From Paramecium tetraurelia (lineage: Eukaryota), in assembly GCA_000165425.1 (NCBI GenBank), contig CT868074.1:434001-498000 (forward strand): a DNA stretch of 64,000 bases. The letters run 5' to 3'. The position numbers and the translations under genes are program-made. Positions 1 through 64,000 of the stretch are shown here, piece after piece. Below the pieces are notes generated by a model, which made no database searches, was not told the DNA's origin, and saw only the letters and a program-made list of their open reading frames with translations. Each line of letters opens with the position of its first letter. The stretch's first letter is position 1.

Positions 1-505
1 ATGTATTATTCAAATCGATAAAATAAATCAGGGAAATTTCTTTAGACCTAATTTCCAAAGATTTAAATGGGAACAAATATTGGTGAACTGAATCTAGCAT
101 TTTTTAATTTATTAAATTAACAGCGTAGTAATAAAAAAGATTGCTAAGAACGTAACAAATAATTATCCTAAGAAACATACTAATATCAGAAAAATATTAA
201 TTGTATGTATTTGAATATCCCCGATAAAATATTCCAAAATTTACTAGTAATTTATGATTTGAATATTATAGAATTTAAACTACCCAATATTATCTAACTG
301 TTAAAATAGATTGATGTTGAGACGTGAACAAATCATAATATTTAATTTTATTAGGATGATCAATTATAAAACCTATCGTTTTGGTGAATACAAATCTGAA
401 ACTAATTTTAATAATTGTTGAATAACTGTTGAATAATTTATTATTTTTTTTTAGTCTATATAAATAGATTCTAACTTCTATTCTATTAAATATAAATTAG
501 ATAAT

Positions 506-3500
506 TCAATTTAAAACCTAATGGGAAGTGATGGGCTCCTCCTGATTCTGATTTAAAAGACCTTGTTCTAACTTGTAAAAATGGCCTTTTAAGTTAACTA
601 AATGGCCATAATTGCCTTGCTCAATAATTTATCCCTTATCAAATACATAAATGATTTTACAATTCTAAGGATAATTAAAAGATTTACCTTTATTGTAGAC
701 ATCCTATGAGCTATTACAATGGAAGTCTTTTCTTTAAGACATTCTTCCAATTATTACTATACCAAAGATTCAACGTTAGAATCTAAAGCACTTGTTGACT
801 CATCAAATAAATAAATTTTTGAATTTCTCAACAACGCCCTGGAAATAGCAATCCTTTATTTTTGACCCCCTGAAATTAGACTACCTTTGGTACCAACCTT
901 TTTATTAAATCCTGAATTTGTTTGATCCTCAGATTGTTCATCCATAATGAATTCATAAGCATGTGATAATTTTGATTTTTAAATGATATCCTCTTCAGTA
1001 GCATTGGTTTAATTGTATTTAATATTATAAGCAATAGACTCATTAAAGAGTTACGGCTCTTAAGAAACAATCGAGATTTATTACCTAAGAAATCTGAGAT
1101 CGTAGTCATATATTGATACACCATCCACTGTAATTTCTCCAGAATTAACATCATAAAGTCTGAAAAGAAGTTAGAATATTGTTGATTTACCACAACCAGA
1201 ACATCCAACTAAACCAACATTATGGCCTGCATCAATTTTAATACTTAAATTTTTCAAAACAATTATGTTTGGTCTTTATGGATAAGAAAAGATAACATTC
1301 TTAAATTCAATATTACCAAGGATGTTTCTTTTAATTCTTGGATGTTAGAATTTCTATTCTCTTTAATATTCATCTTCAGTCTCTAACAGACTAAAGTAAT
1401 AGGCAATTGAATTCTTGGTTTTATTATTATCCGATTAAAAATAAATAGTTTTGGCCCCTCCAACAACAGAAAATATAATGGCTAGAATGGTTTAATAAAT
1501 AGCCAAAATTGGGAGATCATCATATATGTTCAGAAGGGTTCCCATCAAGAATAAATACCCATTAACAAAAAATGGTTTCATTTAGGCATACCCAGAACTG
1601 AACCCAACTTAGGCACCAAACTTTTTGACTTATTTAGGAGGCCCTTCTAATTGGTTGGCATATTAATTGACTATAAAGGTCTCTGCTCTTAATGAATAGA
1701 CTGTCCTAATATTGGTTAAAGTATCCATCAACAACTTGTTACTATTTGATATATGCCTTTTGGGCAAATGATTGCTATGAACCCACAACATACCTTTCAC
1801 TTAAGCATCCCCCTATATATGATATTGGAGCCAAACCAACAGCCAATAGTGTTAATTTCCATGATGATACAAATGATAAGGCAAATCCTACTATGATTGC
1901 TGAATAATATTGACATTTAAATCCTATGATATTTTGAAAGAATTATTAAACTACTCTGGTATCATTGGTTACTTTAGGAGTTAAGAAACCTATATTATGA
2001 TTTGGGTTGTCATAAAAGCTGATTGGAAGTCTTAAAAATTTCTAATAAATTTCATTTTTCATTCTAATAGTTAAGCGTTCTGAATAGACACTGAAACAAA
2101 AGCATTCTAAAGTACTGGTTACGAAATATATAAACCCTAATATAAGTAGTGTAGTAGCACTGTTTTTAATAGTATCATCTAAAGCAATAATAAATTGTTA
2201 TCTCTCATTTTCATCCTTAATGGAATTGACTCTTTGAGGATTATGAATCAATAAATTATCTATAACATCAGCTAAAATTTATGAAAATATTGGGTAAATC
2301 GATCCATTTCCTAGTGCTGCTATAGATCCAATTATAAGATATGGTAATTCTTTATAATTTAACATTATTAAACTCTTAATGCTTTTCCAAAATGACAACT
2401 CTGATCCATTCTCTGCTGCTTCTACTTTCACTTCTTCATTACACTCCTTATCTAACTATTATTTTACATCAACCTAAGTGTTTATGACCTACACTTTAGA
2501 TTTTTCAAATTAATTATTCTCTTAACTAATTATTTTACTTAGTGATCCTCCAGGTATCTTTCTTTATGTTTCCATGTCTAAAAACGTTAGAGTTCCAAAA
2601 CCAGTCTCTTCTTTCTATTATTATTTGGATATCAAATAGGAGTAATGTTCACAATTTTATAGTAATTCATTATGAGTGCCTTACCCTATGATTTCTCCTT
2701 AATTAAATACAATGATATTATCACTGTCTTATACTGTAGACAATCTGTGAGCTATTACAATTCTTGTGGTTTTGTTGAATTTCTCATCAATAATTCTAGT
2801 TATTAATGATTCATTTGTTCTGTCTAAAGCACTAGTAGCTTCATCTAAAATAAGAATTTTTGGGTTTTGAAGTAGTGCTCTAGCCAAAGCTATACGTTAT
2901 TTTTAACCACCACTGAATTGATTCCCATTAAATCCCACATTTGTATCCAAATGATCTACTAATTCCGATGAATTCATCAAGTTTAACATTGTTATCAATT
3001 CCTCATCTGTTGCTCTTTAGTTGCCCAACTTTAGATTTTCACGTATTGTGGTATTAAATAAGGCTGGTTCTTACGAAACAATGGAAATTTGCTATCTGAA
3101 TTAATGTGTATCAATTTAACTCAAAGGAATTTGATCTGCTCCTATTAAAATCTACCCATTTTCAATTTCATAGAATTTCAAAAGGAGCTAGCCAATTGTA
3201 GACTTCCCAGAACCACTTTCACCTACTAAAGCTATTTTCTTTCCTTGTGGTATTACAAATGAGATATTCTTCAATACAACGTGATCTGGCTTTGATGGAT
3301 AACTAAATTAAATGTTTTAAAGTTTGATATCACCATCAAGATTTTCAAAACTTACTTAATTATTTTTCACCTCCTGTTCTTGACTCTCATCAATTACTTG
3401 AAATACTTCCATCGCAGCTAATTTCCCCTTTGCAAAACATGATAGACATGGACCAATCTTACCCAATGACAAACTTCCCATCAATACAGATATAAAAATA

Positions 3501-4527
3501 GTACAAATACTCCCTGAAGTATATATGGGACCTGAGTAATCAGGGGCAATCTATAATTAATTAATAGTCTTACTTAATCAGTCACCAGCACTCCACTGTA
3601 GAAAATACCGAGAGCGTAGGTAAACTATTAAACACCACACATCGATCCAAAAGCAAGCCCATAATACAATCCATATTTAATTATGGATTTGGATGAATGT
3701 AATATGACTCTCCTAAATTTTTCAGACTCGAATTCTTCACCATCTAGTGTTTTAACAGTTTTAATTGAACTTAATACCTAAAAATTAATTTGAAAGTTAC
3801 TTCTTCAACTAAGGATGAGGATTCAATATCCGATTTTTAAATGAATTACTCTCTCCATGATGCTGATATACCAATAAGGGCAATAGTAATAGCTAATACA
3901 GGAAGAGCAGATGTAATCACCAGAGCTAGTTTCCATCCTCTATATTTATAAATTTTCTGTTTACTTAATATATCCTACTAAAAAACCGCTCAAGAATGTT
4001 GCAATTGAAAATCCGAATGTAATAACCTTGTCCCCAATGGCATCTGATATTGCTAAGATTTCTGAATTCACTTTTGTATTTAAGGAATTTGCGTTTATTT
4101 CGTCGTACCATTTCACTTATTTCGTCAAAAGTGATTTTAAGTATTGTCTTCTCAATCTTTTGGTTTAATTTTCTGATGTTATTGAGAATGTTGTATACAT
4201 AATCAGAGTCACCAAAAGAGTGCAGATTCCCAACACAAACATGTAACTATTATACTAAACCAAAAATATATACATGGTATTAAGACCAGCCTTGTTTAGT
4301 TTGGTTTCGGCATCCTCATACGCAAAGGAGTCAGTCAGATTCCCAAAAATAATTGAGTATATTGGCATTGATAAACCATTGCATATTGCTCCAATAATGC
4401 TTATTACTATCCACACATAATCCATTTGATTGGCAAATCTGTAAAGTTACAAATAGGATACTGGCTTGGTTACCTTTCTTTTGGTTTCTAACTTTAGAGG
4501 ATCAATTTCATTCGCTTAAGTAATCAT
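506..4527 (-). CDS. ABCB/P-glycoprotein-like full ABC transporter (TMD-NBD-TMD-NBD)
   Basis: Code-6 translation: two Walker A motifs ([18 protein letters not shown]), two signatures (FSGGQKQRIA, ISGGQKQRIA), [20 protein letters not shown] motifs, two hydrophobic blocks. Tiny introns, e.g. 665-687 (23 nt). Confidence 0.93.
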
Positions 4528-4906
4528 CTTTTATTTATTAATAAGATGCTACAATCAATTAAATGTATTCAAAATAAAACGATTAGAATTCGTCATATCA
4601 AATAATGCTTATAATTAAATACGCATCAAATTTAATATCAGTGTTGCAGAATTTTTTCAATATTTATTTTTAAATTACTGGAAATCTAATTCGTATATAA
4701 TATTAGAAATTTAAATTAAAATAGTTGATGTTGAAATTCAATTATTCGAATTTGTTTCCTTAAATTTCAAACTTCTATACTAATTAGATAACCAATTTGA
4801 AGTAAACTTATGATATCATAGTTATTTTATGTAAATAACAAGATTAAGGTACTTACTGTAAAAGAAGTGAAATTTCTAAATATTGAAATAAATATAAATT
4901 AAATCA

Positions 4907-5894
4907 TCAACTTGTGGCTACATACCCTAGTAGAAAACAAAAGATTGCGGAGAAAAAAACATGTTAAATAGAAACAAAGATTTACGAATCTTTTTCTTAA
5001 TAATTATTTAAGAGTGAAAGCTTTTACTATTCTAAACTCTTTTTTTCAATTTGTGATTTCTCGAGTTCATTTTACAATGATATGATTCGTTAATTCAACA
5101 TTTTTATCTAAGGATCTTCCTTAACCTCATATTTAAAGCCATTCTATTTTTAAGGTTCATAAGAATGTGCTTATTAATTTTGAGTTTAACCATTCTAGAT
5201 ATTATTTTGAGAACCTGAGGATTGTTTTGAAAAGGTTTGGCATTGAATCTAGAATGTTGGTTAAGTAATAAACTATTTTTCGTCACCCTCCAATACTCTA
5301 CTACTCTATTAGGATGATTCTTATATTAATTATTATTATTATTATTATTATTGTACTTATCCAATTCTCATTAGATGGCCATTTTAATCATATGTAACCT
5401 CTTACTTTACAAACATTTGATCTTCGTAATATCTAAATTAAGAAGCTGATTAGTTGATGATACTTGATTACTTTATTAATAAATTTTAATCAATAGTAAC
5501 AATCTCAATTTTAATTTTCTCTACATATGGGTTACTACTGTTGGCCTCAAAGTATTATGTTAATGACTTTGGGTCAGTCTTATTGAAGTTTTGATCATTT
5601 ATATCAGCGACCAAGATTTGCAATTTCGCATTTCCTTCATCATCAATAATACTGCTTACTTTAGAACTTTATGCATTTTACTGTAATTTTGCAATTTTAT
5701 CCCTTAAACGAACCGATATAAGGTAACACCTGTATGTCTTGAGTGTTGTTGGTTCTTATCTTGAAACCACAATGGCTATAATTAAGAAATACTAAATACT
5801 GAGAAGGATAATTATTTAATAATGTTAAAGTTCCAATGAAGTGATTATCAATCTTAAAGCACTCTAATCTATCTCCCTATTAAATAGAAATCAT
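4907..5894 (-). CDS. MSP-domain, tail-anchored VAP-like protein
   Basis: N-terminal ..GTLTLLNN..CGFKIRTNN..VLPYIG resembles an MSP domain; Q-rich/coiled middle; C-terminal hydrophobic anchor VFFSAIFCFLLGYVATS-TGA; at least two ~25 nt introns. Confidence 0.65.
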
Positions 5895-6113
5895 AAATAA
5901 ATATATTAAAATATAATGAATTTGGACTGTTTCAATTAAAATTTATTTTTGTATTTTTTTGTATGCAACTTGAATTTGAATTTCATTTCCAGTTATATAA
6001 TTGATGAATAACATATATATGAACCATTCAGCCTGCATAATCTTTATATAAAACAATTAAAAGTATTATTAGATTATGTAAATATACTGATTATTTTAAC
6101 AATAACAAATCAA

Positions 6114-7802
6114 TCATTTATTCTATGCTATCCATTCGCTGAGATCTTTATGGGCATCCTTATATTCTTGAGAATCAACACTAACTGTAGCTAAGACTTC
6201 CTTCAATAAATCTTCCACTGTTGGACTAGCATAAAGTTGCTTTTCTTTTATTACATTTTGTGTATATAATGCTTTTTCGTGCTTATATTCAGCTGCCACA
6301 TTACTATCTAAGGCATCATCTGGGTTTGGATCAATTAATAAACTTCTAATAGAAAGGAGAACTGAAAATACAGACAAGGCAGGACTCCATTGATCTTTTA
6401 ATACATCTAAACAAACTGCTCCTGAGGCTTTGCTTATATTTGGATGATGCATTTTAGTAAAAAATGAAATTTTAGGAGGTTTGAATGGGTAATCCTGAGG
6501 AATTACACAAGTTAACTAATAGATTCCATTCTCAAATGGAGTGTTTTTTGGGCCTAACATTAATATTTTCCAAAGTCCAATATCATCAGCAGTTGGATAA
6601 ATTTTACATTCACCATAATTTTTAGTTAGAGCATCATTTAATTCCTTTAATACTCTTCTTTCTCTTCCATTTCCGCAACCACCTATAGCCTTTTTACCTT
6701 CAACAGCTGTTTTATTAGCTGCCTATTGAATATCCAAAGCTTCTGCTTCTTTGGCTCTTTTTATAATTTCTTCTCTTTTCATCACTGCCTTATTTGATAC
6801 GTCTACTGTTACAACCTTCATTCCTTCGGTATCAAATGGCTTTCCTTTGATGGCATCCAAATCTACTACATTAGTTGGATATTCCACCTTTTCTCTTCTA
6901 CTTGTACTTAAAATACTTTCAATTTCAAATAGAGACATTCCTTATCCCAAGTCTCTTGGACAATAGCATCTTCCATTACTAGCATGTGTCAAGGTCTTTA
7001 AACCAACACAGTTATCTCCAACAACAAATGAATCTATGATTATTTTATGATCAAAGATCCTTTAAACTAAAGTATTAGGTTTACTGGCTGAAGCATTATC
7101 CTCTCCATCAGTTAATGCAAGTATTCTCAACACAATATCTGGATACTTTTATTTTACTTCCAATAGTTTATTAATGGCATAATCGATTGCATCATAACAT
7201 TTTGTTGAACCACCAGGATTAGCATCATCTACCAGTTTTATAAACTTATTGAAGTCACTTGTAAACTCACATTTATCAAACAATGTTGATCCAAACCATA
7301 CCAATTTCACGATGTGGTTGAATTCAAAGGCTAAGGTCTTGTCAGCAAAGGCTGAGAAGAAGGCATTTACTGCCCCCATTCTTGAAAGCTCTTTATCTCC
7401 AAAGAATTATGAACTCATTGAACCTGAGATATCATAAAGTACAACAATGGCTTCAGCAGGATCTTATTATTAAATTATTTAAGGAGATTCTGTGACATTA
7501 TCTTATGATTGTTATTATTATTGTTATTATTGTTATTATATTATGTTATCTGCTACCTTTTCGACTAATTTGACGGTGTCATTTTATTTTAATAGTTATC
7601 CAATTATATCTGATGAATTAAGCATAAAATCATCTGAATCATTGCATTAAACATTATTTGGAAACAAACTTATTCCTTACTCTTATAATTTTTGTAAAAT
7701 AATTTCTTTGAGCTTTTCAATTGTTTGAGTAGGATCAGGCACTGAAAATTTAAGTTTGATATCTTTGAAAATCAATTTTAGAACTAAACTATCTTAAATC
7801 AT
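6114..7802 (-). CDS. Ubl-like + VWA + ubiquitin-conjugating (E2) fusion protein, intronless, 562 aa
   Basis: One open frame in code 6: beta-grasp-like N-terminus, polyQ linker, VWA with DISGS..GGST..LTDG MIDAS, then UBC with YPFKPP, HPNI and VCLDVLKDQWSPA (catalytic Cys). Confidence 0.9.
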
Positions 7803-8425
7803 TTTTATTTATTAAATCTGTGTTGAATATAAAAATTTTATTTAGAAATTTTCTACAACACTGATTAATCCTGATGAGTTATTAGGATTATTTTTTTCAA
7901 TTAAATTAACTTGGCAATTTGGTAACATTCATGAATAAAACATCTCTGAAAGATTGATCATAGGTAATTATAACAACTCTACGTTGATCGTTATAATATA
8001 AAAACCAAATTATTATATATATTAATAAGCAAGATAGTAATTGGGAATTAAAATATAACGTTAAAATATGAAATGATACAATAGAAAACTATTTGAATCA
8101 AAGTGATTTAAAATTAATCTTGAAGAAAATCCACTATGCTATTTCTATAAATTATTTAATTTTTATAAATCTAAACAAATTAGATAAATCAAAAAGGATT
8201 TTATTATAAGAATCTAAAAGAATGGATGTTTTAATGAATGGACCTCTAATAGACAATATCTTAAGTTTTTTATAATTATAAAGGTAAGGAAATATTCAGA
8301 AAATTGAAAAGCAATAAAATATGATTTAATTATAGAACAACAGTTTTCAAAACTAAGATTCATATAAAAATTTGATTATTCTTTTCTAAATTTTATAATT
8401 TTTGTAATAATTCTCATCATATTTT

Positions 8426-9418
8426 TCAATTAATATAATACTCAGAATCTTAAGTAAAAATACTTTTATTTTTATTCAAATAATCTAGAACCAAATCTTT
8501 ATTATATAATGCTACTTATTTTGCGGTACAAAATGTATCATCAGGATATGTTCCATCTGGTCTTGGATGAAATTCTACTTGAAAAAATAATTATAGATTT
8601 AAGTTTGATGTGTCTTTATAATGATTAACCAAACCATACGTATGAGAGTTAATAGATTTAACTTTATCTACCTCAATCTATCCTTGGTTTGTCTTGTTTT
8701 TTTATATTTTTATGATACTGATATGATCGATAAAATTTGCAGAGTTTATGAAATCTTAAATTGGAATTGGTTTTTCATCAGGAGCATTCCTACCAATTAA
8801 GTTTTTCTATATTTTTTCATCTTATTTAAAAGCCACTTTTTTTTACTTTTTGCATTTCGCTTTGCATTTGTTGTTTTTAATCAATACATTTGTTGTATTT
8901 AACTATTATTGAATTCTTAATTTTTTTGAAGGTTTTGTTTTAGATGACTCTCTAATATCAATTTAAATGTTAGACATTCGTTCTTCTAATGAATGTATGT
9001 CAAATGATTATTACGGGGAATCTGTATGTTTTTTGACGATGATGGATTTAGACAAATTTTATGATTTTTTTTTGTATTTCTTTGAGGTTTTTTTATTTTT
9101 CTTTTGTTTATTCTAAAATCATATGAATATGTAAACTTGGGTTTCATTATTGATGGCCTCAATAGGTATATAAATTTCTTCACTTTCGTCGTGGTGAATT
9201 ATGATAGATTCCTCCTTCTTAGGATGTTTAGATAGATGCTTTGCTTGTTCCTTTTTCCAATTATCTTGTAGTTAGATATTTATTTATCTTTTTGTGAGTT
9301 TAGGATTCTTTAACTTGAAATCCTCAAAACAATGGTTGATATAATCCTCTACTGAAGTATATTTCTTAATTATCGAGTTTTTTGAATTCATTTTTTGAAT
9401 TTTATTTTTGCTCTTCAT
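8426..9418 (-). CDS. Putative nuclear protein: HMG-box-like N-terminus, Lys-rich linker, chromoshadow-like C-terminus
   Basis: Open frame after removing one 24-nt GT..AG intron. N-term EDYINHCFEDFKLKNPKLTKRQINIQLQDNWKK; C-term FFQVEFHPRPDGTYPDDTFCTAKQVAYIIKDLVLDYL. Start could instead be the ATG at 9391. Confidence 0.6.
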
Positions 9419-10240
9419 TCTTCGAATTTTACTTCAAATTCATATTATTTAAAGAAAATTTAATAAAATTATTTACTATTTTTATAAATGAATTGAAGTA
9501 ATTTTTAAAAAGATTTGATTGAATCAAAAGAAAGATTGTGAAGCACGCCAACAACAATTCAGTTAACTATCATCACGACATTCCAAATCAAAGTCCTCAA
9601 AGATGTAAGTTAAAAGTATGTCACCCATAAAATGCCATGCTTCTGAATTGTTTCAGGAGCAATTTAACGACAAAGATTGAAAGAGTTAAGTTTATACTAT
9701 AAGATCTTGGGTTTAATATAAGATACAGGTTAATTTTGTAATTAAATTTGTCATTAAAGTGATTTTACTACTAATAAGTTCTGATGCGAAAATTCTATAG
9801 TATTAATGATCCACCCAAATAAAATTAAAAATTTCAAACCTATAGTAGGTAAGGGATAAAAATGATACTATATAAATTTAGATTCAGGAATAGATTATGT
9901 GATTTCTTATAAATATTATCCTTGATATAAATCAACTACAGTATTAGGAGCTCTTAGAACTGTGTAGATTGGTTGCAAATATGACATCAGTGATCATAAA
10001 AATTTAATTAGAAATTAACAGAAGAAAGTTCAGTGGCTAAGAAATAACAATAATGAAATATTTTCACTTATTAAAAAATAACATATTTTTATATCATCGT
10101 CCAATCTTTAAATAGAGCTTTTTTGTATCTTTTGTTAATTGAAAAGTTGAGTAACATAAGGTTTCTACCTGACTGACTTTTCTTGTTAATTCAATACATT
10201 TTAGAATAGAGATTTTAATATATAAATATATTATATTTAT

Positions 10241-11703
10241 ATGCTTAAATCAATTAGACGTAAGTTATAATCTATAACAGAATATGAAAATGAAAATTAT
10301 GAGGTATAAATAATTAAGATTTAGATTACAATAGAATTACTTCTACGAGGTGAGTTGAGTAAAACAGAGTTGGAATTTTTGATGAAAAACTTTGGGAATT
10401 TAAAATTCTTTGAGGAATAGAAAGCAAAACTTCCACTTTATCTTTATACTCAAATCTACAAGAACCTTAATTATGAGAATGTTAAAGCTTATGAATCTGT
10501 GTTTAATTATGGTATTAGTAAATGTTATGACTAGGTGATATGGGATCCACGTATTATATAATTCTGAAAGGGGAGGTCGTGGTATTGCTACCAAAGCCTC
10601 AGATACAAGAAGATCTCTTTAATCATAGATTGACAGTTGATTAGATGAGATAGCGAATTGAGAATGAGAAAAGGAAATAATTTAGTGATTTTAATGAATT
10701 CTTAACAATTGCATATTCAGACTTCATAAAGGTTAGAACCTTAAAGGCTGGAGATACTTTCGGTGAGTTGGCTCTTATAACAAAATCAAAGAGAACAGCA
10801 ACTATAATATGTAGTGTCGACTGCCATTTTATGACTCTCTAGAAAAATGCTTTCGATCGTATATTATATGAGCATCATAATTCAATTCACAAGTAGCAAC
10901 TAGCCTTCTTTGATAACATTCCTTATTTGCATGGGATACCTGACCAGCATCTGACTCAATTGATGCATTAAATGATTGAGATATAACCTAAATTAAACAG
11001 CACAATTTATAAGGAAAATGAAGAGTCACACTCAGTTTATTTTATAATGACTGGGGAAGTGGAATTATCATATCAAATAAATAATCGATAACGGATTGTA
11101 ATATCTTTAATGACTAAAGGAGCTATTTTTGGAGAAAATGAAATTCTTAAAGGAGTTAAAAGGTCTCAAAAGGCTACATGCAAGAGTAATGAGACTATAC
11201 TGATGACATTGAGTGCTCAATAGTTTCTTTCAACTTTAGAAAATCATAACTTAACTAATGATTGTTCCAAGAAGTCAGAGTTAAAGGCAGAGAGACATTC
11301 AAAATAAATACTCTTGAGGAGGAAGGCAACTGAATCGTTACTTACTTGTCGTCCTCCAACCAAGACCATTTTGAATTTAGATTCAGAAATAACTCGCTTT
11401 CATTCGACTAGACAGATTTCTTTGAGCAATAGACTCAGTAATCATCCACCAATTACCAGCACCAATTGTCTAATCCCTATTGAAATTCCACATTATATCA
11501 AATTGATGCCACAGTATCAAAGATAAACTCATTCAATTTTTAAATTAAGTAATAGCAATAGACTAAAAAATCTACTAAAAACAGAAAGAAGTGAATTAAC
11601 TTAATTAAAAGGATCTTCTTACTACTCAACTACTTCTCAATAATCTCCAAAGCACTGTGTTAATATACACGTGGAGAGATTAAGAAAATCTAGACAAAGA
11701 TGA
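10241..11703 (+). CDS. Tandem cyclic-nucleotide-binding domain protein
   Basis: GDMGSTYYIILKGEV..GDTFGELALITKSKRTAT and a second copy VYFIMTGEV..GAIFGENEIL..R; two short introns; TGA at 11701. Confidence 0.85.
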
Positions 11704-11730
11704 ATCTTATTTCTATAATGTATATACATA

Positions 11731-13387
11731 TCAAGCAGAATATATGTTATTAATTAACTCATCTTACATTTCATCTACATTTTCCTTGAGTGGTAAATCT
11801 TGAGTCTCCCTCAATTTCTATAAGGTCAATAATCCAAAAAGTAATAAAAAAAACATCCCTATTGATGAATTCAATCCAAAGGCATGGCAAAAGATCACAT
11901 ATGAATCTTGGAAAATGAAGAGGAATTCAGTCAAAAATGAAAGTCCACAAAATCCGTAATGTCTCAAAGAAGTTGGGAATATTTCTAAGGCGTAGACCTA
12001 ACGATATTATAGGATTATAATACATTGATAAATCCATAGGCGAAACTTAAAGTCAATCTACACATAACTAGGACCATCATAATAAAGGTGTATACCAATT
12101 TATCATAGAAGGTTATTAAATCACTGGCTGTTTTATTTAAAATTAATAAAGGCAGAGCAGCAATTAAGAAATGAAATATGGCACCCAAAATTAGTATTGC
12201 TTTGATTACTTCCTTCCTTAAGTAATTTAGAGAAGCGTAGCCACTGATTAAATAACCAGTAGTAGATACTAATGATAATAGGAGATAGGTGTGATGTCTT
12301 TCTAATCTTGAAAATCTCTCTATTTCTTTGGCTGTTTAGAATTAGCCTAAAACTACTATGCTATACAAATATAGAAGACAGAACATTCTAATTCTAATTG
12401 ATTTGTATCTGAAAATAGAGGAAAAGTTGTATCCTTTTGCTTATTCATGGATCTCCTCTTAGAGTAGGATATTTTTCATTTTATCCTTCAACTCTTAAAT
12501 TCTGACCTCATCTTCTAATACCCAATTCTCTGGCATTTTTCTTTCATTTACACTTGCAATGTAATTGATTGCTAATCTTGCCTCCTCAAATTTACGTCTG
12601 ATTACCAAAATTCTTGGGGATTCCTACATAAATTTGATCAACACTGAAAATAACACTGCTGGCAATCCAAACAATAGGAGCATTGAATATTGCCAATTTA
12701 AATTAAACATTTCTATAAGTCTTGGAGATATCACTTCACCAATTCCGTAACATGTTAATAATAGAGCTGGTCCAAATTTCTAAAGATTCTCACTTGATAT
12801 TTCAAAAAACAAGATCATCGATGAGTTAAAAAATCCTCTTGAAAAGAAATTAATCGCGAATAGTGCCACACTCAAAATATAGGCCGAAGGGGAGAGCATA
12901 CTTATGCAACATACGAAGCCCATCATTAGTAATGTTTCAATCATTACAGTGCTAAGTGTATAGATATTTAAAAGTACTATCTGCCCTATCTGATTTCCAT
13001 TTATTCACCGTAGTACAATGAACCCATGCTGCCTCCAATATAATAGGATGTGACCAATATGAATATTTGAATTTTATCACCGCACACCATTAAGAAGTAT
13101 TTGATCAAACTACCTAAATCTGAGTGATCCACTAATGACACCTTATTTTCCTTCGTTTTGTATTATTCACAAAATGCTCCTTCAGTACAATTCTAATAAT
13201 TCAGATCTTCTGAAAGGCATTTATATTGCTATTGATGGAAGAATAACTCTGTCATTGCTATGTGGAGCATCCCAGCAATCATATACTACAACCCCATGAT
13301 AATGAGTGCTCTTCTTTGAAATGAGTGTCCATTCCCAGCTTTTATTAAAGCCTATTCAATTGTTAATACATCAATGTATTTAGGCAT
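11731..13387 (-). CDS. MFS transporter, SLC22/organic cation transporter-like
   Basis: MPKYIDVLTIEQALIKAGNGHSFQRR start, luminal Cys loop, many TM segments, ESPRIL and YALEIFPTSLR motifs, C-terminal LRETQDLPL. Confidence 0.8.
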
Positions 13388-14379
13388 TTTTAGTTTTTAT
13401 AAAAATGTTCAAAAAAGAACACTATCAATTTATACAAATGTACATTAATCACTAAACAAAAATCTTCAATTGAAATTTTGCAACAAAAGAAATAGTTATA
13501 AAAACAATACCTCATGATATAATTGATAATTCAAGTATCTTTCTTTTTATTGTGTACTATCAATAATTAGTTCTTTAATTAATGATTCTAATAATTGAAC
13601 TACACAGATGACAATTGTAAATTGAATCTTTAGTTGATGGAATACAAAAATTTGTATTTATTTAGTATCCCTCATTATAGTTAAGTATTAAAACTAATAA
13701 TTTAGAGGAATATTGATCTTGTGAGAACAACTAAATAAAGGTTTCTTAGAAATTTAAAAAGTATTTACAACAAAAAAATAATGGTAAAGATCAAAACAGA
13801 AAACATGATGATGATTTAAATAGTTACTTTATAATTTATAGGTGAACTATTAGTTTATCTTCTAAAATATTAGTGATTGCAGAGTTAATTAACCAAACTT
13901 AAAAAATAAAAATAAATTTTAAATAGTTTATCTCGATATTTCCTTTTATGATAATAAACAGAACTTTCCTTTGAATAGATTAGAGAAGTTAAGTTTACAT
14001 AAATAATTATTTCTTTAATGAGTACTAATATCACTGGCGAATCCTCTTTAAATTATATAAATTATGCATATCAGAATTAATAAATTATTTATTATAAATT
14101 GAGCAAACATATATTCTTTGTAATCATACCCATTTAGAAAAAATCATAAAGGCAACACATCATTCAATTGATTAACCTGGTTTTGGAAAGAAATACATTA
14201 TTGATTTAGGTTTGAGGAATAAAATAATTTTGATAATTGAAACATCAATTGTACAATCATGGGCCATTTGAGTATTCTGTTCATTCAAATTATGACAAAT
14301 GATAATATTATAAATTTAATAAAGAATTATTATTTGATATCTAAATTCAAACATTAAAAAAAATACATATATTAATATT

Positions 14380-15876
14380 ATGTAAGTATAGAGATAAGAA
14401 CATAGCAAGTTGGCAATAATAGGTAATGTTGATTCAGGCAAATCAACGTTGGTTGGAGTGCTAACAAAGGGAATTTTAGATGATGGAAGAGGAGGAGCAA
14501 GAGAGGTTTAAATTTTAATTTATGCAGCGAGTTTTCAATTACAAGCATGAAAAAGAGAATGGAAGGACATCATCAGTAGCATAAGAAATAATGGGATTCG
14601 ATGAGAATTTAAAGCAAGTGCTTCCTGAAAGATTCAATTAAAATAAAAATAAATATTGGAGTCTCGTAGTTGAAAAGAGTAGGAAGATAGTTACATTTTT
14701 GGATCTCTGTGGTCATGAAAAATATCTAAAAACTACAATATTCGGTTTGGTAGCTATGATACCAGATTATTCTCTGATTATAGTTGGAGCCAATATGGGA
14801 GTATCAAAAATGACAAGAGAGCATTTGGGAGTGAGTTTATTTTTGAAAATCCCATTTGCAATAGTTTTAACAAAAATTGATATAGCTCCTTAAAATGTCT
14901 ACAATGAGACTATCGAAAATATAAAAGGCTTGATTAGAAGTCCAGCAATTAAGAGAACAGCCGTAGTATTCGATGAAAAAACTGGATTGGATGAAATCGA
15001 TAAATGGGCAGCACTTATGCATGGGAATAATGTTGTTCCAATGTTTCAAGTCTCCAGTGTGACTGGAATTGGATTGCAATAATTGGCTCGTTTCATAAGC
15101 AGAGTACCAAATAGAGATGAAATAAACAAAGCCTATTAAACAGTAAATGATCCATTCCAATTTGACATACAAGAGAATTTTAATGTTCCAGGAGTTGGTG
15201 TTGTTGTAAGTGGAATAGTAAGAAGTGGAAAAGCAGGATTGAATTAACATGCTCTATTGGGACCAGATAAAGGAAAAAGTAAATATTTCATTTATTGTAA
15301 TTCATAGCATTCAAACCAGTAACCATCAAATCTATACACATAAATAGAGTACCAGTTGAATCAGCATAGGTAGGAGAATTCGCCTGTTTTGCTCTTAAGC
15401 CATCTAAGGCTGGAGATAAATTGGACAGAGCTGATTTCAGAAAGGGAATGATTTTAATTGATCCAGCTGTGAAACCTGAACCTGTTCTAGAATTCGAAGT
15501 ATATAATTGTAATTAACTTAGGCTAACATTCATGTACTCCACCATCCAACTACAATGAGTCATGGATATTAAGCAGTTATGCATTGTGGTGTTATTAGAT
15601 AAGCTGTAGAAATGAAGAAAATATTCTAACATGAAGTATTAAGAACTGGAGATGTAGACACAGTGAGGTAAGACATTTCAATAATTAAAAAGATTACGAT
15701 TTCTTTATGCTGCCGAGTATCTTAAAACTGAATAGATCCTTGTGATTAGAGAAGGCAGAACTAAAATATTTGGATATATATCTAAACTTATTACAGATAA
15801 ACAATTAGAGGATGAAAAGAAAGTTCAAGGAATTCCCTAATAATAATAATAATAATAATAAATATAATAAGTTTGA
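14380..15876 (+). CDS. Translational GTPase of the GTPBP1/GTPBP2 family
   Basis: [47 protein letters not shown] motifs; four tiny introns; C-terminal polyQ from a TAA run. Confidence 0.92.
15838..15861 (+). repeat. (TAA)8 microsatellite encoding polyglutamine
   Basis: In frame at the end of the GTPBP gene, before the true TGA at 15874. Confidence 0.8.
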
Positions 15877-15890
15877 TTATTTTATAATTT

Positions 15891-16994
15891 ATGATTAAAA
15901 TCATTACTCCTTAAGATAGAAGATATTTTGCATAACCAAAACAAGATTAAGTAGTTATGAGGTGTGATCCCTTAGCTATTGTACTCTTTAAGGAATTTAG
16001 AGCGAATCATTGTAATTATTGTTTATAGGGATCATAAACAAATCGTTGTTCAATTTGCAAATAATATTATTATTGTTCTGTTTCTTGTCAAAAGAATGAT
16101 TGGAAATAACATAAAAATGAATGTCAATTATTGAGTAAAATTACTAAGGAAATGCCATGTAATATTTTAATACTCATCAGATTATTTCAGAATAATATCG
16201 ACATCTAGAATTTTTATGGGGATGTGGACAAAGACATTGATTAAGAAACCTATTAACAAGTTTTTGATTGTGCTGCTTATATTGTGAAGATAGCTTAATT
16301 AGAAAATGAAACTTTTGCGAAATTGTTGTCAATACAAGTAAAAATTCATCTAAATACATTTACTGTAACTGACATCAATGGTGACACCTTAGGAATTGCA
16401 ATATATACTCCTGCTAATTTTTTAAATCATAAATGCATCAAAACATCAGCTAATTAAAAAAATGTGGCTAATTGCTCTCATTTTTTTAATCAAAGATAAT
16501 TAATAATAACAACTAATAATTCTTTTGTTTAAAATGAAAATGATCCATAGGAGCTCTGTATTAGTTATGGAAATATTGTTAATTTTAAAGATAGATAAAA
16601 GTTTTTAAAAGCATAATATGGATTTATTTGTGATTGTGATAGGTGTATATAAGAATAAACAAATAGTGAAGAAGAATCGGATTTATTGAATATTAAATAA
16701 TAGGAATATCTAACCCTATTGAATTAATAAAAATTCAAAAAAGCATTCACTTTACTAGAGGAGATTATCGCTCTGATGCCTAAGTATTATGATAATGATA
16801 GACATCCCTATTTAGGATGGAAAATGAATGAAGCATCAAAATTGGGATTTCACTTGAACTATCTTCTAAAAGCTGAAAATTACAGTATTCAGGCTATTAA
16901 ATTATTGGAACCCTTTTATAGTGAAAATGAATAATATAAAGAATTATTGGGTAGATTGAAAGATATCAAGGCTGAAATCAAGATGTAGAAATGA
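15891..16994 (+). CDS. SET-MYND (SMYD-like) lysine methyltransferase
   Basis: MYND finger CNYC..CSICKQYYYCSVSCQKNDWKQHKNEC; SET motifs GIAIY..FLNHKC and ELCISY; post-SET FICDCDRC; apparently intronless. Confidence 0.88.
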
Positions 16995-17099
16995 TGACAT
17001 AATATATTTTATGTATATAGTTATTGTTCTTAACTTTTATGTCTAATTTTATATATAAAAAGTAAAGCTATATTTTATTAATAATAAATTCTTGAATAA

Positions 17100-18407
17100 A
17101 TGAGAGAAATAATACATATAGGTTTGGGAAATTGTGGAGTTAGAATAGGATGCAAATTTTACGAATAGCTCATCCAAGACTATCAAATAGAGAATAATAG
17201 GACATGTGAAAAACCAGCTGAAGGAATTGAAGTACACTTTAGTGAAATTGGGGACAAAAAGTTTGTTCCTAGATCAATCTTATGTTCAAGAGATGTCGAG
17301 CAAATACTGGCTAATCCATAATCACTAATTTTTAATCCTAATAACTATTAATTGGAGTTGGATGAGAGTTTGCGTAAAGAGATGGAAATATGTGATAACT
17401 GCCAAGGAATATAGATTACTCATCATTTAAGCACAGACATCAGTATGTTATAAGATCTACTTCAACATTACGATAAAGTGATTTAGACTTTCACAATCTT
17501 TCCAAATCAGGAGTATGGACATGATATTGTTAAAAGTGCATAAAGTTTGAGGTTTCTCGAAGGATTAAATGTGGTTGCCTTTGACAATTCTGGATTGAAT
17601 GAATACTATGCAAGATAATATAAATCCACTTTGACCTTTAATGATTACAATGCCTTAGTGGCAACTGTTATGAATTCAGTAACATCTCCAATGAGATAGA
17701 GCAATACATACAATTTAGAGAAGATGTATTCTGTGTAATCGTAAATGAATGTGGAGGTTTGTAAGTTGGTTTAGGATAAGCAATCTCAAATCAATCTGTA
17801 ATAGATGGGAGATACGAAACTATTGATTGAGACAAATTAGAATGTGAATGAAAAGATCATTTAAGCCACTCTTTTAGCAAGAACCAATCAGTTAACTCCA
17901 AATCAATTGCATTAGTAATTGTAATCAACTGCGAAATCATTTTACAATAACATTATCAATTTAAATTACTAAATATCTCCATACAAACAGGAGATTTTGG
18001 TGTCCTTGTATAAATCCTCTCACATAAAGTTTAAATTGTAATAGTTGAAGAATAACACCTAATTATTATAAACCAGAAAGGCCTTTAATGAGGTGTATCA
18101 GTGGGATGAGAACCAAGGCAATCTTGAATATTTAAATAAATTGGTTTCATTGTGTGATCAAATAGTCAATACTCACTAAGAACAGCAATAATAGCAATAG
18201 CAATAGAGTTCAGTTTAAGCATCAAGTCCGATATCAGTGTCTGAGAACAAGATGGACAGACAACGGGATTACATTAAATCGTCAGAATAAGTTGAAGCGT
18301 CTCCAAAGAAGCAAATAACTGTATCATAGTCAATTGCTCTGGGATAACCAAATGCTATACAACAGTAGAATGTAGTGGGACAGTAAGTCATATCAAGAAA
18401 TGGATGA
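17100..18407 (+). CDS. Highly divergent tubulin-superfamily protein (435 aa)
   Basis: MREIIHIGLGNCGVRIGCKFYE, FVPRSIL, RKEMEICDNCQGIQITH, FDN, YNALVATVMNSVTSPMR and RKAF are collinear with tubulin; the GGGTGSG signature is absent. Confidence 0.85.
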
Positions 18408-18450
18408 AATTAATAAAATTTAGTTTAAATTTATATATATAATAAAGAAT

Positions 18451-19196
18451 ATGAGTCAAACAATAAGAAGAACAAAATTTCGAATTAAGGATGTAATTGA
18501 TAGCAATCTCAATAATCAAGAGCAATCCGCTTAGAAAGCTATATAGTCTACATATATCAAACAAAACGTAGATGACTTCAATTCTCTAAAATAAACTTTG
18601 GAAGATCGCAAATTAACATTTATAAAATTTGCATTTCAATAGCAGGAACTAATAGAAGATCGAAATTTGGGTCCAGTTCTCACAGGATTGTCCAGACACC
18701 AGAATATTGGGTCGATGTCAGTTAGTGAATTGATACCAAAATCTTAAATCCACACTTATCTGCTGTAGGCGTAGTAGGACAGACCGAAGAGAGTGTTGAA
18801 ACGATTTGCTCATTGGGAGTGGGACAAGGATTAAGGTCGAGATAAGAATCCAATGAGTTATTAGTTCACATAGAGAAATGAAGCTGAGATAAAATCAAGA
18901 TTAAAAAAAAAGGATGGGGAAATTAGTTTGAGGAAGAGGATCCTGTAGAAATGGTAGAAACATTTACCCAGCTTGACAGGACTGAATGAATTTGGAAAAC
19001 AATTTACAATGGATCATTCTTCATTGAAAAAGCCTTTTTCATTAAGTCCTTCTCCGAAGCAAGAGTCATATCGTCAAATTACAAATTGGTTGCAGGAATT
19101 GGAGGAGTTGAAACTCGACAATGAGAAAGTGAAGAAGTATAAAGTGATTAAATTAGAAAATTGGAAAGGACATTGCAGAGTTTACATAGAACATGA
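18451..19196 (+). CDS. Hypothetical protein
   Basis: Long open frame in code 6 from ATG 18451; a 20-nt intron (19137-19156) gives ..KKLERTLQSLHRT-TGA. Confidence 0.6.
19137..19156 (+). other. 20-nt spliceosomal intron
   Basis: GTATAAAGTGATTAAATTAG; its removal terminates the gene before the convergent TMP gene. Confidence 0.55.
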
Positions 19197-19234
19197 CTAA
19201 GTTGGTGTTTATTTTTTGAAGAATTAAATTTATA

Positions 19235-20305
19235 TCAAGCTGATGATCTCTCTTAGAGATAAACCTTAACGTTGGATAACTTGGTAGCTAAGATCTCCTC
19301 GACTTATCTGATGATGGAGATTTCTAATTATCTGTGTTCAGAGTCTTCAGCATATTGAGTTCTCCATGAATCGCATTCGGCTTCCTTTTATTCCTTTCCT
19401 GATGAGGCAGCGTTCAATTCGTCGGTGGCATCTTCCTTTCTCTTCTTTTATAAGTCCAAAGCTTATTAGTTGTCTTGGAGTTATCTTTCAGAGTCTTCTC
19501 TGGCGGCACTCAAGGATTCTCTTTATGAGGCGATTTCGACGACCAAAGCTTCGAAGTCTAATTAGGCTTAGATTTCGGTTTATCTGGCATCTTCAAGGGC
19601 TTCAGCCAATTAATTGCTGACTTCACCTAATTTTCCGAGGACGTTGTTCAATTGTTCAGCTGAGAAGGTTGAGGCAACTTACATAAGAGCAAGGATTGGG
19701 TTGGATGCACCAATCTTGTTTAATTAGGTCAAGGCAGCCAAGACTTCTTAATCTGGTTGGATTGAGCTCAACTTTTAGATGATGACTTCAACAGCCTCAA
19801 TGACGTTTTCGGTTTCATTCTCGAATCTGATGAAACTTTCAGCATCTTCAGCTCTTTATTCTCTGATTTGGGTTTCTTATTCGTTCAAGATGTCTAATTG
19901 GACTTATTTGTTTTCAACATCTTAGGTTAATTATTCAACCTTGGCACTGAGGGTTTAGATTTCTTAGGTTGATTCGGTGATTTCGTTGGAAGCGAAGTCA
20001 ATTCTTCTGTTGTATTAGTAGATTTCTGTTTCGCAATCAACTTCATCTTAAGCGTGCTTTTAGTCAGCTTCTTATTAGTTGAGGATGAGGTTTTCTCTCA
20101 ATTATTGTAACATTTTGGCAATATCTCCCAATGGGGCCTTGTTGTTGTATTAGAGAGCAATTGTGTCTAACAATTTTCTTCCTAATTCGTGTTCTTCCAT
20201 GGCTTCCAATTGTGTGAAAACTGCCTTGCTTGGATCGTTGGATCTCTTAACAAAGACAGCTTGTGTGAGTGTCAATCCCAAAAGAGCAATAAGAATCAAT
20301 TTCAT
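19235..20305 (-). CDS. Trichocyst matrix protein precursor (intact, intronless)
   Basis: Signal peptide MKLILIALLGLTLTQA, LGRKLLDTIALQ propeptide motif, two acidic heptad regions, strong C-ending codon bias; frame checked throughout. Confidence 0.88.
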
Positions 20306-20356
20306 ATTTAATTTATGTTTCACATCAAACTATTATTCCTTTTTACAATCACACTA

Positions 20357-20365
20357 TTCGTTTTT
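20357..20365. promoter_or_regulatory. Candidate shared secretory-gene element TTCGTTTTT
   Basis: 52-60 nt upstream of the TMP ATG at 20305; same 11-mer TATTCGTTTTT as upstream of the T1-like TMP gene. Confidence 0.5.
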
Positions 20366-20905
20366 ACTAAATTATTTAATTTCTTTTATTTAACATTTAA
20401 TCTCATCAGATCATAAATAACTATTTCTAACATTCTCAAACCAATTCCAATATTAGATACTAATCCAATTTCTTAATAAGTTAAACATTGTAGTTATGCA
20501 TGAAAAATAAAAAAAATATCTTCTTATTTTAAATAAAAAACCTTTTTAATTGATGAAAAGTGTTATTCTAATTAACTCCATTAAGGATTAACAGAATCAG
20601 AAACTCAATATATGAAGAGAAAAATTATTTAAATAAATCTTTTCTATGGATTATTTCCTTAAATTTAGAATAAGTTTAAGACTGTTAATATCATAATAGT
20701 CTTAAATATTTTAAAAAAAATATTACTATTTTGAATTATTGAATTCTGCTATAGTCTGGATTTATTTGAACAAAATTTTAAATGAATTAGATTATTAAAC
20801 AATGAATTTAAATTATTTATTCGATTATTAGTATACTAATACATAAATTTATGATTGGTTGCTATTATAATATATGATTATTATATATTTTTATAATATA
20901 CATTT

Positions 20906-21512
20906 TCACTTAGTCAAATCTTTCCTCTTGTTAAGTATGGCTTGTCTCATTTTGGCTACATCTTTTTCCCCAGGGTATTCTCCATCTTTCAAAGCAATGT
21001 TGGATGCTATCTTATCCCAAGAGTTTTTCTTTGGTAGCATGAATAACACAATACATATTCGCTCTTATTTTGAGACCTGAGTTCTTAAGCCTGTTGATTT
21101 GCAGTCTTTCGTGCCTCAATGTCTTTTTTCAATTCCCTTCATATACAATATACATATAGATATACGTTTAGAACTGAAGTAAATATTGTTAACCCTTCTC
21201 CTTTCTTTATTATTTTTAAATTCTTTCTTCCTAATCTTTCTCCCTTACAAGTTTGATTCTTTCTTCTTCTAACTCTCTTAATTTTTCTCTTCTCTTTTGT
21301 TATTCTGCACTCTAAATAGGAATTAGTCTGCCATTAATACCACTAAAGTAACTCCAGCATTAGGTGCAATAGGGATTTCAAATGGTTATCTGGCTTAATT
21401 AAGAATTCCAAAGTACCATACCTGCATCATTAAACATTAATGGTTGAGCTGCAATTTCAGGCTCTACATATGTCTCAATTGTGCCAGCTGGATCATCGAA
21501 AAATTCGTCCAT
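20906..21512 (-). CDS. Clathrin light chain
   Basis: Acidic N-terminus, charged helix, C-terminal WDKIASNIALKDGEYPGEKDVAKMRQAIL typical of CLC; four tiny introns. Confidence 0.75.
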
Positions 21513-21641
21513 TTTATAATTTAATAAATAATTTATTGGAAAACAAAAAAAATGTAATTGGTTTTTTGAATGATTATTCGAGTACTAAAATCTGAAAATA
21601 ATATTGGTATCCTGATTAATTTTTGCATTATATGTAAATCC

Positions 21642-22751
21642 TCATTTTCCAAGATACAATGCATCCATACAAGATTTACTGGATTCAATTCTAAATCTTT
21701 TACCCTCGAACTCTTCCTTTCCATATAGAGTGAACACAGCATCTTTGGGTAATTTGATACTTTTAATTTATCCATTGTAATCTAACTTAGCTTTATTATC
21801 ACAAATCTTGACCTCTTATCCTTGATAATCACAATCACTATATAAATAAGCACAATTTTAATCATAATATTTAACTTCTTGATTACCAATATAAAATCCA
21901 TAAAAGCTAAGTGATTTAATGGTTGATTCGTCCCCTAATTATATATATTTATAATTTACAAGTTCCAAATTCAACTTTGATTTGATTGTCATCATTCTCC
22001 TATTCTTCATTTACTTCTATTCTAATGTGATCGCTTAAGGATGTAAATCCTGAAATACCCATCAATTACACAAAATCTACAATGTCATTTGGGATTTCAT
22101 ATGAAGAGACCAATATCTTTTATGCGTCTTTAGAAGTTGAAAACCATGTGTGATCATCAGAATCTACAATGATTCCCAAATCATCAGTCTTGAAACTGTT
22201 CTCGAAGTTGGATATAAGAAGACAAAGCTTGAATTCTTTGGCACCACTTGCTGCAATTTTTACAATGTCTTTATTTAATTCGACTATTTCCTGATTGAAT
22301 TATTTCTTGTCTTAAAAGGTGGCTCCAACCAAATACGAATTAACTAGAGGAGTTGTATCACTATCATAATTGAATAGAGGCAATTAGATTTCTGATTCTT
22401 ATGACTTAACATATTCAATGTGAACTAAAGGATTATCAGTGGCCATCCAATTATATGAGATTTAATCAATATGATCTCCTTTAACTCTTATGGTGAAACC
22501 TCGTTTAATTTTAGCTTAGTACCTTATTAATTAACATTCAAAATTTCACTCATGAATGAAGAACCACTCATATCCAATAAACTAATCGAATAAGCAATCT
22601 TCGGAGTTCTTGAGAATTGTTTTTTGAATTTGATATTTATATCTACATCTTTATTAATGATATTTTGAATTGAAACTCCTGTCTCTGATTCGTATAGAAA
22701 ATGCTCAGCCTAACACAAATAAATCAAACCTAGAATGATTAACCAATTCAT
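21642..22751 (-). CDS. Secreted protein with H-type-lectin-like repeats and C-terminal beta/gamma-crystallin domain
   Basis: Signal peptide MNWLIILGLIYLCQA; IKFKKQFSRTPKIAYSISLLD..GFTIRV..ISYNWMA and FGTWDESTIKSL (H-lectin); CAYLYSDCDYQG..IKSIKLP..TLYGKEEFEG (crystallin). Introns of 23 and 25 nt; 353 aa. Confidence 0.78.
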
Positions 22752-22752
22752 T

Positions 22753-22761
22753 TCCGTTTTT
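22753..22761. promoter_or_regulatory. Candidate shared secretory-gene element TCCGTTTTT
   Basis: Immediately upstream of the lectin/crystallin gene ATG, inside a 44-bp intergenic gap. Confidence 0.45.
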
Positions 22762-22795
22762 AATAATATATATTATATAATTATACACTAGTTTA

Positions 22796-24925
22796 TCATA
22801 TCAATATTTTAGATGTCAGGTCTTTAATCACCTATCCTTTCTATAACTAATAATCCTCCATGTAATACACTACTTAATCTAAAGTAATATCAAAATGAGT
22901 TGTGAATAAAATAGTGCTATTTTATTTGAGTAGGTATTTTAAAATCGAATAAGCCAAGGAATGACCATCAATAGAACTAGTTCCTCTTCCCAATTCATCA
23001 ATCAACAATAAGCTATTTTGGGTATCAATCATTCTTCGAACCTCTTGCATTTCCACATAAAATGTACTTTCTCTTATTGTATCATATGCACCCATTCTAC
23101 AATGTATTTCATTAAATGTCTTAAACTCCATCTATTAACATGGGACATAACACCCCAACATAGCCAATATCACTAGTAGCCCAACTGATCTTAGAATTGT
23201 TGATTTTCCTGCCCCATTATATCCTGTTAAAACGATACATTTTTCAATCGTCAGATTATTAGGAACACAATTTTAGATTAAAGGGTGGCGGAAATCTCTT
23301 AAAACTAATTAGTTTTAAGTTGATAAAGTGGGGAGACACTTGTGTTAATCATTTTCTAAATATTTGGACATAGCTATTAAGACATCCAGATCGCTAATTT
23401 AATTGATTATTTCTTAAAAATACTCTTTATGTTTCAATATATTCTCAATTACTTATTAATAGAATAACTGAATAAATATTTTTAATTAATCCAAAAGTTT
23501 AATGTGTTATTATTATTTCTTTTAAAGAAATTGAGTAGTGTATTTTCTATAACCCTTTCTTTTATTTGAAAATAATAACTATTAAGGCGTCTTATATTCT
23601 TCAGGCATTTCTATTTCAAATGCTTAATATGTAATTTTAGGGTCATTCTCATAAAGTTGACTCTTTATTCTTAAGTATTCATCATTAGCCTCATCTTCCA
23701 CTTTTTCTAAGCTTTCTAATATCTAATTATACTAAGTTCTTTCTTAATTTTGTGGTACTAAAACATCAAGATTTTCACCTTCCCACACAAACTCTTATGA
23801 AATCTTCTACAAGATATTATCATTTAGTTCTTAAAGGTTTCTTAGTTGTTCACTTTGATAATTTTATTTGTTAATATAAATCTTCTGTTTTAATTACACC
23901 AGAATATATTTTACATTATTTAGGAATTATTTCAATATTGAACTATCTTTTGGGGCATTAAACACTCTAGCCATTTAATGTTGCAAAGATCCAACCCTCT
24001 TAATTTCAGCTAAAAAACTGTCTCTGAAGACTTAGTGATTTCTCATATCCTATTATGCCAATTATCTGTCCATTATCCCATCGATTGGAATTTTTCTTAA
24101 CGTCATTTACAATTTTCTTTAACCCTCTTTAGTTACTGGCTAAATCAAGGGTTTGAAGAATAACTATTTTATTGCATTATCAGATATTAAACAGAATTTT
24201 GAAAACAATGGAGAATTATCAATAAAGGTGATCTATGATATTCCATTAATAAACCTTTCTTTAAAGAATATCTCTAACTATTCGAAAGCACTATCACCTT
24301 TAGCTGCATTTTTTATAGCCAAGGTCTTTATTTTTTCATTTGTTATTATTTCAGTAATCTTTATAAAATTTAAATTCTCATCACTCGTTTTATAGGCTAC
24401 TTTGCTGATGGTATCTAGCACAATGGCTTCATTCTTATATAGTGAAACCAAATAATTAGTTTCAATATTTTATAAATTCTCTCCCAATATACCAAAACCC
24501 AATAGTCCCTTGCTATAGATTCCAGTTATAAAGCGATCTCTTAATTAGTTTTATGTCATTTGAAATAAAGATTATTCACAAAAAACTATTTTTCGATCTG
24601 TTTACATAATTAATGTATGAACATGTTCTATTACAGATGCTTCATTTAATCCTATCATATAATTTGGAATTTTCCATTATAAATCAATGTACCTTCTAAT
24701 AAAGTGAGCATCCTCTGAATAGGCCAAAAAAAAACTGCCCCTCTATAATAATACGAGATCTTATTGATAGTCCTTTTTGATTTCTTAGTATTGAGCTTCC
24801 AAAGGTGTTAGATCAGAGATAGGATTAGACTTCGATTTAGATTTCGACTTTATTAATTGTTCACAATCAAATAGAGCATTATCAGAAAGTTCAACATCAA
24901 AGCAATTTAACTTTTTAGTTTTCAT
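22796..24925 (-). CDS. Compact, divergent MutS-family protein (MSH3/6-like domain I)
   Basis: TPLEAQYQEIKKDY..RGSFFLAYSEDA (domain I); FRHPL, LTGYNGAGKST, STFYVEM, LIDELGRGTS, LFTTHF (ATPase). Confidence 0.88.
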
Positions 24926-25091
24926 AAAACCTAATTATAATTAATATAGAAAATGAATATTGTGTCTTGGATTATATTATCTAATATGAGTAACCAAAAC
25001 ATTAGTTTCTTGTTTTGCCTTATCAACCTATGATTATCAAAACTAATTCATCAAAAGTTTATAATATTTAATTTGAATAGTAATTTTGAGC

Positions 25092-25304
25092 ATGAGTTCA
25101 AAAAATTAATAATAGACTTATTCATAGATGTATTCAGAAGAGAAGGTAGTGACTCTATCTAACATGGAAGTTAAGTGGTTAAACTTATTAAAGTAAATTT
25201 CAAATGATGACTTGGATATGTTGAGGAGATAATTTGAAAAATAAAAATAATCATTAAAGGATATTGAAGAAAAAAATGAATAACAAACAATAGAAGAAAA
25301 GTGA
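25092..25304 (+). CDS. Small hypothetical protein (70 aa), 5' end uncertain
   Basis: Short open frame MSSKNQQQ..KWLNLLKQISNDDLDML..EEK-TGA with coding-like composition. Confidence 0.35.
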
Positions 25305-25787
25305 TAGAATAAAAAACCTTCTTATCTCATAGCTTTGTGATTTTAATTCATCATTTAATTTTATATATATAAACCTTGTTTTTCAGCTTCAAAGAATAAT
25401 ATAAGGGATTAAATGATTATATACTTTTTTAATTCTTTTATTACTTAAATTTTAGAAGATAAAGCCATCTTTTTTAATTTTAAGTTTTTAGTTAGTATAA
25501 GATTAAAAGTTACATATAAATTTTGAAACAAATTGAACTCTATATTATGTCATTTTATTTAGAGATGATTCATAATAATAATATCTATAATAGATTTATA
25601 ATGATTGAGTTTAACTTATTGAATTTTATGTTGTTCAGGAATAGTTGAATTTTTTGCAATAAATTAATTTCCTATCTCTCGCCATTTAAGAGAATCATAA
25701 CGATTATTTATAAAGGAATAAGAAACTATTAAAAAATGTAAATATTGAACTTAGAACTATTGTTCATAATTTATTTTTTTTAATAAA

Positions 25788-26976
25788 TCAATTTCTTTTG
25801 CTGATGAATTGAGCGGTGGTTGATAATTTCTCGCTGATGTGTTCTTAAAGTCTATCAACGATTTCATTTTAAGCAGCTCTAAAGAAGGATATTATTGATG
25901 ATACCTTTCAGCAGTTTAGGTTTTCATAGATTTCTGATTAGACTGCATACCATGCTTATTATCCAGCAAGTCTCTCTTCACTGTTTTCTAATTCCAAGGT
26001 GTGGAATTCGATCCATGATTAAGCATCTTCAATGGTATCCTTTTATTCTTAGATTTAGACTTCCAATTAAGCTTTTCTTTCAACCAATCTGGTGTGTTCA
26101 TTGCTCAAATGAACGCTGAATTCAGCCCAGTGTGCAGCTTATCTGTCTTCAACGTCCTTTATAATTGGATTAATTAAATACAGTCTTGGTAGCCTTTTCT
26201 GAGACTAATTATTATCTGATTTCGCTCAAATAATTAAGCAATCTTGGTCAAAGCCTTTTGGTTGACTCCGTGAGTGGCTAATTCGGTAAGAGCAATAACG
26301 ACTGGCTAAGATGGATAATAGAAATAAAGAATTTACTTGTAAGAGTTGGCTGTGTGATGTGTTGTCGGTGAGTCTCTTGTGAACTGTTTCATACTTTGAT
26401 TTAACTTAGACAAATGAAGCACCTAAGCTCAAATGTTGGATGAGTTTGGCAGCATCATCAATAGCTTCAATAACATCATCGATGGCAGCAACCTTGGCAA
26501 CGAAGGTTTCGTGTTATTAGTTTCTTGTGGCTTCTTCTCTAGCATAAGTTTATTCATTTGTTGCAATGTCTGAAATTGTAACTCTGATGTCTTCTTCAGA
26601 AACAGCCAAAGCTTCGATTGTGTCATCTCTCAATTAAGTGTTGGATGAGATTTGATTTTAGTGATACAAGATTTCCTTTTCCAAATCCTCGACGATCTAT
26701 TACATTGTTAAATATTCTTACTCTGTTGTTTGTGGTTGTATCAACTTCAAAAGTGTGATCATGGTCATTTTAATCTTATTATAATCCAGCAGCAACACCA
26801 TTCAATAACATATTAACTTCATTGGCTGGTGTTTAAGCTTATAAGTGTGCCTTGATTGCTGACAACACAACATTTCCAAATGGATTAGAATCAATCTAAG
26901 CCAAGCTTGCATGTGTATCTACAAACTTGGAAGCTGCAAGAGCAAGAACCAATGTCAAGATGGCTAGTTTTTGCAT
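25788..26976 (-). CDS. Trichocyst matrix protein precursor, T4-like; two apparent +1 frameshifts
   Basis: Signal peptide, NPFGNVVLSAI, DLEKEILYHQNQI, RLVERKAQLE, IVDRLQEHISEKLS; four introns; extra bases in runs at 26228-26230 and 25921-25924. Confidence 0.85.
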
Positions 26977-26995
26977 ATATTTAATTTAATGTTTT

Positions 26996-27004
26996 AAAAA
27001 CGGA
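26996..27004. promoter_or_regulatory. Candidate shared secretory-gene element AAAAACGGA
   Basis: 20-28 nt upstream of the TMP ATG at 26976. Confidence 0.5.
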
Positions 27005-27651
27005 TCGAAAAATGCTTATGTATGTAATTAATTTATAAATATTTATCCCCATTTTCTTATAATTTTCCTATAATCATATATATCAACTTTTCATATTATT
27101 CAATTAATCCAATTTTTCTACAATCTCATCCCCTACCTCTCTCTTTTTGCATAATTTATAGTAATTTTTATATATCCTCAATCCTCATCATTACCAAATT
27201 TTTATTAAAATAGAATAATTAATTTATTATTTCTCTAGATATTCTTAATTCTAAACAAAGACCAGATAGTAGCATATTTTTATAATTCCCCTCCCATTAT
27301 TTTCATCTTACTTAACTAAATCCTTCTCTTTAGTTAATCAAACTAATCATCTATGACAGATACACTATTAATTAGATTCTTAGATTTCTTATTATTTACT
27401 TTTGAGTCAATTCATTATTTTATTCTATGATTTCTTGAAAAAAACTAGAAATATTAATTAATCATATTATAATATGGCCAGATAATTGCTATATAATTTT
27501 AATGAATTTATATTATATAGTCTTTATTAGAAATAGCTAGACTGATTTCTAGTATGAAAGACAAAAGGTGAGATTGCTAGTGGTTTATGAGGTTGTTTTA
27601 ATTTATTAATTAAAATCTTGCAAATATTCAAAAAATAATTTAATTTTTCTA

Positions 27652-28145
27652 ATGTCAGCTCCATTTTATACAGTGAAAGTATGCTCATGATATTAATTAA
27701 AGGATGTACCAGCTTAAGATTTCATTCGCGGTTATGCAGAATACTTGAAAAAAAATAACAAGATCAAGATTCCAGAGTGGGCTTCAATTGTTAAGACAGG
27801 TCTTGGAAAAGAAACCTCACCAATTGACTAAGATTGGATGTATGTTAGAGCTGCAGCACTTGCTCGTAAAATTTATGTTAGAGGCCATTGGGTATTAATA
27901 ATTAATTAAAACTTCAGGGTGTTGGAAATCTGACTCATATGTTTGGTTCAGTTAATGATAATGGCAAACACGAATCTGGATCTGGAAAAGTCATTAGATA
28001 TTTACTCTAATAATTGGAAACTATTAAAGTATTGAAGAAAGATAACAAATCTCTTTTAAAGAAGGGATCAAGAATTGTAACCAAAGAGGGATAATAAGAT
28101 TTAAATAGAATTGCAACTCAAGTTGCCTTAGCTGCCAGAAAATGA
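27652..28145 (+). CDS. RPS19: 40S ribosomal protein S19 (eS19)
   Basis: TVKDVPAQDFI, KIPEWASIVKTG, DWMYVRAAALARKIY, GQQDLNRIA; introns at 27679-27702 and ~27892-27917. Confidence 0.95.
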
Positions 28146-28241
28146 TTTATAATACATCACAGAAGTACATTATTAAACATACAGAATTATAATCATAAAT
28201 ATATATTTAGATAAAATCAAAATTTTCTTCAGATTATTCAT

Positions 28242-29223
28242 TCAAAAAAATTTTGATTCCAAAATAAGCTTAAGTTTTATTTTTAAATATTATATTTCTT
28301 CTTTTGCATGCATATTCGAAATCTCTTTTAGCCATGAATCACCATCATTAGATTTAAATGATCCTTCTAAAATTTTATTGCATCACAATATCTATCAATT
28401 CTATTGCTCTCCATTCAATTTGCTCATAATTAGATACTCAATCTAAATTAAGGATGTTTCACTTGAAATTTATATTTATGTCCATATTAATATTCTTTTA
28501 ATTTAATATAATTATCAATATTGTTCAATACTAATGACTTGATTTTAAGATTCTAGTAAGGGATTATTGTAAGTCTGCTAATTCATGATTGTGTCTATAA
28601 ATGTATATGCTTATTCTTACCCAACAGTAAATGCACCTATTTGAGTAGGTGGGATTGCATTCAATTTTGCACTCAATAGTCTTATATCACTTTGATTTCC
28701 ACCAAAACCTAATCTGCCCTGATTGTTACCCAAAAATACAGACGATTTGGAGGATAAATGATGAGGTTGGAAACTTGAATGTGATAATTCATTATTGAAT
28801 CGAGTGAATTTAGTATTTTAGATCTAAAGCTCTAAACCCAATTTTGAATCCCAATTTTTGAATCTATCCAGTCTTACTTTAGTCTTTTAGGGAGATTCAA
28901 TATAATTTGTATTGTGTTAAATATGAGAAGAATTTTTGTGAATGCTACTAAATACAATTTGTGAGGGTGTTAAAGGGCTATTATAATAATGATAAATACT
29001 GGTATTCCCCAACTACTACTCCTTGTAAGCCTTTGCTTTATTTTGGTGATGAGTCTCTGAATATTCTCATTCTGACTGGAGACATATTAGTTGACTAACT
29101 GGTTTTAGTGGTATAGCTAGACTCTCCAATTTTACTAATGGCAGTTGATAACATTCCAAGTTAGCTTTTTTTTGGTTTATTAACTTTGCTGGATTCCAAG
29201 CTGGCAAAAGATTGAGCGAACAT
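28242..29223 (-). CDS. Hypothetical Ser-rich protein
   Basis: ATG 29223 (MFAQSFASLES..), short GT..AG intron(s), 3' frame ends ..LESKFF-TGA. Confidence 0.55.
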
Positions 29224-30128
29224 AATTTTATTTATGTGTAATAAAATTTAAGTTTCCCCTTTTATATGAGTCAAATATTATTAACAATTAAAGTCTAGAA
29301 AAAACTTATAAGATGCATACTTTATCATGATATTAAATCACAGTTTGGATCCAATGAATTTTAAATATACAGTTATAAAGGACAAAGTGTCAAGTAGAAT
29401 TTTGTACTAATAATCCTATCGTTATTTGGACAATATTTAAATATCAAATGCTGGCAGAAGTTAATTAAATGATTTTGTGAGTTCACCAATTTTAAATATG
29501 ATTGATTGTTAATTTTAATGACAATTCAATTCTAAAACAAGATTTGCAATCAAAAATTTACATTTCATAATCTTATCCATTTATGGTTTTTTTGAATTTT
29601 TAATCACAAAAATAAGCATCTTTACTTTAATCCATAATAAATGTTCAAAATTATCGATTGAGATTTTTAATAGACTTAAATGTTGTTTTAAGTTTTACAA
29701 TAAATTATGTGTTTAAAAAAATACACATTTGTTATTCATTTTTTTAACATTTACTATTAAATTTAAGCTTCTAATCGCAGGTCATATTAACAATTGAGCT
29801 ATAAGATACTAAGTTTTTTAATGTTGGTGATATATTTTAATCTTTAACAAGGGCAATAATGATTAAATATTTAAATCTTTGCTATTGAACAGTAACGTAA
29901 TATTGTATAGGGTTTAAACTAAAATGAATGATTGATGCATTTATTATTTCAAAATAAATAGTCAGATGATTCTATTATAAAATACTTAAAGTTACATTAA
30001 TACCAAAATAGTTAATGGTTCCAAACTAAAAACATAAATAAATATGATGGGGTGTTTTCTAGATGACTAGAGAATAGCAATAAATTTAAGATTCATTTTT
30101 TAAATTGAATATATTTGTATTATGGAAA

Positions 30129-31266
30129 TCATTTTCTTCCAAGGCTGGTTTATGAGGCTAAGGATCTGACTTAGTCTTTGAACAATTAGATGACAACATC
30201 GATGATAGCGTTTTCCTCTATAGATTATTGTGATAATTGGTACCGGCTCTTCTGACAGTTTCGGAGGCATAGAATTCTCTTTTCTCTTCCAAATCAGCGG
30301 TGGCTCCAGCAACGGCGTTCAAGGAATCTTTCCAGAGTTTAAGGGCCTTGGCTTATTAGGCAAGAACGGCTGGGAGTTGCTATAAAAATAATAAACATAT
30401 GATTGTACAGTTTCTAATTTCTCAACAAAGACCGGTTCTTCTTTCTTATTCTGAAGTCAACCAGGCAACTTCGGCATTAGTATCTGAAACGTATTTGGCA
30501 AGAAGCAAATGCCAAGCATGGATTTCTTATTCTTATAAGGGTAGCAAGAGTTGATTCTAATTCAACTTATAAATCTTATAAGATTTAGAGGACTTATTCT
30601 CCGGTTGTGCCGTCTCTCTTGACTTCAGCAAGTGATTAGAATTTTTAGAGGGCATCTTATTAGAAAAGATGGCTGTAAGCTGATAATTTATCGGCGATTG
30701 TTGAAGCCTTTTCAACAAGTTCGACTCCAGCATTGTTTGTGAGGAAACCAGCAACGTCTTGTGTCAAGAGTGTGACAACTCCGATGGCATCGGCGTGATC
30801 AGCAAGGGATTTAACAAAAAGTCCATTGGCCCAACATCTTTAGTCTTGGAGTTAATTGTTTCTTCTAACGATTTCAGCAAGTCTGGCTTCAGCCCAGGCC
30901 AACCATTAATATCCATCCTTAATGAATTAATTGTTTTGCTTACTCTGACTTAAGCTTCAACATCTGTTCTGACAGCACCAAGTCTTTCCCATTATTGTTT
31001 GTTGAGTGCGGCAACGTTAGTCAAATCACCAATGACTTGGGAAAAGATTTCTACACATTAAAATAAAATTTACCTTCGTCTGTATTGTTCTTTTTGTCAG
31101 CAGCAGCTTACACATTCACATTCTCTGTTTTCAAATCTCTTAAGAGATTGTAAACGGATTCAACGGCATCATTTCCTCTTGTGCCTGTTTGGAGAAGCAC
31201 GGCGAATTTGTTTGTGTCAAGTGCAAACACAGCTGCTACGAGGCAAATCACAACGAATGTTTTCAT
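30129..31266 (-). CDS. Trichocyst matrix protein precursor; cluster of apparent insertion frameshifts
   Basis: Signal peptide MKTFVVICLVAAVFA, DAVESVYNLLRDLK, heptad regions, four introns; five extra bases between 30423 and 30541. Confidence 0.8.
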
Positions 31267-31285
31267 ATTTATTTTTAATAATGCC

Positions 31286-31294
31286 AAAAACGGA
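31286..31294. promoter_or_regulatory. Candidate shared secretory-gene element AAAAACGGA
   Basis: 20-28 nt upstream of the TMP ATG at 31266, the same spacing as the copy at 26996. Confidence 0.5.
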
Positions 31295-31970
31295 ATAAAA
31301 TTTCTTCGTTTTAATGTTGGTATATATAATTGTTTTTATAATTCACACCTTAAAGGACTATGGAAATGTTTCACTTCATATAATCTTATTACCCCATTAT
31401 TATTCATTCCATCTTTATTAATCCATTCTCACAATTTATTTGACTCAACTAATTCAAAATTAAACAATCCATAATAGAAAAGATACTGTTACCATTAATA
31501 TAAGAATCTATCAATTTTTAATGAAAATTTGTATATCTTCAGGATCTAAATAAGAATATCATATAATCTATGGACCTCCCAATATCATAATTGAACTTAT
31601 CATAGTACTTTTTTTCATTAATTTCTCTTTGAAATATTAAAAATCTTATGTATTAGGTTTTAATTAAAAAAACATAATAGATACCTCATCCAGCTATCTG
31701 GCTGATATTAAATTTAATTAAAATAATCCGCCTATTAAATGATTGATTCAATATCAAAAATTTTAGAGTTAAAAACTATATATATGTATATTTAAATTAA
31801 ATAGAGATAAGAAATAAATCTAAAAATTTAATATTTTTGCAGATGTTGATAAAAAATTTAAATTTAATATATTTTGGAAAAACTTAAGTTGTATTTTAGA
31901 ATTTTATAAAATCCAAAATTTTAAGTGATATTTTGAAATGAATTGAAATAAAATTAATATATATATTAAG

Positions 31971-33578
31971 ATGATTATGTGCACTCTTTGTGAGGACTAT
32001 TTAATAAATGATATTGTTATTCTTATACAATGTGGACATCTTTATCATATAGATTGCTTGAACAGACATAACGAATAAAATTATACAAAAATATGCCTAA
32101 ATTGCTAAAATGGGACTGACTCCATTTAAATTCAATTTTTAATACATTAACCTGATTATATTGCTGAATAGTAGTTAAACTAATTAAAGATTAAGAGTAA
32201 ATCTTTTTTATCAAAAATTGAATAAGAGATAGAGCTTTTAATTAAAAATTATAAATTCCTCTTGTTAGACTATTACATCATTGTAAGTGATCTGTAATAA
32301 CTCACCTCAAATAAAAATAGGCAAATCAATTATCAAATATTAAGCTCCAAGAACAAAGCAGATAGGATTATAGATGATTAAGATTTATTTTTATCCTTCC
32401 AATAATAAAGTAATTGGAATAAAAAAGAATAAGATTACTATTAAAGTATGTAAGATAAATATAATAAAATATATCTTAAGAAGATAGACTATTAGGCAAT
32501 TAGTAACTATATAGATAATATTGAAAATTAAAATGATATTGTTATTTATTTCAAAGATATTTGTTTAATACAAAATCAAGATGAAAATTCATATGATAAA
32601 AATTTAAGGTGCTTTTTATTTTAGATTTTTTAAATTCAGAATAAAGTTAAGAATGTTGAAGAAAAATTAACTCATATTCAAAACATTATAAAGTAATAAA
32701 CTTGTATCCATAAACTATGCACACTTTGTTCTGATAAATAGACCACATAAATTGCAATTAGAATGAGTTGTGGGCATATTTATCATATAAAATGTTTGGA
32801 AATGGCAATCAAACAAACTTATTTTTGTCTTAATTGTTTAAATCACTTCCATACTTCTATTGTTCAATTTTAGGTTTAAGATTCGGAATAAATCAAAATA
32901 ATATAAAATAAAGAATCCTTCAAATGGACTTTAAAAGATTTAGAAATAAGAAAAATATAATTATAACTTGAAATATCTAAACATGAAAAAATTGATAGGG
33001 ATTATGCTAAAGTTATAGAGAATTTATGTGAAAAGATTAAAGAATTGATGAAAACATCAAAAGATTCAAAACAAGTTAATGAAATCCCTTAAAATCAATA
33101 AGATTTAAATATAGATATAATAATGCAAAACAATCCAAACTTTGATCATATATCGAATGAAATAATGTGCCTGAATTCATTATTTGAAGATGAAAACAGA
33201 GTTCCTCAAACATATGATAACGTATTCTACTTTGTAGATATTTGTTATCCATAGAATCATTGTTTAAATGCATTAGATTAAAATTTATAAAATCTAATAA
33301 CAAAAAGAAAAAAATTGAATGAGAGATGGGAGCTTTTAGAGGAATAGATGCAGATGACTTTAGATCGATTAGTAGACAGGTATAAATGGAAATAGGAGTA
33401 ATAAAATAAAAGGCTTGGAATCAGAAGAAAGCCACCTTAAACAGAAACTAAAAGTTTAAATGAAAGAATGAATAATTTTCTAGGATTTCCAAACAATATG
33501 AAATAATACTTTAACAAATTTTAATAGAAATAAAGTGATAGTTCTGATGAATATTCATAAACAGATAATTTTTTTTGA
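31971..33578 (+). CDS. Double RING-finger/coiled-coil protein (internal duplication)
   Basis: CTLC..CGHLYHIDC..CLNC and CTLC..CGHIYHIKC..CLNC, each followed by a coiled coil; open for 535 aa. Confidence 0.8.
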
Positions 33579-34120
33579 TATTATCATATTATTTTTAATT
33601 AATTAAAAGAGACTCGTCATGATTCACCATTGCATAACTTTATAACTTTTAATCAATTAACTTATATATTTATGAATGCCTTTACTATATTCTTAATAAA
33701 TGCATTTCACTAAAACAAATTGATTTATCTTAAGATTAAAATTCTTTTTGCGAATTTCATTTAATTCATTATGCAATATACAATGACATTATATGAAATC
33801 TCTCTTGCAATTACTTCATATTTTTAAGCTGTATATTTAAAACATGATCAGCAATGATTTTGAAGGTAAAGAACTGTTCATTAAATTGAGAGCAGTATTT
33901 TTCACTTACAATAAAAATTCTTTTCTAATTAGATGTTTAGTTATTGAGTAAACCTTCTATTACATTTAATCACCTATTTTTAAAAGTTGTTAATTGAGCA
34001 ATTTGGTTTCAAAAGGAACTTAAGTAATAATAAATCAATAGGAATCGAGTAATAACATAAAGTGAGACCTCTACTATTTTGAAATGCTATTTTACATTAA
34101 ATTAAATAAAAATATATAAA

Positions 34121-34740
34121 ATGGAATACCCAGATGGGTACCTACTACGTAAGAATGTAACTAAGCAAGCTCTATTTTCTTGGGACCCTAAACGTACAAG
34201 TACTAAATTGAAATTGTGCCAAGACTAATTATAAGTGCTAGCTACAGATGGATCTGGATTTAAAAGTGCCATTGGTGATTAGGTATTAAGATTGCTACTT
34301 TAAGGAATTCACTCCAGGTTATAAATATTACTATGAGATTAAAATCTTGAAGGGTAGTTTAATTAAGCTTGGCGTATGCACCAAGAATGGGCTGTTCTAA
34401 GATGTAAACTCAATGCTCCACCTAAGCAAGCTTTCAGTGATAACGAAGAAGGATGGGCAATCTATAATGGTGAACTGAGACACAATTCTAATTCCACTGG
34501 CAATAAGTATGGCAAATAATACAAGAAGGGAGACATTATAGGAGTTATGCTTAATATGATTGATGTACAAACTAACTAATTCAATTTTAAAAGGGCTAGT
34601 TATCTTTTTCAATAAACGGAGAGAATCAGGGAATTGCCTTTGAATGCAAAGAGCTTAAAGAAGTTCCATTATATGCTGCCATAGCTCCAATTTATAAGGA
34701 AGATGGCATCGAATTGCTAATGGCAGTCAGGGAAGATTGA
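34121..34740 (+). CDS. SPRY/B30.2-domain protein
   Basis: KYYYEIKI..IKLGV, GWAIYNG, YGKQYKKGDIIGVML, LSFSINGENQGIAF, LYAAI; three tiny introns. Confidence 0.85.
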
Positions 34741-35603
34741 TTCTTAATTAATTTAATCATTATTCAGGGAAATCACACCATAATCCTATTAGCAAATTTA
34801 TTCTTTTTGCTTTTAAATACCAATCAAAATCTAAAATTTAAAAATATTTATAAGTTTTATAGAGAATCGCTTAGATTTAAAATACTGTGATAATTTAATT
34901 TCATCATACTTATGGATTATTATTGAGAAATGCTCAATTAAACTGATAAAGTATACCCTCATATTATACCATGTGAAATATATTTGATCATTTCCAATCC
35001 TTCTTTATTTTTTAAGTCAAGATTCATTTAAGATCTGTTTAAGAGTTCTTAGTTTATTTTGGTTTTGGAACTTAAATTAAATCGCTAAAGTCAGTTTTCT
35101 TATTTCTTAATTGTAGTGATGTGGTTTATTTTGTTTCTTAAAATTGCTATGGTTATTATTATTATTATATTAATTTGGTTGAAACTACTCATTTCATTTT
35201 ATTATGAAATATTTCTTTGTATCTTAAAATGCGGGTATGATAAATTCAACTAAATACAACTCTCTTTTCCTATGGATATCAATTCAAATCATTTTAATAA
35301 TTAATATTTCAATTCTAATAATAAATTAAAATATAATTTGAAATAAGTATATTCCCCCATTAGGTTCCATAATTTTAACCATTTGAATTGGTTTTGTTGC
35401 CATAATTGTAATATTTTGTTTTATTTATAATATATCTAATTAAACTATGAACATTTAATAAGATTAAGTTTATTATTAATACAGTTTCAACTTAGGTATG
35501 AAACTAGAGGTTTTATGAATATTTCGTTTCTATTTGAAAAACTAAAAATAAACCATTTAAAGAGCAACTTTTTTAATGGCTTGTAAACTCATTTAATAAA
35601 TTA

Positions 35604-36305
35604 ATGTTTCCAAATCTAAATCCATCATCTAAATCAAGAGGTATATGATAACCTAGTCGAGGACAGCCCGTTAGAGTTATATTCAAGAAGAGAAGGCTAG
35701 ACAAATAGATCGAGAGAATCAATTGTTATTTCAAAAAATATTAGGCATTACAATGAAACAAAGAAACAGTTCAACAACTCCAACAAAAACAACATTAAAT
35801 TATAAAACCAGAAAAGACTTTCAATAGAAGATAATGGATGAAAATTAGAAACTGTTCACTAGAATAAAATAACAAACATCGTATTACAAAATTTAGAAAT
35901 CTTAAACAAAATCTTTATCTAAATAAAGAGCAAATTCATCTGTAAATATTTACAAATATATAAAATAGTATTTGCCAAGTAAGAAACTACAAGAATTATA
36001 TTAGAGTAAATTAGAGTAGGGTGGATTAACTTATAAAATAAGAGTTATCATAGATGGACAGTATAGAAATTTAATTTTTTTAGATTATTTAAAATAATGG
36101 CAACGACAGAAGAACAATCTTATACAAGAGTGTTAGAAATGATGAAGAGTGATGGTAATATAGGGTGTAAATTTGAATAGGAATTCTATTGTTGAAGAAT
36201 GTGTTTCATAATGATTTTCAAAAATTGATAGAGAGTTTATAAATTTCAGATAAGATTACAATCAAAGGGATATAATTAATAGAGACTCACGGTAAATTTG
36301 GTTGA
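35604..36305 (+). CDS. CFAP97/hemingway-like domain protein
   Basis: EEKARQIDRENQLLFQKI..LNYKTRKDFQQKIMDENQKLFTRI pattern; several tiny introns. Confidence 0.55.
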
Positions 36306-36323
36306 TAAATATATATACAAAAA

Positions 36324-36782
36324 TCAATTTTGTTCATCACTATCAGTTTCCCATTCATCATCATTGTTTTCAGGTCCAGTGATTGGTCTGAAATATTCTC
36401 GTTCTCCTCTTTCGTGAAGTTCACCCTACATTTCCTCATACATTTATTCATATATTTGTTTTTCTAATTCGTCTTCCTCATTATGAGAATCATCATCCTC
36501 ATTATGAGAATCCTCATCAACCCAAGACAATTGCTCATCTTAATGGAAATGCAGATTCCCTTATTCGTCCATAAAGCATTCTGTTTTTAATTGAATTTTC
36601 TTATTTTGCTCATATTCTACGTTTAGATCTGGATGAGAATCATCTTTATAAATGAGATCCGCCATGGTTCTATATGAAAAACTAGCAAGAATTTCTTAGG
36701 CTTGCTCCTTGGAGAGTTGATTATAGGGCTTTTTGAGATTAGTCGAAAGTTATGGTTTATCTCTTTTGAACCACTTGAACAT
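36324..36782 (-). CDS. Small acidic hypothetical protein (152 aa)
   Basis: Intronless open frame MFKWFKRD..DSHNEDDDSHNEED..WETDSDEQN-TGA. Confidence 0.65.
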
Positions 36783-36824
36783 TAAAATTATTTTAAGGCT
36801 AAGAATTATTAAAATTTTTATAAT

Positions 36825-38246
36825 ATGTAGGGATGCAATAGATCGTAAAAAATCGCCATCTGTACAGTTGGTTTGCCAGCTCGAGGAAAAACGTATATTT
36901 CTCGGAAATTGAATCGTTATTTTAATTGGTTGGGCTACAAGAGTAGAGTATTTATAAATGGGAATTACAGAAGAGAAATATGCGGTACGGAATGCAATTC
37001 ACAATTTTTTGATCCCCACAATGAGACAGTACAATGAACAAAAATAAATATAGGCTTAAAAAGCAAGGAGTGATTGTGCAAAAATGGCATTACAAGATTT
37101 AATATAATTTCTTAAGAATGGAGGAGATGTAGGAATACTTGACGGAACAAACATCACAAGGGAAAGAAGACTCTAGATTGAGAGTGATTTGAAACAGTCT
37201 TTTAATGGAATTCAAACTCTGTGGATCGAATCCATATGTAATGATTCCAAAGTGATTTAAAATAATATCCGACTGACTAAAATCAACAACCCAGATTACT
37301 GCAATGTGAACTCTGATGAGGCTACAATAGATTTCCTGAATAGAATCAAGATGTACGAGCAAATCTATGAAACTATAACAGACGATGAGAATCTCTCATA
37401 CATCAAGACTATTAACGTCGGAGCAGACGTACAAAACATGTTTCCATGCTTAGATTATAGTTCATTAAGTCTATGGCTTTCTGTTGTCCAAGATCGTATC
37501 CTTTATTATGAATCTCCACACCTATCCGAGACCAATCTACTTATCCAGACATGGAGAGAGCCAGTACAATGTTGATGATAGAGTAGGAGGGGATTCCGAT
37601 TTATCTGAGTTAGGCGAGATGTATGCAGACAAGTTGGCAGATTTTTTCTTTAAAGAGTTCCCAACTAAAGAAACGAAAAATGAAATTATTTTCTTTACAT
37701 CCACAATGCGAAGAGCTATTCATACATCTGATGTTGTGGCTAGTAAATTAGATATTTAACCATTGCAATTAAAGACATTAGATGAAATCAATGTAGGAAT
37801 ATGTGATGGAATGACATATACTGAAATTGCATAGAAATTTCCCAGTGATTTTTAAGTATTCATTTTATAATATTATCACTTATTAGGAAAGGAAAATCAA
37901 TAAATTAGGTTATAGATATCCAAGAGGAGAATCATATTTAGATTTAATTAGCAGAATCGAACCAGTGATATTTGAGATTGAAAGATCTAGACAACCAGTT
38001 ATGATAATAGCTCATTAAGCAATTTTAAGATGTTTATATGCTTACTTTCATCAAAATGAGATACCAGAAGTACCCACTCTGGATATACCATTGCATTGTG
38101 TAATAAAATTGACTCCGGCTGCCTACTTTTGCGATGAAAAAAGAGTGCTGATCAACCCTTAAACTGGGGAAATCTCAATTAAGGAAGAATATGTATAAGA
38201 ATTTGTGAGATCAAAGAGCAAATAGAAGAGCTTTATTGATTTATGA
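36825..38246 (+). CDS. Bifunctional 6-phosphofructo-2-kinase/fructose-2,6-bisphosphatase
   Basis: VGLPARGKT, GNYRR, DGTN, LSRHGES, GGDSDLS, YRYPRGESYLDL, IAHQA motifs; three introns. Confidence 0.93.
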
Positions 38247-38324
38247 TTAGATTCATCAAATGTTAATGGAGTGATCATCATTCATAATAATATATTTTAT
38301 TTATATATTATGTGAAAATAAATA

Positions 38325-38333
38325 TTCGTTTTT
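38325..38333. promoter_or_regulatory. Candidate shared secretory-gene element TTCGTTTTT
   Basis: 55-63 nt upstream of the T1-like TMP ATG at 38388. Confidence 0.5.
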
Positions 38334-38387
38334 CGATTTTTAGCACAAAATAATCCTCAGACGTATGTCAATAATAATTTACAATAA

Positions 38388-39603
38388 ATGTTAAAACTAA
38401 CTCTTTGTGTATTGTTGGTGCTTGGTGCAACAGCCATCAACGTCTAATCCTCCATCTGGACTAGTCGTGACTAAAAGGCTCTTGCTTAGATTCACTCATC
38501 TGGTTGGGGCAAGTTCATTTTGAATTATGCCGAACTCCACCATGTCAACCGGAGGTATTCTCTCTGAACTCAACAGCGAAATTGAAAAACTCGTAAACCC
38601 ATATCACTAATAATTAAGGTTGGTGAATTAGAAGAGGAATTAGCTGGAGTCCATCACGAATATAACAGAAGAACTGACGTTCATAACAGAGAAGTAGCAA
38701 GACTTGAATAAGAAATCTAAGACAAGGAAAGAGGTTACCAATAGTTTCTGATCCCTTTTAGAACTCTTCCAACGCTCACGATTTCTATGATAATGTCCTC
38801 ATCCCATAAAGAGATAGATTTGCTGCCTAACTTGAATAATTATAAGAAAACACTCGCCTAAAACAGAAGAACACTCCAAGAATCCACAGTCTAAAGAGAA
38901 AACGATCACGAGACCTTTGAAGCTTAAGTTGTCGAACACAACGATGCTATTGGTGCCATCGATGAATGCCTCTAATTATTGAGCACAATCGCTACCCCAT
39001 CTCTTGCTTAAATCAAGAAGGTTTAAAAGAACCTCACCAAAATCCAAAACTCTTTGAAAAAGCACAACTAATTCCAAATCTTTGTCAAAGTCCTTTTGGA
39101 AATCACAGTCGAATCCAACTTCGCCGATCAAGGTGCTCTCAGAGACGTATTCTATTTTCTCATTCCTAGATTATTGTCGCCTTCAACAACTTGAGAGTTG
39201 AATTAGTTGATTCTCTCAACTAAATCACAGCCGATGAAGCTTAAGCTGTTACCGACTTCAACGCCCAAGTTGTCTAATTGAACTAAGAACACGCTGAATT
39301 CTAAAGAGCTGTCGTTGTTAAGAATGCTGAAATCGAAGCCAACGCAAGTACGATTAACATATCTAATCCATTTAGCCAAGATTGAATAAACCCTTGACCT
39401 CATCGATGAACTCGATGCTGATTTAGCAACCCTCAACGGATAATTATAAGCTGAAAACGATGACTTTGCCTTTGCCACCGATGTCTACAATTCAACCGTT
39501 GCAGAATACAACAAAGAAATCAATGCTGCCAACCAAGCCTTAGAATTGCTCACATTAACCAAGATTTTAAGATTATGTTAAATCATAACTCAAAGGAGCA
39601 TGA
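38388..39603 (+). CDS. Trichocyst matrix protein precursor, T1 family; four apparent +1 frameshifts
   Basis: [52 protein letters not shown] and DYVKSQLKGA match T1-type TMPs as I recall them; four introns; extra bases at ~38541, 38770, 38853, 39555. Confidence 0.88.
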
Positions 39604-40857
39604 TCTATTCAATAATATCATTCAAAAGTTATCACCCATTCTAGCAAATTTTTATTTTTTCTATTCTCTTAGACTTACATAATCTCAAATGAATATCTTC
39701 CACTTGTAATCAAATTTTGGATTGACATCTCATTATCTTATTTTATCTATAAAAATTTCACAAAACTCTGATTTTTTAATCAGATGACTAATTTTTAGAT
39801 TTTAGATATTACTTAATTTAGCATAGTACCAAATTAAGAAAGATGTTTGAAATATGTTGATTGATCAAACTCTTTAGCTATTAAAAACCTTCTCTATTTT
39901 GCAATTAATTTTATACATTATTTTTTATAGACCTAATTTATCATATCAGGAGAGTTACAATTTAGCAAAGTACAATTAGGGTCATTTATGCCTGTTAACG
40001 AAATAATCGAACAATTTAATAGCTTATATAACTCAATATGAGAGGTCCAAGAAAATCCAAATATATTCCATAGTTATTAATATTCGAGTATTGCAGCAAT
40101 TTGATTGTGATCATTCTGATAAGCTAAATCGACTAATTTATCATTTCTAAATAAAGATGATCTTTTTGATTAAATAAATCCTGTGAAAATAAGCATTTTT
40201 ACTTTACTACCAGAAAATAGGATCTTAAGACTATATAAACATTGGTTACCTTTGGATTAGATTTCTAAATTTAAAGTACATCGTGAATTAGAATTACGAT
40301 ATCCTTATTGAAAAATTGTTTATAGCAAACAACATTTTTTATTACTGATAAAAATAGGGACTGTATACACTAGTAATAGACTTAAAAAATTATAAAAATG
40401 GTGCAATTCAAGCGAATTCAGTAATTAACATTAGATTTGTTAATTCTAATCTGAAAATAGTAAATATCTTGCTACTTCTGGACCTAAATCTAGATAGCTT
40501 TAAATAAGAATCTTTAAAAATTTATGAATAAATTGTATTGTTTATTTTCTATCCATAAATTTTATTTTATGTCCAAGCATAGCCGTTTTATATAATAGTT
40601 ATGTGGAGTAAGACTAATGTTTGTATTGATATAATTTATTAATTAAATTTGAAAGGATATGAATATATGTCTTCATATATATGTGTTGTAAGGTGAAAGT
40701 ATCTAATCCCAAGATTGAATTAATAATTTGTTTAAGATTACAGCAGTTATTACTCTTGTTCATTTATTATTTTAATTCCTAATTATAAATTTTAATAAAT
40801 TTTTCGTTTAATTTTGAAGTATTTTGTTATTATATAAAATAATAATTTGTTATCAAG

Positions 40858-42794
40858 ATGGACACAGAAGAAGAATGTTTCTCTGGAGATGAAATAGATC
40901 AATTTAATTGTCCTAAACATTCATTAATTTATACTAGTATCTTTAATTTTTAATTAATTAGATTACTGTACAACTACATAATAATTGCTGTGCCAAGAAT
41001 GTATGATCAAATGCAGTTTGAAAGTATAAAACATTATTTCAATAGAAAAAGTAAGATTCTTAATAGAAATTAGGCTTTGAATAACATTAGCTAATAAAAT
41101 AAATAATAATTGTAGAAAGTTCAAAAAATCATTAAGAATTTTAATACTTTAGATGATCAAATTCAAAAAGAAAATATTTAAATAAATAAAATGTCTCAAC
41201 TCCAAATTTAATCATTAAGTTCAATTTGTACCTAAATTGTTGAGATTGTATAATTGAAATTTCAACAACTGATTGAATAAGTTGAAGTCCATAAAATTAA
41301 GCATTAATAGACTTTACAGGATTCCAAAGTACACCTAATTATTATTTTTAAAGTGCATAATTGATGAATATAGGGGAAGAGGAACCCAATTGGAGAAGAA
41401 TATTGTAAATTAGTAGAACACCTCTGGTTTTGAACAATTGAAAAAGTTTCGAGAATATTACACTATAAATTGTAAGACAATCAAAGAACTTGAAAACGAA
41501 TATGATAATTTATCACAAGCACCTAAAATTTAATACTAGTAATTGTAGATCAGAAATGCAAATGACATTGTTAAACAAATCTCTAATCTATTATGTATTT
41601 TAGAAAGAGACTCAGACTATAGAATTAAAAGAGTATCATCTAAATTGTTTTAATAACCAAACACTACAAGGGCAAGTCCATTTTCCAAAAAGGGGTTTAC
41701 TTAACATAGCTAACCTCATTTTAGTTTATAATCATCAAAGCACCAAATACGAAAGACAGAAGTCAAACAAATAACTTTAGATATACCAACAGATATAAGT
41801 TCAATTTTAGACAAAGCATCACCTGAACAATCAATTATTAATGATTTCTTTAGTAATAAGTAATCATTAAGTGAGCATTCAATTTCAAAGATGGAGATAC
41901 CTATTTAAAATCAAACTCAATTTTATATTATCGGAGGGTTATTGAAGGGTCAAAGATAAAATCTTATTGAATTATTTGATATTTAATCAAAGTAATCTAG
42001 TTAACATGACTTTTTGGTATCGAACCGCTATGGATTTTAAATAGCATATCATGGAAATCAAATTCTATTGATAGGAGGGAAATAAGAAGGTATTAGAACA
42101 GCTTTATGTGAATCGTATGATCCAAATTTAAAACAATCCAAGATCTCTTAATTGATACTGACCAAAGGAGTTAGTGGGTTGGCATCAAAATAAATAGGAA
42201 ATAAGTTATACATTTCAGGAGGGAAAACAGATTCAGGGATTTAAGACATTTTTTAACTTATCAATTTAGATACGTATTAAACCAAAAACTTATAGTCTGT
42301 TCCTATTAAATGTTATAATCATACATTAGTTTAAGGCAATGAACCAAATACTTTGTATTTATTTGATGAACAAGGATGTTTCAAATACGATATTACAACT
42401 AATCAATGGAAAAAAATCAAATCTCCTAATTAACCAAGAAGAAACCATGTTTCTTTGACTCTACCTGATGGTATTTGGATTTTTGGAGGAAGATCTGGCA
42501 AAAAATACATTAAATAAATTGAGAAATATGATGAAACTGATGAATAATTTTACTAAATGGGTGAATTGGTCTGTCCTACAATTAAATTTGATGCAATAGT
42601 TAGTGATGACTATTAGTTTGTGTATTTAGTTGGAGGAAAGACATAGGAAAATATTCCTAGTTCAAATATTTGGAAGTATTTATAATTTATATATAAATCT
42701 CATTAGGTATTCCATATTGACAAATTAATGTTTACTTCACAGTTAATTCACAAAGCCAAGATATTCTCATAAATTGATACCCAAGAAAGGTTGA
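40858..42794 (+). CDS. B-box-like zinc finger, coiled coil and Kelch-repeat protein
   Basis: N-term CPKH..YC..LLCQEC; C-terminal repeats FYIIGG, ILLIGG, LYISGG, IWIFGG, VYLVGG. Confidence 0.8.
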
Positions 42795-43169
42795 CTTTAA
42801 TTAATAATGTTTATTTAACTATGATAACTTTCAATTCTAATAAATAGACATTAATGTTACTTTAAAAATCTTTTTAGTAAGTAAATTAAGATATCAAGCT
42901 ATTGTTGTATTTATTTTTTTTGAAACTCTTTTTTCTTATTATTGCTTCAGATTCATAAATATTAAAAAGTCTATCAGCATTAATTTGCTAACATTTCAAC
43001 TTTCTTTAATTGAAAATTTATAATCTCTTGACTTATAATATTTCTTTTATATGTTTTCTCAATATTGTTATTCATTTAAAAATCGATTCACAATTCTGAG
43101 TTCTAAATACAATTCAATAATTTACATTAAATAAGCAACTATAACTAAATTATTTTAAAATTAAAAGTT

Positions 43170-44047
43170 ATGAGCAAACCATCGCATAGTCCAAATGAAT
43201 TGATTGAATTTGAAAACCACAATCGAAATTCCTCCTTCGGAAAGAGTAAAATCATTATTTGAATGTAGAGTTATTGTCAACGGTTCCAAATGTTCCTGCC
43301 TTTGGCTTTGGAACTTCTAGTAGACATTAGGCATAACAAGTATACAGAGAAAATAGACTGATGGAGAAAGGTAAGCATAGCCCAGGTCCAATCTATAATC
43401 CCACAAAAAATTTTGATTAATAAGCAGCTAGAGCTCCTAGTGCAGGAATGGGAACATCTACAAGATAGAGTTTAAACTCAAATCATTATGATCATTATAA
43501 AAGAAAAGATGTCGATGTATTGTTATTTATAATCAGTAGTTTGAACCTTAAAAAGCTGAGCATCTTAGAAAATGGTCTGCAGGAACAGTTAGAATTGGGT
43601 AAGAACAGCGATTCCTATAGAAAGAACTGACAAAGACCCCAGGCCCCAATTATGATGTAAACTAGAGAATTCAAGGCCCTAAATATACTATGGGTAATAG
43701 AAGAGCTCATTCTGTTTCTTTTTCGACTCCAAGTAAGGTTGGACCTGGAACTTACAAACCAAAAAAAGATTTTTCAACAGAATTGCAAGAACAACCTAAA
43801 TATTCATTTACTAAAGCTCCAAAAATACCTTAACAAAAGAATATAGATAAAAATTAGACATATTACGTGCAGTATAAATGTATTCTATGAATTTAGAGAC
43901 AGTATTGGAGCTCAAGTGGCATCTACTAAACCAAATAAACCATCTTTTAGTTTTGGCAAAGGAATTAGAGAAGCTAAATTAGCTATGTACAAAAACGATT
44001 TTGTAAAGATTGGGGTTAATATAAAGATCCCACATCCAAAGTTTTGA
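43170..44047 (+). CDS. SHIPPO/STPG (PGP)-repeat protein, likely axonemal
   Basis: HSPGPIYNP, TPGPNYDV and VGPGTYKP repeats interleaved with PKYTMG/PKYSF/PSFSFG. Confidence 0.75.
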
Positions 44048-44059
44048 ATTAAAATTGTT

Positions 44060-45480
44060 TCACAATAATTTTATCAGAATTTCAGCATCTTTAAATCTTT
44101 AAAGCATATTCGAACTTTGTAAGACTATCACAATCGCATCGAAGTCATCAGTTTTATAATAACCACTGAAACATGGACCAGCATTTGATGTTATTCCAGT
44201 TTTTATGCCCTCCCATCCTTCTTTTTTCAATAACTTATTTGTGTTTTTCCATTTATAATAAGTTCCCTAATTGCCTTATTCAGTTACTGCATAAGTCTTA
44301 AAACATCTTGTGTTTACAATTTCCATGAATTCTTTAATTTTGATGCATTCCTCAACTAATTTAAAGATGTCCAATGCACAGGAGACGTTTAATGTGTCAT
44401 TTAATCCATGAACTGAATTATAATTAGTTTTATCCATTTTTAAATTTTCAGCATGATTATTCATCATCTATAAGAATTAAGTTCTTAATTAAAATTTATT
44501 TTTTTCTATTTCTAGTTCACAATCAATATAATGTCCATTGCAATATCTTTGAATGCTATCACAAGTTTTTAAGAAAGCTATTGCATAACTTAATACCAAT
44601 GCTGCATCATTTCCAGATGGTAACATCATTGCAAATAGTAACTACCTTACATTCATAATTCCTCCTGCATTTAAGAAGGCACTCGTACCATCTATGCATT
44701 CAGCATGTCCAGGTATCTTTATTCTTATTGATTCCATATCAATTCGTTTTTCTTCTAAAAATTTTAGTGTTGTGTAGCAAGTCATCACTTTTGTAATTGA
44801 TGCCACCTCACTTTTTTATTGATCTTAATATGCATATATCTTTTTAAATATTGTTTCCCCTTTATTTCTTTTGAAAATCGCCCATTTTTTAGAGCTAACC
44901 TTGTGTTTTATTTTAGAACTGACTGGTATTGAAATTGACAGGACATCCGTTTTACTTCCTTAACTAACTATGCTCTTTTGACTCATTATACTCAAGGCTG
45001 TAGAAACTGGCTTTTTTGGCTGTTATTCTTTTCTTACAAAATACTCTTATATTAAGTCATTAGATACTTGTTACTTCTCTCTACTAAATTTCTGCATATT
45101 TTTTTATTCTATCCCTCATGACTTAACCAGGTAATATTGGAAAACTATTTATTTATAAGGTTTGAATTTGTTTTTTCTTTTTCTCTTCTTATGCATATCG
45201 TTACAAAGCTTCCAAATAAGTTTCAATGTAAGTGTAGTCTGAATGATTTTCACTTCTTTTCTAATAATTGTATAATTCTTACTCTTTATTACATACTCTC
45301 GTTTATGTAGTATCTTAAAGGAGTCTGCAATGGTTTATTATTATGAAGCTTAGGTGTAGCGCTTTTAAGACTCCTACCTTTTAATTCAGGAAGGGCCATT
45401 TAGGAATCATCGGAAGTAGACTGAGCACTTTTGCGATGAAATTTCTATAATGATACTGATAATCCTTCCTTTGGATTCAT
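44060..45480 (-). CDS. Peptidase S11 (D-Ala-D-Ala carboxypeptidase-like) with long low-complexity N-terminus
   Basis: ASITKVMT (SxxK), LPSGNDAA (SxN), SVHGL, NTNKLL, GIKTGIT..AGPC (KTG). Confidence 0.88.
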
Positions 45481-46825
45481 ATAATTTTTTTTATTATATT
45501 TCTGTAATATAAGTTTTATTTAAATACATAATAATAGATAGCATGTTTATATCAAATTGGCTTTAAATACTTGTTATTATAGGAAATTTAAGTCAGATGA
45601 CACACTTCGATTTTTATGTATAGAAAAAAATAAGTTTATTTAACGTATGTTAAATCTTTTTCAAGATATCATAAATAAAGTTTATTTTTGTGAAAATTCT
45701 ATTCAAAATTCTATTCAAATTCTCCTTATTATTTTTAGCTAATATTCCATACTTCCCATATTGATTAAGGAATATTTAATCAAAGCGCTAAATTTCAATA
45801 ATTTATCAGAATATATCAAAAAGGAAATAATTTTTATGATAAACACACACTCCCTGCTGTTTCAATAATATTCACTCAAAATTTATTTAGGAATGCTTAA
45901 GGTTCATTATTAATATAAAAGATTATTAAGGATTAATTCAAGATATATTAATCGTTTCTTTTATTTAAAGTAGAATTTCTGTCGATTTTTAATTAATATT
46001 TATGATTAAATAGGCTTTAATATTAAAAAATAAATGGAGTGCAAAATAGTAGTAGAAATGAGCTTATCAATTTATGCTAAATTAAAATTATTTTAAACTT
46101 ATTAATTAAACTTTGGTCGATAACCCTTTTATTTCAATTTTTATTGCTTTAAAATTTGTCACAAAATGTAGTTGTCCTTTTTGTTAAATTTAGGATCATT
46201 ATAGAAATTTGATAAATTTTGATTATGAAAAATATGAAGTATTTGCAAAAAATAAATTAAATATTATCTATGAAATATAACACGCAAATAAAGGATCAGG
46301 ATATATTAAAAAAGAGACAAAACAAGATTGTCGCCTTTTCATTTATTTCAATAAAATTCCACAATGGTAAAATTGTTAATTTTTCACAATAAATGTATAT
46401 ATAAATCTGAATACTAAGCTATTTTTATAAAAATCATAAAAAAATTCATAAATTTTATTATAATTATATTACAATAATTAGGTTGATTTAAAAGTATAGC
46501 ATCTCTATACTCATTAATATTAATGGTAATTTAAACTTTCTTTCATTTTCCAATTTTTCAACATAAGAATTATTTAATTTATAATTCAAATATTATGAAT
46601 ACTTAGGTTTTTCAATATAATCACGGCCTTCCAATAACTTATTTAATGATATTTTAAATCTACCCTTGTTAATATAAAAATAACATAGCCATAATTTTAT
46701 ATTCTTTCGATTTGTGATAAAATTATCTTATAACAAAATATTTGCTTGATGAATAAAGCTACTATATTTTGATTAAAGTTAGATTTATTTAATATCTCAA
46801 TACATATATAAATTAAATTAGCAGA

Positions 46826-49800
46826 ATGTTCAAATTATTTGAACCTTATTATAAAGGATTGATTTTCTTGCTCTCATAATTTTTATAACTTGAATTCACT
46901 TAACCTTAGATATTTTAACTCGTCCTCATAATATTAAACTAGCTATAACCTATTGCCTTTAAATTTTACCCTATTTATAACTCAGGGAAATAATTTGAGC
47001 CCACCCTTTAATCGCTTCTTATATCATCAAGACCATACTTATTCTTACTCAGTGAACAGTCGAATACAATAGTAGTCTGTTTTTGCTTTGCATTTTAATA
47101 GATGGTTATAACATTCACACTTTACCTAATTTTAAAATCGAGAAATAAATAATTTCATGAAATAAGAGTGTCTAATTTAATCCTTTAATACATATGTCTT
47201 TATTATTACATGGTCTCATCCACATTCTATTGCTGGTTATTAGAGATATGTATGTTGAGAGTAACATAACTATATGGTATAGTTATTGGAACCATAATGA
47301 TAATTGAAATTGGAGCAATTATAATAATCTCAGATATTGTATATTAAAGTGGATTAATTTTAAGAGTTTCTACGCAACTACCCTTAAATAATAATACGGC
47401 AAACTACTTCATAAAACCATTAAGAATATTTCAGATAATAATTTTTTTCTTTTTTACTCATTACAAATTGAGTATGCTTTTCTAAAACATTCTCAATATT
47501 ATCATATAATCTTTGCATATTTACTAGATTTTAGAATTAAAGATATATGCAAAAGAGAAATGTGCATTAACTTCTCTTGTTTTTGCATCTATTGGAATTG
47601 CCATTTCAATGGAATCTCTTATAATGTAGACCAGAATTAGCTATAATTTATGGCTATTGGTATCTCTTATAATGATATACTTACTATAGTATATATATAA
47701 TAGATAATTGCTAACATTATAAACTTTGGATGTAAGAAAATTGAAGTATCTTTATTCATATGTCGAAAGCCTTGATGGGAATGTTCAGTAAAATATATTA
47801 AAAATGACTCTGATAGTATTTGAACACTAATAGAATTGTTTGAAGAATCAGTGTATTTGCAAAAAGGATATGAACATTAAGTAGAAAATATTCTAACTTA
47901 TTGAAATGAAGTTTGAGTTATTTTTAGAATAGAGAACCAAAAATATCTAACAACTTATACTTGACTTAGCCTAAATATTATTCAGAAGAAGGCAATTTGT
48001 AAAGGCATAATAAGTGATCTTTAAGGTTTTCCAATCCAAAGATTATTATCAAAATAAATACAACTCATTCAATATATCTTTGACCACTCTTTGCCTTTTA
48101 GATTTTTTAAAATATTAGATTTAGAATGATGTTCTAATCTAGATGATGGAAAGAATGATCCTCACTAATCCAAATAATAAATTAATTGCTGATTCCTTAA
48201 AATAATTCTCTATAAATGAAAACAGTGATCAATATATATAGATGAAATTAAAAAAGACAATCTTAGATAAAAGTTAATTTTATTACAATTTCATTGAGCA
48301 TTCAAATAAGTTATAAGGAGATATAAATTATCCAATCAAAATTATTAGACAATTATAATAATTTCGAAATGAATTAACCGAGAGATATTAGCAATTTCCA
48401 AGTATTTATTATAATGTTCTATATAGCTTCTAGCAATCAAAATGTATTAAAATTTTATCTATTAGAAGTCCTAAATAACTACATCGAAGCTTTTGATCTA
48501 AATAAAAATAAAGCACTCAATGACGAAAAATATTAAATGTTTCATGATTCTGTCTATAATAAACTATTTGGGTAGAATCCATCGTATATAGTTGCTGAAA
48601 TTAACAAAGATCTTGATATAGTAATTATGAGGCACTCGAAAAAGGCAATGAACAAATTTCAATCGCTTTATGGATCTAAAAAGAAAAACATTCTCGACAT
48701 TTCTGTGAATGATATAATACCAGAATATGTGTACAAATAGCATAGAACACTGATTGAGCAGTTCTTCGATGAAGGAACTAATAAGTATTATTAACAATAG
48801 AATCTATCATTTGTAAAAGTGTGTGATAAGATTATGCTACCAATAGAAATGATGGTTGGTCTAGATTAAAGCAGTTCTTAGGCTTTTTCATTTCTGGTAT
48901 TTTTCTATGAATAGATGGATTATAGATCGTATTTAGTAGTGAATCAATCCTTTGATATTATCAATTGCAGTGAAAATATTAGTAACCAAATTTTAGGGAA
49001 TAGTTAATATTCCCCAGGATTCACTTTTACAAAAGCCCTCGGAACTATATTTAATATCATACCAGACTTTGATTCTATGATTTAATCCAATGAAAAGAAT
49101 TTCTTTAATCAAAATATACGACTCTTGAGTTCGAATGCAAAATCAACTTCTCAAAGATATCTAGATTATATCTGTAATATCATAATAGAGAGGAAATTTA
49201 AAAATGAAAATATGTGTTTCATGATTACTTTAGATAATATTAGAACAAATAATAATAATAGAAATTGCAGTGATTCTAGACTAGAAACCAGTATATTTTA
49301 GAGGTAATAAACTCAGGATTAACTCTTAATTTAAAAACTTGAGAGAATGAAAGAAGATATAGAAGAGGATATTGATAAAGTCTTCCCATATCAGGATATT
49401 TTTGATATATCTTTAATTAAAAAAGCTAATCCTCTAAATTAAAGTGAAACTCATCATGTGGACTCCAAAATCTATATGACTGATCTATTGGTTGATCAGG
49501 AACAAACTAATCCTGTGTAATAATAATTTTAGGCCAATAACAATAACAAATTATTTAGCCCCAAAGAATCTATGTATTAGGAATTTATAAATAAGAAAAA
49601 TTTTACATTCTAGAATGAGATCAGAGATTTTGCATCTGGTTCTTCAGTAACAATGATTAAAAAGTCAAAATTTTACAAAAAATTTGAAATTATTTATTCA
49701 CTTTGCAAATCCTTGAAAAGTTCCTCAAAATTAATGAAAGCAAATTACAACTTTGTACTCTTCATTCTCCTAATTATAGTTTATATAATAATTGTAAGTA

Positions 49801-51529
49801 TATTATTTAACCTAGAACTTATCACTGATATCTAATATTCGTAGTTTTATATCTGATATTAAATTGCTTTCAGTAAGATACGATGTAACAGGTCCTTTGG
49901 AGTCCTTCTCAGTCTCAAGGTTTACTTAAATAAACTATAGAGAAATGCTTAGTAGGAAAGTGATTAACTCTTCCTATGCAACTTAATTATAAATATTTCC
50001 CAAAAAAAATTTGATGTAGTCATTTGATAAAATGAAGAAAAGTATGGGGAATGTACTACTAAGAAGTGAAATTGATTAGATTTCAAATATCACTTATATG
50101 CCTATTATGTTGTATGTAAATACTAATAATACTGGACAAGAGTATAATGTAAGCAAACGATCAGTGATAATAATGACTTTGAATTATTAGTATGAATTCA
50201 AATTACGCTTAGATGGACTTGGAGGAGGTTTTGACAATCCTTATTATTATTTTACTTATAAGGATTATCAAATAGTAAAGTCTATGTTTGATAATTTGAA
50301 TGTGGTTATTTTGGATATTACTTTAGAGAGATCAAATTAAGAAAAGTAGAAATGGATGTTTGGATATTTTCCATTTTTGGCGTTAAATTTTTTGATAACT
50401 TCAATCATAATTTTATAGGTAGTTCGACATAACAATGAAAGGAATGCAATTATGATATATATATCTTCAATAGATTTAAATGTTATTGAATAAGAGAAAT
50501 TTAGATTAAATTATCTATCATAAATAGTAGTTTAAGATATGGATATAGTAAAAGGATTCTCGATTGATATCGATTAAGTGGATAAATAATTAGAAAAATC
50601 AAATATTAAGCAAAAGACATTTTTTTCGAAAAAATCAAATTCAAAACTTATTAATAATAAACCAATTCTAGGACTCACTCTTAGTATTGGACATTTTCTG
50701 CTGTTTGCAGCATTTAGCATTTACTTATTTTTAACATTCAGAACATATTTCATAAAGTATGCAAACACAGCAGTGTTTTATTAGTAAATCTCAGATTTAG
50801 GTGTTGATATACCAGCTATATATGCACAAAAAGAAATATTATTTCGAGTTAGCTTTAGATATCCTTTTCTCAACTCAACTGATGTGGATTAAACCTATGC
50901 AGTTATTTTTAATGCCATGAATTCAGTTAAGAAGTATTAGCAACAAAATCTTGATTTACGTAATAAAGATTATTTGTTTGATGAGTATTTACTTGACTTT
51001 TTCACAACTATAAACACTGGAAATTTATGTGAGTTTTAGAGCGATGAATTAAAATAGGAAACATAATCATTTTGTTCTTAAGTAATGCAGGGAAATTTAG
51101 TTCAAGGTTTCTCATAAACATTAATTTATATATTGAATTCTGTTGGGGTTCAATAATCAGATACTTTAAATTTTACTGTTCAACCCGCATCCACATTATT
51201 GGAGTTAGAAGGGTCAACGATTTTGACAGACATTATTGAACTTATGATAAATTAATTTTATAACAATATCGTGAATTCAACCTAAAATTTAATCTTAGAT
51301 TAAGAGGTAAATTTGTAATTAACTATTTTAGTTGTTTTGTATTTTCTACTTGGTGTTTGAAATCCTGCTGGCTGTTTTCTACTTTGCTAAAGTTGACAAG
51401 CACAATCATTAGCAATTTTTATACTTGAAATAAAGTGTGTATTTGTTCCCTCGTCACACATTAATTTTTGATGATTCCTTCTATAGGAATTTTAGAAGTA
51501 TAGTGAACGAAGAAAATTTATTGGATTGA
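46826..51529 (+). CDS. Large multi-pass membrane protein with PAS-like domain (ciliate-expanded family)
   Basis: N-terminal TM bundle, central NDIIPEYVYKQHRTLIEQFFDEG PAS-like motif, three further TM clusters toward the C-terminus; frame not verified end to end. Confidence 0.7.
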
Positions 51530-51601
51530 GTGGATTTGATATTTTAATTATTTATTGTTGTTTAATAAATTCAATGTAAAAATTAATTTTTATTATAAAA
51601 A

Positions 51602-52741
51602 ATAGATAAGGATCACTTTAAAATGTTAAATGGGAAGATTAATGTCTAAATGAATCATAATTATTTCGTTGACTTAATTACAAAGGCTAATCAAACTGTG
51701 AGATCATTGAATTCAAAATTCCAAAAGAAACAAATGAGAGATAAAATGGACAAGGAGTACTTTAACGTTTTGAATGGCAAAATCAACTTCCAAATTAATG
51801 ATAAAGAATACATAGATTTGATTGCAACAAAAGCTAATTACACTGTCAGACCATTAACATTAAGGTTGAGAATGCAGTAGATGAAAGCAAAAATGGATGA
51901 GGAAATTAATGTAAGACATACACATTCATAAGTAGATTTCCAAATTGAAACACGAGAACATCTAATAATAATAAAATTTAGATGACTACTATAAAAATAT
52001 ATTCTTTTTGCACAAAAAGCGAAAAAACAAATTCATCAATAAAACAATGGTAAATCAAGGAGAAACAAGAAGTCCTCTAACTTAAAGGAACTTTACTCAA
52101 TCTTCCCCTTAGAGATAAACATAATAGTTCAATAAAACCATGTTGCCTTCTTCCCCGCTGATTCAATCAAATAAGATTAAGGTACAACAATATCAAGATT
52201 ACCTCAAACTCAATCATTAAATCAGTTAACATTAGGGATAATTAAATGTATAGATCTTGAATCTCTTGGAATAAAAAGTGTAAGCAATTAGTTAAATTAG
52301 TCACATAGCCAAATCGCTGAAATAGTCATGCACTAAGTCTGGAGTCGATTCCTATGAGCAAGCATTAAAAACAATCCAAGTCCTCAAACAAAATATAAAT
52401 TAATAGGTCATAAAGGAATGTAATTCCATTTATGAAGAAAAATAGAACCATAAGTTGAACATTCTTGAAAAAACTTATACTGTAAAATGCATTATTAATT
52501 CAAGTATTTTTTAAGGGTTATGGACGTAATTTAATAGATGGATGATTAAATATACTAATATATGTTGAACTATAAATCCAAAAACCCAGTGCATGATCAC
52601 AACTCTATTCTTGAAGATATAAATTAGATGAGAGATGATGCATATAACGAAAAAGTTCGAACTTTCAGTAAATATCACGATATAGATCAGGAAAAGAAAA
52701 GGGATAGATAGAAACTCAACAAAGTTAAGGCATATTTTTGA
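51602..52741 (+). CDS. Hypothetical protein with N-terminal ~46-aa tandem repeat; start uncertain
   Basis: DKDHFKMLNGKINVQ..TKANQTVR..QMRDKM / DKEYFNVLNGKINFQ..TKANYTVR..QMKAKM; two introns; TGA at 52739. Confidence 0.6.
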
Positions 52742-52841
52742 GTTATTAATTTTTATTAAAGTAACTTCAATTAATATAAATTTAACCCAATAAAATCAGG
52801 GTTAAATTATCATTAAATTCTTAATAGTTCGAACATTAAGT

Positions 52842-53966
52842 ATGTTTTAATAAAAAAAGGATGATTAATCTAAAGTGATGCTTTAAAGGTTCAATTATAA
52901 TACTAAACTAACGATATTCAAAGATTCGTAACTCTATTTTTTTATTAGATTTATTAGAGCTCCTTAGAATAAAAGGCTGAACTTCTTCAATGCTTAATAA
53001 GTATTTTTAAAAGCAATATTATTCAATTTAGAGAAAAGAATAATTATAATATATAAGATAAATTAGCTTTTCTAAGATATTTAAAAATGAATAATGCAAG
53101 ACTGTTAAAATATAACAATTATGTATGTTCGAATATTTAGAATGAAATTCACAACTAATTTAAGCAAACAACAAATATAGTTTAAGATTAATGCTCTCAT
53201 TTCTTAATTCAAGTTAATTGGAGGAGAGACAGTAAAATTAATAACGGAAAAGATACAAACCTGTAATTTTAATGTAAATCTTTTACAAAATGAAAACAAC
53301 ATATTTAACAATCAAAAAATGATAATTAATTAATAATAATTTAACGAATACAATAATATGCAAATATAAGTTCCAAAAGATGTTGTCAAACTTTAATATG
53401 ATTTCTAAAATTTACTAAACAAATATCATGGATTAGAATAGTTGTATATGAAGTAGTCAAATGAAATATTGCAATTAAAGAAATAAAATGAAAATCTAAG
53501 ATGTAATGTTGAGAATTATGAATGTTAAAAATGCAAAAAGTACCAGAACTAAATAGAGGAAATAAGAGAGGAAGCAAAATAAAAAATAAGTACAATAAAT
53601 AGCTTAGAGAATTAATTGAAAGAAAAATAAATTAAGAAAGATGAAATCTAAGCATAGGCATAAATTGAGTTACAGAATAAAGTTATATACTTTGAAAGTT
53701 TAAATAAAGAAGTATTAGAAAGATTGGATAGAGTAACTAAGGACAATTAACTATTCGATATCTTATTGAGGGAGAGGGATCAAAGAATAGAATCTCTGAG
53801 TGAAGTTATTCAACAATAAGAGCTTCAGATCTAACAGGATGCAGAAAATGATAATGCCTGGAAGGAGAAGTTTATAAAAATCAATAAAGATTATCATAAA
53901 TTACTACTAGAATATAACTCAACAAAAGCTGATTTAGAAGCTTTATATGTCAGTTAAAGAAGATGA
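52842..53966 (+). CDS. Coiled-coil hypothetical protein
   Basis: Q/E/K-rich heptads, ..AWKEKFIKINKDYHKLLLEY..; short introns; TGA at 53964. Confidence 0.55.
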
Positions 53967-54209
53967 AGTGATTTCGAATGAGTTAAATTATTTACTCCAT
54001 CAATATTAATTTATATTTAAATACTTATATAATTTAAATCAAAACTTTCAAAAGTTTATACTTCATTAATTGCACCATAAATTAATCTATGGTAACCAAA
54101 GAATGTGTAAATCAGAAATTGATAATTAGACTACTCAATTTATTTATTCTCCAAATATACAATAAACAGTTAATAGCCCATAATCAATAAATATATAAAT
54201 TATAATTTT

Positions 54210-55862
54210 ATGCAAAATACTAGCCGGCCTTCCCCCCATTATACGAAATCTTCTCTAGTTAAGTATGAGCATTATGATTTAGACAATCTATTCACCAATA
54301 AGTATAACCGTAAAAGAGTTCATTTACACGATGGCTGCAAAGATTATTTTGCATCAGAGATAAAAATGAATAATAATATATGACAAATATGATGGAAGTA
54401 TCCAACTTTGATGAAAGTCAATAACCAACATTGAAGATCATTACAAAGTTTAGTTAATATGATGAATATTTTTCAATTTAAGATCCAATTAGAATAATAT
54501 AAGGAAGTGATGTACTTTGAATATTAATAAGTAGTCATAATATCCATTCGTAGTGAAATTTAATGAAAAGAAATTGCTCGACATTGATGACTTATATAAT
54601 CAATCACTTCCCCCATTGACTGGATAGGTGGTTCTATTAATCACACAAAATCCACCTTTAGAGCTAATTCACTTTATAGAAACTCAAGCATCTCAGTTCA
54701 TCATTTATTTATAAACTCCAAACCTTGAGATTCAAGAATACATTTCAAATTCTTCAACTACAAAATAGCATTCTAAGCCTGAAATAATTATTGGAAAGGT
54801 TATTGTATTAAATTAGTGTAGTTTTCTTTCAAAAAGAGTTTATCATTAATCGATCAATACATTTTTATGCCAGATTACTCCCACGAAGGTAAATAGCAAG
54901 TTGTGGAATGCATTTCCTTGTTATTAAGATTGATACCACACGAAATTGATAAATTCACATTTCTCATTAAATTGTAAGGCAACCCAATTTAAGATATTTT
55001 TTCAATGGGATCTAGAATGAATGAAGCATTTATATAGAGGTATGAGAGTTAATTTTGGATCAATAAGATTCTGAGATAATGTTAAAATAGAAATGGAATA
55101 GTATTAAAATAGAGAGATCAGAAAAAGACAGGTTTTGAAAAGTCACAATACATGATGTTGAGCAATAGTATTAATTCAAACAAGGGGTTCAATTTAACCG
55201 TTGAAAATACCGAGTTTATAATAAATTTAACAAAGTATCAACAAGGGAGTGGGATTATCCATGTATTTTAGTGTAAGATTTTTCAAAAGGGAGTGGAAGG
55301 CAGGACTAATAATCATTACGATTAAGCAAAATTATTCTGCTCTTTAATATTCTTAATTAAGGAGTTGAAGGGGTTTAGTCAATATGACTAGGAGGATTTT
55401 ATCAACTTAATGAAAATAACTTAGTAGTCTTCTTTCTTATCATGTTGCTTCTGCATTAATTTGATGAAACAAGAAGACTTGAAAGAATTAAGTTAGATTA
55501 AGATGCATTACAAGAGATACTTGGAAATTCTGATTTGTTGTGGAATCATAACAAATGAACAAGATAGTTACGTATTGTAATCCATTTTCAATAAATGTTT
55601 GAATTGTCCAATCTATGATGTTTCTATACCGAAAAGTGAACACTTGGGCTCTGGAGACAACTTCTCATAGCATATAATCTAGGCGGAGGAAGCAGGAGAA
55701 AAAATATATTCAGTGGATTACGATTATGCATTATCTTAGAAATCTTATCAAATAGTTCTTGGACTTTAGTAGGATTTGAATTATAGTGAATTGTAAATTG
55801 AACCACAAAAACGATTCCCTTATTAGGCTACAACATCTATATAAAATTCGTTCATTGAATGA
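54210..55862 (+). CDS. Hypothetical protein
   Basis: Long open frames in code 6 joined by short GT..AG introns; no recognised motif. Confidence 0.6.
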
Positions 55863-55964
55863 AAATTATATCTGTATATTTTATGGGATTTGCTATAAAC
55901 TCAATATATATTATGAGTATTATGGTTTAATTTTTAAATAAAAAAATAACAAAGATTTTAATTA

Positions 55965-56400
55965 ATGAAGGGTTAAGCTGATTAAAAGAAGGAAGCAACA
56001 AAAACAGTCAAGAAAGTTAAGACAACCAACAAAAGCGCACCAGTGAGGTAGAGTTGAAATACTAAATGTAGATTATGGGTGAAGGCTGCATTCACAGGTT
56101 TCAGAAGATCAAAGGTTTAATAAAATGAGAATTAAGCATTGCTCAAAATTCAACATGTGGAAGATGTTGCTTCAAGCAGATTCTATTGGGGAAAGAGAGT
56201 TGCATACATTTATAAGGCCCATTCACTTAAGAACAACACAAAATTCAGAGTATGAAATTGATTTAATTCAGACTATTTGGGGTCGTATTAGTAGATCACA
56301 TGGATCAAACGGAGTTGTGATTGCTCGTTTTGGCAGAAATCTCCCACCAAGAGCTATTGGATCAACCCTTAGAGTATTCCTCTATCCCAACAGAGCTTGA
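55965..56400 (+). CDS. RPL35A: 60S ribosomal protein L35a (eL33)
   Basis: RLWVKAAFTGFRRS, FYWGKRVAYIYK, IWGRISRSHGSNGVV..NLPPRAIG..LYP; two introns. Confidence 0.95.
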
Positions 56401-56579
56401 AAATACACACATACACAATACAAAATAATACATTAATCAATTTTAATTATTTCAATATATATATATATAAATTAAATAAGCCAAGAACCCAAAGGCTTCT
56501 AATTAATATTAAAAACATTCTGAATTTTTTACATTAATTTTAATCCTTATTAATAATCAAGAGTTTGAAATATAATATT

Positions 56580-58000
56580 ATGAATATTTTCTTATTATTT
56601 TTTTATGGGGCCATTCCACATGTGTAATCAAATGATACTCTAATAAATGTCTAAGCTATTTGGAGACATGGAGCAAGAGACTTCTATTATTGCAATTGGG
56701 GATGTGATAAAAATAATATTCCTGATGGTGATGCCTAAATTCTTACTCCTGCAGGCATGAGACAATAATATGTTTTGGGAAAATGGCTAAGATAAAGATA
56801 CATAATTGATACTCAACTTCTGTCTCCCTAGTTTAATGAGAATGAAATTTATATAGAAAGCACAGACTACAATAGGTACAAAATATATCAATTTGAGAAC
56901 CATTATGAGTGCATATAGCAACTTATAAGGAATGTATCCAGAAGGCTCTGAACTTCCAAATGTAACAGAAGATAAGTTGTTGCCTCCTAATTCTGGTAGT
57001 AAATCTCCTTCTATAGGAAATTATGCTCTACCCAATAAAATTTAACTCATACCAATTCATACAAAAGAAGAGGAATAAGACTATGCCTTATCAATTTATT
57101 GTTAAACTACAGGATCAACAGTCAAATAAAACAAATAAACCGAGCTATATCAGGCAATAAACTCTGCAAATTAAACTTAGGAATTATTCCAAAAGTTTAA
57201 TGCAGAATTAGGTCTTGTTGGAGAGTAATAAGTAAATGATATAATTGAATTGGCTAAATGGAGAGACACTTTTACATGCAATAGATATAATGGTGACTAG
57301 TTGCCTCCAAAATTAACAGCAAAAACATTGTTTTTTATGGACGAGATTGCATTACTATCCTTTAGTTTGAGATAGTTTTAAAATTGGGAACAATCGAAAT
57401 TGTATTCGACCCCATATCTAAAATAAGTTATCGAAAACTTTGATAATTTTATTAATGGGAAATCCAAAGTTAGATACAGAGGCTCTTCCTCTCATGATTC
57501 TACGATGCTAGGTATTATTTCCTGGTTTAAATTTGACAAGCGCTTAATGTTAAGCTGATATTTATTTAAAATAAGAATAATCAGACATCTTCTGTTTAAC
57601 TGAGGTATCTTAATTAATATTTTAGAATATAGAATTCTCATCTAATCTAATAATAGAGCTGTACAACAATACCATAAATGGATTATTTATTAGAATACTT
57701 TATAACGGGGAATATGTACCAGTGTGTTCTAAGTCAGGAACCTTTTGCTAATATGATAAATTTAAATCAATCCTCACTTAGCAATTTGTGGATTATGAAA
57801 AAGAATGCAATTTGAAGAAGGAGATTTAGAGACCAGTAAGAATACATAATAGAATTTATAAGGTCATTTACAAGATTCCTCTTTGGGTCATACTATTTTT
57901 TGTATTAGTGTTACTATGTACTTGCGGGATTTTTCTCTTGGTTTTCAAGGTAAAGCAAATGAAAGATCCAGATGTTTCGGAATCTACTATTTCCTAATGA
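56580..58000 (+). CDS. Histidine acid phosphatase, lysosomal-type with C-terminal TM helix
   Basis: Signal peptide, WRHGAR, LTPAGMRQQYVLGKWLR, ESTDYNRT, SSHDST, C-terminal hydrophobic helix. Confidence 0.88.
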
Positions 58001-58110
58001 TTGTCAAATATTTTATTTGTTATAACAATATTATAATAATTAACTTATTTAAACAAAGATAAGGTGAAGAGTTAAGTTGAAAATTATATACAACATACAT
58101 TTACTCTTAA

Positions 58111-58701
58111 TCATTTTTATTTTCTACTATTTTACTTTAGTCTTTTGTGCAATCTTGCTAGTTTTCCCAATCTTTTTGTTTTCTTCTTCTTGATGTTTTT
58201 TTTTAAATTATTTATTGGTTTTGATTTCTACTCAATCTCCTATATCTCATCTTTATCTATTTCATCAACTGGTTTTTTCTTCATTGCCTTTCGAATTTCT
58301 TCTATGATTTTTTCATGCTTTTACTAATTTGATTTCTTTGCAGTAAGGAGAGTTTAGATTTTCTTCCCTTATTAGTTTAATTCCTTCTCTTCCACATTTT
58401 TAATGTGAACTGCAGATTTAACTATCGGATTAACTACGACTTCTCCTATTTTCTTAAATAAAAATTCCTAATCAATTCTGGTGAATTGGATATTTTAATT
58501 GCCTTTTTAAAATTTATTTAAATTGTTTAATGCAAACTCATAGAAAGCCTTTTCTCTCTGGATATCATCGTTGTAATCTATGTTTTACACATTTCCATTG
58601 ACGACAATAAAGGGGTCTGTTTGTTAACTTTATAATAATTTGATCTTATTGTTAAATTTCTATTCAATGCCTTCTGGCACTGCCCCTTAATTTTTTATCA
58701 T
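58111..58701 (-). CDS. Divergent rRNA-processing protein EBP2-like
   Basis: NDDIQREKAFYEFAL and basic tail KRLGKLAR resemble EBP2; intronless, 196 aa. Confidence 0.6.
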
Positions 58702-58756
58702 TATTTAAAATATTATAAAACATATTTGATAAATGAACTAAAAGAACAAACAAACT

Positions 58757-59451
58757 TCATTTCTTAGTCTTCTTAACTGGCTTAACATCAGATTCATCAT
58801 CATCATCATCCTCATCTTCATCAAATTGGTCATCGTCATCTTCATCTCCATCTCCGTCTTTAGCTCCTAATTCGTCGTATTCATCACCTTCTTCTTCGTC
58901 ACTCTAAACAATAATTAGATATTAGTATTACGGAGAATTGAATTTCTTATCCTTCCTTGTCCTTGTTATCCAACACTGATAATGATGGGAGGAGCTCGAA
59001 AATTTTATTGAAGTATCCGGGAAGTTGTGTAATTGGGTTGTCAGCCAAATCCAACTGTTGTAATTACTTAAGTTATTTCAAGGGCTCCACTTCCTACGAA
59101 TTAATGGGGATATCTTACTTCAAATGTTTTAATATTATTATCTGCAAGACTTAAACATGCTAATTTCTTGAAATTTTTGCTGATGTAGGTTATAGCTGAC
59201 CCTTCTAATTGATTTGCCTCCAAAATTAGATTTTCCAAATTATTCAATTTTGGGAATCCCTCCAAGTTTTTGAGTTGGCATTCGACAAGACTCAAACTCA
59301 CTAGATTCTAATGTTATTGAATCAGATTTGCTGATTGAGAATCAAATTGACCAATTGCGATTCCCTCAATATCTAAATCTTCCAATTCTCCATTCTAAGC
59401 TTCTTATTGTGCAGTTATTTCTTTTTTAATTGATTCAAGAGTGGCAGCCAT
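58757..59451 (-). CDS. ANP32-like acidic leucine-rich repeat protein
   Basis: LKNLEGFPKLNNLENLILEAN, LSLADNNIK, LDLADNPI, LPSLSVLD, D/E-rich tail and basic end. Confidence 0.85.
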
Positions 59452-59934
59452 TTATTAAAATATTTATTAATAAAGTCATTTAATTCGCTTTGAAGTTAAA
59501 TAATTAGAATCTTTATAATCCGTATTTGTGGCTTATAATATTTGTTTATATTTTATTAAATATTGGAAACATATAAAGTCGAGTTTATTTTCTTATAAAA
59601 TTGGATCCCACAACCGATAACAACTACTAATGTTTTTACTCAATTCATGAATCCAAAATTATTTAGTTTCAATCATTGTTATTGATAATAAATAATTGTA
59701 TATTATTATTATTAAATCTAGTTTATAAATTCTATAATTTAGACAATACTTTTGAAAAGATTAAAATTTTAGATTCCAATTTAAATAAATCAATTTTAAT
59801 TCAATTAATTACATTCTCATTCAGAATTGACTTTATACATATATACATAATTCTTAATACTGAAAATCACATGCTCCTTCCCAAAACGAAGACATTAATG
59901 TATATATTATATATGAATTATTTAATTTAAGGAA

Positions 59935-61064
59935 TCACCCTTAATTGAAATCAAACCTCTCTCCATCATTATTACACTTTAAAATACTCGGACAATAAAC
60001 CCATATTTTCATCCACAACATCTGGTTCTAGTGTGTTCTTAAAAAATGGCTTAAATATAAAAATGCTATTACATGTCTCAGAGCCTCCTGGCAAGAAATT
60101 CTATTGACTGGATTCAATTACAATAATTTCTAATTAATTATTGCCAATCATATATACCTTCAACAAATCCAAACCATCCTAAGTAAGCTATGTGTTTTAG
60201 AATTATTAATCCAGCTTCCGTTCCAATTCTTCTTAAAATTAAGAATTCTATATATTACTCATTATATGTTACAGATAAAACTTATACATCATCCTACTTA
60301 GACGATATACTGTCACAGATCAACTTCATCTACTGAATCTCGCTATCTCCTGCAAAGAGAGGGGCATTAAGGACCATTTGAGCAAATATACACCCAATAG
60401 ACCAGACATCGATTGCTGTTGTATAACAAGAAGGCTTAAGTAATAACTCTGGTGGTCTGTACCACAGTGTTATCACTTCATAGGTGTAGGATCCAGGTAG
60501 TTACTGGAAGGATCTAGCCATTCCGAAATCACCAATTTTCACTTTGCCTTAGAAAGGAATTTCTACGATACAATACCATCCTTGCTAATCAATATGTTCT
60601 AAGGCTTCAAGTCTCTATGCATACACTTCTTTTTATGGCATTCATTCATCCCTTTTAAGATCCCGTGTAAGATTTCCTATTTATGATACCCTCACAAAAT
60701 TACCTAAATCTTTTACATATCCAATACATTTGATTTCAAATAGGTATCCAAGTCAACATCATAGAATTCCATCACCAATCTGATGCATTCCTAAACATAT
60801 TCAATTTCAATCAATCTTGTTTCAATTTAATTATTACTTCACAATATTTTCACATTAAACTGTTTATAATATTGATGTTTCTCTCAAGGCTACTTACGAT
60901 ATCCCCTAATCTTGTGACTAAATATAATTTATATTGACAACCTGCTTCTTTATCTTCTTTATAGCAACAATCTTCCCTGTCGAAGTATTTATGGCTTTAT
61001 AGACATCTCCATAAACGCCAGATCCAACCTTCCCTAACAATTAATATTTTGAGATCTGTGACAT
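59935..61064 (-). CDS. Cyclin-dependent-kinase-like Ser/Thr kinase (CMGC)
   Basis: GSGVYG, VAIKK, GISQVALRE (PSTAIRE position), [38 protein letters not shown]. Confidence 0.9.
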
Positions 61065-61521
61065 TATGAAAAATAAATATTTCAAAAAGCTTATTATTAT
61101 TTTTACAATTATTTTTCTTATTTTTATTCAAAAGTTAAAACAGGTTTATAAAATAGGTAATTGAACTCCCCTTCTCAAATATCATTAATAAACCAAAGTT
61201 CATCTAATAGTATATTAAACATTCTTAGATATCAAGAGTAGTATTGCTAATCCGATTACATATTAGATTTTGAGAATTGTAATTTTAGATTTGTAAGGAT
61301 AAATAATCAACGCAATCCAAAAAGCATAAAACCATAAAATCTGTCTGGTATTCATTTCAATTTAACTATTAAATAATAGCAATTGTATAAGTTTTATAAA
61401 CATAGATTTGATTTTGACTACGAAGTATTTCTCAAATAGAACTACCTTAGGAAAAAGCACAATTCACAAATATAAATTTTGTATTTAATAGTAAAACTCA
61501 TGCAAGATATAATAAAAACAA

Positions 61522-64000
61522 TCAGTCTAATTTTAATTTTTTTGATTCTTCTTTTAATTATTCCTGATTCTACAATTCCGCTGCTTTAATTTCTTTTTAC
61601 TAACTTTGTTAGGATTCAAACTTCTCCGACCATGCGCCTGTCATCGCCTTCACTAATTCTGGAGAGCGTAAAATATCTATCAATTCAAAATACAATAAAT
61701 TTTCTCTTAAATTATAAATATTTAATATACTTTCCATAATTTTCAAGCTATCTTGCTACAGATACAGCCTAACATATAGACAATAAGTCATCTGGCTAAA
61801 CCATTTATGTAAAATCTAACATAAATACTTGAGAGGAGAATGTGCTTCTGATGCATTTTGCAATGAGAAGAATTATGGTAGTGTAAATTGTGATAACACT
61901 TAATCCATTTGTTAAGACTGAGAATTTATCACAAACTACAAAATACAATAATCCATCAGCCAAAGTAATATTTGATTAATTTGACAATAAACTGCTATTT
62001 CCAGCATACTGAAATTCCCAATTAGACACTCCTTAAAGAGGATTTTTATTCCCATAAGAACAATTAATGTTAAGGAATACATTCTAGGCTGTTTGAAGAT
62101 TACTTTTATATAGTGGAGTAGTGTTGTAACTTGTTTGAGAACTTTGATATATCCTGAGGGCTTCAATGTAGAAATTAGGTAACAAGATTCCTGAGTTATC
62201 ACAACTCTTGGCAGCCTACTTGACATATTTCAATACATCCCTTCCCAAACCTACTGTGCCATTGACTCCATTTATCAAAGGATTGTAAGGATATGAAAAT
62301 TTATATAATGTGGGGAAGTTAAATTAGAATCTTCTACGAAATATAAAAGTTACATTAAACATGAAATTGTAGTTCTCCTCATAAGATAAGGTTTGATCCA
62401 ATTCTCTTATCAATTAATTATACAGTGGAAGTGAGACTTGCCATTTTTAATTCGAAAAGTCTGATAATTAAAATCTTTAGATTCCCCCTGCATTATCTAT
62501 TTATTATTTAGTTATATCCTGTTTGGTTAGAGCTTTAATTTCCGATCTATCTCTTATAATTGGCAAATCTAATCCAAATAATTGACTGGATTGATAGAGC
62601 TCAACGTTTAAGTTAGTGTCAACATTTACTAAATTAATAGTGAAGGTTCCACTTACAATTGGATTGTCTTAAGCAGCAGGATTAAGTGCAGAGAACAAAA
62701 TTAGGGGACCAAAAATGCAAATTAAGATAAAAATAACAAAGAAAAAGAAAATGATTTTGCTTATCTTTGATATTTCTAATCCTAATTGTCTTTTCATTAT
62801 CTTTTAGGAATTTATTTTTGTAAAATACAATTACCTATGGATATCCTCGAGAGTAAACCATTAATAAATATCAAGTGATGTGTATAAGCAAGTCCAATCC
62901 ATCAATACCTTTAAATCATATAAAAATGGAATTGAATAGAACGTTAGTGCAAAGTAATAGCTCAGTGAATTGTACATATACAAAAATTGGTTTCTTATTT
63001 TCAATTCTCGATACCCATATCTAAGTTAAAGGGCAGATAAGTAAAAATAAGCACAAAACAATAGAAAATATATTACAATAGAGGTATCATATTCTTTATA
63101 ATTATCTATGTTTCTGTTCCAAAGCTACAACAAATAACAATAGACAAAACAGAATACCAATGTTAGAATCACTACTTGTAATACATACTCTTAAACAAAC
63201 TAAGTTTTGTATTTGTTCTTATACACTGCTTTTTCTTGATTCTTAATATATTTTTGATCTCCTCTCAATTCTATATATCTCTCAACCATCATAAACAACA
63301 TTTAAAACACCAATGCTAATACTAATTGAGCAGGCACTTAATTATATTTTAAGTAACCTTAAATATTCTGTGATTCTCCAGTCATGAAATTGAAAAAGAA
63401 CAACATATACAAAAATAAGATTACTTAAATGGAAGCGATAGATAAATAAAGATCTATTCCTGGTCTTGCATATTCATAAGACATTATCTTCTCAAAAAAT
63501 CCTGGTTTATATTTATCACCTAAGATTTCAGGATTAGCTGCAATCTTCCTTTCTAAATCATTGCCTATTTTCAACATCACACTCTCAGGCTCCTTCTCCA
63601 ACCCTGAATTTTCCAATTACAATTTTCCTTATAATTAATTCTCCAACTCTATTCTCTCTATTTCCGGATTGTCAACTCTACCTATTTCTGACTTAGATCT
63701 CGATCTCTGTATCTCTGATTCTTACACTATCTCTTCCACCATATCCTTATTAAAATTGTTTAATTTCAATCTGATATACCCTTGAAAGATATTTTCTATC
63801 TAGGTGAAAGGGTAATCGAAAATGCCAAATGACTTCTGCAAGAATACTTAGAATGTAATCAACCAAACTGCAAATATTTCATAGAACAATCCCAAAGTGT
63901 TACTATTATCTAATACGTAATACCATGGAATATACTATATAGGTTCAGTTGGCTTACTGTATGATACTCCATACATTGAGTCTACAAATATCATTACAAT
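61522..64000 (-). CDS. Piezo mechanosensitive channel, 3' part (runs off window)
   Basis: PFLYDLKVLMDWTC..TSLDIYQWFTLEDI, GPLILFSALNP and ELIDILRSPELVKAMT match the Piezo C-terminal pore module. Confidence 0.85.

Follow-up and report, generated by a model that had tools for sequence, protein, structure and literature searches.

The 9-mer TYCGTTTTT (core YCGTTTT; AAAACGR on the other strand) is likely to be a promoter element that serves trichocyst cargo genes irrespective of its orientation, and is probably the switch sequence that allows these genes to be activated jointly. In the window (the whole 64,000-nt stretch of Paramecium tetraurelia DNA analysed) and in DNA of other ciliates, the word was associated with cargo genes, enriched upstream of them, conserved, present in both orientations, and absent from related transcript-like 5' ends. 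An earlier note on this DNA had proposed the word as the cis-element of a secretory-granule regulon. This proposal was borne out in part: the enrichment, the conserved footprint and the occurrence in both orientations support a genuine cis-element linked to trichocyst cargo.

After discharge, ciliates replace thousands of secretory granules in a matter of hours. The available parts of two studies report that granule genes are transcribed together in Paramecium (PMC3091696) and in Tetrahymena (PMC3824020), while the responsible DNA element or factor was not named in the literature searched on this co-transcription. Nor was a description of TYCGTTTTT found in the literature searched. Because the word is defined, is 9 bp long and offers a clear CG for mutation, the control of granule genes becomes testable, and trichocyst genes as yet unknown, for instance those of tip proteins, could be listed by scanning a genome for it.

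Under the proposed mechanism, the cargo genes governed by the element would be those of matrix proteins and of a lectin/crystallin protein. In the very short promoters of Paramecium, the element would act whichever way it is oriented, often with a second inverted copy, and would be recognised by a sequence-specific DNA-binding protein, possibly a dimer, that drives strong and coordinated transcription of the cargo genes. The element is also the obvious candidate for mediating the rise in transcription upon trichocyst replacement; as a class-level figure, 118 of 176 trichocyst matrix protein (TMP) genes are given as up-regulated upon exocytosis in the available part of PMC3091696.

Motif copies and the genes they precede

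A pattern scan of both strands of the window gave six matches to TYCGTTTTT (Table 1), in agreement with the coordinates of the earlier note. Five of these precede five signal-peptide genes, with 1 to 54 nt between motif and ATG, three in sense and two in antisense orientation, and all five are at most 63 nt from the ATG, as expected from the proximity of ~65 nt previously claimed. Because the sole other copy lies within a coding sequence, the remaining gene starts in the window are without the exact 9-mer. Other particulars of the earlier description were also recovered, namely the identical spacing of two copies (3 and 4), an 11-mer common to two copies (TATTCGTTTTT at sites 1 and 5, in opposite orientation relative to their genes) and the scarcity of CG (571 per 64 kb, with 1 to 3 per 70-nt upstream stretch). 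The shorter word CGTTTTT occurs ten times in the window, and five of these occurrences are the promoter copies.

Table 1. Motif copies and motif-bearing genes, in window coordinates.
Feature	Position	Strand	Sequence or protein start	Details
Copy 1	20357..20365	+	TTCGTTTTT	antisense to gene A; 51 nt to ATG 20305
Copy 2	22753..22761	+	TCCGTTTTT	antisense to lectin gene; 1 nt from ATG 22751
Copy 3	26996..27004	-	TCCGTTTTT	sense; 19 nt before ATG 26976 (gene B)
Copy 4	31286..31294	-	TCCGTTTTT	sense; 19 nt before ATG 31266 (gene C)
Near copy	31304..31312	+	TTCGTTTTA	opposite orientation; 9 nt upstream of copy 4, inverted pair
Copy 5	38325..38333	+	TTCGTTTTT	sense; 54 nt before ATG 38388 (gene D)
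Sixth copy	44743	+		within coding frame of minus-strand gene 44063-45115
Gene A	19235..20305	-	MKLILIALLG...	trichocyst matrix protein; 356 aa, single exon, signal peptide
H-type lectin gene	21645..22751	-	MNWLIILGLIY...	signal peptide; 3' end not modelled
Gene B	25911..26976	-	MQKLAILTLV...	TMP-like secretory protein; several short introns; 3' end approximate, rough model
Gene C	30150..31266	-	MKTFVVICLV...	signal-peptide protein, highly expressed; 3' end approximate
Gene D	38388..39692	+		TMP-like secretory protein; introns; model approximate

Copy 2 occupies a 44-nt intergenic gap, the upstream MutS-like gene stopping at 22796-22798. Directly 5' of copy 3 lies a second CG word, TTTTTCGA, and copy 5 is directly followed by CGATTTTT.

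The modest whole-window excess (1.79 copies expected from shuffles against six observed, with at least six in 1 of 100 shuffles), the frequency of T-runs in the spacers and the definition of the motif on the very five promoters could all be accommodated by a compositional coincidence in AT-rich intergenic DNA, spotted post hoc. This was countered by a post hoc control in which sets of five AT-rich 70-nt windows were scored for a common 9-mer with one two-fold position: a comparable word was found in 8 of 3000 random sets and in 13 of 3000 first-order Markov sets, and in no set of either kind did it contain CG. The comparison of 70-mers and its controls took the ATGs as 22750 and 31265, one base off, with the outcome unaffected. 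Together with simulations on metagenome loci (next section), these data leave chance an already disfavoured and highly improbable explanation.

The identity of the five genes was supported to different degrees. Gene A is 97% identical to a cluster named 'Trichocyst matrix protein' with a precomputed PF27870 assignment, a family outside the Pfam set used for our domain search. Gene B is related to gene D (E 4e-7), and both are weakly related to gene A; gene D matched the TMP-A profile weakly in hhalign (E 1.8e-4, probability 48%), while gene B, which has an intron joint at 26305/26337, is a homologue of the gene paired divergently with the TMP-A homologue in two metagenome contigs (L071 and L074). 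Gene C gave no significant match to the TMP-A family profile (A-C hhalign probability 3%), and its relatives are only 'uncharacterized' Paramecium proteins. A tblastn search with gene A across the window matched gene A alone. Thus, of the four TMPs originally counted, A is a named TMP and B and D are weakly related to it, whereas C is without TMP confirmation. The 'lectin/crystallin' label of the fifth gene holds through an H_lectin match (E 1.3e-8), the Crystall match being weak (E 4.4e-4) and below the Pfam cut-off; with this H_lectin and weak beta/gamma-crystallin character, the protein is a candidate for Grt-like cargo of the trichocyst tip. Among the genes of the window, none was recognised as a non-cargo member of the pathway acting in sorting, processing or docking.

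Descent from one ancestral TMP promoter, with the word not yet decayed, would be compatible with the distant relationship of the TMP-type proteins A, B and D and with the clustering of TMP genes in the window and their pairing in L071 and L074. By contrast, the flanks of the five promoters cannot be aligned and the TYCGTTTTT pattern is the sole 9-mer common to all five upstream 70-mers; the copies differ in orientation; and the lectin/crystallin gene encodes an unrelated protein, which already points against a relic. As the gene families show little or no sequence relationship, the common word does not appear to be left over from promoter duplication. Common descent is therefore an improbable source of the shared word, the more so as it is retained in diverged homologues of gene A, as described below.

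Recurrence upstream of gene A homologues

Metagenome contigs encoding TMP-A homologues (78 loci), which had not been used to define the motif, served as test DNA, so that estimates of specificity cover the 64-kb window plus 116 kb of contigs. Enrichment was counted at the nine distinct loci whose upstream sequence reaches 100 nt or more; these are not all independent, since L069, L070, L071 and L074 are close relatives, as are L061 and L063, leaving about five lineages. The exact 9-mer was present in seven copies in 1,642 nt of upstream sequence (five of nine loci) versus ten copies in 108,681 nt elsewhere, corresponding to 4.26 versus 0.092 per kb. For YCGTTTTT, the counts were 12 upstream (eight of nine loci) and 12 elsewhere. 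Neither upstream count was reached in any of 500 simulations. Of the four loci where the exact 9-mer was missing upstream (L026, L061, L063 and L078), the last three carried variant copies in their promoters, while L026 had zero copies despite sufficient upstream sequence.

When the upstream regions of L069, L070, L071 and L074 were aligned (mean column identity 63%), the longest invariant block was ATCCGTTTTT. The motif is kept across homologues sharing 37-57% protein identity with gene A while its flanks diverge, which is not expected of a relic. Its retention in homologues with only 37-39% identity to gene A suggests that the control may be older than the genus. In L071 and L074, a cluster of motifs occupies the 152-186 nt gap between the TMP-A homologue and the divergent gene B homologue. 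In L063, an exact copy is found 5 nt ahead of a gene with no obvious signal peptide, which counts against the reading of the word as a promoter element of cargo genes.

Position, orientation and expression

Inverted pairs of the motif are frequent. Multi-copy and inverted arrangements include CGTTTTTAATTAAAAACG plus TCCGTTTTT in L071 and L074, AAACGGA-N8-TYCGTTT in L061 and L063, and AAAACGAA-N13-TCCGTTTTT at site 4 of the window. Motif and ATG are 1 to 54 nt apart in the window, compared with 14 to about 170 nt in the relatives. According to the available part of one study, the median 5'UTR of P. tetraurelia is 19 nt (PMC5485702); with a leader of this length, copies 3 and 4 would lie directly at the transcription start and copy 2 would be part of the transcript. 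These three copies are thus not well explained by a classic upstream factor site, and the exact position of the element relative to the transcription start can be placed only provisionally.

RNA depth was high or raised at all five motif genes, with a word depth of 7,544 for gene A (bin 20000-20666), up to 87,158 for gene B, 18,432-26,331 for gene C (0.43 in the bin just upstream, 31339-32005) and up to 64,739 for gene D. Together with the identical 19-nt spacing at two window genes, comparable spacings in L050 (14 nt) and L033 (17 nt, to a downstream ATG) and the start-site position that a 19-nt leader would give such copies, this would suit a core-promoter or start-proximal element, an initiator or TATA substitute that positions RNA polymerase at very strongly transcribed genes. 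Such a role is nonetheless unlikely, given that the distance to the ATG is variable, the motif occurs in both orientations, and its inverted pairs and multiple copies per promoter are what factor sites typically show. In addition, the ribosomal protein S19e gene (~27.6-28.3 kb), a clearly highly expressed non-trichocyst gene close to the motif genes (RNA depth 8,773), has no YCGTTTT nearby, and every other gene start in the window is without the exact 9-mer, including that of a signal-peptide acid phosphatase gene. With only six copies per 64 kb and distances of 1-54 nt to the ATG, the word does not have the distribution of a general core-promoter element.

Copies 2, 3 and 4 could lie within transcripts, as would be required of a 5'UTR element acting on the translation, stability or endoplasmic reticulum targeting of cargo mRNAs. 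However, two of the five window copies are antisense to their gene, where the RNA would bear a different word, and in relatives the motif lies 59-170 nt before the ATG, in gaps between divergent genes. Furthermore, among 36 contigs that extend 12 nt or more ahead of a candidate ATG, 30 were without the motif; their upstream stretches measured 13 to 137 nt, mostly below 75 nt (one of these 30, L063, had a misassigned ATG). That the 5' ends of transcript-like contigs are without the motif fits a location ahead of the transcription start, and a function at the RNA level is very improbable.

Comparison with known regulatory systems

A promoter element of the kind proposed here has a precedent in Paramecium tetraurelia. 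In the part of the study available (Bazin-Gelis et al. 2023, PMC10711438), genes co-regulated with PGM share an 18-bp promoter motif, AAAATCMTTdWAATAWTT, which was required for expression when mutated in a reporter and tolerated inversion; it is thus a precedent for an orientation-independent motif controlling co-regulated genes in this organism. As far as that text goes, both motifs are short, lie in Paramecium promoters of less than 150 bp, are enriched in co-expressed gene sets and occur in either orientation. They differ in sequence, in the genes served (those of sexual development for the PGM set) and in position, the PGM-set motif peaking at -50 to -60 from the start and TYCGTTTTT having variable spacing; the former is experimentally established, whereas the latter is known from sequence alone. 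No match to AAAATCMTTdWAATAWTT was present in the five window promoters, even allowing two mismatches.

In Tetrahymena thermophila, the available part of Briguglio et al. 2013 (PMC3824020) describes a co-regulated set of mucocyst genes (GRL, GRT/IGR, SOR4, CTH3 and AP-3), of which the Grt/Igr crystallin-domain cargo is a part. As with trichocysts, these are cargo genes of dense-core granules that are co-transcribed and induced at granule resynthesis; the mucocyst set was defined via expression profiles, whereas TYCGTTTTT is a DNA word in promoters. The available text of PMC3824020 names no cis-element or factor and does not contain 'transcription factor', and 'cis-regulatory' was not found in the mucocyst literature searched.

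It is possible, and we suggest it tentatively, that YCGTTTT/AAAACGR is an ancient cis-regulatory code of dense-core granule (trichocyst and mucocyst) cargo genes common to several ciliate genera, in which one dedicated factor, perhaps Myb-like, would read inverted pairs and form the nuclear end-point of the pathway that leads from the sensing of emptied docking sites to granule re-synthesis. If so, the motif would offer direct access to this factor and to the full regulon. Myb recognition elements have the core AACNG / YAACKG and are active in either orientation, close to the start. The C-variant of the motif resembles them, since its other strand, AAAAACGGA, contains AACGG; unlike the Myb core, the T-variant AAAAACGAA (two of five window copies) is without the final G, and the conserved A/T run of TYCGTTTTT lies outside that core. 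Recognition by a Myb protein is thus a lead only, suggested by the other-strand reading of the window copies, which gives AACGG in three of five and AACGA in two.

Copies of TYCGTTTTT in the window and the genes behind them

Scanning both strands of the window for TYCGTTTTT returned exactly six matches, at the six positions listed in the earlier note and nowhere else; 1.79 were expected from whole-window shuffles, and six were reached in 1 of 100 shuffles. Five of these copies precede genes that all begin with a typical signal peptide, and the sixth falls within a minus-strand coding sequence. The shorter word CGTTTTT occurs 10 times in the window, with the promoter copies making up half of these. 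Two finer observations of the same note also held: copies 3 and 4 share an identical spacing, and TATTCGTTTTT is common to sites 1 and 5, its direction with respect to the gene being reversed between them. Before the ATG of an ABC-transporter gene stands ATCGTTTTA, a weaker relative of the motif; its spacing is nearly that of copies 3 and 4, and it may have arisen by chance.

Positions of motif copies and genes in the window, and of selected features in metagenome loci (orientation and distance are relative to the following gene)
Feature	Position	Strand	ATG	Gene strand	Motif-to-ATG (nt)	Orientation
Motif copy 1 (gene A)	20357	+	20305	minus	51	antisense
Motif copy 2 (lectin/crystallin gene)	22753	+	22751	minus	1	antisense
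Motif copy 3 (gene B)	26996	-	26976	minus	19	sense
Motif copy 4 (gene C)	31286	-	31266	minus	19	sense
Motif copy 5 (gene D)	38325	+	38388	plus	54	sense
Sixth copy	44743	+				
ATCGTTTTA, weaker relative	4576-4582	-	4554		21	sense
Gene A	19235-20305		20305	minus		
MutS-like gene	22799-25036	-				
Ribosomal protein S19e gene	about 27600-28300	+				
Acid phosphatase gene	56262-57997	+				
Piezo-type channel gene	61688-64000	-				
Motif cluster, intergenic	L071:1594-1781 (whole gap)					
Motif cluster, intergenic	L074:1496-1649 (whole gap)					
TTCGTTTTT, exact copy	L063:3248-3256				5	antisense
Exact copy	L033:1108-1116				17	
Exact copy	L054:1453-1461					

The window is AT-rich (25-33% GC), its long ORFs depend on reading TAA and TAG as glutamine codons, and its encoded proteins share 97-99% identity with Paramecium proteins; judged by these sequences, the DNA is macronuclear and belongs to the aurelia group, most likely to P. 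tetraurelia. Gene starts were taken by eye from translations, ab initio segmentation by codon bias or GC content having been discarded as too noisy. A Pfam scan of the ORFs at 46-64 kb gave few domains. The Piezo-type channel gene, which extends past the window end, matched Piezo_THU9_anchor (E 4e-49) and Piezo_cap (E 7e-46).

Because the motif was derived from the same five promoters, the control counted sets of five AT-rich 70-nt stretches that had any 9-mer in common, with one two-fold position allowed and both strands considered. The only such word in the five real upstream stretches was TYCGTTTTT. A comparable shared 9-mer turned up in 8 of 3000 random window sets and 13 of 3000 first-order Markov sets, and in neither control (3000 sets each) did a shared word contain CG.

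The description of genes A-D as four trichocyst matrix proteins (TMPs) held in part. Gene A is a TMP both by name and by its precomputed family, PF27870, the family listed for TMP homologues in the protein database. Genes B and D are mutually related (BLASTP E 4e-7), and D gives a weak match to the TMP-A profile (E 1.8e-4). For gene C the label was not confirmed: its Paramecium relatives are all 'uncharacterized', and comparison with the family A profile gave no significant match (probability 3%). The product of the gene behind copy 2 scores E 1.3e-8 for an H-type lectin domain and matches beta/gamma-crystallin below threshold. According to part of PMC3824020, crystallin-domain proteins are granule cargo in Tetrahymena, and the proteins of the trichocyst tip are expected to share homology with them.

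On genes A, B, C and D, contigs from RNA runs reached word depths of 7,500 to 87,000, whereas most neighbours had about 10-250, a crude measure to which paralogues contribute. A high RNA stretch between B and C (27.3-28.7 kb) is accounted for by the intron-containing gene for ribosomal protein S19e. In the window scan no YCGTTTT was found anywhere near this highly expressed gene, and a general high-expression element was rejected for that reason. The acid phosphatase gene (His_Phos_2, signal peptide) served as a negative control, since it belongs to the secretory pathway and the window scan found no motif near it, at about 56.6 kb.

The motif upstream of TMP-A homologues in metagenomes

An alignment of 25 TMP-A proteins, used to scan JGI metagenome contigs, gave 78 loci; it found no relative among genome contigs or viral contigs. 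Most of the loci are contigs of about 1.1 kb with ends near the coding sequence, as expected of assembled mRNAs. Of the 36 loci whose contig continues for 12 nt or more on the 5' side of the candidate ATG, 30 lack the motif (among the 30 is L063, whose ATG was wrongly assigned there and later corrected). Together with the antisense orientation of two of the five window copies, this led us to reject an RNA element.

Nine distinct loci with 100 nt or more before the ATG formed the test set, L062 being a duplicate of L061; these represent about five lineages, since L069/L070/L071/L074 and L061/L063 are close relatives. Within 200 nt of the ATGs on the upstream side (1,642 nt in total) there are 7 exact 9-mers, spread over five of nine loci, compared with 10 in 108,681 nt elsewhere. 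For YCGTTTTT the counts are 12 upstream (eight of nine loci) and 12 elsewhere, and when the upstream regions were simulated 500 times with a Markov model, neither the 9-mer nor the 8-mer count was ever reached. The upstream DNA of L026 holds no motif copy, and L016, with 76 nt upstream only, starts with an antisense copy. Proteins of the L069 and L070 type share 37-39% identity with gene A, close to the 36% of the Ichthyophthirius homologue; these loci may derive from outside the genus Paramecium.

When L069, L070, L071 and L074 were aligned, ATCCGTTTTT was the longest invariant block, set in AT-rich surroundings with a mean column identity of 63%. Motif copies are grouped in the relatives' upstream regions: L071 and L074 carry CGTTTTTAATTAAAAACG, which is a perfect palindrome, and 12-14 nt after it TCCGTTTTT; L070 has AAAACGAA, 8 nt, then TCCGTTTT; L061 and L063 have AAACGGA and, across an 8-nt spacer, TYCGTTT, as well as AAAAACGAT; and L078 has ATCGTTTTT and ACCGTTTTT. 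Window site 4 shows the same kind of inverted arrangement, AAAACGAA-N13-TCCGTTTTT. In L071 and L074, which come from environmental ciliates, the cluster occupies a gap of 152-186 nt from which the TMP-A homologue is transcribed in one direction and a homologue of gene B in the other, so that a single cluster could serve two cargo genes.

Exact copies were also seen at other places in these contigs. The L063 copy precedes the ATG of a 478-aa ORF without an obvious signal peptide, with a geometry like that of window copy 2. Those in L033 and L054 lie 30 and about 280 nt, respectively, past the stop codons of TMP homologues; the L033 copy may belong to the promoter of a neighbouring gene, since an ATG follows it.

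A candidate cis-element and its position relative to gene starts

Enrichment upstream of the gene set, conservation amid diverged flanks, occurrence in both orientations and in multiple or inverted copies, and absence from related transcript ends point to a putative binding site. The proposal that TYCGTTTTT is a cis-element of trichocyst cargo genes gained support from the metagenome homologues, and we regard it as the likely main explanation. A sequence-specific, probably dimeric DNA-binding protein would recognise the motif in the promoter. The core of Myb sites, AACGG, is present in the C-variant when its opposite strand is read and missing from the T-variant; a Myb-type factor is only a lead. 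We infer a link between the motif and the induction of TMP genes, which follows exocytosis at the transcriptional level according to part of PMC3091696.

Promoter motifs of co-regulated gene sets are a well-known kind of element, with one experimentally proven example in Paramecium. There, as the relevant part of PMC10711438 describes, promoters are tiny: 96 bp suffice for a PGM reporter, and an orientation-independent motif of the PGM promoter proved essential. TYCGTTTTT resembles this co-PGM motif in occurring in either orientation in tiny promoters but differs in sequence, and the co-PGM motif was rejected as an explanation, being absent from the five promoters even when 2 mismatches were allowed. 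The text of PMC3091696 contains none of the words 'motif', 'upstream' and 'cis-regulatory' (0 occurrences of each), and that of PMC3824020 has 0 occurrences of 'transcription factor'. Full-text literature searches returned no description of a trichocyst or mucocyst promoter motif, of this word or of the control of this gene set; subscription papers may hold a prior description. Galvani and Sperling 2000 (Eur J Biochem) reportedly deals with TMP transcriptional induction.

A role close to the transcription start is a live rival, since the positions of copies 2, 3 and 4 fit the UTR medians poorly (5'UTR 19 nt, 3'UTR 44 nt in P. tetraurelia, as given in part of PMC5485702); we consider it improbable. 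With a median 5'UTR of that length, copies 3 and 4 would border directly on a typical start site. The surroundings of copy 2 are a 44-nt gap that the 3'UTR of the upstream gene would fill: the stop codon of the MutS-like gene (TGA, 22796-22798) is 44 nt before the lectin/crystallin ATG, so that the promoter of the latter must overlap the upstream gene's 3' end. At gene D, an out-of-frame ATG at 38365-38367, 23 nt before the start codon, implies that transcription probably begins downstream of 38367; the distance from copy 5 to this start would then be 30 nt or more.
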